Shown in pieces: positions 1-45,185 of a stretch of 45,185 nt of DNA. The position numbers and the translations under genes were made by a program. The stretch lies in the sequence record NC_048064.1; one strand, given 5' to 3'. Below the pieces are notes generated by a model. That model saw nothing but the letters and a program-made list of their open reading frames with translations. It did no database searches and was not told where the DNA came from. Numbering within the stretch: position 1 is the stretch's first letter; every line of letters begins with the position of its first letter. This stretch comes from Escherichia phage LL11.

Positions 1-75
1 TGTTAGACAACCTAGGTTTATCTTAGTAGTTGTGACATGTCTCACATAAATAATCTATCTTAGTGAAACTTAGTG

Positions 76-104
76 TTGACACAGGCAATCAACAGGTATA
101 CATT
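76..104 (+). promoter_or_regulatory. putative host sigma70-type early promoter (TTGACA-N17-TACATT)
   Basis: Exact TTGACA at 76-81, 17-nt spacer, TACATT at 99-104, in the left non-coding region upstream of the early ORFs; same architecture repeated at 991-1019. Confidence 0.5.
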
Positions 105-256
105 AGCAATCAGTCGGGAGCGACATTAAATACTCAGGGTGAATGATAGAGAGCGCCCTTAACTATCCGGCCTAGCTACTGAAGCCGTTAAACAATGTTA
201 GATAGTGGAAGATGGCGCAAGCATAACCTGCCACGATAAACCAAGGTTAGCGCAAT

Positions 257-272
257 GCTCTTTAACAATTTG
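257..272 (+). repeat. early-region conserved box GCTCTTTAACAATTTG (copy 1 of 3), possible RNA processing or leader element
   Basis: Near-identical 16-mer at 257-272, 1042-1057 and 1305-1320, each 50-110 nt upstream of an early ORF start and embedded in imperfect inverted repeats. Confidence 0.4.
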
Positions 273-327
273 CTTAGTGTAACCTATGTATGCCGTGGTT
301 AATTACTTATTGAATGAGGGGTTAACT

Positions 328-426
328 ATGAATTACGAAAAACTGTATAAAGCCTATTACTATAATGCATTAGTGAGAGGAGAAGAGCCTTTGTCTTTCG
401 CTGAGTTTATGGAGGCTATATCATGA
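328..426 (+). CDS. hypothetical small early protein (32 aa)
   Basis: ATG at 328 preceded by GAGGGG; translation MNYEKLYKAYYYNALVRGEEPLSFAEFMEAIS; below track size cutoff. Confidence 0.3.
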   Translation: MNYEKLYKAYYYNALVRGEEPLSFAEFMEAIS

Positions 427-617
427 TAAGACTTTATCGCAGTAAATATAGCGAGGCATATTATACTTTAGAAGGTAACACATTAACACGTATTACCTAT
501 GGGTTTCGCCAGATTAGGCACACCCATCCTAAGATAGACCACGCGGCTTGCTTGGCAATAGGCTTGGTCTTGGTAGGTAATAACTTTAAGGGGCACTACT
601 TCAATGATTCTAACTAA
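423..617 (+). CDS. hypothetical early protein (64 aa)
   Basis: ORF track; start overlaps stop of the previous small ORF (ATGA), typical compact phage packing. Confidence 0.45.
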   Translation: MIRLYRSKYSEAYYTLEGNTLTRITYGFRQIRHTHPKIDHAACLAIGLVLVGNNFKGHYFNDSN

Positions 618-780
618 CCGTGAACTGTCCGTTCTCTTCACTCTGTTGTGCTACATGATTCGTAACAACGAATTACTTACAGACGATGGGTTAGCCTTGT
701 ATCATCGATTCCTTAACGAAGGTTGGGCCGATACAGTTAACCAGAAACGTGACCTGATGAAGGAGCTAACCAATGTTTAA
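604..780 (+). CDS. hypothetical early protein (58 aa)
   Basis: ATG at 604, translation MILTNRELSVLFTLLCYMIRNNELL...; fills the gap between neighbouring ORFs and overlaps the next start. Confidence 0.3.
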   Translation: MILTNRELSVLFTLLCYMIRNNELLTDDGLALYHRFLNEGWADTVNQKRDLMKELTNV

Positions 781-982
781 ACATGAGATTTACACCGATT
801 GCAGTAAATCGGCTAAAGTTATCTGCGAGTTGTACAAGGCAGAATGTCAGACGTACAACCTCAATGATGGAACTGAGATGTTTTATCTTCAGTTTGAAAG
901 CAAGTTATCTCACAAACGAATAGTTAACATGCTGAATAAACACTCTTTGGAGTGGGAAGAAGTAAATAGCAATAAACTTTAA
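773..982 (+). CDS. hypothetical early protein (69 aa)
   Basis: ORF track; same strand and packing as neighbours. Confidence 0.45.
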   Translation: MFKHEIYTDCSKSAKVICELYKAECQTYNLNDGTEMFYLQFESKLSHKRIVNMLNKHSLEWEEVNSNKL

Positions 983-990
983 ATTAACTA

Positions 991-1019
991 TTGACAGCCA
1001 CGGCATACAAGGTTACATT
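991..1019 (+). promoter_or_regulatory. putative host sigma70-type early promoter (TTGACA-N17-TACATT)
   Basis: Exact TTGACA at 991-996, 17-nt spacer, TACATT at 1014-1019; second copy of the 76-104 architecture. Confidence 0.5.
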
Positions 1020-1041
1020 AAGCACATAGCCGAGAGGCAAC

Positions 1042-1057
1042 GCTCTTTAACAATCTG
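1042..1057 (+). repeat. early-region conserved box (copy 2 of 3)
   Basis: GCTCTTTAACAATCTG; precedes ORF 1098-1262. Confidence 0.4.
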
Positions 1058-1097
1058 GTTTGTGTCTTGATAGGCTTACTAACAAAGGTGAACTATC

Positions 1098-1262
1098 ATG
1101 ACTAACGCACAACGTAAACGCTATGCTGCATTACAAGAGAAACTTGCTGTTGCTTATGCCGCTTGGCAAGCTAACACAGACAAGAGCAAACACGATGAAC
1201 TTTATAGTAAAGTGGTTGCAATTAATGCTAAAATAGCTAAACTTGTGAATAGTATCTTATAA
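1098..1262 (+). CDS. hypothetical early protein (54 aa)
   Basis: ATG at 1098 preceded by AAAGGTG; translation MTNAQRKRYAALQEKLAVAYAAWQANTDKSKHDELYSKVVAINAKIAKLVNSIL. Confidence 0.4.
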   Translation: MTNAQRKRYAALQEKLAVAYAAWQANTDKSKHDELYSKVVAINAKIAKLVNSIL

Positions 1263-1304
1263 GATAGTTGCTGGCACTAGCCAGCCTATCAAGGCGCAAA
1301 CCAA

Positions 1305-1320
1305 GTTCTTTAACAATTTG
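1305..1320 (+). repeat. early-region conserved box (copy 3 of 3)
   Basis: GTTCTTTAACAATTTG; precedes the Ocr-like gene at 1414. Confidence 0.4.
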
Positions 1321-1413
1321 GATGGTAGCTTCTTAGTCTGGATAGGTTAAACCTAGGAGATTCTCTTGAGTCTCCTATAATGTAACCTAACTAACTAAAT
1401 GAGGATTAATAAC

Positions 1414-1767
1414 ATGGCTATGTCTAATATGACTTACTCTCAGGTTTACAACACCGCTCATGCTGCATTAGTTGAACGTATCTGGAATGATGATATTGAT
1501 TGTATCGATAACGCACATGATGCAATCCATGAGGTAGCGGACAGTGCTGTACCAATCTATTATGCTGACATCTTCTCAGTGATGGCGAGTGAAGGCATCG
1601 ACCACTTCTTCGAGGATTCTGGCTTAATGCCAGACACTAAGGATGTGACGGTCGTACTACAAGCCCGTATTTATGAACAACTCACCATTGATTTATGGGA
1701 ACGTGTTCAATATATGATTATTGCGTACACCAATTACGCTGAGGATTCAGAAGAAGAGGCAGAATAA
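1414..1767 (+). CDS. ocr: Ocr-like DNA-mimic anti-restriction protein (T7 gp0.3 family)
   Basis: Translation from ATG 1414 (GAGGA 8 nt upstream): MAMSNMTY...[52 protein letters not shown]... with acidic tail; long blocks match T7 Ocr as I remember it; the track start at 1399 is probably too far upstream. Confidence 0.85.
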
Positions 1768-1769
1768 GG

Positions 1770-1883
1770 ATGGAAAAGCAATATAACTTTATCTTTTCAG
1801 ACGGTGTAACCCTGAAGTGTTCCCTACGATTCGCACAAATTCGTGAGGAAGTACTAGGCACTACATACAAACTATTTAGCTGA
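1770..1883 (+). CDS. hypothetical small protein (37 aa)
   Basis: ATG 1770 just after the Ocr stop with AAGGA upstream; MEKQYNFIFSDGVTLKCSLRFAQIREEVLGTTYKLFS. Confidence 0.25.
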   Translation: MEKQYNFIFSDGVTLKCSLRFAQIREEVLGTTYKLFS

Positions 1884-1896
1884 CACTATAAGAGAA
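1874..1896 (+). promoter_or_regulatory. degenerate phage-RNAP promoter-like sequence (ATTTAGCTGACACTATAAGAGAA)
   Basis: Matches the SP6-type core at -17 to -2 but has A instead of G at the expected +1. Confidence 0.25.
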
Positions 1897-1959
1897 GGCT
1901 TAACAAGGCGTTGCTACGGTAGCGCCTGATTAAACTTTCACTTACTAGGAGTTAAGACT

Positions 1960-2187
1960 ATGGATTTAGATAGCATCATTATGGCATTTGCTCTTATTGG
2001 CTTAAGCTGGTGCTCCTATCACCTTTACCGTGAGTTCTTATTTGATAAAGCTAAACGCAAACTAAGAAAGGAAGGCGGTAATTACCTTTGTGTAAGAGGT
2101 GGGCTTGTAGAATACATTGCACCTAACGGCACGGAATGCTCCATTAGCAAAGATGCATTTATAGAGACGTGGCATTACATCAAGTAA
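1960..2187 (+). CDS. hypothetical early protein with hydrophobic N-terminus (75 aa)
   Basis: ORF track; N-terminal segment IIMAFALIGLSWCSY looks membrane-spanning; RBS GGAG upstream. Confidence 0.45.
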   Translation: MDLDSIIMAFALIGLSWCSYHLYREFLFDKAKRKLRKEGGNYLCVRGGLVEYIAPNGTECSISKDAFIETWHYIK

Positions 2188-2251
2188 CTAGCCTATAGCC
2201 TGCCTGTGTGGGCTATGTGATATTTACTTATCATTATATAAGGTGACTATT

Positions 2252-3178
2252 ATGACTACTGAAAACATCCTCCTCCTGTCTGTCCGTGAAGCTGCAACCG
2301 CTGAGATTAAGCAGCATTTGGATAATATCGGCACTTCTTACATCAAAGTAGGTGCTTGTCTGAATGAGTTACGCGGAGACTTCGAAGGTCAAAAAGAGTT
2401 CTTAGCCTATGTTGAAGCAGAGTTTGCCATCAAGAAGGCACAATGCTACAAGCTGATGAGTGTAGCCCGTGTCTTTGAAGGAGACGAACGCTTTAAAGGT
2501 GTGGCTATGCGTGTAATGCTGGCGCTTGTTCCTTTCGCTGATGAAAATATAATCATGGAGAAGGCCGCAGAACTCGCCGCAGATGGCAAGCTGGACACTA
2601 ATGCCGTAAATGCCTTGATTGACCCTAAGAAAGAGACGAAGGCTGAGACGATACAAACTAAGCCTAAGACAGTAAAACCGCAGGAGAACGCGACTGAGGC
2701 CGCAGAAACTATGCAAGGACATGCAACCTTTGAGGATTTCATCTTAGAGAAGGCGAAAGAGGAATTACAAAGTGTGCCGCCAGCAAGTGAGTCGGGTAAC
2801 GACGAATCCGCACCGTGGGAAGATGAAAGCAAGCCGGAAGACACAAAGGCAGCGCCGCTGGATAACACGGCTAATACTGAGAGTGCCGCTATTGCTGGTC
2901 TGCTGGCACAAATTAAAGCACTGACTGAGCAATTACAGGCAGCAAATGACCGCATCGCCTCCTTAAGTAGCGCACGCGAAAGCAAGAAGGCAGCCGCGCC
3001 TATGCTGCCGCAATTCAAATCTTCCTGCTTCTATGCTCGCTTAGGTTTAAGCGCTGAGGAGGCAACGAAGAAAACAGCAGTTAACAAGGCACGCCGCGAA
3101 CTGGTTAAGCTGGGATACGGTGAAGGCCATGAGGCATGGCCCTTAATCTCTGAGGCAGTAGAAGAGTTGACTAAGTAA
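2252..3178 (+). CDS. hypothetical early protein (about 308 aa) in the position of T7 gene 0.7, no kinase motifs seen
   Basis: Long ORF directly upstream of the RNAP gene; ATG 2252 with AAGGTGA RBS (track start 2243 is a GTG); helical N-terminal domain, acidic low-complexity linker, coiled-coil segment. Confidence 0.6.
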   Translation: MTTENILLLSVREAATAEIKQHLDNIGTSYIKVGACLNELRGDFEGQKEFLAYVEAEFAIKKAQCYKLMSVARVFEGDERFKGVAMRVMLALVPFADENIIMEKAAELAADGKLDTNAVNALIDPKKETKAETIQTKPKTVKPQENATEAAETMQGHATFEDFILEKAKEELQSVPPASESGNDESAPWEDESKPEDTKAAPLDNTANTESAAIAGLLAQIKALTEQLQAANDRIASLSSARESKKAAAPMLPQFKSSCFYARLGLSAEEATKKTAVNKARRELVKLGYGEGHEAWPLISEAVEELTK

Positions 3179-3241
3179 CCTTATCGGTGGCATCTTCTTA
3201 GGTGTCACCTATTAAGGTTTCTTTCACTAGGAGTAAACAAG

Positions 3242-5869
3242 ATGCAAGACCTACACGCTATTCAACTTCAACTTGAAGAAGAAATGTTTAACGGCGGTAT
3301 CCGTCGCTTTGAAGCGGACCAACAACGCCAGATTGCATCCGGTAATGAATCTGACACGGCATGGAATCGCCGCTTATTGTCCGAACTAATCGCACCTATG
3401 GCGGAAGGTATTCAGGCTTATAAAGAAGAGTACGAAGGAAAGCGCGGTCGTGCACCACGTGCATTGGCTTTCATTAACTGCGTAGAAAATGAAGTGGCAG
3501 CATATATCACGATGAAAATCGTTATGGATATGCTGAACACGGATGTAACCTTGCAGGCTATAGCCATGAATGTAGCTGACCGCATTGAGGACCAAGTACG
3601 TTTTAGCAAGCTGGAAGGTCACGCCGCCAAATACTTTGAGAAAGTTAAGAAGTCGCTTAAGGCAAGTAAGACTAAATCATATCGCCATGCGCACAACGTA
3701 GCGGTCGTGGCTGAGAAGTCAGTAGCGGACCGTGACGCTGATTTCTCTCGCTGGGAGGCGTGGCCTAAAGATACCTTGCTACAAATCGGTATGACCTTGC
3801 TAGAAATACTGGAAAATAGTGTATTCTTCAATGGTCAGCCTGTCTTTCTTCGCACCTTGCGCACTAATGGTGGCAAGCATGGCGTTTACTACTTACAGAC
3901 TAGCGAACACGTGGGTGAATGGATAACTGCATTTAAAGAGCACGTAGCTCAGCTGAGTCCAGCCTATGCGCCTTGCGTTATTCCTCCTCGTCCGTGGGTT
4001 TCTCCGTTTAATGGTGGCTTCCATACCGAGAAGGTGGCGAGTCGTATTCGTCTGGTTAAAGGAAACCGCGAGCACGTCCGCAAGTTGACCAAAAAGCAAA
4101 TGCCAGCGGTTTACAAGGCTGTTAACGCTTTGCAGGCGACTAAGTGGCAGGTTAATAAAGAGGTTTTGCAGGTAGTAGAGGACGTTATCCGTCTCGACCT
4201 TGGTTATGGTGTGCCTTCCTTTAAACCACTCATCGACCGTGAGAACAAGCCAGCTAATCCAGTGCCGTTAGAGTTCCAGCACCTGCGAGGCCGTGAACTT
4301 AAAGAGATGCTAACGCCGGAACAATGGCAAGCCTTCATCAACTGGAAAGGCGAATGTACCAAGCTGTATACCGCTGAAACTAAGCGCGGCAGCAAGTCGG
4401 CGGCAACCGTTCGCATGGTCGGGCAGGCCCGTAAATACAGCCAGTTTGACGCAATATACTTCGTGTATGCACTGGATAGCCGTTCGCGCGTTTATGCGCA
4501 ATCTAGCACGCTCTCGCCGCAATCAAACGACTTAGGCAAGGCATTGCTCCGTTTTACCGAAGGGCAGCGTCTTGATAGCGCTGAGGCGCTTAAGTGGTTT
4601 TTGGTGAACGGGGCGAATAACTGGGGCTGGGATAAGAAAACTTTTGACGTGCGTACCGCTAACGTGCTGGATGGCGAATTTCAAGACATGTGCCGCGACA
4701 TTGCAGCCGACCCGCTGACCTTCACTCAATGGGTAAATGCTGATTCCCCTTATGGCTTCCTTGCATGGTGCTTTGAATATGCGCGTTATCTGGATGCACT
4801 GGACGAAGGAACGCAAGACCAATTCATGACGCACCTACCCGTCCATCAAGATGGTAGTTGCTCTGGTATCCAGCACTATAGCGCGATGTTACGAGATGAA
4901 GTAGGTGCGAAAGCAGTAAACCTTAAGCCTTCTGACTCCCCTCAAGATATTTATGGCGCGGTTGCGCAGGTTGTTATCCAGAAGAATTACGCCTACATGA
5001 ATGCAGACGACGCAGTGACTTTCACATCCGGAAGCGTCACACTTACAGGTGCAGAACTGCGTAGCATGGCTAGTGCGTGGGATATGATAGGAATCACTCG
5101 CGGCCTGACCAAAAAGCCCGTAATGACACTACCTTATGGCAGCACACGTCTAACCTGCCGTGAGTCAGTGATTGATTATATCGTTGATTTAGAAGAAAAA
5201 GAGGCCCAACGGGCTATTGCGGAAGGGCGTACCGCCAATCCTGTACACCCTTTTGATAATGACCGTAAAGACAGCCTGACACCTAGCGCAGCTTATAACT
5301 ATATGACAGCTTTAATCTGGCCTTCTATTTCGGAAGTGGTTAAAGCTCCTATAGTGGCAATGAAAATGATTCGTCAGCTTGCCCGTTTCGCAGCTAAAAG
5401 GAATGAAGGCCTAGAGTATACCCTGCCTACTGGCTTCATCTTGCAACAAAAGATTATGGCGACAGATATGCTCCGCGTATCTACTTGCTTGATGGGAGAA
5501 ATCAAGATGAGTCTACAGATTGAAACGGACGTAGTGGATGAAACGGCTATGATGGGCGCTGCTGCTCCTAACTTTGTGCATGGTCATGATGCCAGTCACC
5601 TTATCTTAACGGTCTGCGACCTTGTTGATAAAGGGATTACATCTATCGCAGTAATTCATGATTCTTTTGGCACTCATGCAGGCCGTACAGCCGATCTACG
5701 CAACAGCTTAAGGGCAGAAATGGTGAAAATGTATCAAGGCCGTAATGCACTGCAAAGCCTGCTAGATGAGCACGAAGAACGCTGGTTAGTTGATACAGGA
5801 ATCCAAGTACCAGAGCAAGGGGAGTTTGACCTTAACGAAATCTTAGTTTCAGACTATTGCTTCGCATAA
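3242..5869 (+). CDS. single-subunit DNA-directed RNA polymerase (SP6/K1-5 type)
   Basis: 875 aa; N-terminus [32 protein letters not shown]... and motifs [17 protein letters not shown] and [10 protein letters not shown] match my memory of SP6 RNAP; AGGAG RBS; cognate promoters throughout the window. Confidence 0.97.
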
Positions 5870-5877
5870 TATTAATA

Positions 5878-5907
5878 GGCCATTCCTTCGGGAGTGGCCT
5901 TTCTTTT
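5878..5907 (+). terminator. rho-independent terminator after the RNAP gene
   Basis: GGCCATTCC-TTCG-GGAGTGGCC stem-loop (UUCG tetraloop) followed by TTTCTTTT. Confidence 0.7.
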
Positions 5908-5942
5908 ACCGACTACCTGTAACATTTCATTAACATAAACGT

Positions 5943-5958
5943 GTCTCACACGTGAGAC
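5943..5958 (+). repeat. hairpin palindrome GTCTCAC-NN-GTGAGAC (family copy 1)
   Basis: GTCTCACACGTGAGAC immediately upstream of promoter 5961. Confidence 0.7.
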
Positions 5959-5960
5959 TT

Positions 5961-5983
5961 ATTTACCGGACACTATAGGATAA
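5961..5983 (+). promoter_or_regulatory. phage RNAP promoter (ATTTACCGGACACTATAGGATAA)
   Basis: Match to the window consensus ATTTACTGGACACTATAGAAGAG; first promoter downstream of the RNAP gene. Confidence 0.7.
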
Positions 5984-6123
5984 CCGTCGGAGACGGAGAG
6001 AGAAGGGAAGATAAGGATATAAAGGAAGTAATAGGTATTAAAGGTTATATAGGTTTACCTAGGAATACCTATTACCTTCTTCCTTCCTCTTATTACTACT
6101 TAGAGGAAGGGCAGACCTAAGTT
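5984..6123 (+). other. structured AT/purine-rich region between tandem phage promoters; candidate primary replication origin
   Basis: Inverted repeat GGAAGTAATAGGTATT ... AATACCTATTACCTTCC, purine-rich arm GGAGAGAGAAGGGAAG facing pyrimidine-rich arm CTTCTTCCTTCCTCTT, small hairpin CCGTCGGAGACGG; flanked by promoters at 5961 and 6145. Confidence 0.35.
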
Positions 6124-6139
6124 GTCTCACATGTGAGAC
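6124..6139 (+). repeat. hairpin palindrome (family copy 2)
   Basis: GTCTCACATGTGAGAC, perfect 16-bp palindrome, just upstream of promoter 6145. Confidence 0.7.
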
Positions 6140-6144
6140 TTCGT

Positions 6145-6167
6145 ATTTACCGGACAGTATAGATAAG
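6145..6167 (+). promoter_or_regulatory. phage RNAP promoter variant (ATTTACCGGACAGTATAGATAAG)
   Basis: Consensus match except C to G at -5; upstream of the gp1.1-like ORF. Confidence 0.5.
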
Positions 6168-6192
6168 ACTAACTTACTTTGGAGATTTAACC

Positions 6193-6321
6193 ATGCGTAA
6201 CTTTGAGAAGATGACCCGTAAAGCTAACCGTTTTGACATGGAAGAAGGGCAGACGAAAGGCAAGAAGCTGAATAAACCTGTCCGTGACCGTGCATCTAAA
6301 CGCGCAGCGTGGGAGTGCTAA
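6193..6321 (+). CDS. gp1.1-like small basic protein (42 aa)
   Basis: MRNFEKMTRKANRFDMEEGQTKGKKLNKPVRDRASKRAAWEC resembles T7 gp1.1 as I remember it; GGAGA RBS. Confidence 0.65.
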   Translation: MRNFEKMTRKANRFDMEEGQTKGKKLNKPVRDRASKRAAWEC

Positions 6322-6324
6322 GTT

Positions 6325-6762
6325 ATGGAGATATGGATGCCAGTGCTAGGGCATGAATCCTACCACGTATCAAACCTAGGCCGTGTACGAGGAAAGAATG
6401 GTAAAATCCTTAAAGCAGGCTATGCAAGAGGTTACTTAAATGTTGTATTAGACAACAAGACGTACCCTGTTCATAGACTTGTGGCTTTATCTTTCGTAGA
6501 CGGTTACGCACCTGGGTTGGTTGTCAATCATATAGATGAATGTAAACATCATAATTTTGCATTTAATTTAGAATGGGTGACACAAGCTGCTAACGTAGAA
6601 CACAGTTTGGCAACAGACTTTGTAGTGCTCGACCCTGCTGGCGTAAAATATAAAGGGCGCAACGCCTCACGATTTGCACGAGAACACGGTTTATGCCCTC
6701 GCACTTTTCGTAAAATGTTGGCTGGTCAAATTTCTCACCATAAAGGTTGGACTAAAGTATGA
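6325..6762 (+). CDS. HNH homing endonuclease (paralog 1 of 3)
   Basis: 145 aa; N-terminal MEIWMPVLGHESYHVSNLGRVRG, HRLVA motif, NH...H..N HNH core, C-terminal HHKGW; paralogous to 10030-10509 and 44079-44540. Confidence 0.8.
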   Translation: MEIWMPVLGHESYHVSNLGRVRGKNGKILKAGYARGYLNVVLDNKTYPVHRLVALSFVDGYAPGLVVNHIDECKHHNFAFNLEWVTQAANVEHSLATDFVVLDPAGVKYKGRNASRFAREHGLCPRTFRKMLAGQISHHKGWTKV

Positions 6763-8747
6763 GCATTATTCAAAACGTTGGTTGTCCTGAGTGCATGAAG
6801 AACAACCACGATAAATCGCAGAACCACTTGATGATTTTCTCCGACGGGGCTGGTTACTGCAACCGTGCACACTTCCATGATAGTGGCAGACCATACTACC
6901 ATAAGCCCGAAGGTGGCATCGAGATAACCGAGTTGCCTATTACTGGCAATATCAAATACACACCTTCTCAATTCAAAGAGATGGAGAAGGAAGGGAAGAT
7001 AAGCGACCCTAAGCTACGCGCCATCGCTCTTGGTGGTATGCGTATGAAAGATCGTTGGGAGGTCATGAATGAGCAAGAAAGGGCAGACCAAGAAGCAGAG
7101 TGGAAACTTGATGTTGAATGGTTCCTCACGCTTAAGCGTAAGAACCTTGTTTCCAGACACATTCGCGGCGACATTTGCGCATTGTATGATGTACGTGTCG
7201 GACACGATGAAGAGGGTAGAGTCTCGCGGCATTACTATCCACGCTTCGAGAAAGGTGAGCTAGTAGGAGCTAAGTGTCGCACATTACCTAAAGACTTTAA
7301 GTTTGGTCATTTAGGTAAACTCTTTGGTATGCAAGATCTTTTCGGTATGAATACTTTGTCTCACGTGTTAGACAAGGGGAGACGAAAGGATTGCTTGCTT
7401 ATTGTGGGTGGGGAACTGGATGCGCTAGCAGCGCAGCAGATGCTCCTTGATTCTGCCAAGGGTACTAAGTGGGAAGGTCAACCTTACCATGTATGGTCTG
7501 TTAACAAAGGGGAGTCTTGCCTTGAAGAGATTGTGCAGAACCGTGAACACATCGCCCAATTCAAGAAGATTATTTGGGGCTTCGATGGGGATGAGGTAGG
7601 GCAGAAGCAGAACCAGCAAGCGGCTCGCCTGTTTCCTGGCAAATCCTATATCCTTGAGTACCCTTCTGGTTGCAAAGATGCCAACAAGGCATTGATGGCT
7701 GGCAAGGCTAAAGAGTTTGTTGATGCATGGTTTAATGCCAAGTCATCTGATGAAGTCTTTGGTAGCCAGATTAAATCTATCGCATCTCAAAGGGATAAGC
7801 TCAAGGCTGCACGTCCAGAGCAAGGACTATCATGGCCTTGGCCTAAGCTGAACAAGGTAACGCTAGGTATTCGTAAGAACCAGCTTATCATTATAGGTGC
7901 AGGCTCTGGTGTAGGTAAGACTGAGTTCCTTCGTGAAGTAGTTAAGCACCTCATTGAAGAACACGGTGAATCTGTAGGCATCATTTCTACAGAAGACCCG
8001 ATGGTCAAGGTGTCCCGTGCTTTTATCGGCAAGTGGATTGATAAGCGTATTGAGTTACCGCCAACCAACGACCCGAAAGAAGATGGATACCGTGAGGTGT
8101 TCGACTACACCGAGGAAGAAGCTAACGCCGCCATTGATTATGTAGCTGATACAGGTAAGCTGTTTGTGGCTGACCTAGAGGGTGACTATTCGATGGAAAA
8201 GGTAGAGCAAACTTGCCTAGAGTTTGAGGCTATGGGCATTTCTAATATCATCATTGATAACTTAACGGGGATTAAATTAGATGAGCGTGCTTTTGGTGGG
8301 AAGGTTGGTGCACTTGATGAATGCGTCAAGCGGATTGGTACTATCAAAGACAGACATGCAGTTACTATATTCCTTGTATCACACCTTACACGTCCTCCGG
8401 CAAACCGTACCCAACACGAAGAAGGTGGCGAGGTTATCCTTTCTGACTTCCGAGGCTCAGGAGCTATCGGATTCTGGGCATCTTACGCCTTGGGGATTGA
8501 GCGTAACACAAGAGCTGAAACGCTTGATGAAAGAACTACCACGTACATCTCATGTGTCAAAGACCGCGACCAAGGTATCTGGACTGGAACCAAGGTCATG
8601 CTTAAGGGTGACATTCAAACCGGACGTTTAATGGAACCACAAGCCCGTACTAAGTCATTTGATACAGGTGAAGCAAGGCAACAAGAAGTGCCTGATTTAC
8701 CGGACACTATAGAAGAGACTAACTTCGATGAAGAAAGTGAGTTTTGA
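6759..8747 (+). CDS. DNA primase/helicase (T7 gp4-like)
   Basis: 662 aa; N-terminal zinc motif CPEC...C..AH, Walker A GAGSGVGKTE, DnaB-like C-terminal half; acidic C-terminus ending ...EESEF. Confidence 0.9.
   Translation: MSIIQNVGCPECMKNNHDKSQNHLMIFSDGAGYCNRAHFHDSGRPYYHKPEGGIEITELPITGNIKYTPSQFKEMEKEGKISDPKLRAIALGGMRMKDRWEVMNEQERADQEAEWKLDVEWFLTLKRKNLVSRHIRGDICALYDVRVGHDEEGRVSRHYYPRFEKGELVGAKCRTLPKDFKFGHLGKLFGMQDLFGMNTLSHVLDKGRRKDCLLIVGGELDALAAQQMLLDSAKGTKWEGQPYHVWSVNKGESCLEEIVQNREHIAQFKKIIWGFDGDEVGQKQNQQAARLFPGKSYILEYPSGCKDANKALMAGKAKEFVDAWFNAKSSDEVFGSQIKSIASQRDKLKAARPEQGLSWPWPKLNKVTLGIRKNQLIIIGAGSGVGKTEFLREVVKHLIEEHGESVGIISTEDPMVKVSRAFIGKWIDKRIELPPTNDPKEDGYREVFDYTEEEANAAIDYVADTGKLFVADLEGDYSMEKVEQTCLEFEAMGISNIIIDNLTGIKLDERAFGGKVGALDECVKRIGTIKDRHAVTIFLVSHLTRPPANRTQHEEGGEVILSDFRGSGAIGFWASYALGIERNTRAETLDERTTTYISCVKDRDQGIWTGTKVMLKGDIQTGRLMEPQARTKSFDTGEARQQEVPDLPDTIEETNFDEESEF
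8695..8717 (+). promoter_or_regulatory. phage RNAP promoter inside the 3' end of the helicase gene
   Basis: ATTTACCGGACACTATAGAAGAG. Confidence 0.65.
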
Positions 8748-8767
8748 TTAGTGTATTTATCAGGGCT

Positions 8768-8785
8768 TGTCTCACATGTGAGACA
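8768..8785 (+). repeat. hairpin palindrome (family copy 3)
   Basis: TGTCTCACATGTGAGACA, 21 nt after the helicase stop. Confidence 0.7.
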
Positions 8786-8823
8786 GGCTCTTATTAAGTA
8801 CATTAAATAACTGGAGATTGATT

Positions 8824-9507
8824 ATGTATAAATTAGTATTGAATGTAGGTGATTATGTTCGTAACATCAATGTAACCTCACGTAGATATCGTTGCCGTGG
8901 TACTGTGACTAATGTAAGTGAAAACAGCTACTATGTAGAGTACAGTAATGGTATTAGACAGGCTTATCAAAAGGAATCAGCACATAACTACCTTGAGAAA
9001 ATTGGAGAGGTAAGCAATCAATGTAAGTGCGTACACGATGAGATTTGCGATAAGTGTGCCCGCCAGCTGCATAAAATGCTATTATATCCTCTTCGCTATG
9101 GTGCTGGTGTTCAAACATTAGCAGAGGCATATGGCAAAAGTAAGACCACACTCAAGAAAGAGCGCCGCAATGTAATCACTGGTAAGACTCAAAGTGAAAT
9201 TATTAAACTATGTGGCACTGCATTAGGTGTTACGCAGTTTAATACTCGTTCATTGGGTAAATCCACAGGGCAAGCTATGGTAAAGATTGGCGAAGCCATG
9301 ATGCAACCAAATGTACCTGTGCGAATCGTGGATATTGACCATGCAATCACAGAGCATGGTACACCACGCCGTGTAGCTAACAATCATTTTGCCGACACTA
9401 TAGAAGACATTATTCGTAAGCAAGGGTTGAAGGGTCTTCACATCTTAAATGATGAAGAGTTACTGTACCTCCCTATTGTTACTGAAGAAACCTACGTGAG
9501 TATCTAA
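8824..9507 (+). CDS. hypothetical protein with Cys cluster (about 228 aa)
   Basis: ATG 8824 with GGAGA RBS; CKCVHDEICDKC cluster; no family recognised by eye. Confidence 0.55.
   Translation: MYKLVLNVGDYVRNINVTSRRYRCRGTVTNVSENSYYVEYSNGIRQAYQKESAHNYLEKIGEVSNQCKCVHDEICDKCARQLHKMLLYPLRYGAGVQTLAEAYGKSKTTLKKERRNVITGKTQSEIIKLCGTALGVTQFNTRSLGKSTGQAMVKIGEAMMQPNVPVRIVDIDHAITEHGTPRRVANNHFADTIEDIIRKQGLKGLHILNDEELLYLPIVTEETYVSI
9386..9408 (+). promoter_or_regulatory. weak or variant phage RNAP promoter inside ORF 8824-9507
   Basis: ATTTTGCCGACACTATAGAAGAC; core -8 to +1 conserved, -13 to -9 divergent. Confidence 0.35.
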
Positions 9508-9517
9508 GGAGTTAATC

Positions 9518-9736
9518 ATGACTAAGGTATTAATTTATATGCGTGGACCTCATAAATGCTATGCAGTTGTAGCACCAAATGGTGTTAAGCCCTATAGTAC
9601 TTCAAAAGGATTGGCATTAATAGGTGCTAGTAGTAGTGCAAGTTTCCAAATGGAACTTTCTGGTCGTTGTACTGAATGGCAATTCCGTGAGGATTTTAAA
9701 GTCATTGGCAGCTTCATGGTGAAATATGCAGAATAA
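9518..9736 (+). CDS. hypothetical protein (72 aa)
   Basis: ORF track; AAGGAG RBS upstream. Confidence 0.45.
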   Translation: MTKVLIYMRGPHKCYAVVAPNGVKPYSTSKGLALIGASSSASFQMELSGRCTEWQFREDFKVIGSFMVKYAE

Positions 9737-9902
9737 ACATAGTCTTAAAATGTTCGATGGTCATGAAGACCTGCAAGCCAAGATTACTAACCAAGCCTTC
9801 CTGTTCGCACAGTTAACTATGGCTGAAGCAAAGAAGAATAGCCTGACGCGTGAACAGGTTATCAAGGAAAGTGAAGTGAAACGTAAGATTCGCAGTCGAT
9901 AA
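9726..9902 (+). CDS. hypothetical small protein (58 aa)
   Basis: ORF overlapping the previous stop; MQNKHSLKMFDGHEDLQAKITNQ...; start uncertain (internal ATG 9750 possible). Confidence 0.3.
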   Translation: MQNKHSLKMFDGHEDLQAKITNQAFLFAQLTMAEAKKNSLTREQVIKESEVKRKIRSR

Positions 9903-9911
9903 GTCAAGGGT

Positions 9912-9929
9912 TGTCTCACGTGTGAGACA
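9912..9929 (+). repeat. hairpin palindrome (family copy 4)
   Basis: TGTCTCACGTGTGAGACA with extended GGG/CCT flanks, directly after the stop at 9902. Confidence 0.7.
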
Positions 9930-9962
9930 GCCTTTCATCATATTGATTGGAGGATTAACTTT

Positions 9963-10070
9963 ATGAATAACTACGACTCTGATTGGGATTTCTACGATTC
10001 AATGCAATCTAAACCAGAAAGGAGGGAGGATGAGTTCGAAACAGATCAAATGTACGAGGATTTTTACTAA
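9963..10070 (+). CDS. hypothetical small acidic protein (35 aa)
   Basis: ATG 9963 with GGAGGA RBS; overlaps the start of the following HNH gene in another frame. Confidence 0.25.
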   Translation: MNNYDSDWDFYDSMQSKPERREDEFETDQMYEDFY

Positions 10071-10509
10071 CTACATCCTCTACTCTGATGGTCGAGTTCT
10101 TAACGAGAAAACCGGACAATATCTAAGAGGTTACTTAGATAAAGATGGGTATCATATTATGAATATTAAAGGGAAACACCTTAAAGTTCATCGATTAGTT
10201 GCTATCCATTTCATACCTAACCCTAATAATTTACCTGAAGTTAACCATAAAGATCATGACCGTCTAAACAATAATGATTGGAACCTAGAGTGGTGTACTC
10301 ATCAAGATAACAACAAGCATAGTTTGCATTTAGTAATAGCTTCTTGTGCTAAACGCTATGACTTTATATCACCACAAGGTGTCCATGTAGAAGTCTATAA
10401 CTTACGTGAGTTTTGTAGGAATAACAACCTACAGCAATCTCATATGGTTAAGGTGGCTAAAGGTAAAGTAAGACATCATAAAGGTTGGACTAATTATGTT
10501 AGATGTTGA
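10030..10509 (+). CDS. HNH homing endonuclease (paralog 2 of 3)
   Basis: 159 aa; strong RBS AGGAGGGAGG; HRLVA, HKDHDRLNNNDWNLEW HNH core, C-terminal HHKGW; abuts and overlaps the DNA polymerase start. Confidence 0.8.
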   Translation: MSSKQIKCTRIFTNYILYSDGRVLNEKTGQYLRGYLDKDGYHIMNIKGKHLKVHRLVAIHFIPNPNNLPEVNHKDHDRLNNNDWNLEWCTHQDNNKHSLHLVIASCAKRYDFISPQGVHVEVYNLREFCRNNNLQQSHMVKVAKGKVRHHKGWTNYVRC

Positions 10510-13042
10510 TTGGAAAGAATTTGGAAAGAATCGCATACTTGTCATGGATGCTGAAAGTAAAGGTTTGCTTGATGCCATACGCTATGGTCATCGTGAAGAT
10601 GTGCACATCATTTGCTGCATGGACTTGCTCACCACGGAGGAGTTCCTATTCTTCGACCCATATGAGATGCGTGACCCTGAGGCAAGGGAACGCCTGAAGG
10701 AGTGGGAAGGCCATCAAGACGGAACCTTGGTTGATGGTGTTAACTTCCTGAAGCATTGTGAAGCTATTGTGTCACAGAACTTCCTAGGATATGACGGTCT
10801 TCTCTTTGAGAAAGCATTCCCTGATATCTGGAAAGGCTTTAATTATACCGAGAAGCGCGGCAAGGGCAGACTCCGTGCCGACCTGTGCCCTATCCGTGTT
10901 GTCGACACGCTGGTGATGAGTCGCCTGTTAAACCCCGATAGACGCCTTCCTCCGCAAGCATATGCCAAAGGTATGGGTAACGTCACCCCTCACTCAATTG
11001 AGGCGCACGGCATCCGTATAGGTCGCTATAAACCGGAGAACGAGGACTGGTCTAAACTAACTGACCACATGGTTCACCGTGTACGTGAGGACGTGGCGAT
11101 TGGTCGTGACTTGTTCCTCTGGCTCTTTAACGGGGAATGGATGGAGCACAAACGCCGTGGCGTGAATAAACGCACGGGCCTAGGCATTGAGACAGCCTTC
11201 CACATGGAGTCCATTGTGGCGCTGGAGATGAGCCGTCAGGCCGAGCGCGGGTTCCGTCTGGACATCGACAAGGCTTTGGCCCGATGCGAAGAATTGGACG
11301 CTAAGATTGATGAGACAGTCGCAGCGTTCCGCCCTCACATGCCTATGCGTATCAAGTCTAAACCTTTTAAACCGGAAGAAAAGAATGAAGTATGCCAACG
11401 CGCAAATGAGTATGGAGCTAGCAACAATATACCTACTGTCCTTGACCCCTCACACTTTCTTCATGCCGAGAGACGAGGAGATCGCAAGACAGTATGGAGT
11501 GTCACTACTAAGTCTGGTGATTGGTCGGCTAGTGTCAAGAAAGACTTTCCTCACCTTAGAGGAAACCGTAATGACACGCCAAGTATCAAGTGGATTGGCG
11601 CTTACTCGCCTGTTACTTTCGAAGAGATTCCCTTGGGTAACAGGGATACAGTTAAGCAAGTGCTCTATGATTATGGATGGAAAGGTGTTGAATTTAACGA
11701 TACCGAGCAAGCGCATCTCGATGAGCACGGAGTGTTACCCAAACCTTGGAGTGGTAAGATAAATGAAAAGTCCCTTACTTTATGGCAAGAAAGAGCCGCA
11801 CGTGAAGGTAAAACAGTCCCTGATTGGTGCTTGGGTATCGCTGCATGGTACATACTCGTATCCCGTCGTGGTCAGATACTCAACCGTGGTGACGTTGAAG
11901 CCTTCAACGAGAAGGGAACGTGGCCCTCGCAGGCTGGTGTACGAAAGTGTCGCGGCCTTGTACCTGTAGCATTCAACAAGGAGCTAGGAATCAATGCGCA
12001 GCAATACTACGAGAGGTACGGATGTTGGCCTACGTCTGACAAAGATGACGGAGAGTGGCGTGTTCCAGCTGTTGCTATTAGCATTGGCACTTCTACGTTC
12101 CGTATGCGTCATCGTAACGTGGTCAATATTCCTGCCCGTGGCTTGTATCCTTTACGTGATTTATTCATAGCAGGGAAAGGCAAGCTAATCCTTGGTTGTG
12201 ACGGTGCAGGTCTTGAACTGCGTGTCCTGTCTCACTTCATGAATGACCCTGAGTACCAAGAGATTGTACTGCACGGTGATATTCATACGCATAACCAGAT
12301 GAAGGCTGGTCTTCCTAAGCGTGATATGGCGAAGACGTTTATATACGCCTTCCTCTATGGCTCTGGTATAGCCAACCTTGCAGCAGTATGTGGTGTTACT
12401 GAGGAAGAAATGAAGGAAGTTGTGGCAAGATTCGAGATTGAACTGCCGTCTCTTGCACGTCTTCGTGAGAATGTTATCGCACAAGGTAACAAGTTTGGCT
12501 ACCTGCAAGCACCTGATGGGCATTGGGGTCGCATCCGCATGTCTGGTGGTGAACTTAAAGAGCACACGATGCTTAACGTATTACTCCAGATGACTGGCTC
12601 TTTGTGTATGAAATATGCATTAGTCAAGGCATTTGCAGTAATGCGCAAGGAAGGTGTAGCCTTGGATGCTATGGGAAATCCTTGTGGTGTGGCTAACGTG
12701 CATGATGAAATCCAGATGGAAGTTCCTGAAGAGGAGGTCTTGTATCTTAACTACGACCTACCTTTCACCTTAGAGGGGTTCGAAACAGAGAAGGCTGCCG
12801 TGCAAGCAGTGTTCGATGCAGAGGAGAAACGTGTTCATGTGGATTCTGAAGGACGTATGTGGTCTGCTGCAAACCTCGTTAGTGTTGATGCTGATGCTGG
12901 TGTATTGCATTGCCAGCGCCGTTATCACCGTGCAGGTCATATCATTGCCGACGCCATGACTTGGGCAGGGCAGTATCTGAAGATGCGTTGCCCGATGGCA
13001 GGCGAATATAAGATTGGCGCAAGTTGGAAGGAAACACACTGA
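10496..13042 (+). CDS. DNA polymerase (family A, T7 gp5-like)
   Basis: 848 aa; motifs GLELRVLSHFM, GDIHTHNQ, KTFIYAFLYGSG, HDEIQMEV correspond to T7 DNAP pol motifs; N-terminal exonuclease region with acidic residues. Confidence 0.93.
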   Translation: MLDVDWKEFGKNRILVMDAESKGLLDAIRYGHREDVHIICCMDLLTTEEFLFFDPYEMRDPEARERLKEWEGHQDGTLVDGVNFLKHCEAIVSQNFLGYDGLLFEKAFPDIWKGFNYTEKRGKGRLRADLCPIRVVDTLVMSRLLNPDRRLPPQAYAKGMGNVTPHSIEAHGIRIGRYKPENEDWSKLTDHMVHRVREDVAIGRDLFLWLFNGEWMEHKRRGVNKRTGLGIETAFHMESIVALEMSRQAERGFRLDIDKALARCEELDAKIDETVAAFRPHMPMRIKSKPFKPEEKNEVCQRANEYGASNNIPTVLDPSHFLHAERRGDRKTVWSVTTKSGDWSASVKKDFPHLRGNRNDTPSIKWIGAYSPVTFEEIPLGNRDTVKQVLYDYGWKGVEFNDTEQAHLDEHGVLPKPWSGKINEKSLTLWQERAAREGKTVPDWCLGIAAWYILVSRRGQILNRGDVEAFNEKGTWPSQAGVRKCRGLVPVAFNKELGINAQQYYERYGCWPTSDKDDGEWRVPAVAISIGTSTFRMRHRNVVNIPARGLYPLRDLFIAGKGKLILGCDGAGLELRVLSHFMNDPEYQEIVLHGDIHTHNQMKAGLPKRDMAKTFIYAFLYGSGIANLAAVCGVTEEEMKEVVARFEIELPSLARLRENVIAQGNKFGYLQAPDGHWGRIRMSGGELKEHTMLNVLLQMTGSLCMKYALVKAFAVMRKEGVALDAMGNPCGVANVHDEIQMEVPEEEVLYLNYDLPFTLEGFETEKAAVQAVFDAEEKRVHVDSEGRMWSAANLVSVDADAGVLHCQRRYHRAGHIIADAMTWAGQYLKMRCPMAGEYKIGASWKETH

Positions 13043-13158
13043 TGGATAGGCTTGACATTGTTTACCTATTCTTCACTTTCTTTCTTGCACTCCTTATGCT
13101 TGCTTGTTATGGGAGTATGAGACTAGATATACCTGATGAAGAAGAGGGTTACGACTAA
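13042..13158 (+). CDS. hypothetical small hydrophobic peptide (38 aa)
   Basis: ATG overlapping the DNAP stop; MDRLDIVYLFFTFFLALLMLACYGSMRLDIPDEEEGYD. Confidence 0.2.
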   Translation: MDRLDIVYLFFTFFLALLMLACYGSMRLDIPDEEEGYD

Positions 13159-13256
13159 TGCAAACTGCTTTTATTATTCTTGGTATCATATTATTTATGG
13201 TAGTATTCTGGGCTTTCTCTGGCATTGACCCAGATTGTGATGGTAACTACGACTGA
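13158..13256 (+). CDS. hypothetical small hydrophobic peptide (32 aa)
   Basis: MQTAFIILGIILFMVVFWAFSGIDPDCDGNYD; its stop is followed directly by the conserved box at 13257. Confidence 0.2.
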   Translation: MQTAFIILGIILFMVVFWAFSGIDPDCDGNYD

Positions 13257-13297
13257 GTTATACTCAAGGTCACTTACGAGTGGCCTTTATGAATAAC
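13257..13297 (+). promoter_or_regulatory. conserved stop-adjacent element GTTATACTCAAGGT-hairpin-GCCTTTATGAAT (copy 1)
   Basis: Identical 14-nt 5' box and 12-nt 3' box as at 31217-31260, flanking a different hairpin (GGTCACT-TACG-AGTGGCC). Confidence 0.5.
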
Positions 13298-13324
13298 TTA
13301 TTCCTACTTATTTTGTCTAACATG

Positions 13325-13347
13325 ATTTACTGGACACTATAGAAGGA
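13325..13347 (+). promoter_or_regulatory. phage RNAP promoter
   Basis: ATTTACTGGACACTATAGAAGGA; leader hairpin CCTAGACAATCTAGG follows. Confidence 0.75.
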
Positions 13348-13411
13348 AAGCCTAGACAATCTAGGTTTATAAGGTAGTATAGGTAATTAAGTAAATATAG
13401 GAGAGATAAAT

Positions 13412-13789
13412 ATGTCTATGGTAACTACTCTGGTATTCGTAGCTCAATACTTTCGTGGTCTTGCTAATAAGTTCAAGTCCAAGGCTATCAAAGCTATTGA
13501 GGCTCGCATCGAAGCAGTACAGTCAGAGCAAGTTAAAGTTGAAGAACATCGTAGTTCTCAAATGATTGACTGTCATAACCGCCACTATGCATCTCGTGAT
13601 GAACTAAATGCACGTCAAGTCAAAGAGGTAGAAGATATGCTGGCACGTCACCAGCAAGAGCGTGACAGCCTGAAAGCTGAATTTGAAGAGAACAAGGCAT
13701 CCATCGCCCTTGTACATCAAGCCGCATCTGACAGCCTGAAGAAAGAGATTGTTATGCTGGAAATTGAGTTAGACAACCTGACCAAATAA
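13412..13789 (+). CDS. hypothetical coiled-coil protein (125 aa)
   Basis: ORF track; AGGAGAG RBS; hydrophobic N-terminus then charged helical sequence. Confidence 0.5.
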   Translation: MSMVTTLVFVAQYFRGLANKFKSKAIKAIEARIEAVQSEQVKVEEHRSSQMIDCHNRHYASRDELNARQVKEVEDMLARHQQERDSLKAEFEENKASIALVHQAASDSLKKEIVMLEIELDNLTK

Positions 13790-13810
13790 TTACGGGACAC
13801 TATAGAACAA
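13788..13810 (+). promoter_or_regulatory. phage RNAP promoter with conserved structured leader
   Basis: AATTACGGGACACTATAGAACAA, then a 22-nt hairpin and the 13-mer TGATTGTGTAGTG shared with the promoter at 18117. Confidence 0.7.
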
Positions 13811-13866
13811 TAGGTCGGCTTAGTTCGGCCTATGATTGTGTAGTGTAACAATAGGAGACTAAATAA

Positions 13867-14673
13867 ATGGCACGTGGTGATTTTGATTTTGGTGCTCAGG
13901 TTACTAAAGCTGAAGGTAAGGTTTTTAAGAACCCTGAAGTTGGTGATCATGAAGCAGTAATCTCTGGCATCATTCATGTGGGTTCCTTCCAAGATATCTT
14001 TAAGAAAGGTAATACCACTGAAGTTAAGAAGCCAGCAAACTTTGTTCTTGTTAAGATTGTACTGATGGGTGACGACGACAAGAACGAAGATGATTCTCGC
14101 ATGGAACAGTGGATGGCTGTGCCTCTGAAGTCTGGTGACAAGGCAACCTTGACTAAGTTCCTGAATGCAGTTGACCCTAAAGAGCTGCTTGGTGGTTTCG
14201 ATGACTTCATCGGTGAATGCCTGACTGCAACTATGGTTGGCTCTGGCGACAAGAATGATGATGGTACTTTCAAGTATGTTAACTGGAAAGGCTTTGGCGG
14301 TATGCCTGATAAGTTGAAGAAGCTTGTACTGGCTCAGGTAGAAGAGGAAGGTCTGTCTATGACAGGTCATATCACCTTCGACAAGCTGACCAAAGAAATC
14401 CTTGATGACATTCCTGCTAACTTGGTGCGTCAATACTTCCTTAATGAAACACCTCGTGGTAAGAACCTGTCTGTTGCTGGTTCTCACGTAGAAGCAATCA
14501 TTAAAGCTGCTCGTGAAGAAGACCCAGAGTGGAAGAAAGCCAAGAAGAAAGATGACGAGGATGCTACTCCAGCTAATCGTAAATCTCTGGATACTGGTGA
14601 GCCTGTTCCACAGGAAGTACCTGAAGCAGAAGATACTCCTGCACCGGAGATGGATGAGGACGCGGAATATTAA
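13867..14673 (+). CDS. putative ssDNA-binding protein (gp2.5-like) with acidic C-terminal tail; function uncertain
   Basis: 268 aa; own strong promoter and RBS; codon usage typical of highly expressed genes; C-terminus ...EAEDTPAPEMDEDAEY resembles acidic aromatic-terminated tails of T7 replication proteins; located between DNAP and exonuclease. Confidence 0.45.
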   Translation: MARGDFDFGAQVTKAEGKVFKNPEVGDHEAVISGIIHVGSFQDIFKKGNTTEVKKPANFVLVKIVLMGDDDKNEDDSRMEQWMAVPLKSGDKATLTKFLNAVDPKELLGGFDDFIGECLTATMVGSGDKNDDGTFKYVNWKGFGGMPDKLKKLVLAQVEEEGLSMTGHITFDKLTKEILDDIPANLVRQYFLNETPRGKNLSVAGSHVEAIIKAAREEDPEWKKAKKKDDEDATPANRKSLDTGEPVPQEVPEAEDTPAPEMDEDAEY

Positions 14674-14682
14674 GGAGAAAGG

Positions 14683-14901
14683 ATGAAAGTACAAATCGTA
14701 ACCCTGCACTGCAAGAAAGGTATCACAACGCTCGGAGGTGGCACTTTCCACTCTTTCTCCGAAGGGGAGATTTATGCTGACCTGCACTACATCTGGCGCG
14801 ACGGACAGCACGTGGTGAACTACAGCGACCCAGCTACGGGGAAACGCCACGGCGTATCGCTTCCGGCACATGACATTGCTCAGGTGAACACAGTTTTATA
14901 A
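14683..14901 (+). CDS. hypothetical protein (72 aa)
   Basis: ORF track; AGGAGAAAGG RBS. Confidence 0.5.
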   Translation: MKVQIVTLHCKKGITTLGGGTFHSFSEGEIYADLHYIWRDGQHVVNYSDPATGKRHGVSLPAHDIAQVNTVL

Positions 14902-14902
14902 A

Positions 14903-14918
14903 GTCTCACGTGTGAGAC
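14903..14918 (+). repeat. hairpin palindrome (family copy 5)
   Basis: GTCTCACGTGTGAGAC, 2 nt after the stop at 14901 and 16 nt before promoter 14934. Confidence 0.7.
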
Positions 14919-14933
14919 AAATCGGTGTCCGGT

Positions 14934-14956
14934 ATTTACTGGACACTATAGAAGAG
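14934..14956 (+). promoter_or_regulatory. phage RNAP promoter (exact window consensus)
   Basis: ATTTACTGGACACTATAGAAGAG. Confidence 0.8.
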
Positions 14957-15006
14957 AAGAATTTTAATCGGCGATAATGCCATAACCAACAAAAGGAGAA
15001 TTTAAT

Positions 15007-15378
15007 ATGTTCAAGATTGAAACTATCGTAAACCGTGTTGTTAAAGGTGCTGCTCTGGTATCCGTTGAGTCTTTCATTATCGTCGATGAAGCTGATCAAC
15101 TGGTAGCTGGTACTAAGGCTTACGATACCCGTGAAGAAGCTCAGGCTAAGATTGACAGCATGGGTAACTTCGCTGCTGGTCTGGAGTTCGCTCGTGCTTG
15201 CTTCCCTGAGCAGGCTGACAAAGCTCAGATTGGTAAGGCTAATATCGTAGCTGAATATCTGGATTGGGTTGCTGCTGGTAAACCAGTGAAAGAAGTTAAG
15301 GCTGCTGAAGAAGCTGAAGCTCCAGCAGAAGAAGTAGCTGCACCGGAAACTCCGGTAAGCGAAGAGGAAGAATTTTGA
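15007..15378 (+). CDS. hypothetical highly acidic protein (123 aa) ending ...EEEEF
   Basis: Monocistronic unit: consensus promoter at 14934, AAAGGAGA RBS, terminator at 15437; codon usage like highly expressed genes; acidic C-terminal tail ending in Phe. Confidence 0.6.
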   Translation: MFKIETIVNRVVKGAALVSVESFIIVDEADQLVAGTKAYDTREEAQAKIDSMGNFAAGLEFARACFPEQADKAQIGKANIVAEYLDWVAAGKPVKEVKAAEEAEAPAEEVAAPETPVSEEEEF

Positions 15379-15436
15379 TAATAGCAGGTGTTGCCTCTGT
15401 TAGTCCTGGTTGACTATCACGCTCACCTCATCTAAT

Positions 15437-15470
15437 GCCCTGTCTGCCTTAGTGTAGGCAGGGTCTTTTG
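15437..15470 (+). terminator. rho-independent terminator
   Basis: GC-rich stem-loop CCCTGTCTGCC...GGCAGGG followed by TCTTTTG. Confidence 0.65.
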
Positions 15471-15495
15471 CGTAATAGTTATTGGAGAATGAATT

Positions 15496-15786
15496 ATGCC
15501 GACTATTGAAGAACGTTTCCTGATTCACGTAAGCTTCTCGCCCATACATCTTGGTTATCTTATCACTATTCTATTAGGTGAAGAGATCTATCTGCATAAC
15601 TACTTAATACCAGAGTATGTATGCCGTCGAGATAAGATACACCCTGCTAATTGGGCGAGAGAGTGGTTGCGTGAACATGTGCTGAAGGAGTGGCCTACAT
15701 GCGACCAAACTTCGACTTCGGAGCTACAGTATCGGAAGACAATAATCTCATCCTGTGGCCAACTGAAGGTAATCGAATCGCTTTAA
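15496..15786 (+). CDS. hypothetical protein (96 aa), overlaps exonuclease start
   Basis: ATG 15496 with GGAGA RBS; C-terminal third overlaps the exonuclease gene in another frame, so the real extent is doubtful. Confidence 0.3.
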   Translation: MPTIEERFLIHVSFSPIHLGYLITILLGEEIYLHNYLIPEYVCRRDKIHPANWAREWLREHVLKEWPTCDQTSTSELQYRKTIISSCGQLKVIESL

Positions 15787-16727
15787 TAGACGCTGATATG
15801 TTACCTTACATCGTCGGGTATACAATCAGTGACATGACTTATGTACGAGCTACAACTCGTGTTAAGTCAGGACAAGTCCCATCAATCAAAGATACCTCTG
15901 AGTGTAAGCAAGCGTGTGACCGTGTGAACTCCTTGCTTAACTCTTGGGTGTATGCAGCAGAGTGTGATGCAGCTAAGTTATTCATGACGAAGTCAGAAGC
16001 TAACTTCCGTGTCCGCCTAGCATTCACCAAACCTTATAAAGGTCAACGTAAGACCGAGAAGCCTCCATTCTTCTATGAAATGCGAGAGCATCTCTTAGAG
16101 GTTCACGGTGCAGTCTTGGCAGATGGAGATGAGGCCGACGATCTCATGAGCATTGCACAATGGGATAGCCATCGCCGCTTCCAGCAAGATACAGGCAACG
16201 AGTTCCCTATCGGTAGTCCAGAGCATAAAGCATTCTCTGATACTTGCATCGTTTCCTTGGATAAGGATTTGATGATTGTACCCGGTTGGCATCTTCAGCC
16301 GGGAGGTGAGAAGAAATGGGTAGAACCTATGGGTTGGCTTGAGTTACGCCGCAAGGCTAATGGTCAAGTCAAAGACCTAAAAGGTGCTGGCCTCATGTTC
16401 CATTATGCACAGATGGTTATTGGTGATGATATTGATAACTATGCTGGCATACCTGGACGTGGTGCTAAATACGCCTATGATCTTCTCAAAGATTGTAAGA
16501 CAGAGAAAGAGTTGTACATGGCAGTGCTTGGTGCTTACAAGGCTAAGTTCGGACATGGACAAGTTAAGATTAAGAATTACCGAGGTGGTTATCGTATCGG
16601 CAAGGCTTTTGACCTGATGCTCGAATGTGGTCGCCTAGCTCACATGGCAAGATTCAAAGGTGATATATGGCGAGCCGATAAGAACCCAATCTTGTGGGGA
16701 GATGATGCGGAATGGTTAGCAAATTAA
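15699..16727 (+). CDS. 5'-3' exonuclease (T7 gp6-like, FEN family)
   Basis: ATG 15699 with AAGGAG 8 nt upstream (track start 15690 is a GTG); N-terminal acidic motif IALIDADMLPY, DGDEADD, GDDIDNYAGIPG. Confidence 0.75.
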   Translation: MRPNFDFGATVSEDNNLILWPTEGNRIALIDADMLPYIVGYTISDMTYVRATTRVKSGQVPSIKDTSECKQACDRVNSLLNSWVYAAECDAAKLFMTKSEANFRVRLAFTKPYKGQRKTEKPPFFYEMREHLLEVHGAVLADGDEADDLMSIAQWDSHRRFQQDTGNEFPIGSPEHKAFSDTCIVSLDKDLMIVPGWHLQPGGEKKWVEPMGWLELRRKANGQVKDLKGAGLMFHYAQMVIGDDIDNYAGIPGRGAKYAYDLLKDCKTEKELYMAVLGAYKAKFGHGQVKIKNYRGGYRIGKAFDLMLECGRLAHMARFKGDIWRADKNPILWGDDAEWLAN

Positions 16728-17122
16728 AATCATCGGAGGTAGCAGCTTATAAGAGGGAATTGCTAGAGAAGCAAGGATGGAAGTGCCCCCTATGTGGCGG
16801 CAGTCTCAAGGCTGTTACTCCTATAAACCGTGTACTTGACCATGACCATGAGACAGGATTCTGCCGTGCTGTTGTATGCAGAGGGTGCAATGGTGCAGAA
16901 GGAAAGATTAAGGGTGTTATCTCTGGTTATGGTAAGGCTGGTAACAACCGTTACTTCCAGCTTCAATGGTTAGAGCGACTATATGAATACTGGAAGTTAC
17001 ATAGTACGCCTCAGACAGATAAGTTATATCACAAACACCAAACGGAGGCAGAGAAGCGCGAGGCTAAGAACCGTAAGGCACGCCTTGCTTATGCAAGAAA
17101 GAAGGAGGTTAAAGTTGGGTAA
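16712..17122 (+). CDS. endonuclease VII-type Holliday junction resolvase (HNH/zinc)
   Basis: 136 aa; CPLCGG ... LDHDHETGFCRAVVCRGCNGAEGKIKG parallels the T4 endonuclease VII zinc-binding/HNH core as I remember it. Confidence 0.75.
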   Translation: MVSKLKSSEVAAYKRELLEKQGWKCPLCGGSLKAVTPINRVLDHDHETGFCRAVVCRGCNGAEGKIKGVISGYGKAGNNRYFQLQWLERLYEYWKLHSTPQTDKLYHKHQTEAEKREAKNRKARLAYARKKEVKVG

Positions 17123-18122
17123 GCTTCGCAGCTTGTACAAAGACTCCGAGGTACTTGATGCAATCGAGCAAGCTACCGACGAGAAAGGTAATGTTAATTA
17201 CAATGAGATGGCACGTGTATTATCGTGTCACCCTGTGGGTAAGAAGATTACCCGCCAGTTGGCTCGATACTGGCATGGTCAATTCAAGAAGACCAAGAAG
17301 AATGGTGATTATTACCAGACTCTTCTGCAAGAAGATAAGCGTATCAAAGAAGAGCGTAAGCTCAGGACTCCTGACCGCTACGAGGATTTGGCTATTGTGC
17401 CATTGCCTGACTCGCCTCATCGAAGTGTACTGGTGATCCCTGATACTCATGCACCTTATGAGCACCCAGATACCCTAGAGTTCCTTGCAGCCGTGGCAGC
17501 ACGTTACCGTCCAGACACAGTGGTACACCTAGGAGATGAGGCAGACAAACATGCCCTGTCATTCCATGATTCGGATCCAAATTTGGACAGTGCTGGCATG
17601 GAGTTAGAGAAAGCTCGTGTCTTCATGCACAAGTTGCACAAGATGTTTCCTGTGATGCGCCTGTGTCACTCTAATCACGGCTCTATGCACTTCCGTAAGG
17701 CAAGCGCCAAGGGTATTCCAGTGCAATATCTTCGTACCTACCGAGAAGTCTTCTTCCCGCAGGGAGGTGGCGACCAGTGGGATTGGCAGCATACGCATGT
17801 ACTTGAGTTGCCGAATGGCGAACAGGTGGCATTCAAGCATCAACCTGCTGGCTCGGTCCTAGCAGATGCAGCGCATGAGCGTATGAATCTTGTGTGTGGT
17901 CACTTGCATGGTAAGATGTCTGTGGAGTACGCACGTAATACACATGAACAGTATTGGGCTGTGCAGGGTGGCTGCTTAATTGATGAGTCATCCCGTGCAT
18001 TTGCCTATGGGCGTGAGTCTAAATACAAGCCAGCATTAGGTTGTGTGGTTATTCTGGAAGGTGTGCCTCATATTGTCCCGATGCAAACCAATAGCAACAA
18101 TCGCTGGATTGGTAAGATTTAG
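17115..18122 (+). CDS. metallophosphoesterase (calcineurin-like phosphatase)
   Basis: Motifs VIPDTHAPYEH, HLGDEAD, CHSNHG, CGHLHG; start taken as TTG 17115, 6 nt after AGGAGG (in-frame ATG at 17208 is the alternative); the track start 16983 overlaps the resolvase gene. Confidence 0.7.
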   Translation: MGKLRSLYKDSEVLDAIEQATDEKGNVNYNEMARVLSCHPVGKKITRQLARYWHGQFKKTKKNGDYYQTLLQEDKRIKEERKLRTPDRYEDLAIVPLPDSPHRSVLVIPDTHAPYEHPDTLEFLAAVAARYRPDTVVHLGDEADKHALSFHDSDPNLDSAGMELEKARVFMHKLHKMFPVMRLCHSNHGSMHFRKASAKGIPVQYLRTYREVFFPQGGGDQWDWQHTHVLELPNGEQVAFKHQPAGSVLADAAHERMNLVCGHLHGKMSVEYARNTHEQYWAVQGGCLIDESSRAFAYGRESKYKPALGCVVILEGVPHIVPMQTNSNNRWIGKI

Positions 18123-18139
18123 TTGACACTATAGAACAA
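18117..18139 (+). promoter_or_regulatory. phage RNAP promoter, SP6-like variant
   Basis: ATTTAGTTGACACTATAGAACAA overlapping the phosphoesterase stop; followed by hairpin AGGGCAGG-TACTAG-CTTGCCCT and the shared 13-mer TGATTGTGTAGTG. Confidence 0.7.
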
Positions 18140-18190
18140 AGGGCAGGTACTAGCTTGCCCTTGATTGTGTAGTGAATGGAGGAATTAATT

Positions 18191-18661
18191 ATGTCAAATA
18201 TTGATATTGGCGAATACGTCGTACGCCGTGCAGCTTACCGAGATGCCAACTGGAATAAACTGTGTGAAAGCTTAAACAAGAAACCAGATGAGGTATTCAA
18301 AGTATCCCGTGCAGAACCTAATTATAACTCTATCATGTTAGAAGGTGTGGAGAAGCGCGAATGGTATGCACCTTACTTCAAGGTTGTTGACTCATTGCAA
18401 GGTGAAGATCCTGACACGTTGGACAACAATATGGTTACTAAACCAAAACACTACGAGTTCTTTGATGGCGTAGAGGCAATCACTATCATTGCCCGCAGTA
18501 TGACTGAAAAGCAATTCGCTGGGTACTGCATGGGTAATGCCCTTAAGTATCGCCTGCGTGCGGGTAAGAAGTTCAATACTGAAGAAGACCTGAAGAAAGC
18601 AGATTACTACAAAGAGTTATTCCAGAAGCATCGTCACGAATGTATTGATGAGGATATTTGA
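18191..18661 (+). CDS. hypothetical protein with DUF3310-like C-terminal region
   Basis: ATG 18191 with GGAGGA RBS; C-terminal PKHYEFFDGVEAITIIARSMTEKQFAGYCMGNALKYRLRAGKK pattern recalls DUF3310 phage proteins (from memory). Confidence 0.5.
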   Translation: MSNIDIGEYVVRRAAYRDANWNKLCESLNKKPDEVFKVSRAEPNYNSIMLEGVEKREWYAPYFKVVDSLQGEDPDTLDNNMVTKPKHYEFFDGVEAITIIARSMTEKQFAGYCMGNALKYRLRAGKKFNTEEDLKKADYYKELFQKHRHECIDEDI

Positions 18662-18662
18662 T

Positions 18663-19610
18663 ATGAATATCTTTGAGTTCCTAGGTCTTCCAGAAGATCA
18701 CCGCAATCACCCATTCATGCTGGTGAAGCATCGCGGTGAAGTTCCTGAGAAGAAATTAACTTTTCCATGTTATGCACAGGTGAAACGAGATGGAATATTC
18801 AGTGCTGTTGTGGTGCGCAATGATGGTGCTGTTGCCATCTTTGGTCGTACTGGTAAGAAGCTCGCAAATGTTGAATCCTTGGAAAAGACATTTAGTGTAT
18901 TTCCTGTCGGGTTGTATCTTGGTGAGTTGCAATCTATGGCTGTTGATGTTTATCTTGAAGCTCTGTCAGGAGTGGTAAACCCTAATCGTACAGAGCCACT
19001 TGACTTCATAGGCCAGCAGATTAAAGACAACCTGTATATCGACTTCTTCGATATATTAACCATTAAGGCATTCCATGATGGATTCACTGATGTTTCTTAT
19101 CTCAAACGTTACGATGCTTTACATCGTCGCATCGGCGCTCATCTTAGCGGGTACAACGCTATCCTTCCTATTACTCCTTGCCATAATGAGCGAGAAGTTG
19201 AAGCGTTTGCGCAAGAGCAGATAGACGCAGGCCGAGAGGGTGCTGTATTCAAACTGGACTGCGATTATGAAGCAGGCCACAAAGGTTATCGTCAGACTAA
19301 AGAAGTCCGTAAGGTAACTTATGACCTTACTTGTATTGGCTTTGAAGAAGGTAAAGGTAAGTACAAAGGTAAGGTAGCTAACCTCATTTTCAAATGGAAA
19401 GGAGGCAAGACAATCAAAGCTATGCTCGGTAAAGGGTGGACTCATGCAGATGCAGAACAGATGTTCCACGATATTAAACATGGCGGACGATTGAATGTCA
19501 TTGGTAAAATCTTTGAAGTCAAAGGTCTTCAGGATTCAAGCAAGGGCAACATTCGTCTGCCCAAAGCGGGAGAATTAAGACATGACAAAGATGAACCAGA
19601 TTTCTTTTGA
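18663..19610 (+). CDS. ATP-dependent DNA ligase
   Basis: KxDG adenylation motif (AQVKRDGIF), further nucleotidyltransferase-like blocks; start ATG 18663 with GAGGA RBS (track start 18645 is a TTG). Confidence 0.8.
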   Translation: MNIFEFLGLPEDHRNHPFMLVKHRGEVPEKKLTFPCYAQVKRDGIFSAVVVRNDGAVAIFGRTGKKLANVESLEKTFSVFPVGLYLGELQSMAVDVYLEALSGVVNPNRTEPLDFIGQQIKDNLYIDFFDILTIKAFHDGFTDVSYLKRYDALHRRIGAHLSGYNAILPITPCHNEREVEAFAQEQIDAGREGAVFKLDCDYEAGHKGYRQTKEVRKVTYDLTCIGFEEGKGKYKGKVANLIFKWKGGKTIKAMLGKGWTHADAEQMFHDIKHGGRLNVIGKIFEVKGLQDSSKGNIRLPKAGELRHDKDEPDFF

Positions 19611-19797
19611 TTCCATGAAGGCAACTCGTGCCGTTGAGGTGGCTGAGGCTATCTTTGAAACTTTATCCTGTGGCATGGAAGTGCCATATACTTTACTTGC
19701 TGATGCAGAAGAGCTTGGTCTTTCTGTAGAAGCTATCCAAGAGAAGGTTGAAGAACTCTATGGTACAGACGAAGAAGAAACCGACGATTTCATTTGA
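19582..19797 (+). CDS. hypothetical acidic protein (71 aa)
   Basis: ORF track; GGGAGAA RBS; acidic C-terminus. Confidence 0.45.
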   Translation: MTKMNQISFDSMKATRAVEVAEAIFETLSCGMEVPYTLLADAEELGLSVEAIQEKVEELYGTDEEETDDFI

Positions 19798-19801
19798 AGG
19801 G

Positions 19802-19930
19802 ATGGAGATGCTTGAGATGATTCTCAAGCCTTCCTCTCCGAAAGTGACTAAGACTCACGAAGAGTTAATAGTAGATGAAGTGAAGCGTTACATTATGGAT
19901 TGTGTCAGAGCACAACTGGTGGTTCGATGA
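19802..19930 (+). CDS. hypothetical small protein (42 aa)
   Basis: ATG 19802 with AAGGGA RBS; stop overlaps the GNAT start (ATGA). Confidence 0.3.
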   Translation: MEMLEMILKPSSPKVTKTHEELIVDEVKRYIMDCVRAQLVVR

Positions 19931-20388
19931 TACGTCCAGCTTCCTTCCTAGATATTCCTGAGATTATTAATCTCGGGGACAAGTATGTAGAAGAAGAAGT
20001 CAAAGTGGTGGCACATCATTCTGCGTCGTGGAATGCGGAACAAAGTGCAGCTAACCTATGTGCCTCTCTAATCAGAGATGATTTATTCCTGTGGGTGGCT
20101 GTAGATGAAGGGCAGATTGTAGGCTTCCTGTGGGCTGGCTATCACGACCTAGCACCTTGGACGTCAGTGCGTGTTGCATCGGATATTCTCTTCTATGTTG
20201 TACCGGAGAAGCGAGGGACGCTACTTGGTATGCGACTAATCAAGGCCTATAAGCAATGGGCTTTCGAGAAGGAGTGTGCCGAAGTTAGATTATCTATCGC
20301 ATCTGGTATCAATGAAGAACGTGTTGGACGTATGTATAGGCGAATGGGCTTTGAGACGTTCGGCACTGTGTATAACTTAAAACTCTAA
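19927..20388 (+). CDS. GNAT-family N-acetyltransferase
   Basis: MIRPASFLDIPEI..., QIVGFLWAGY, RGTLLGMRLIKAYKQWAFEKECAEVRL resemble the acetyl-CoA binding core of GNAT enzymes. Confidence 0.7.
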   Translation: MIRPASFLDIPEIINLGDKYVEEEVKVVAHHSASWNAEQSAANLCASLIRDDLFLWVAVDEGQIVGFLWAGYHDLAPWTSVRVASDILFYVVPEKRGTLLGMRLIKAYKQWAFEKECAEVRLSIASGINEERVGRMYRRMGFETFGTVYNLKL

Positions 20389-20397
20389 GGAGATAAC

Positions 20398-20607
20398 ATG
20401 GGTGTCGTGAAGAAGGCATTTAAAGCAATTGGTCTTGCACCCGATACGCCGAAAATTGAGGCAGCGAAAGTGCCAGCACAACAATTAGAACGTCAGCCTG
20501 AGACGGAAGCAGAAGATGTGACGCTGGGTCAGGACGAGGACACCACAACCACTTCTCGTGGTAAGCGTGGGTTAGTTCGCCCTGTAGCATCAAGCTTAGG
20601 AGTATAA
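20398..20607 (+). CDS. small virion-associated-type protein (gp6.7-like), tentative
   Basis: 69 aa low-complexity protein just upstream of the portal gene; AAGGAGA RBS. Confidence 0.4.
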   Translation: MGVVKKAFKAIGLAPDTPKIEAAKVPAQQLERQPETEAEDVTLGQDEDTTTTSRGKRGLVRPVASSLGV

Positions 20608-20611
20608 TATA

Positions 20612-22159
20612 ATGCAAGACACCGACCTTGAGTATGGTGGTAAGCGGTCGAAGATACCTAAGCTTTGGGAGAAGCTATCTACTAAGCGTAACCCTTTCAT
20701 AGACAGGGCAAAGCACTATGCTAGGTTGACTTTGCCTTACCTCATGAATGAGGAGGGAGACAACAATACCTCTCAGAATGGGTGGCAAGGTGTAGGTGCT
20801 CAGGCCACTAACCACTTAGCTAACAAGTTAGCGCAAGTTCTCTTCCCGGCTCAACGCTCTTTCTTCCGAGTAGACTTGACAGCAAAAGGGGAGAAGATAT
20901 TAAACAACAGAGGTCTTAAGAAGACCAAATTAGCTACACTGTTTGCTCAAGTAGAGACTGCTGCTATGAAGCAATTAGAGCAGCGGCAGTTCCGCCCAGC
21001 GGTGGTGGAGTGCTTCAAGCATTTGATTGTTGCTGGCAACTGTATGTTGTACAAGCCAAGCAAGGGTGCAATCAGTGCTATACCTATGCACCACTATGTA
21101 GTTAATAGAGATGCCAATGGTGAACTGCTGGATATTATCTTACTGCAAGAGAAGGCTCTCAAGACATTCGACCCTGCAACTCGCATGGCTATTGAAGTAG
21201 GCATGAAGGGTAAGAAGTGCAAAGACAGTGATAATGTGAAACTCTACACACACGCCAAGTATGAGGGTGAAGGTTTTTGGGAATTAAAGCAATCAGCAGA
21301 TGATATTCCTATTGGTGAATCTAGCAGAATCAAGGCTGATAAACTCCCATTCATCCCTCTTACTTGGAAGAGGTCGTATGGGGAAGACTGGGGTCGCCCT
21401 CTTGCAGAGGATTATTCTGGGGATTTATTCGTAATCCAATTCCTGTCCGAAGCAGTTGCACGTGGCGCTGCTTTGATGTCCGACATTAAATACCTGATTC
21501 GTCCAGGTGCTCAGACAGATGTAGACCATTTTGTTAATTCGGGAACGGGTGAAGTAATCACTGGCGTGGAAGAGGACATCCATATTGTACAATTAGGGAA
21601 GTATGCAGATCTAACACCAATAAGTGCGGTGCTAGAAGTTTATACCCGCCGTATCGGCGTAGTCTTTATGATGGAGACTATGACGCGACGAGATGCAGAA
21701 CGTGTAACTGCTGTAGAGATACAGCGAGATGCTCTTGAGATTGAGCAGAACATGGGTGGCGTGTATTCCCTCTTTGCTACGACCATGCAGACTCCCGTGG
21801 CTATGTGGGGTTTGCTTGATGCAGGTGACTCTTTCACTAGTGACCTAGTAGACCCTGTTATCATCACAGGCATTGAAGCGTTAGGTCGCATGGCAGAGTT
21901 GGATAAGCTGGCTAACTTTGCTCAGTATATGGCATTACCTATGAGTTGGCCTGAGCCGGTACAGGCAGCAGTAAACTGGCCGGATTATATGGATTGGGTT
22001 CGTGGTCAGATCTCTGCTGAACTTCCATTCTTAAAGTCAGAAGAGCAGATGAAGCAAGAACAAGCACAGATGGCACAAGCACAGCAAGAGCAGATGCTTA
22101 ATGAAGGAGTAGCTAAAGCTGTGCCGGGTGTCATTCAACAAGAACTTAAGGAGGCGTAA
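20612..22159 (+). CDS. portal (head-to-tail connector) protein
   Basis: 515 aa; blocks such as GERVTAVEIQRD and GGVYS recall T7 gp8; followed by scaffold and capsid genes. Confidence 0.9.
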   Translation: MQDTDLEYGGKRSKIPKLWEKLSTKRNPFIDRAKHYARLTLPYLMNEEGDNNTSQNGWQGVGAQATNHLANKLAQVLFPAQRSFFRVDLTAKGEKILNNRGLKKTKLATLFAQVETAAMKQLEQRQFRPAVVECFKHLIVAGNCMLYKPSKGAISAIPMHHYVVNRDANGELLDIILLQEKALKTFDPATRMAIEVGMKGKKCKDSDNVKLYTHAKYEGEGFWELKQSADDIPIGESSRIKADKLPFIPLTWKRSYGEDWGRPLAEDYSGDLFVIQFLSEAVARGAALMSDIKYLIRPGAQTDVDHFVNSGTGEVITGVEEDIHIVQLGKYADLTPISAVLEVYTRRIGVVFMMETMTRRDAERVTAVEIQRDALEIEQNMGGVYSLFATTMQTPVAMWGLLDAGDSFTSDLVDPVIITGIEALGRMAELDKLANFAQYMALPMSWPEPVQAAVNWPDYMDWVRGQISAELPFLKSEEQMKQEQAQMAQAQQEQMLNEGVAKAVPGVIQQELKEA

Positions 22160-23067
22160 TGTCTTTTGAAATTATTAATGAACCTGTAAGTCAGTCTGAC
22201 GTTACTGAATCTAAGGAGGCTGCTGATGTTACTACTACCGACACTGATTCTACTGTTGATTCTTCTGGCAGCGATGTACAAGCTGACACAGGCAGTACAA
22301 ATGTACAAGACACCGGAGGAGCTGATATTGGAGAAGATGCAGGACAAGGAGAAGCATCTAGTGGATCGTATGATAAATCTGAGCCAGATGGTTCCTCGGA
22401 CGAAGATGTACGGTTCTTCTTCGGCGAGCAAGAAGTAGAGATTGAAATCCCTGAGGATGTATCCACTGCCTTGAAAGAGAAAGGCATTGATGCAATGCAG
22501 GTAGCCAAGGAGCTTTACGGTGAAGGTGGTAAGTTTGAGCTTAAGGAAGAGACAAAGCAGAAGCTGTATGACGCATTTGGAAAGTTCGCAGTAGACGCTT
22601 ATCTGAATGGACTAAAGGCATCTAACGAGGCATTCCTCATTAAATCTGAAGCCCAAGCTAAAGAAGCAGAAGCAGCAGATGCCCAACGCTTTACCGATAT
22701 TGCATCTGAGGTTGGCGGGGAGGAAGGCTGGTCACGCCTTGAGGGGTGGGCACTTGAAACCCTCTCTGACGAGGAGCTAACCGCGTTTAATGCTGTTATG
22801 GCCTCTGGCAACCAGTACCTGCAACAATATGCTGTTCGTGAACTGGAGGGTCGCCGTAAGCAGGCACAGGGGGACGATAAGCCATCCCTGATTGAGCCAT
22901 CAGCACCTGCTAAGGCTAATGAAGAGAATGGCCCACTGACGCGAGATCAGTACGTTCAAGCAATCGCAACTCTTAGCCAGAAGTACGGCAATGACCGTAA
23001 AGCTATGGCAGAAGCTCAGGCTAAACTGGACGCCCGTCGCCGTGCTGGCATGGCTCGCGGTATCTAA
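22159..23067 (+). CDS. capsid assembly scaffolding protein
   Basis: 302 aa acidic, helix-rich protein between portal and major capsid genes; start overlaps portal stop (TAATG). Confidence 0.8.
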   Translation: MSFEIINEPVSQSDVTESKEAADVTTTDTDSTVDSSGSDVQADTGSTNVQDTGGADIGEDAGQGEASSGSYDKSEPDGSSDEDVRFFFGEQEVEIEIPEDVSTALKEKGIDAMQVAKELYGEGGKFELKEETKQKLYDAFGKFAVDAYLNGLKASNEAFLIKSEAQAKEAEAADAQRFTDIASEVGGEEGWSRLEGWALETLSDEELTAFNAVMASGNQYLQQYAVRELEGRRKQAQGDDKPSLIEPSAPAKANEENGPLTRDQYVQAIATLSQKYGNDRKAMAEAQAKLDARRRAGMARGI

Positions 23068-23073
23068 TTCAGT

Positions 23074-23096
23074 ATTTACTGGACACTATAGAAGGG
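23074..23096 (+). promoter_or_regulatory. phage RNAP promoter for the major capsid gene
   Basis: ATTTACTGGACACTATAGAAGGG followed by leader hairpin GGGAGAAAAGTTCTCCC. Confidence 0.8.
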
Positions 23097-23146
23097 AGAA
23101 AAGTTCTCCCTAGTTATCAATTTGATTTATAAGGAGATTATAATAC

Positions 23147-24346
23147 ATGTCTACACCGAATACTCTGACTAACGTTGCTGTATCTGCGTCCGGTGAGGTT
23201 GACAGCCTTCTCATTGAGAAGTTTAATGGTAAGGTCAATGAGCAGTACCTGAAAGGTGAGAACATTCTGTCTTACTTTGATGTACAAACTGTTACTGGCA
23301 CTAACACAGTGAGCAACAAATATTTGGGCGAAACTGAGTTGCAGGTGCTAGCACCGGGTCAGTCTCCTAATGCCACCCCTACTCAGGCGGATAAAAACCA
23401 GTTGGTAATTGATACCACTGTCATTGCTCGTAACACTGTGGCCCACATCCACGATGTACAAGGTGACATCGATAGCCTGAAACCAAAACTGGCTATGAAC
23501 CAAGCCAAGCAACTGAAACGTCTGGAGGACCAGATGGCAATTCAGCAGATGCTGTTAGGCGGTATTGCTAACACCAAGGCCAAACGTAACAAGCCGCGTG
23601 TTAAAGGGCATGGATTCTCTATCAACGTTAACGTAACTGAGAGTGAAGCACTGGCTAACCCTCAGTATGTTATGGCTGCGGTAGAGTATGCTCTGGAGCA
23701 ACAGCTTGAGCAGGAAGTGGATATCTCTGATGTAGCGATTCTGATGCCGTGGAAATTCTTCAACTCTCTGCGTGACGCAGACCGCATTGTAGATAAGACT
23801 TACACTATTAGTCAGTCCGGTGCTACTATCAGTGGCTTTGTTCTGTCTTCCTACAACTGCCCTGTTATCCCGTCTAACCGATTCCCGACATTTGTACAGG
23901 GTGCTCCACATCACTTACTGTCTAACGAAGATAACGGTTATCGTTATGACCCTACCGCAAAGATGAACGGCGCTGTAGCTGTGCTGTTTACTGCTGATGC
24001 ATTGCTGGTAGGTCGCACCATTGAAGTAACAGGTGACATCTTCTATGAGAAGAAAGAGAAGACTTATTATATTGATACCTTCATGGCTGAAGGTGCAATC
24101 CCTGACCGCTGGGAGGCTGTGTCTGTAGTTACCACTAAACGCGACGAAACCTCTGGTGCTGCTCTTGGTAAAGGCGACGATCACGACACTGTACTGGCTC
24201 GTGCACAGCGTAAGGCTGTCTACGTCAAGACCGCAGGTGCTGCCGCATTATCCGCTGCTAGCCTGCAAGCAGAAGACTTAGTAGCCGCTGTACGTGCTGT
24301 AATGGCTAATGACGTCAAGCCGACTGCACTGAAACCTACTGAGTAA
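23147..24346 (+). CDS. major capsid protein
   Basis: 399 aa; dedicated promoter, strong RBS AAGGAGA, highly-expressed codon usage, terminator immediately downstream. Confidence 0.9.
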   Translation: MSTPNTLTNVAVSASGEVDSLLIEKFNGKVNEQYLKGENILSYFDVQTVTGTNTVSNKYLGETELQVLAPGQSPNATPTQADKNQLVIDTTVIARNTVAHIHDVQGDIDSLKPKLAMNQAKQLKRLEDQMAIQQMLLGGIANTKAKRNKPRVKGHGFSINVNVTESEALANPQYVMAAVEYALEQQLEQEVDISDVAILMPWKFFNSLRDADRIVDKTYTISQSGATISGFVLSSYNCPVIPSNRFPTFVQGAPHHLLSNEDNGYRYDPTAKMNGAVAVLFTADALLVGRTIEVTGDIFYEKKEKTYYIDTFMAEGAIPDRWEAVSVVTTKRDETSGAALGKGDDHDTVLARAQRKAVYVKTAGAAALSAASLQAEDLVAAVRAVMANDVKPTALKPTE

Positions 24347-24355
24347 TAACCTATG

Positions 24356-24390
24356 CCCTATCTACCTTGCGTAGGTAGGGTTCTTTTGTT
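24356..24390 (+). terminator. rho-independent terminator after the major capsid gene
   Basis: CCCTATCTACC-TTGCG-TAGGTAGGG stem-loop followed by TTCTTTTGTTT. Confidence 0.75.
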
Positions 24391-24401
24391 TAGGAGGATT
24401 C

Positions 24402-25142
24402 ATGCCTTTAATTCAAAATACAAGTGATGTAGGCCGTATCATGGCTGAGGCTTCCTTCAATATCATTGATAGCAAGCTGGAAGCAGTTAACCTGTGTATG
24501 CGAGCTATTGGTCGTGAGGGTGTGGATTCCCTTGACTCTGGCGACTTAGATGCTGAAGATGCTAATAAGATTATTGATATTGTATCCCAGCGGTTCCAGT
24601 ACAACAAGGGTGGTGGTTGGTGGTTTAACAGAGAACCTAATTGGCTACTTAAACCTGACACAAATGGTGAAGTAAACATGCCTAACAATTGTCTTGCTGT
24701 TCTCCAATGTTATGCTCTAGGTGAACGTAAAGTACCTATGACTATACGCGCAGGCAAGTTGTACTCTGTTTGGAATCACACTTTCGATATGTCAAAGTAT
24801 GTGAATCAGGATGGGCGTATTAGGTTGACTCTGGTGACATTACTGCCTTTCGAGCATCTACCTGCAAGTGTAATGCAGGCCATTGCCTATCAGGCTGCCG
24901 TAGAGTTTATTGTGTCTAAAGATGCAGATAAGACTAAACTACAAGCACACCAGCAGGTTGCAGCACAATTGATGATTGATGTTCAGTCAGAGCAGTCTTC
25001 TCAGAAGAGGCTTAATATGCTTGTACATAACCCCACTCAGCGCAACTTTGGCATCATGGCAGGTGGATCTCAGAATGTACCAGCGTTCTCCTATTCACCT
25101 TATGACACTTACCCTGTAAGGCCGTGGGAGGTTGATAGATAA
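24402..25142 (+). CDS. tail tubular protein A (gp11-like)
   Basis: 246 aa, first gene after the capsid terminator, followed by the large tail tube B gene. Confidence 0.8.
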   Translation: MPLIQNTSDVGRIMAEASFNIIDSKLEAVNLCMRAIGREGVDSLDSGDLDAEDANKIIDIVSQRFQYNKGGGWWFNREPNWLLKPDTNGEVNMPNNCLAVLQCYALGERKVPMTIRAGKLYSVWNHTFDMSKYVNQDGRIRLTLVTLLPFEHLPASVMQAIAYQAAVEFIVSKDADKTKLQAHQQVAAQLMIDVQSEQSSQKRLNMLVHNPTQRNFGIMAGGSQNVPAFSYSPYDTYPVRPWEVDR

Positions 25143-27547
25143 TGGAAGTACAAGGTTCTTTAGGTCGTCAGATTCAAGGTATTAGCCAACAACCAGCAGC
25201 AGTGCGGTTAGACGGTCAATGTACTGATATGGTTAATATGGTTCCAGATGTAGTCAACGGTACAAAATCCCGCATGGGTAGCACTCATATTGCAAAGCTA
25301 ATGGAAGCAGGCAGTGACAATATGGCAACACATCACTATAGAAGAGGGGATGGGGTAGAAGAGTATTTCTTTGTCATGAAGAAAGGTAGCGTGCCAGAAA
25401 TATTTGACAAAGAAGGGCGTAAATGCACTGTGATCTCTCAGGATGCACCTATGGCTTATCTTGCTGAGGTTGTGAATCCGAGAGAAGACGTGCAGTTCAT
25501 GACTATTGCTGATGTAACATTTATGCTTAACAGGCGTAAAGTAGTGAAAGCTCGTAGTGATAAGTCTCCAAGTGTGGGAAACAAGGCTATTGTGTTTTCT
25601 GCCTACGGGCAGTATGGCACTTCGTACACTATCTCTATTAACGGCGAGCAAGCGGCGACCTTCAAAACTCCAGATGGAAGTGACCCTAGTCATGTAGAAC
25701 AGATTCGCACTGAGTACCTAGCCACTAAGCTATATGAGAGTTTACAGACATGGAGTAAAGCGTCACAGTACACCTTGCAAAGAGAAGGCACTAGTATCTA
25801 CATTGAAACTAAAGATGGTAGTGATTTCACTATTACTACCACAGATGGGGCCAAAGGTAAGGACTTGGTTGCCATAAAGAACCGAGTGTCATCTACAGAC
25901 TTACTTCCATCAAGAGCACCAGAAGGGTACAAGGTGCAGGTGTGGCCTACAGGGAGTAAACCAGAATCTCGGTATTGGCTAGAGGCTGTACCTAAAGAAG
26001 GAGGTAACTTAGTTGCTTGGCAAGAAACTATTGCAGCAGATGTGTTACTTGGATTTGATAAAGATACTATGCCCTATGTTATAGAGCGTACAGGTATTGT
26101 AGGAGGTGTGGCACAGTTTAAGATACGACACGGTGATTGGGAAGATCGTAAGGTAGGTGACGACCTGACTAACCCTATGCCTTCTTTCATTGATGAAGAT
26201 GTACCACAGGCGATTGGTGGTATGTTCATGGTGCAGAACCGTCTTTGTGTTACAGCAGGCGAAGCCGTCATAGCAACTAGGACTTCTCACTTCTTTGACT
26301 TCTTCCGCTTCTCCGCAGTGTCTGAGGTGGCAACAGATCCTTTCGATATTTTCTCAGATGCAAGTGAGGTGTACCAGCTTAAACATGCAGTTACTTTAGA
26401 TGGAGCAACGGTATTATTCTCAGACACATCTCAGTTCATACTTCCGGGGGATAAAGTATTAGAGAAGTCTAATGTCATACTCAAGCCTGCTACAACTTTC
26501 GAAGTTGACAACAGGGTGCCACCTGTGGCAACGGGTGAGTCCGTGATGTTTGCTACAAGTGAGGGTGCTTACTCTGGTGTGCGTGAGTTTTATACCGATT
26601 CTTACAGCGACACTAAGAAGGCGCAGGCTGTTACTAGTCATGTTAACAAGTTGATAGAAGGTAATATCACTCATATGGTAGCGAGCACTAATATCAACAG
26701 ATTACTTGTAGTAACAGACAAAGACCCTAATATTGTCTATTGCTACGACTGGTTGTGGCAAGGGACAGATCGTGTACAGTCTGCATGGCATAAGTGGGTG
26801 TGGCCTAAAGATACTTTGATTCGCTCTATGTTCTATTCCTCAGAGATGTTATATCTCATTGTAGAACGAGGTAATACTGGTTTGTATCTAGAGGTTATGG
26901 ATATGGGTGATGCTCTTACTTATGGTTTAGTTGACAGAATTAGACTGGATAGGCAAGCAGAGTTGATCTTCACCTATGATGCTAATACAGACCAGTGGGT
27001 TTCTAATGAGTTGCCTTGGAAGCCTACTGACCCAGCCTTACTTGAGTGTGTGATAATTCAAGGGTGGCCTGCTTATATTGGTGGTTCTTTTCATTTTGAA
27101 TATGATGAAGCCAGTAATAAGCTAATTACAACTTTTGATTTATCAGAAGAAGGCACTAATGCTATAGCTGTCGTAGGGCAGTTGTATCAGCAGGAGTTTG
27201 AGCCAACACAGGTCGTTATTCGAGATAACCAAGATAGAGTGTCCTACATAGATGTGCCAGTGGTAGGCCTAGTTCACCTTAACTTGGATAAATACCCTGA
27301 CTTTGAAGTTCATATCAAGAACTTAAAGAGTGGCAAATTAAGAAAAGCTTTGGCATCTAACAGGAAAAGCGGGGCACTTAATAATGTTGTTGGTTATGTC
27401 AAGCCAGAAGAGGGGTCATTCAAATTTCCACTAAGATCCCTTAGTACAGATACTGTTTATCGTATCATTGTTAACTCCCCTCATACATTCCAACTCAGGG
27501 ATATTGAGTGGGAAGGTTCGTATAACCCAACTAAGAGGAGGGTATAA
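25142..27547 (+). CDS. tail tubular protein B (gp12-like)
   Basis: 801 aa, conserved position and size. Confidence 0.85.
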   Translation: MEVQGSLGRQIQGISQQPAAVRLDGQCTDMVNMVPDVVNGTKSRMGSTHIAKLMEAGSDNMATHHYRRGDGVEEYFFVMKKGSVPEIFDKEGRKCTVISQDAPMAYLAEVVNPREDVQFMTIADVTFMLNRRKVVKARSDKSPSVGNKAIVFSAYGQYGTSYTISINGEQAATFKTPDGSDPSHVEQIRTEYLATKLYESLQTWSKASQYTLQREGTSIYIETKDGSDFTITTTDGAKGKDLVAIKNRVSSTDLLPSRAPEGYKVQVWPTGSKPESRYWLEAVPKEGGNLVAWQETIAADVLLGFDKDTMPYVIERTGIVGGVAQFKIRHGDWEDRKVGDDLTNPMPSFIDEDVPQAIGGMFMVQNRLCVTAGEAVIATRTSHFFDFFRFSAVSEVATDPFDIFSDASEVYQLKHAVTLDGATVLFSDTSQFILPGDKVLEKSNVILKPATTFEVDNRVPPVATGESVMFATSEGAYSGVREFYTDSYSDTKKAQAVTSHVNKLIEGNITHMVASTNINRLLVVTDKDPNIVYCYDWLWQGTDRVQSAWHKWVWPKDTLIRSMFYSSEMLYLIVERGNTGLYLEVMDMGDALTYGLVDRIRLDRQAELIFTYDANTDQWVSNELPWKPTDPALLECVIIQGWPAYIGGSFHFEYDEASNKLITTFDLSEEGTNAIAVVGQLYQQEFEPTQVVIRDNQDRVSYIDVPVVGLVHLNLDKYPDFEVHIKNLKSGKLRKALASNRKSGALNNVVGYVKPEEGSFKFPLRSLSTDTVYRIIVNSPHTFQLRDIEWEGSYNPTKRRV

Positions 27548-28272
27548 TGGCAGTAATGGCAACAGTAGGATCAAGCCTAGCCAGTATGTTCTCCAGTAGT
27601 GCAGGTGCTGCGGCTGCTAGTAGTGCTGCTGGTAGTGCCGCCGCTGGAAGTGGTGGTGTGCTTGGCTCTGTCGGAAGTTTCTTAGGTGGAAGCTCTGCTG
27701 GCTTTTCTAATGCAGGTTTGTTGTCTGCTGGATTACAAGGCTTAAACTTACTAGGCGGCCTATTCGGTGGACGAGATGCCGCTAAGGCTATGCAGAAAGC
27801 ACAAGAAGAAGAGTGGAGACAAAGGCTAGAAGCCACACGTGAAGCCTATTCTTCTGTGGCAAATGCAGAACGGTCTGCTGCAAAGCAATATCATTCTGAC
27901 TTCCTTAATAATCAAATTTCACTGATGCAGCAACGAGCGCAAGTTGCAGTAATGGCAGGTGCTACTGGAACAGGTGGTAGCTCCATCACATCCATGCTCA
28001 ATGATTTGACGGCAGAAGGTGGTCGTAATCAGTCAACCATTATAGATAATTATGAGAATCAGCAAATCAACTTTGCCAACCAGTTGAAGTCTATTCAACG
28101 CAGTGGACAGATGCAGATGCGAACGTTTGACAAACCTTCAGCTTTGGGTACTTTGGTGAAAGGTATACCAAGCCTTGCATCTTCCTATGTCACCGGAAGT
28201 AAAGTAGGTATGGCGCTTGGCAAGGCTATCACTGAGTCTCGTACTTATTCATCAGGAACTAGAGGAGTTTAA
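27547..28272 (+). CDS. internal virion protein A (Gly/Ala/Ser-rich)
   Basis: 241 aa with low-complexity N-terminal region; position after the tail tube genes. Confidence 0.7.
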   Translation: MAVMATVGSSLASMFSSSAGAAAASSAAGSAAAGSGGVLGSVGSFLGGSSAGFSNAGLLSAGLQGLNLLGGLFGGRDAAKAMQKAQEEEWRQRLEATREAYSSVANAERSAAKQYHSDFLNNQISLMQQRAQVAVMAGATGTGGSSITSMLNDLTAEGGRNQSTIIDNYENQQINFANQLKSIQRSGQMQMRTFDKPSALGTLVKGIPSLASSYVTGSKVGMALGKAITESRTYSSGTRGV

Positions 28273-31215
28273 ATGGCAATTGAACGTCAAGCTGTACAAG
28301 GTTTAGAAAGAGTACAGTCAAGGGTCGCGCCAACACCTATGTCTTTCACACCACGACAAGTGAGTATCTCAGGGGGCGCTGATGCCTCCGGTAGTAGATT
28401 TTTGGAAGACTTAGTAAACGCCGCAAGTAGTGTGGCTGATGTCACTACTGCTATCCTTAATCAGCAAGTAGAAGACGATAAGGTTCGCCAGATGGATAGG
28501 GCTTTGTCTGGCATGATGCCTTCTGAGGATGCCACGGTAGGCGGTGCTCGTGCTCATATGCTGGTTAGTTTACAAAATGATGTAATCTCACAGACAACTG
28601 CGCTACAAGCAGAAGCACAGCGATTTCAAGGTAGTGACGAGGATTGGGAAAACTATGTAGTTCAATCTCGTAATGAGGTACAAAATAGGTTATGGCAAAG
28701 TTATCCAGAGCTTCGTGGTGACAAAGATTCTATGAGGCTTGTCACTAACGCGTTCATGGAGCAGCAACCTAGAATTACTGCAACTAGAGCAGAGGCTAAA
28801 CTTCGTCAAGAAGAAGAAGCACGAATGCAATCTATGCAGTCTCGTATTATCATGGCTACAAGGGACGTAGCGCCAGATGCCACTGGTGCAGCTCTTATCC
28901 AGCTACAAAAAGAAGCACTGGCGATGGGTCTTAGTAAACCTGAGTTTGATCAAATGGTTGCTAAGATTGCATCTGAAAGAGCGGCAGTAGGAGATGATAG
29001 TCTTATTCAGGGAACCAAGGCATTGGTGGATGATAAGGGTGTCTCTTTGTATGACCGTGTTGGTGCTTTGCAAACTGGAGAAATTCAAGCTAACAGAACT
29101 TGGGCTGCTCAGAATCAGGTTGCCCTCTTCGAGAAGAAAGATGCAGCTATAAAGGCATTCGATGCAGGGCAACTTACTCGCGAAGAGTTACTTCAGGTGA
29201 TGCAGAATCACAATGAATTGACTGGTGGCACTGCTTGGTCTGATAGCGAGATCAAGGCTATCTTCGATAGGCAAGCTAAGGTTAATGCAGAGAAAGCAAA
29301 GCTAGAAGATCTTATTGCACGAGGTGAATCTGGGTCACCTTTAGGCTTACAGGACATTAGTAAGGATGACAGAAAGACATATGCTGAAGCCTTAGTTAGT
29401 ACCTACACTAAGCTGGCAGAAGATGAAATTGCCCGTACTGGTGCAACGGGAGAACAGGCTGAAGCTATTCGCGGTAGGTATGAGCAGATGCGTTATCTTA
29501 AATTGGGTCAACAGCTTATTGAAGACCCGATCATTAAGGAAAGGTATTCGTCGCTTATGCAGCTATCCTCTGCCAACCTCAAGGATATGAATGTTGAACC
29601 TGAAGCACTGCAAACTATCATGCGAGCACGTGATTCTATTCCAGAGGATGCACGTCGTGCTGTTATGGGAGACAAAGAATATGCCTTTGTTGAGAACTAT
29701 GACTTAGCAACTCGCATGGGGTATAACACAGGTCAAGCTATTGAGTTTGCACAGAATGCCTCTCGCGGCGAGAAATTACAAGGTTCTGTGCTCAAAGAAC
29801 TTAATGATGATGTAGATGGAGTAGTTAGTGACATTGCAGGAGGCAGCTGGCTCACTTTTGGTGATAACATGAGTGAAATGGGACGTGACATTATGATGGA
29901 GGAGGCAAGTACAATTGCTAGAGCAATGAAGGTTGCAGGCCATAATAATGACACTATTAAGCGTCACCTTAAATCCTACCTTACAAGCCAGTATACACAA
30001 TTATCAGAAGGTTTCTTTACTCAAGGTGTTCTTGTAAAAGGAGACATTCGTACGTTAGGAGATACTATAGGAGTAAACCAAGGAGACGTCCCAATTACTC
30101 TCCGTCAGTACCTAGATAATAACAAACAAGCCCTGCTAGATGCATCAGGTGGGTTAGAGGAAGGCGACCTATATTTTGATGTAGATGCGAAGCGCGGCCT
30201 CTTTACTATACGTGCAGGCTCTGGTCGTGTGCCTGTTACACAGGCAATGCCTTTGTCTGAAATCAAAGGGCAATCCTTGCTTAAGCAACGGTATGATGCA
30301 GAGGTTAAAGCACGTGATGAAGGGCGTAAGAACTTTGAAGCACAACAAATGCGAATGTGGGGCGCAGGTGGCTACCAAGCACAACCACCTGCAAAGACTA
30401 CAGCCAAAACTGTAGGCTCACGTGGGATTGCTGACTTCTTAATGTCACCTGCCTTTGCATCAGGCGAGAATCTACCAGCAAACTTTGAGTTCGGATATAA
30501 GAGAAATAATATGGACTTCTACAATTATGTAGCCAAGATGGAGAATAATGCCAATGTAGGTTTTGACCGAGTAGCTGGTGTTTATACACCATACAAAGAT
30601 GCACATGGTCAGTCTGTAGGGTACGGTCACTTCCTTACTACTGAAGAGAAGAAGAACGGATACATTATGATTGGTACAGAGAAAGTGCCATTCACTCCGG
30701 GACAATCTCAATTAACACCAGAACGAGCCATGCGCCTTCTACAGCAAGACTTGAAGGGTCATGTGCCAAGTACTTCAGGATGGGCTGTTCCCTTCGAAGA
30801 GATGCACCCAGGTGTTCAGCGTGGCCTTATGGACTTGTCCTATAATTTAGGAAAAAGCGGGATCCAGAATGCTCCTAAGGCATACGCTGCATTTAAGGCT
30901 GGCAAGTTTACTGATGGCTTCATCGAGATGCTATCTACTGCATCTACTGAAGGCAAGCGCAGCACTGGATTGTTAGTTCGTAGGGCGGAAGCTTATAACC
31001 TTGCACAGAGTGGTGGTGCTATCCCTAAGATTAGTGAAGTGGAGACACGAGCAGATGGATCTATGTATGTGAAGTTTGCAGGACAGATGTCAGAGGCTTT
31101 CGTAAATAAATCAATCTACAATCAGATTGGTAAGGATGGGTGGATGCAAGTGTATCCTCCAAAGCAAGGTGCACTTGCACCTGACACTCAGATTGGTAGA
31201 ATCAAACTGAGCTAG
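28273..31215 (+). CDS. internal virion protein B with C-terminal lysozyme-like (muramidase) domain
   Basis: 980 aa; C-terminal region VGYGHFLTTEEKKNGY ... GLMDLSYNLG has the look of a GH24 lysozyme-type domain. Confidence 0.75.
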   Translation: MAIERQAVQGLERVQSRVAPTPMSFTPRQVSISGGADASGSRFLEDLVNAASSVADVTTAILNQQVEDDKVRQMDRALSGMMPSEDATVGGARAHMLVSLQNDVISQTTALQAEAQRFQGSDEDWENYVVQSRNEVQNRLWQSYPELRGDKDSMRLVTNAFMEQQPRITATRAEAKLRQEEEARMQSMQSRIIMATRDVAPDATGAALIQLQKEALAMGLSKPEFDQMVAKIASERAAVGDDSLIQGTKALVDDKGVSLYDRVGALQTGEIQANRTWAAQNQVALFEKKDAAIKAFDAGQLTREELLQVMQNHNELTGGTAWSDSEIKAIFDRQAKVNAEKAKLEDLIARGESGSPLGLQDISKDDRKTYAEALVSTYTKLAEDEIARTGATGEQAEAIRGRYEQMRYLKLGQQLIEDPIIKERYSSLMQLSSANLKDMNVEPEALQTIMRARDSIPEDARRAVMGDKEYAFVENYDLATRMGYNTGQAIEFAQNASRGEKLQGSVLKELNDDVDGVVSDIAGGSWLTFGDNMSEMGRDIMMEEASTIARAMKVAGHNNDTIKRHLKSYLTSQYTQLSEGFFTQGVLVKGDIRTLGDTIGVNQGDVPITLRQYLDNNKQALLDASGGLEEGDLYFDVDAKRGLFTIRAGSGRVPVTQAMPLSEIKGQSLLKQRYDAEVKARDEGRKNFEAQQMRMWGAGGYQAQPPAKTTAKTVGSRGIADFLMSPAFASGENLPANFEFGYKRNNMDFYNYVAKMENNANVGFDRVAGVYTPYKDAHGQSVGYGHFLTTEEKKNGYIMIGTEKVPFTPGQSQLTPERAMRLLQQDLKGHVPSTSGWAVPFEEMHPGVQRGLMDLSYNLGKSGIQNAPKAYAAFKAGKFTDGFIEMLSTASTEGKRSTGLLVRRAEAYNLAQSGGAIPKISEVETRADGSMYVKFAGQMSEAFVNKSIYNQIGKDGWMQVYPPKQGALAPDTQIGRIKLS

Positions 31216-31216
31216 T

Positions 31217-31260
31217 GTTATACTCAAGGTTTGTCTCACATGTGAGACATGCCTTTATGA
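31217..31260 (+). promoter_or_regulatory. conserved stop-adjacent element GTTATACTCAAGGT-hairpin-GCCTTTATGAAT (copy 2)
   Basis: Same flanking boxes as 13257-13297; here the hairpin is the palindrome TGTCTCACATGTGAGACA (31232-31249, family copy 6). Confidence 0.5.
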
Positions 31261-31282
31261 ATGACATTAATTAGGAGGTAAC

Positions 31283-34200
31283 ATGGTTGATAGTATTAAC
31301 CAAAATTGGGTGGCGGTGACTCAACGCAAGTTACCGCCTACCTTCTCTCAAGTTGCTGAAGCAGAGCGTAAGGCCGAAGTACAGAGAGCTAATGACAAAG
31401 TATTCCAAACAGCCATAGAGAGTGAGTGGGCTTTGTATGGTGGACAACGTGCCTATGAACGCCACACTACAGAGTTTGCTGAACAAGAAGGTTATGAAGT
31501 ACCTGAATCAACTAAGGATGAACTATCCAAGTTGTATGGGTATGAAATAGCGCAAGACATAGTCAAGAATGTGAAGTCTCCAGAAGAGTTGCAATTCCGT
31601 ATGTCTAATGCTGCTGCGGATAAAGACAGAGCAGACATCTTAGCACGTAATGGTTTCACAGGTTTCAGCGCACAGATTGCTGCTGGTATTCTTGACCCTG
31701 TAGGTTGGGCGGCTTCTCTAGTAGCTGCACCTGTAGCTGGTGCTGTCAAAGTAGGTCGTCTAGGTAGGATTATCAAGACGGCTGCCTTATCTGGTGCTGA
31801 AAATGCTGCATTAGAAGCTGTGCTTGCACAAGGTGATTACCAGCGAGGTGTCGATGATGTACTGGCTGCTGCCGGGTTTGGTATGATTATGGGCGGTACT
31901 ATTGGCGCTGCAACTAGGGAACGCATAGCCAGTGCTGGTTCTCGTACAGCGGCAGAGAGAGCAGAGGCTGTATTTGATGACTTGGACACCGTAGTAAAAG
32001 GTGCTGATGAGTTTGACTCGTCTGCTGCTCGTGCTGTACGTGAGGCCATGGAGTATGACGCGTATATGGCAGCACGTAATTATGAACCACTTCGTGCAAG
32101 AGAGGTGGATGCAGATATGGCAATTCTATCTCACACAGACAACTTGAAAGCCAATGCGTCGGTAAGGATGAGTGCTAGTGAGAAAGGACTACTGAAGAAA
32201 CAGATACGCCAACTGGAAGCAGAAGCAGCCACACTTAAGGGGAAGAAGATAGATGCTGTAGCAGAGGCTGCCGCCGCTAAGGGTGCACCTAAATCTGCTG
32301 CGGACAGATTGGATTTAGATGTTCAGAAGAAAGCACTGGCACGTAGATTCGATGAACCACTTGCTGATTTACAAGCGCGTCTTGATGAGTTGAATGCCAA
32401 GTTATCTCGTGCGAACAATGTAGGTAAGGCTAAGGAGGAGCTTAAGAGATTCTCATCGCTGTCCCGTGAAGATCAAATAAAGGAACTAGGTTTAGACGCA
32501 CCAATGCGTAAGGTGGAGATGACCCGTGCTGTACGAGATGCAGTAGCTGCAATCCGTGCCGAACGTAAGAAGACACCTACCGAGATACATGCTGAACAAG
32601 CTGCAGAAGAGGTAATCAAGCAAAAGGCAGATGACTCTATTGGTGCTAAACGTGTTGAAGGTTCAGAGATTGCAGGCGAGCAGTTTGACTTATCTAAAAA
32701 CATGGAAGAACTTATGGATGACTTGGCACGAGAAGCATATCAGTCAGAGGTGCGGCCTATTAATCTTAAGGGTCTAGGTTCAGTGTCTTCTGTGATTCTT
32801 AACTCAGAGAATCCTGTGTTCCGAGGTCTAGGTCTTCGTCTGCTTGAAAATGCTCAAGGTGGTGCATACCAAGGTAAGACAGCTGCTATCTTATCAGATG
32901 TGTATGGCAACCTTATTCGTCATGCAGAACGTAACAGGTACAATGATGGTTTCTCTCAATTCATCAAAGATAACAACCTACGTGCGGTAGATTATCTTAA
33001 CCCTGCAACGACACGGGATTTCAATAATCAGATTTATACAGCAATTGTTCGTGGCATACCAGAAGATACACCTCGTGGTGTTAAACTGGCAGCAGAAGGT
33101 ATCGCTGATAAACTCAAGAAAGCACTTGAGATTCGTAAGCAAGCAGGAGAGCATGGATTCGAAGATATACAATCTGCTAAGGATTACATCCCTGTTATCT
33201 ATGACGGTATCAAGGTTACTGAGGCAGTTAACAAATTGGGGAGTAGTGAGGCTGTTATTCACTTACTATCCAAAGGCTACCAGACAGGTAAGTACAAACT
33301 TGGCAAGAAAGCTGCGGATGCCCTAGCAAAAGTACAGTACATTCGTGCATCGGACTCCACCCTCTCTAGTCGTGTTGCATTCGATAGGGTGGTATCCCAG
33401 CAGCAGCAGGCTCAATTGATTGAGGATCTGAAGAAAGCAGGGGTACCAGACCATATCATTGATAATTTCATTGAAGGTACTGAATTAGCAGAAATGGCTG
33501 AATCGGTATCCAATCGAGCTAAAGCTAGTATGGGTATTAATACGCAAGCCGAATATGGCGGTTTGAAGGTGCAGGATTTGCTTAATACAAACGTAGGGGA
33601 GCTAGCGGAGAACTACGGCAAAGAGGCAGCGGGTGGTGCTGCATTGGCTGCTATGGGTTTCCCTACTCGCCAATCTGTGCTGAACGCAATAGATGCCGCA
33701 GAACGCGCAGGCCGCAATATGGCGGGGTCAAATGCTAAGGCAATCAAACAGCTTAGGTCTGAGGCAGAAATGCTCAGAGATGCCGTTAAGTTAATTTACG
33801 GCAACACTATTGACGCCGACCCTAACTCTGGAATTGTCAGGGGTACTCGACGTGTCCGTGAGATTACAGGGTTGTTACGATTAGGCCAAATGGGCTTCGC
33901 TCAGATACCTGAACTGGCACGTGCAATCTCTAAGATGGGACTAGGGACTGTGCTGAAGTCTGTACCTGCCACTAAGTTCTTACGTTCGAGAGCGGCTCGT
34001 AAAGGTGGCACTGCTCAGGGTGAGTTGCTTGAACCTGAACTGCGAGAAATGGAGGAACTCTTAGGTTATATCGGGGAAGATAACTGGCTCACAGGGTGGA
34101 ATGTCCGTCATGATGAGTTCGGAGAAACTGCGGATAACCTAGGTAAGCTGTCTGCTATTATTGATAACGGATTAGCTATGGGTAGTAGAATCAACACAAT

Positions 34201-35086
34201 ACTATCTGGTTTTAAAGCAGTACAAGGTGGCTCAGAGAAGATTATAGCTCGCTCTATCAATAAGCGACTAAAGCAACATTTGATGGGGGAGCGACAGTTA
34301 CCCAAAGCAGATCTTGAAGAAGTTGGCCTAAGTGAAGATGTCATGAAGAGACTTAAGCGTCACTTTGATGATAACCCAATGTACGCTGATTACAAAGGTG
34401 AAAAAGTTCGTATGATGAACTTTGATGCTATGGAGCCAGACCTGAGAGAGACAGTGGGTGTTGCTGTGCGAAGAATGTCAGGACGTCTTATTCAGCGTAA
34501 CTTCATAGGAGATGAAGGTATCTGGATGAATAAATGGTGGGGCAAGGCATTGACCCAGTTTAAGTCATTCTCTATTGTCTCTATTGAGAAACAGCTAATC
34601 CATGATTTACGAGGAGATAAGATTCAGGCTGCACAGATCCTTGCATGGTCTACCTTACTAGGCTATGTATCTTATGCACTACAGATGCAGATGCAAGCAA
34701 TTGGTAGGGAGGATAGAGACAAGTTCTTGAGGGATAAGTTCGAGACACAGAATATCGCTATGGGTGTCTTTAATAAACTCCCACAAGTTGCAGGCTTCGG
34801 TCTTGCTGGTGATGCTTTGGCAACATTTGGCCTAATGCCAGACTCTATGATGCAAGCGCCTGGACGTATGGGGTTCCGTCAGCAAGGGTTTGGTGATTTG
34901 GTAGCAGGTGCTGGTGTAATCAGTGATACAGTTAATTTGTCACAAGCACTAGTTAAGTATGCCAACGGAGATGATGATGTCTCTACTCGGCAGTTGGTGG
35001 ACAAGGTTCGTCGCCTTGTTCCTTTGGCAAATACTATTGGTGTAGGTCAGATGACTAAAGCCAGTGTAGACTTATTGGAGGATTGA
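31283..35086 (+). CDS. internal virion protein C (gp16-like, ejection protein)
   Basis: 1267 aa, largest gene, conserved position before the tail-fibre genes. Confidence 0.8.
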   Translation: MVDSINQNWVAVTQRKLPPTFSQVAEAERKAEVQRANDKVFQTAIESEWALYGGQRAYERHTTEFAEQEGYEVPESTKDELSKLYGYEIAQDIVKNVKSPEELQFRMSNAAADKDRADILARNGFTGFSAQIAAGILDPVGWAASLVAAPVAGAVKVGRLGRIIKTAALSGAENAALEAVLAQGDYQRGVDDVLAAAGFGMIMGGTIGAATRERIASAGSRTAAERAEAVFDDLDTVVKGADEFDSSAARAVREAMEYDAYMAARNYEPLRAREVDADMAILSHTDNLKANASVRMSASEKGLLKKQIRQLEAEAATLKGKKIDAVAEAAAAKGAPKSAADRLDLDVQKKALARRFDEPLADLQARLDELNAKLSRANNVGKAKEELKRFSSLSREDQIKELGLDAPMRKVEMTRAVRDAVAAIRAERKKTPTEIHAEQAAEEVIKQKADDSIGAKRVEGSEIAGEQFDLSKNMEELMDDLAREAYQSEVRPINLKGLGSVSSVILNSENPVFRGLGLRLLENAQGGAYQGKTAAILSDVYGNLIRHAERNRYNDGFSQFIKDNNLRAVDYLNPATTRDFNNQIYTAIVRGIPEDTPRGVKLAAEGIADKLKKALEIRKQAGEHGFEDIQSAKDYIPVIYDGIKVTEAVNKLGSSEAVIHLLSKGYQTGKYKLGKKAADALAKVQYIRASDSTLSSRVAFDRVVSQQQQAQLIEDLKKAGVPDHIIDNFIEGTELAEMAESVSNRAKASMGINTQAEYGGLKVQDLLNTNVGELAENYGKEAAGGAALAAMGFPTRQSVLNAIDAAERAGRNMAGSNAKAIKQLRSEAEMLRDAVKLIYGNTIDADPNSGIVRGTRRVREITGLLRLGQMGFAQIPELARAISKMGLGTVLKSVPATKFLRSRAARKGGTAQGELLEPELREMEELLGYIGEDNWLTGWNVRHDEFGETADNLGKLSAIIDNGLAMGSRINTILSGFKAVQGGSEKIIARSINKRLKQHLMGERQLPKADLEEVGLSEDVMKRLKRHFDDNPMYADYKGEKVRMMNFDAMEPDLRETVGVAVRRMSGRLIQRNFIGDEGIWMNKWWGKALTQFKSFSIVSIEKQLIHDLRGDKIQAAQILAWSTLLGYVSYALQMQMQAIGREDRDKFLRDKFETQNIAMGVFNKLPQVAGFGLAGDALATFGLMPDSMMQAPGRMGFRQQGFGDLVAGAGVISDTVNLSQALVKYANGDDDVSTRQLVDKVRRLVPLANTIGVGQMTKASVDLLED

Positions 35087-36045
35087 TGAGTTACACATTC
35101 ACTGAACATACAGCGAATGGCACTCAAACTACTTTCCCCTTCCGGTTCGCTGGGAGAGACAAGGGGTACTTGAGGGCTTCTGATATTTTAGTTGAAGTAA
35201 GAAATGATGGCGTGTGGAACACAGTAAGTGGTTGGACACTTACAGGTACTAACCAGATAACCTTTAATGTACCGCCAGCGGCAAATACAAAACTTCGTAT
35301 CAGGCGCGTTGTAGAGAAAGAAGAACCTTACGCCGAGTTTGACCGTGGTGTAACCTTGGATATGAAATCTCTCAATAACTCCTTTATACATCTTTTGGAA
35401 GTATCTCAGGAGCTACTGGATGGTTTCTATCCAGATGGTTACTTTGTAAAGCAAGAGGTATCTTGGGGTGGACATAAGATTACTGATTTGGCTGATGGCA
35501 CAAATCCGGGAGATGCAGTAAATAAAGGACAGCTTGATTCCATCGACAAGAAGCATACAGATTGGAACGCCAAACAGGACATTGAGATTGCTGGTCTTAA
35601 AGCTGGTATGACTTCTGGTATTGCGCACAGAACTGTTCCTTGGTACACGATAGCCCAAGGTGGTGAGATTTCCGTAAAGCCCCCTTATGAATTTCAAGAT
35701 GCACTAGTTTTCCTTAATGGGGTATTACAGCACCAAATTGTAGGCGCATACTCTATAAGCAACAACACTATCACTTTCGCAGAGCCGCTTGTGGCTGGTA
35801 CAGAGGTGTATGTGTTGGTAGGTAGTCGTGTTGCTACATCTGAACCTAATATTCAGTTAGAGTTGAATTTTGACTTAGTAGAAGGCCAACAAGTAGTAAA
35901 GATTGGCTCTGCATTTAAGTATATTGAGGTTTATCTTGATGGACTATTACAACCTAAACTTACTTATCGGGTAGATGGTGACACTGTTACTTTCTCAGAG
36001 GGAGTGCCAGAATGCCGGATGACTGCTAAGATTATCACAGAATAA
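35086..36045 (+). CDS. tail fibre / tailspike adaptor protein (gp17 N-terminal domain-like)
   Basis: 319 aa; ATG 35086 overlapping the gp16-like stop; N-terminal region typical of T7 gp17-like tail attachment domains; no enzymatic domain. Confidence 0.75.
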   Translation: MSYTFTEHTANGTQTTFPFRFAGRDKGYLRASDILVEVRNDGVWNTVSGWTLTGTNQITFNVPPAANTKLRIRRVVEKEEPYAEFDRGVTLDMKSLNNSFIHLLEVSQELLDGFYPDGYFVKQEVSWGGHKITDLADGTNPGDAVNKGQLDSIDKKHTDWNAKQDIEIAGLKAGMTSGIAHRTVPWYTIAQGGEISVKPPYEFQDALVFLNGVLQHQIVGAYSISNNTITFAEPLVAGTEVYVLVGSRVATSEPNIQLELNFDLVEGQQVVKIGSAFKYIEVYLDGLLQPKLTYRVDGDTVTFSEGVPECRMTAKIITE

Positions 36046-36054
36046 GGAGGTGGG

Positions 36055-36249
36055 ATGATTAACTCCGAACTGGTAGATAGTGGTGTGAAGCTTGCGCCAC
36101 CTGCACTCGTATCAGGTGGGTACTTCCTCGGTATCAGTTGGGATAATTGGGTGTTAATAGCAACATTCATTTATACCGTGTTGCAAATTGGGGACTGGTT
36201 TTATAATAAGTTCAAGATTTGGAGGGAGAAGCGTGAGCGTACACAATAA
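36055..36249 (+). CDS. holin (T7 gp17.5-like, class II)
   Basis: 64 aa; one transmembrane helix WVLIATFIYTVLQIG and a charged C-terminus; pattern parallels T7 gp17.5 from memory. Confidence 0.7.
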   Translation: MINSELVDSGVKLAPPALVSGGYFLGISWDNWVLIATFIYTVLQIGDWFYNKFKIWREKRERTQ

Positions 36250-36532
36250 ACATGCAGCTACAGAGGATGAGGTTGGCATTCTGCATGGTGCTATTACCAA
36301 AATCTTCAATAAGAAAGCACAGGCAATACTGGACACTATAGAAGAAGACCCTGATGCAGCATTACATTTAGTGTCTGGTAAGGATATTGGTGCGATGTGT
36401 AAGTGGGTTCTTGATAACGGCATTACCGCCACACCTGCTGCACAGCAGGAAGAGTCCAAGTTATCTAAGCGCCTCAAGGCTATCAGAGAGGCATCCAGTG
36501 GTAAGATAATTCAATTCACTAAGGAGGGTTGA
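36233..36532 (+). CDS. terminase small subunit (gp18-like)
   Basis: GTG 36233 preceded by GGAGGGAG; about 99 aa; immediately upstream of the large terminase gene; no ATG available near the 5' end. Confidence 0.6.
   Translation: MSVHNKHAATEDEVGILHGAITKIFNKKAQAILDTIEEDPDAALHLVSGKDIGAMCKWVLDNGITATPAAQQEESKLSKRLKAIREASSGKIIQFTKEG
36324..36346 (+). promoter_or_regulatory. phage RNAP promoter inside the small terminase gene
   Basis: CAATACTGGACACTATAGAAGAA; positions -13 to +6 match consensus. Confidence 0.5.
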
Positions 36533-38430
36533 TGGCTAAGGCAAGAGAATCACAAGCAGAGGCTCTTGCCAGATGGGAGATGCTACAGGAGTTACAGCAG
36601 ACCTTTCCGTACACATCGGAAGGTTTGCTTCTCTTTGCAGACACAGTTATTCATAACTTGATTGCAGGCAACCCTCATCTGATTCGTATGCAGGCTGATA
36701 TCTTGAAGTTCCTATTCTACGGACACAAGTACCGCCTCATCGAAGCGCCTCGTGGTATCGCTAAGACAACACTATCAGCAATCTATACGGTATTCCGTAT
36801 TATTCATGAACCGCATAAGCGTATCATGGTTGTGTCCCAAAACGCCAAGCGAGCAGAGGAAATCGCAGGTTGGGTAGTTAAAATCTTCCGTGGCTTAGAC
36901 TTTCTTGAGTTTATGCTGCCGGATATCTACGCTGGGGACCGTGCATCCGTTAAGGCGTTTGAGATTCATTACACCCTACGTGGTAGTGATAAGTCTCCTT
37001 CTGTATCCTGTTACTCAATCGAAGCAGGTATGCAGGGTGCTCGTGCTGATATTATTCTAGCGGATGACGTAGAGTCGATGCAGAATGCTCGTACGGCAGC
37101 GGGCCGTGCCTTGCTTGAGGAACTGACTAAGGAGTTTGAATCTATCAACCAGTTTGGGGATATCATTTACCTTGGTACACCTCAGAACGTAAACTCTATC
37201 TACAACAACCTACCTGCTCGTGGTTACTCTGTTCGTATCTGGACTGCGCGTTACCCTTCAGTAGAGCAAGAGCAATGTTATGGCGACTTCCTTGCACCTA
37301 TGATTGTTCAAGATATGAAGGACAACCCAGCACTTCGCTCAGGGTACGGGTTGGATGGTAATAGTGGTGCACCTTGTGCCCCTGAAATGTATGATGATGA
37401 AGTCCTGATTGAGAAGGAAATCTCTCAGGGTGCTGCTAAGTTCCAGCTTCAGTTCATGCTTAACACTCGCATGATGGATGCTGACAGATACCCATTACGC
37501 CTGAACAATCTAATCTTCACCTCGTTTGGTACAGAGGAAGTCCCTGTGATGCCTACGTGGAGTAATGATTCCATAAACATCATTGGTGATGCACCTAAGT
37601 ATGGTAACAAGCCTACGGATTTCATGTACAGACCTGTAGCTCGCCCATACGAATGGGGTGCTGTCTCCCGCAAGATTATGTATATCGACCCTGCGGGTGG
37701 TGGTAAGAACGGAGATGAGACGGGTGTAGCCATCGTATTCCTGCACGGCACATTCATTTATGTGTATAAGTGCTTTGGTGTACCTGGCGGATACCGAGAG
37801 TCGTCCCTGAATCGCATTGTGCAGGCCGCAAAGCAGGCTGGTGTTAAAGAGGTATTCATTGAGAAGAACTTTGGTCATGGCGCGTTTGAGGCGGTAATTA
37901 AGCCGTACTTTGAACGAGAGTGGCCTGTAACTCTGGAAGAGGATTACGCCACCGGACAGAAAGAGTTGCGTATCATTGAGACGCTGGAGCCGCTCATGGC
38001 AGCCCATAGGCTTATCTTCAATGCAGAGATGGTGAAGTCAGACTTTGAGTCGGTACAGCACTATCCGCTTGAACTACGCATGTCCTACAGTCTTTTCAAT
38101 CAAATGTCGAACATAACGATTGAGAAGAACAGCCTCCGGCACGATGACCGCCTAGACGCCCTGTATGGCGCTATACGGCAATTAACTTCTCAGATAGACT
38201 ATGACGAGGTTACTCGAATTAATCGCCTCAGAGCGCAGGAGATGCGTGATTATATACAGGCGATGAATACACCTAGGCTTCGTCGGGCCATGCTGTACGG
38301 TGATTATGGTGATGAGCGAAGAACAACTAACACCTCTCTAGCGATGCAGCAGAGGGTTTACGGGCAGGACTACCGAAATAAATCGGCAAGCAGAAATACA
38401 CTTTCTGCAAGGATTTCAAGGACTTATTAA
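36532..38430 (+). CDS. terminase large subunit (gp19-like)
   Basis: 632 aa; ATPase N-terminal domain with Walker A-like APRGIAKT and nuclease C-terminal domain; AAGGAGG RBS. Confidence 0.93.
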   Translation: MAKARESQAEALARWEMLQELQQTFPYTSEGLLLFADTVIHNLIAGNPHLIRMQADILKFLFYGHKYRLIEAPRGIAKTTLSAIYTVFRIIHEPHKRIMVVSQNAKRAEEIAGWVVKIFRGLDFLEFMLPDIYAGDRASVKAFEIHYTLRGSDKSPSVSCYSIEAGMQGARADIILADDVESMQNARTAAGRALLEELTKEFESINQFGDIIYLGTPQNVNSIYNNLPARGYSVRIWTARYPSVEQEQCYGDFLAPMIVQDMKDNPALRSGYGLDGNSGAPCAPEMYDDEVLIEKEISQGAAKFQLQFMLNTRMMDADRYPLRLNNLIFTSFGTEEVPVMPTWSNDSINIIGDAPKYGNKPTDFMYRPVARPYEWGAVSRKIMYIDPAGGGKNGDETGVAIVFLHGTFIYVYKCFGVPGGYRESSLNRIVQAAKQAGVKEVFIEKNFGHGAFEAVIKPYFEREWPVTLEEDYATGQKELRIIETLEPLMAAHRLIFNAEMVKSDFESVQHYPLELRMSYSLFNQMSNITIEKNSLRHDDRLDALYGAIRQLTSQIDYDEVTRINRLRAQEMRDYIQAMNTPRLRRAMLYGDYGDERRTTNTSLAMQQRVYGQDYRNKSASRNTLSARISRTY

Positions 38431-38451
38431 TTACTGGACACTATAGAAGGA
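38429..38451 (+). promoter_or_regulatory. phage RNAP promoter overlapping the terminase stop
   Basis: AATTACTGGACACTATAGAAGGA. Confidence 0.75.
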
Positions 38452-38523
38452 AGGCCCAGATAATAAGAGAAAATAATAGGTAATATATAGGTTAACCTAG
38501 GTTATATAGGTATGCCTTAGTAT

Positions 38524-38543
38524 GGGTGTACTCCTGTACACCC
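38524..38543 (+). other. perfect hairpin GGGTGTAC-TCCT-GTACACCC in late leader
   Basis: 8-bp perfect stem with 4-nt loop, downstream of an AT-rich stretch that shares AGGTTATATAGGT with the origin-like region at 6042-6054. Confidence 0.4.
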
Positions 38544-38587
38544 TATTCCTTACTTCCTTACTATATTTACATAATAGGAGAGAGACA

Positions 38588-38866
38588 ATGGCTAATGATT
38601 ATAGTAGTCAACCATTAACAGGTAAGTCTAAGAGAAAGCAGGTACAACCTGTAAGTGAAGAACTAATGCTTCCGGTAATCCCAAAAGAGGAAGCTAGTAA
38701 GAAAATCAATGTTATTAATGATGCCACCAAATCAGGTAAACAGAAAGGGGCCATGGTGTGCCTTGAAGTGGAAGGTGGTGTATTGAAGATTGCTATCGCG
38801 GTTGATGGCAAAGAAGATTCAGAGTGGAAGTTAGTAACAGTGGAAACCCCTGTTACCCCAGTTTAA
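38588..38866 (+). CDS. hypothetical late protein, paralog A (92 aa)
   Basis: ATG 38588 with AGGAGAGAG RBS; shares the block SGKQKGAMV-LE and a C-terminal ...VTP... with the next ORF. Confidence 0.55.
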   Translation: MANDYSSQPLTGKSKRKQVQPVSEELMLPVIPKEEASKKINVINDATKSGKQKGAMVCLEVEGGVLKIAIAVDGKEDSEWKLVTVETPVTPV

Positions 38867-38883
38867 GAGAAGGAGGAGATTAC

Positions 38884-39171
38884 ATGGCTAAATATGGTGA
38901 AGGTTCTGTTACTGGTCAGGCTTTTCGAGTAAAAGCAGTACAAACTATTGCAACGGCAATCCCGATGCCTGTTGTTAAAGAAGCAGACCTTAAGAGAAAA
39001 GATCACCCTATCAACATCAAACACCTGTCAGGTAAGCAGAAAGGTGCAATGGTTGCTCTTGAGAAAGATGACACAACCATGCATATTGCTGTTGCACGTG
39101 GCAGTGAACCCACAGACTCATGGGATGTAACTGGTATGGAAGAGGCCGCTGTTACTCCAGCAGGGGAATAA
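38884..39171 (+). CDS. hypothetical late protein, paralog B (95 aa)
   Basis: ATG 38884 with AAGGAGGAG RBS; tandem paralog of 38588-38866. Confidence 0.55.
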   Translation: MAKYGEGSVTGQAFRVKAVQTIATAIPMPVVKEADLKRKDHPINIKHLSGKQKGAMVALEKDDTTMHIAVARGSEPTDSWDVTGMEEAAVTPAGE

Positions 39172-39173
39172 TA

Positions 39174-39518
39174 ATGCTTAATAAATACTTCAAGCGTAAA
39201 GAGTTTGCTTGCCGTTGTGGGTGCGGTACATCTACTGTTGATGCTGAATTACTACAGGTAGTCACAGATGTGCGTGAGCACTTTGGTTCTCCTGTAGTTA
39301 TCACATCGGGACATCGCTGTATTAAGCACAATGCCAATGTAGGTGGAGCTAAGAACTCCATGCATCTTACTGGTAAGGCTGCTGACATTAAAGTGTCTGG
39401 CATATTACCTTCTGAAGTGCATAAGTATCTTACTAGCAAATACCAAGGCAAGTATGGTATCGGTAAGTATAACTCCTTCACTCACATCGATGTACGGGAT
39501 GGTTGTGCGCGATGGTAA
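39174..39518 (+). CDS. peptidase M15-type zinc peptidase (putative endolysin)
   Basis: 114 aa; SGHRC...N, GGAKNSMHLTGKAADI and HID blocks match the zinc ligands of M15/VanY-like cell-wall peptidases; N-terminal CxCGCG motif. Confidence 0.75.
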   Translation: MLNKYFKRKEFACRCGCGTSTVDAELLQVVTDVREHFGSPVVITSGHRCIKHNANVGGAKNSMHLTGKAADIKVSGILPSEVHKYLTSKYQGKYGIGKYNSFTHIDVRDGCARW

Positions 39519-39626
39519 GATGTGTTGAATGATGTGAGCGTATGGTTGCCCAAGCTGCCGAGGATGGCAACTATGATGACTGGAAGAACTACTCTGACTT
39601 GTTAGCTCAATGGAAAGGGAGATGCA

Positions 39627-39776
39627 ATGAAAAAGCTGTTTAAGTCTAAGAAGGTTGTAGGTGCACTGGTTGCACTTGTTATTGCTCTTGTTTCTGTAGG
39701 TCTTGGTGTAGACCTTGGCTCTGGCACGGAATCCTCTGTGACAGATGTGGTCTGCCAAGTGATCACCTGTGAATAA
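39627..39776 (+). CDS. small membrane protein (49 aa), possible lysis accessory
   Basis: MKKLFKSKKVVGALVALVIALVSVGLGV... with one transmembrane helix; between endolysin and spanins. Confidence 0.4.
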   Translation: MKKLFKSKKVVGALVALVIALVSVGLGVDLGSGTESSVTDVVCQVITCE

Positions 39777-39990
39777 GTTTCTAGAAGTTCTGGCAGGTCT
39801 TATTGGCCTGCTTGTCTCTGCTAAGAAGAAACAAGAAGAGAAGGAGGCACAAAGTGAAGCGAATCATGTTAGTGACAACCCTTCTGATTGGTTCGCTGAC
39901 CACTTCCGGGTGTCAGCAGGCGTTACCAGAGAAAGCAATGGTGAAACCTCTGAGGCCGACGCTGACGGAAGTTTACGAGGTAGACGATAA
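39769..39990 (+). CDS. putative i-spanin (Rz-like)
   Basis: N-terminal transmembrane helix FLEVLAGLIGLLV followed by a charged periplasmic region; contains the start of an overlapping lipoprotein ORF in the +1 frame. Confidence 0.5.
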   Translation: MNKFLEVLAGLIGLLVSAKKKQEEKEAQSEANHVSDNPSDWFADHFRVSAGVTRESNGETSEADADGSLRGRR

Positions 39991-40063
39991 GGTCTGCTTT
40001 AGTAATCCTGACGCTACAAAACTTGGTTTGTACATTCTCTCGCTAGAACGCGGATACAATTAA
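39854..40063 (+). CDS. putative o-spanin (Rz1-like lipoprotein), overlapping the i-spanin
   Basis: GTG 39854 6 nt after AGGAGG; signal-like KRIMLVTTLLIGSLTTSG followed by Cys (lipobox-like); extends beyond the i-spanin stop. Confidence 0.5.
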   Translation: MKRIMLVTTLLIGSLTTSGCQQALPEKAMVKPLRPTLTEVYEVDDKVCFSNPDATKLGLYILSLERGYN

Positions 40064-40092
40064 TACATAGCTTTATGTATCAGTGTCTTATG

Positions 40093-40115
40093 ATTTACTG
40101 GACACTATAGAAGAG
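40093..40115 (+). promoter_or_regulatory. phage RNAP promoter for the tailspike genes (exact consensus)
   Basis: ATTTACTGGACACTATAGAAGAG followed by leader hairpin GCGCCGTTC-TTTT-GAGCGGC. Confidence 0.8.
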
Positions 40116-40194
40116 GTAAGATAGCGCCGTTCTTTTGAGCGGCCTATTACTAGCCAATCTTCATAGGGAGGGTTGGAAAGTAATAGGAGATAGC

Positions 40195-42093
40195 ATGGCT
40201 AAATTAACCAAACCTAATACTGAAGGAATCTTGCATAAAGGACAATCTTTGTATGAGTACCTTGATGCGAGAGTTTTAACATCAAAGCCGTTTGGTGCTG
40301 TAGGTGACGCCACTACTGATGATACTGTGGTTATAGCTGATTCATTAAACTCTCAGAAAGCTGTCACAGTCTCAGACGGTGTATTCTCTAGCTCTGGTAT
40401 TAATAGTAATTACTGTAACTTAGACGGCAGGGGTAGTGGCGTGCTAAGTCACCGTTCAAGTACAGGTAACTACTTAGTATTTAACAATCTACGTGCAGGT
40501 CGCTTAAGTAATATTACGGTAGAAAGTAATAAGGCGACTGATACAACTCAGGGACAGCAGGTCTCCCTTGCTGGTGGAAGTGATGTTACTGTAAGTGACG
40601 TTAACTTCTCAAACGTTAAAGGTACTGGTTTCAGTTTAATCGCATACCCTAATGATGCGCCACCGGATGGACTTATGATTAAAGGCATTCGAGGTAGCTA
40701 TTCCGGCTATGCTACTAATAAGGCAGCCGGATGCGTACTTGCTGACTCCTCAGTTAACTCCCTCATAGATAACGTCATTGCTAAGAACTACCCTCAGTTC
40801 GGAGCAGTAGAGTTGAAAGGTACAGCCAGTTACAACATAGTCAGTAATGTTATAGGGGCAGATTGCCAGCATGTAACTTACAACGGCACTGTAGGGTCAA
40901 TAGCTCCCTCTAATAACCTTATCAATGGGGTAGTGGCTAATAATCCTAAGTATGCAGCGGTTGTTGCAGGCAAAGGTAGTACGAACTTAATCTCAGACGT
41001 GCTCGTAGATTACTCAACTTCTGATGCGAGGCAGGCTCATGGTGTTACCGTAGAAGGGTCTGATAACGTCATAAATAATGTGCTTATGTCAGGGTGTGAT
41101 GGTACTAACTCTTTAGGACAAGGGCAGACTGCTATAATTGCACGCTTTATAGGTACAGCTAATAACAACTATGCGTCTGTATTTCCTAGCTACAGTGCTA
41201 CAGGTGTTATTACTTTCGAATCCGGCTCTACCCGTAACTTCGTAGAGGTAAAGCACCCGGGCAGGAGAAACGACCTTCTCAGCTCTGCTAGTACTATTGA
41301 CGGTGCAGCTACTATTGACGGCACTAATAATAGTAACGTAGTGCACGCACCTGCATTAGGGCAGTACATAGGTAGTATGTCAGGTAGGTTCGAATGGCGG
41401 ATTAAGTCCATGTCACTGCCTTCAGGCGTTCTTACTTCTGCTGATAAGTACAGAATGCTTGGGGATGGTGCTGTGTCATTAGCTGTAGGTGGAGGCACTT
41501 CTTCTCAAGTTCGCCTATTTACTTCTGATGGTACTTCTCGGACAGTGTCCCTCACCAACGGTAACGTGCGTCTTTCTACCAGTAGCACAGGCTATTTGCA
41601 GTTAGGTGCTGATGCAATGACCCCAGATAGTACTGGTACATACGCCTTAGGTTCCGCCAGTCGAGCATGGTCTGGCGGTTTTACTCAAGCAGCATTCACT
41701 GTTACCTCAGATGCTCGGTGTAAAACAGAACCTCTTACTATCTCAGATGCCTTACTGGATGCTTGGTCTGAAGTTGACTTTGTGCAGTTTCAGTATTTGG
41801 ATCGTGTTGAGGAGAAGGGTGCAGACTCAGCTAGATGGCACTTCGGTATCATCGCCCAGCGAGCTAAGGAGGCCTTCGAACGTCACGGTATAGATGCACA
41901 TCGCTATGGCTTCTTGTGCTTCGACAGTTGGGATGATGTATACGAGGAAGATGCCAATGGCTCTCGTAAACTGATTACACCAGCAGGTTCCCGCTACGGT
42001 ATTCGTTACGAGGAAGCACTGATATTAGAGGCTGCGTTGATGCGGCGGACTGTTAAGCGTATGCAGGAAGCACTAGCTTCCATGCCTAAGTAA
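40195..42093 (+). CDS. tailspike 1: beta-helix depolymerase with C-terminal intramolecular chaperone (peptidase S74-type) domain
   Basis: 632 aa from ATG 40195 (AGGAGA RBS); Ser/Thr/Gly/Asn-rich repetitive beta-helix middle; C-terminus SDARCK ... ARWHFGIIAQRAKEAFERHGIDAHRYGFLCFDSWDD matches the autoproteolytic chaperone module of endosialidase/K5-lyase-type tailspikes. Confidence 0.85.
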   Translation: MAKLTKPNTEGILHKGQSLYEYLDARVLTSKPFGAVGDATTDDTVVIADSLNSQKAVTVSDGVFSSSGINSNYCNLDGRGSGVLSHRSSTGNYLVFNNLRAGRLSNITVESNKATDTTQGQQVSLAGGSDVTVSDVNFSNVKGTGFSLIAYPNDAPPDGLMIKGIRGSYSGYATNKAAGCVLADSSVNSLIDNVIAKNYPQFGAVELKGTASYNIVSNVIGADCQHVTYNGTVGSIAPSNNLINGVVANNPKYAAVVAGKGSTNLISDVLVDYSTSDARQAHGVTVEGSDNVINNVLMSGCDGTNSLGQGQTAIIARFIGTANNNYASVFPSYSATGVITFESGSTRNFVEVKHPGRRNDLLSSASTIDGAATIDGTNNSNVVHAPALGQYIGSMSGRFEWRIKSMSLPSGVLTSADKYRMLGDGAVSLAVGGGTSSQVRLFTSDGTSRTVSLTNGNVRLSTSSTGYLQLGADAMTPDSTGTYALGSASRAWSGGFTQAAFTVTSDARCKTEPLTISDALLDAWSEVDFVQFQYLDRVEEKGADSARWHFGIIAQRAKEAFERHGIDAHRYGFLCFDSWDDVYEEDANGSRKLITPAGSRYGIRYEEALILEAALMRRTVKRMQEALASMPK

Positions 42094-42100
42094 GCAACAG

Positions 42101-42132
42101 GCAGTGCGTAAGCACTGCTTTTCACGCAACTT
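42101..42132 (+). terminator. rho-independent terminator between the two tailspike genes
   Basis: GCAGTGC-GTAA-GCACTGC stem-loop followed by TTTTCACGCAACTTTTCTT. Confidence 0.7.
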
Positions 42133-42178
42133 TTCTTAAAGGTTATCATGGTGGTAGCCTTTCAGAAAAGGAGGTTAC

Positions 42179-43891
42179 ATGCTTCAAAGATTAAGTGCTT
42201 ACTTGGTGAAGTACAAGAGTAAACTAACAGGTACTATTGAGCGCCTGCTATCTGATAAACTATCGGATACAATAGATGTTGCGGATTTTGGAGTTAATCC
42301 CTCTTCTAATGACAACAGGCGAGCCCTTCAAGCTGCATTCAATGCGGTCAGATTGCTAGGCGGTGGTACTGTATCAGTCACTAAAGCTGGCGAATATAAA
42401 CTCAGTGGCACTGTTGAGATATTTGCTAATACACACTTCAAGGTTGCTAAAGGTGTAACATTTGTACGTGACTACGAAACAGGAGATACGCTATTCAGAT
42501 TATCACAAGGGCAAGCTAGTAATGTAACAGTCAGTGGAGGTGTCTATGAAGGCAATGGTCACACTAAAGGGGATACACCTTTTGTAGTATTTGCATCTAC
42601 TAGTAATAATGATTTGAAGTTTGAAGGCATAACAGTTAACAATGTAGTGGACTACCACGCCATAGATTTAGCAGATTGGAACAACGTAGTTATTCGTGAT
42701 TGTAAATTCCTAGGGTTTAAGAATACAGGCAGTCGTAACTTCTCAGAGGCTATACAGTTAGACCCAGGTCTTATTACAGTTGGTCACTATGTACAGTCAA
42801 GCGGTATGCTGGTGGAGAATTGCTATGCTGGTCCAAACCCAGAATCCGGGTTTGGGGGTTATGGTGCACTAATCGGAAATCACGCCTCAGCTTATGGTGT
42901 ACAGGACAACAATATCCGTATCTTGAATTGCACTACAGATGGTGCTCTCTTTGCAGGTGTACGTGTATTTAACTGGAAAAACTGGACAGTACGTGGTTGC
43001 ACCTTTAGAAACTCTAATGCAAGGGGTGTTCATGTTACACCTGTCTCCTCTCAAACTAAACCGCAAGGGACTCGACAAGGTAGTGTTGTAGATTGTACTT
43101 TTGATGGCGTAAGAACACCAGTGCTAATTGCTGCACCATCTTGGCCTTTTACCGATATTAGTGACATTTGGCATGACCATATTGAAATTTCTAATAATAC
43201 TATGATCCTCACAGAGGATGTATCCTATGGTGTAGATGCAAGGTGGTGTAAGAATTTAATTGTAAAAGGTAATACAGGCTCTGGTGGCTTAGGGTTAATC
43301 GGTTTACGCTTTGGGACAAAATACCACATCGAAGGTAATACTTGGGAAAACGGAAGAGGTAGTGGGATTTGGTTAGGTGAGTCTGATGCTACTACATTCA
43401 TTGGTACTGGTTTATCAGGAGAAGGTATACTTAGTCGTAATATCTTCTCTAAATTAGGGCAATATGGTATTCATGTAAACTGCAAGGCTAGCGGTCTAGT
43501 GGTTAAAGCTAATAATATGAAGGAAGTATCTACCGCTGAAGCAGGTAGACACTTCATTAGTATAGACACAGGAGCTAACAACATCCTAGTAGAAGGTAAT
43601 ATTGGAGTAGATGGAGAGAGCCTTAACAAGCCAAGCCTTGGTATTCGTGTTACTTCTTCTTGCTCCAATATTAAACTAATTGGCAATGATTGCTATGGTA
43701 CGCAAGCACCTCAGAATAACCAAGGGGTCGGTTCTAGTACGGTGATTGTCTATGGACTAAATGGCAATCCTACAACTTTAGGTGTAGGTGCACCTGTCGG
43801 TTCTTTGGCAACGGATATTAATGGGTCTGGTGGTAGTACATTGTACATTAAAGAATCTGGTACATCTGCTCAAGGTTGGGTTGCAAAGTAG
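42179..43891 (+). CDS. tailspike 2: second beta-helix (pectate-lyase-fold-like) receptor-binding protein
   Basis: 570 aa; AAAAGGAGG RBS; repetitive Gly/Asn/Val/Thr-rich sequence with Asn ladders typical of right-handed beta-helix depolymerases; no C-terminal chaperone module. Confidence 0.8.
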   Translation: MLQRLSAYLVKYKSKLTGTIERLLSDKLSDTIDVADFGVNPSSNDNRRALQAAFNAVRLLGGGTVSVTKAGEYKLSGTVEIFANTHFKVAKGVTFVRDYETGDTLFRLSQGQASNVTVSGGVYEGNGHTKGDTPFVVFASTSNNDLKFEGITVNNVVDYHAIDLADWNNVVIRDCKFLGFKNTGSRNFSEAIQLDPGLITVGHYVQSSGMLVENCYAGPNPESGFGGYGALIGNHASAYGVQDNNIRILNCTTDGALFAGVRVFNWKNWTVRGCTFRNSNARGVHVTPVSSQTKPQGTRQGSVVDCTFDGVRTPVLIAAPSWPFTDISDIWHDHIEISNNTMILTEDVSYGVDARWCKNLIVKGNTGSGGLGLIGLRFGTKYHIEGNTWENGRGSGIWLGESDATTFIGTGLSGEGILSRNIFSKLGQYGIHVNCKASGLVVKANNMKEVSTAEAGRHFISIDTGANNILVEGNIGVDGESLNKPSLGIRVTSSCSNIKLIGNDCYGTQAPQNNQGVGSSTVIVYGLNGNPTTLGVGAPVGSLATDINGSGGSTLYIKESGTSAQGWVAK

Positions 43892-43902
43892 TAGGAGGTT
43901 GA

Positions 43903-44052
43903 ATGCCCTTAATCAAATCAGTTAAGCAAAGTGCTGTACGTCAGAACACAGAGGAACTTATTCAATCAGGACGTGACCCTAAGCAAGCCTATGCGATTGC
44001 CAAGGATGTACAACGTCGTGCCATGAAGAAACCTTCTGCATCTTCTGCGTAA
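43903..44052 (+). CDS. hypothetical small basic protein (49 aa)
   Basis: ATG 43903 with AGGAGG RBS; MPLIKSVKQSAVRQNTEELIQSGRDPKQAYAIAKDVQRRAMKKPSASSA. Confidence 0.35.
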   Translation: MPLIKSVKQSAVRQNTEELIQSGRDPKQAYAIAKDVQRRAMKKPSASSA

Positions 44053-44078
44053 GCAGGTTAATATCTTAGGAGGTAATT

Positions 44079-44540
44079 GTGGAAATTTGGAGGCCTATTG
44101 CTGGTATACCAGATTACATGGTTTCCTCCTTTGGTCGTGTTAGATCTCATAAAAGAGGTAAGGTTACTATACTAAACCCTCCGCACGACAAAGGAGGTTA
44201 TCGTAATGTTGTGCTACGTGCTAATGGTGAAAAGATAAATCGCAAGGTACATAGGCTTGTGGCAGAGGCTTTCTTACCTAATCCTCGCGGTCTACCTCAA
44301 GTAAATCACAAGGATGAAGTAAGAGACAATAATCATGTAAGTAATCTGGAGTGGTGTGATTGTGCATACAACGTAGATTACTCTCAAGCAGCTACTTATA
44401 TTGTGATGTGCCCTAAAGGTAATATATTAGTAGTAAGGAATGTGGCTAAGTTTTGTAGGGAAAACGGATTAAGCAGTGGTTCTTTTACAGATATGCTTAA
44501 GGGAAGACGTAAGCAACATAAGGGTTATCGCTTAGTGTAA
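44079..44540 (+). CDS. HNH homing endonuclease (paralog 3 of 3)
   Basis: GTG 44079 5 nt after AGGAGG; MEIWRPIAGIPDYMVSSFGRVRS, HRLVAEAF, NHKD...NNH..NLEW, C-terminal QHKGY; last gene before the terminal region. Confidence 0.8.
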   Translation: MEIWRPIAGIPDYMVSSFGRVRSHKRGKVTILNPPHDKGGYRNVVLRANGEKINRKVHRLVAEAFLPNPRGLPQVNHKDEVRDNNHVSNLEWCDCAYNVDYSQAATYIVMCPKGNILVVRNVAKFCRENGLSSGSFTDMLKGRRKQHKGYRLV

Positions 44541-44598
44541 TACTTAGTGAGAGAGCCATACATGCCAAGTGGAAAATTTGATATGTATATGCGTCAAG

Positions 44599-44640
44599 TG
44601 TCTCGCCCTCGCCCTCGCCGGGTTGTCCCCATAGGGTGGC
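44599..44640 (+). other. candidate genome left terminus / start of terminal repeat (TCTCGCCCTCGCCCTCGCC...)
   Basis: T7-type genomes begin TCTC...; three tandem CCCTCG units followed by GTCCCCATAGGGTGG, reminiscent of the T7 left-end CCCCCATAGGGGG; the window appears to span the end-to-end junction. Confidence 0.35.
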
Positions 44641-44822
44641 CTGAGGGAATCCGTCTTCGACGGGCAGGGCTGATGTACTCCTTGGATAGTACAAGGGAGG
44701 CCGAGGGAGCGCCTAGGACGGCCTAGGGAATGGCTTAGTGGTGGACAAGGTGATTACCTTAGTGAAGCCTCTTAGTGCATTCCTGAGGCTATTCAGGGCC
44801 ATTCCTGAGTGTTTGACAGGGT

Positions 44823-44850
44823 GGGGGAGGGGGGGGGGGAGGGGCGTGGG
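44823..44850 (+). repeat. G-rich tract with an 11-nt poly-G run
   Basis: GGGGGAGGGGGGGGGGGAGGGGCGTGGG in the terminal non-coding region. Confidence 0.8.
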
Positions 44851-44904
44851 CTATCTGTTCGTTTCGTTCACTCCGCTTGCGCTCCGTTCACTCGCTCACG
44901 TGTA

Positions 44905-45031
44905 CCTTAGGTTATTCCTTGATGGATAGCTTAGGTTAGCCTTAGTGGACTACCTTAGTTAAAGCCTTAGTGCTTAGCTTAGTATCAGCTTAGTAGTGTA
45001 CCTTAGTCAGACTTAGTGTCTTCTCTTAGTG
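44905..45031 (+). repeat. array of about 11 CTTAGT-type heptamer repeats in the terminal non-coding region
   Basis: CCTTAGG, GCTTAGG, CCTTAGTG, CCTTAGTT, CCTTAGTG, GCTTAGC, TTAGTA, CTTAGTAG, CCTTAGTC, ACTTAGTG, TCTTAGTG at irregular 8-13 bp spacing; further copies at 44757, 44769, 45174 and at 21, 57, 68; analogous to the CCTAAAG repeats at the T7 left end. Confidence 0.7.
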
Positions 45032-45185
45032 ATTGCACATGCAAGCATGTAAGATGCCATTAGGTCGCGGTCGGTAGACCGCTAAGAAGAGGTAATAGTA
45101 ATAAGATGCAGTAGGAGGAACACCAGAAACCTAGCCAACCTAGCCTATCCTAGCTCTGTATCTATTACTTTTCCTTAGTCTCACA

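Follow-up and report, generated by a model that had tools for sequence, protein, structure and literature searches.

In phage T7, the packaging signal consists of PacB plus PacC (the pacB/pacC model; PMC9860248), and a polymerase-lysozyme complex pausing at the concatemer junction reportedly interacts with gp18 and gp19, which starts maturation and packaging (PMC3276506). The sequence found at this junction, ATCTGTT, is a class II pause and termination signal of T7 RNA polymerase, and class II termination by that enzyme is reportedly abolished by any base change in the signal (bioRxiv 10.1101/2021.01.11.426313; PMC11617373). Among SP6-like phages, UAB_Phi78 was found to have a short direct terminal repeat by run-off sequencing, with Bal31 treatment also used (PMC4837284). 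Permuted database deposits are the expected artefact when genomes with short terminal repeats are assembled from short reads (PMC10438801). For the comparisons made here, the T7 architecture was taken directly from the T7 sequence. T7 also carries an array of CCTAAAG heptamers at its left end that has been implicated in concatemer processing. To our knowledge the function of this heptamer array is not established even in T7, and a full-text search of the literature for CCTAAAG returned no paper that supports a role of the array in concatemer processing.

The window (the whole stretch of 45,185 nucleotides analysed here, from Escherichia phage LL11, NC_048064.1) is, to judge from its sequence, a circularly permuted and repeat-collapsed assembly of a Vectrevirus phage (K1-5/K1E-like; Autographiviridae, Molineuxvirinae). 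In a nucleotide search with positions 1-25000, 63 records matched over at least 80% of that length, and the nearest Vectrevirus records were 91-93% identical over 90-93% of it. Megablast matched the terminal region to 82 phage records and blastn to 111; nearly all belong to Vectrevirus, Zindervirus (SP6-like) or related Molineuxvirinae, and identity to the Vectrevirus records is 88-93%. The window encodes a single-subunit RNA polymerase (ORF 3242-5869, with RNA_pol and RPOL_N matches), a small terminase like T7 gp18 (36188-36532; DNA_Packaging_2 match, E = 7e-16) and a T7-type, gp19-like large terminase (36529-38430; Terminase-T7_RNaseH-like match, E = 2e-35). It also has 11 strong SP6-type phage promoters (consensus ATTTACTGGACACTATAGAAGAG), all on the + strand. 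The weight matrix derived from them scores at most 3.7 in the terminal zone, versus at least 30 at the real sites, and the zone therefore has no phiOL or phiOR analogue. The last phage promoter is at 40102 and none lies near the junction, so a polymerase has to read through 4.5 kb to reach it. Taken as a whole, the terminal region very probably serves an SP6/K1-5-like phage as its concatemer junction and as the control region of its leading end.

The position of the physical ends can be inferred by homology. Linear records of relatives start at window position 44601 (EEc2, EEc4 and R4596), 44602 (VEc3 and Ro_P3a) or 44603 (K1-5), so that the starts of these six differ by no more than 2 nt. Position 3 of SP6 aligns to 44601, so SP6 would start at 44599, and the K1E record also opens with TCTCGCC. 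A preliminary description of this DNA had proposed that the window spans the physical end junction and that the true genome start is near 44599; both proposals agree with the homologous starts, which place the left end at 44601 +/- 2, within 2 nt of that estimate. The same description had the segment begin at 44560 with TCTCGCCCTCGCCCTCGCC, a sequence that is indeed present but at 44601-44619, and it correctly noted GTCCCCATAGGGTGG, which occupies 44625-44639.

Exact terminal repeats with zero mismatches are found in the records of K1-5 (234 bp), Ro_P3a (283), VEc3 (304), R4596 (285), SP6 (174) and K1E (288). Terminal repeats of 174 and 234 bp were reportedly given by Scholl et al. 2004, in agreement with our values for SP6 and K1-5. 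In six of six relatives with both repeats the right boundary in the left copy falls between GGGCTA and (A)TCTGTTCG. In the window GGGCTA ends at 44853, and the repeat is therefore 44601-44853 (253 bp); the range of 174-304 bp among relatives is due to indels in the middle of the repeat. Since the repeat is found only once in the window and relatives are contiguous across the step from 45185 to 1, the record represents a repeat-collapsed assembly opened at an arbitrary point. From the exact repeats of six relatives at homologous boundaries we infer that 44601-44853 is duplicated at both ends, and the virion DNA is predicted to be linear, with a length of about 45,185 + 253 = 45,438 bp. Two published descriptions of relatives depart from the sequences: the terminal repeat annotated in the UAB_Phi78 record (1-180) is set about 16 nt to the left of the SP6 boundaries, and the paper describing R4596 gives a 428-bp repeat where the deposited record has an exact repeat of 285 bp.

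The features at and around the predicted repeat are as follows.

44079-44540: HNH homing-endonuclease gene with NUMOD4, HNH_3 and I-HmuI NUMOD-like domains, directly left of the junction.
44566..44600, + strand: conserved block CAAGTGGAAAATTTGATATGTATATGCGTCAAGTG, directly left of the terminal repeat; in virion DNA the unique sequence ends with it and the right-hand repeat follows.
44601..44853, + strand: predicted direct terminal repeat of 253 bp, present as a single collapsed copy; left end 44601 +/- 2, right end 44853.
44602..44619, + strand: (CTCGCC)x3, detected by Tandem Repeats Finder at the extreme left end; the T before it makes the genome open with TCTC.
44627..44636, + strand: CCCCATAGGG dyad, at repeat position 27.
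44651..44663, + strand: hairpin-capable CCGTC-TTC-GACGG (CCGTCTTCGACGG) within the repeat.
44734..44777, + strand: three CTTAGTG copies in the repeat (44734, 44758 and 44771), kept in all Vectrevirus relatives.
44819..44844, + strand: G-rich tract GGGTGGGGGAGGGGGGGGGGGAGGGG, which includes a run of 11 G.
44853..44859, + strand: ATCTGTT, lying across the right repeat boundary, with T-rich CGTTTCGTT after it.
44860..44893, + strand: pyrimidine-rich spacer with the direct repeat CGTTTCGTTCACTC / CGCTCCGTTCACTC, kept in R4596, G9 and LI10P5 and variable in others.

The strongest mechanistic landmark of the region is ATCTGTT, a putative pause signal that the preliminary description did not mention. 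The window holds a single + strand copy (six are on the - strand). K1-5, SP6 and T7, searched as complete genomes, each likewise have one + strand copy, which lies at the repeat boundary (positions 234, 174 and 161, respectively). In T3, of which 700 nt were examined, ATCTGTT is at 232, directly after the 231-bp repeat. The depletion of + strand copies is not significant in any single genome (the fraction of shuffles with as few copies was 0.14-0.25), and the argument for ATCTGTT thus rests on its position: chance cannot explain a lone copy at this boundary in two lineages with only short motifs in common. The sole exception noted is Klebsiella phage ULIP33, with ATCTATT at the homologous boundary; given that any change abolishes class II termination by T7 polymerase, the pause signal is not universal in the subfamily. 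Our literature search found no report of SP6/K1-5-type polymerases responding to ATCTGTT. The preliminary description had listed a tandem CGTTCACTC pair, and two copies are present in the pyrimidine-rich spacer (44865-44873 and 44885-44893); these are 20 bp apart from start to start and form a direct repeat that is not strictly tandem.

Conservation across the region is concentrated in three stretches, namely 44566-44640 (the left block and the first 40 nt of the repeat), 44841-44865 (the right boundary with ATCTGTT) and 45037 to about 30. Permuted relatives align from window position 44567 onward, and 15 of the 25 columns in 44566-44590 are invariant. Klebsiella and Proteus phages retain 80-83% identity over 44573-44642, which would fit a site of terminase recognition or cleavage, and by analogy with pacB of T7 and T3 we regard 44566..44600 as a candidate terminase recognition site. 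To its left, the inserted HNH gene separates the terminal repeat from the gp48 homologue (43903-44052). Among database phages this gene is common only to vB_Ec-G9; other relatives have the small gene 49 in its place.

Several elements inside the repeat vary in sequence between relatives. The (CTCGCC)x3 sequence is invariant in Vectrevirus, with SP6 carrying CTCGGCCTCGGCCTCGCC, and at the CCCCATAGGG dyad K1E has a perfect 12-bp palindrome, CCCCATATGGGG. The hairpin at 44651-44663 is present in the minimum-energy and centroid folds, and VEc3 and vB_Ec-G9 hold its exact reverse complement, CCGTCGAAGACGG, such that the stem is kept and the loop flipped. The G-rich tract falls within a hypervariable G/T-rich stretch between invariant TTGACAGGGTG and GGGCTA, and its length exceeds that of the tract in any relative or examined IMG/VR contig by 15 nt. 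An exact IMG/VR search for the window's tract gave no match, and the six related contigs returned by a gapped-pattern search all carry shorter tracts. Errors in homopolymer sequencing or in assembly could account for the run of 11 G; alternatively, the tract could be a real expansion able to form a G-quadruplex beside the pause site. The repeat is C-rich at its left end (44601-44619; GCCCTCGCCC) and G-rich at its right end (44841-44853; GCCCACGCCC, given as the reverse complement); the two ends are imperfect inverted copies of one another and pair in the single-strand fold (z = -2.5).

Two candidate elements were discarded. Symmetric cleavage sites formed by inverted GCCCnCGCCC at both boundaries were considered and dropped, as SP6 has GGCCTCGGCC on the left and no matching change on the right. 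A conserved TTGACA at 44811 was rejected as a promoter: it cannot be one in the window, where the G-rich expansion moves any -10 hexamer to a distance of about 31 nt. A sigma-70 scan found no + strand promoter inside 44560-45185, and scanning 43800-45185 and 1-1500 against Rfam yielded just one match, to a lncRNA, which at E = 0.49 is not credible.

To the right of the repeat, the region continues over the break in the assembly and up to the first early promoter with these features.

44906..45031, + strand: core array of 11 CTTAG(T/G/C) copies in one orientation, consensus CTTAGTG, spacing 10-13 bp.
45037..45185, continuing to about 30, + strand: near-invariant non-coding block of about 180 bp, between the array and the first early promoter.
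45037-45050, + strand: dyad ACATGC-AA-GCATGT, inside the near-invariant block.
45050 and 45102, + strand: two copies of TAAGATGC, inside the block.
45067-45082, + strand: invariant hairpin GCGGTC-GGTA-GACCGC, inside the block.
45130-45154, + strand: three copies of CCTAGC, inside the block.
45174, + strand: CTTAGT, inside the block.
1..75, + strand: continuation over the assembly break, with the end of the invariant block and CTTAGT at 22, 59 and 69, the last abutting the -35 hexamer.
76..104, + strand: first host-type (sigma-70) early promoter, TTGACA-17-TACATT, 10/12 matches, its position conserved in relatives.

The CTTAG(TG) array is strongly enriched at this place and on this strand. The 125-bp core (44906-45030) contains 11 + strand CTTAG copies, where the frequency in the rest of the genome predicts 0.11 (Poisson P of about 7e-19), and a wider zone of 933 bp that wraps the window end (44531..278) contains 21 versus 0.82 expected, with only one on the opposite strand. 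For the whole window the count of CTTAGT is 55, versus 31.7 +/- 5.9 in shuffles. The CTTAGTG consensus is supported by T at +5 in 18 of the 21 copies and G at +6 in 12 of them. The preliminary description had counted about 17 heptamers of the CTTAGT type and had them continue into positions 1-75; we find 18 in 44560-45185 plus 1-75 (15 CTTAGT and three CTTAG(G/C)), all on the + strand. Past the window end the array copies are at 22, 59, 69 and 273.

Across ten phages, 41 of 55 columns are invariant in the array cores versus 29 of 81 in the spacers, and the array is present in SP6, UAB_Phi78, ULIP33 and IMG/VR contigs, being conserved across Vectrevirus and Zindervirus. To the left of the right-hand repeat the window has two CTTAGTG copies, at 44531 (inside the end of the HNH gene) and 44543, and none is found there in K1-5, SP6, K1E, R4596 or LI10P5. 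These two copies come from the last codons and the 3' flank of the HNH gene. Most likely the array marks the left end as a platform for protein binding at multiple sites; this assignment is the weakest step of the mechanism proposed below.

In the near-invariant block, 17-21 of the 25 columns per bin are invariant from Vectrevirus to Zindervirus. The dyad at 45037-45050 reads ATAGCT-AA-AGCTAT in R4596, K1E and ULIP33, with four positions changed on both arms, and is by this comparison maintained by compensatory change. Scans of the block for promoters, RNA families and ORFs gave no match. The block might be a cis-acting element of SP6-like phages not described for T7, such as a promoter-independent replication origin or a genome-entry or packaging checkpoint in place of phiOL, with the CTTAGTG array as its protein-loading platform, but we regard this idea as doubtful.

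The first early promoter exists in two alternative modules among relatives. TTGACA-17-TACATT is joined to one upstream sequence (31-104) in the window, K1E, VEc3 and SP6, and a different module with TTGACA-17-TACTAT is common to K1-5, R4596, G9 and LI10P5. This grouping crosses genus boundaries, which suggests recombination. Further into the early region, TCTTTAACAAT occurs three times (259-269, 1044-1054 and 1307-1317), and K1-5 and SP6 also have three copies each. The copy at 1044 includes GCTCTTTAACAATCTGG, identical to T7 at about 812-828, between promoter A3 and gene 0.3, the location of the R0.3 RNase III site. Early transcripts are probably processed by RNase III at these conserved TCTTTAACAAT copies.

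By analogy with T7 and T3, these features suggest the following sequence of events. Replication would produce head-to-tail concatemers with one repeat copy per junction, and the phage RNA polymerase, reading rightward from upstream, would pause at ATCTGTT on the right repeat boundary. The T7-type terminase may then recognise the conserved block left of the repeat and, as the repeat is being duplicated, cut at 44600/44601 and 44853/44854. The SP6-group counterpart of the T7 CCTAAAG array would be the CTTAG(TG) array, which lies just inside the left end. The left end, with the array and the early promoter, would enter the next cell first, where the host-polymerase promoter at 76-104 would drive early transcription of the entering DNA.

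The genome end could also be placed correctly and the CTTAG array nevertheless be unrelated to packaging, its copies serving as sites for host or early phage factors in internalisation or early-promoter use. We consider this unlikely, though less so than the other alternatives. With both promoter modules, array copies run up to the early promoter and abut its -35 hexamer (CTTAGTGTTGACA), which makes a role in entry or early transcription a live alternative. The further CTTAG copy at 273 lies after the first RNase III-like site, the T7 motif also occurs within the A1 promoter region, and the weak or absent counterpart array left of the right-hand repeat would fit a left-end-specific function. 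However, no protein is known or predicted to bind the CTTAG motif, and the three copies inside the repeat are hence at the right end too.

Much less probable is that the replicon is truly circular, or that headful packaging yields permuted ends with no fixed end at 44601. The window does behave as if circular, with the region present once, and many relatives are deposited in permuted form, but such deposits are what short-read assembly of short terminal repeats is expected to yield (PMC10438801). Moreover, boundaries coincide among the exact terminal repeats of six relatives whose records are not permuted, the terminase is T7-type, and for UAB_Phi78 run-off sequencing and Bal31 were used (PMC4837284).

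That the region encodes small proteins is similarly hard to credit. ORFs of 59 aa (44547-44726) and 63 aa (44738-44929) exist, and MZ234020, UAB_Phi78 and others annotate CDSs here as 'hypothetical proteins'. Nevertheless, ORFs of at least 40 aa are missing in five of nine relatives and differ in frame and position in the rest, those of the region have no Pfam match, indels are not multiples of three, and conservation tracks repeats and dyads, not codons. The region is thus non-coding, as first described. Finally, a functionless low-complexity tract produced by chance or slippage, with which modest Tandem Repeats Finder scores and varying spacer lengths between copies would agree, is effectively refuted by the enrichment (P < 1e-18), the single orientation and the conservation of the array across two genera, in cores more than in spacers.

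The reading as a concatemer junction and leading end has mainly annotation value. The genome should be re-opened at 44601 and the 253-bp repeat placed at both ends, which brings its length to about 45,438 bp; small 'hypothetical protein' ORFs over the region should not be called genes. The element is already known in the K1-5/SP6-like phage group, and none of it is new in kind. K1-5, K1E and SP6 are about 80-93% identical to the window over 44567-45185 and have the same left terminus (TCTCGCC...) and the same right boundary between GGGCTA and TCTGTTCG; the CTTAG array, the invariant block and the position of the early promoter are likewise in common. Differences are the HNH gene left of the junction, which the three lack, and the length of the repeat, which at 253 bp compares with 234 (K1-5), 288 (K1E) and 174 (SP6) owing to mid-repeat indels and the 15-nt G-rich expansion unique to the window.

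Between T7 or T3 and the window, no nucleotide homology is detectable at the junction beyond short motifs. T7 and T3 nevertheless open with TCTC, as the preliminary description had stated for T7-type genomes, and so does the window at 44601. T7 and the window also both have CCCCATAGGG at position 27 and three short repeats within the terminal repeat (CCTAAAG in T7, CTTAGTG in the window), and their terminase and RNA polymerase families are the same. The terminal repeat is 160 bp in T7, 231 bp in T3 and 253 bp in the window. ATCTGTT is at the right repeat boundary in all three and is the sole + strand genome copy in T7 and the window, although the boundary falls one base into the signal in the window (A/TCTGTT) and just before it in T7 and T3.

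After the repeat, T7 has its array at 175-334 with 13-bp spacing, and the window has its own at 44906-45031 with 10-13 bp spacing, also in the same orientation. The window array is preceded by a pyrimidine-rich spacer. This common layout agrees with the analogy drawn in the preliminary description. The unit is CTTAGTG in the window and CCTAAAG in T7, however, so the window array is an analogue of the T7 array and not its sequence homologue. A counterpart left of the right-hand repeat has several copies in T7 but is weak in the window (two copies) and absent in several relatives. Between the array and the host promoters, T7 carries phiOL whereas the window has the near-invariant, promoter-less block, and no phage promoter in the window is equivalent to phiOL or phiOR; the host promoters themselves are A1-A3 in T7 and the sigma-70 promoter at 76-104 in the window. 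T7/T3 and the SP6 group thus have one junction layout despite sharing only a few short motifs, and this common layout, with ATCTGTT on the boundary followed by an array of short repeats on the same strand, supports a shared polymerase-coupled maturation mechanism across the family.
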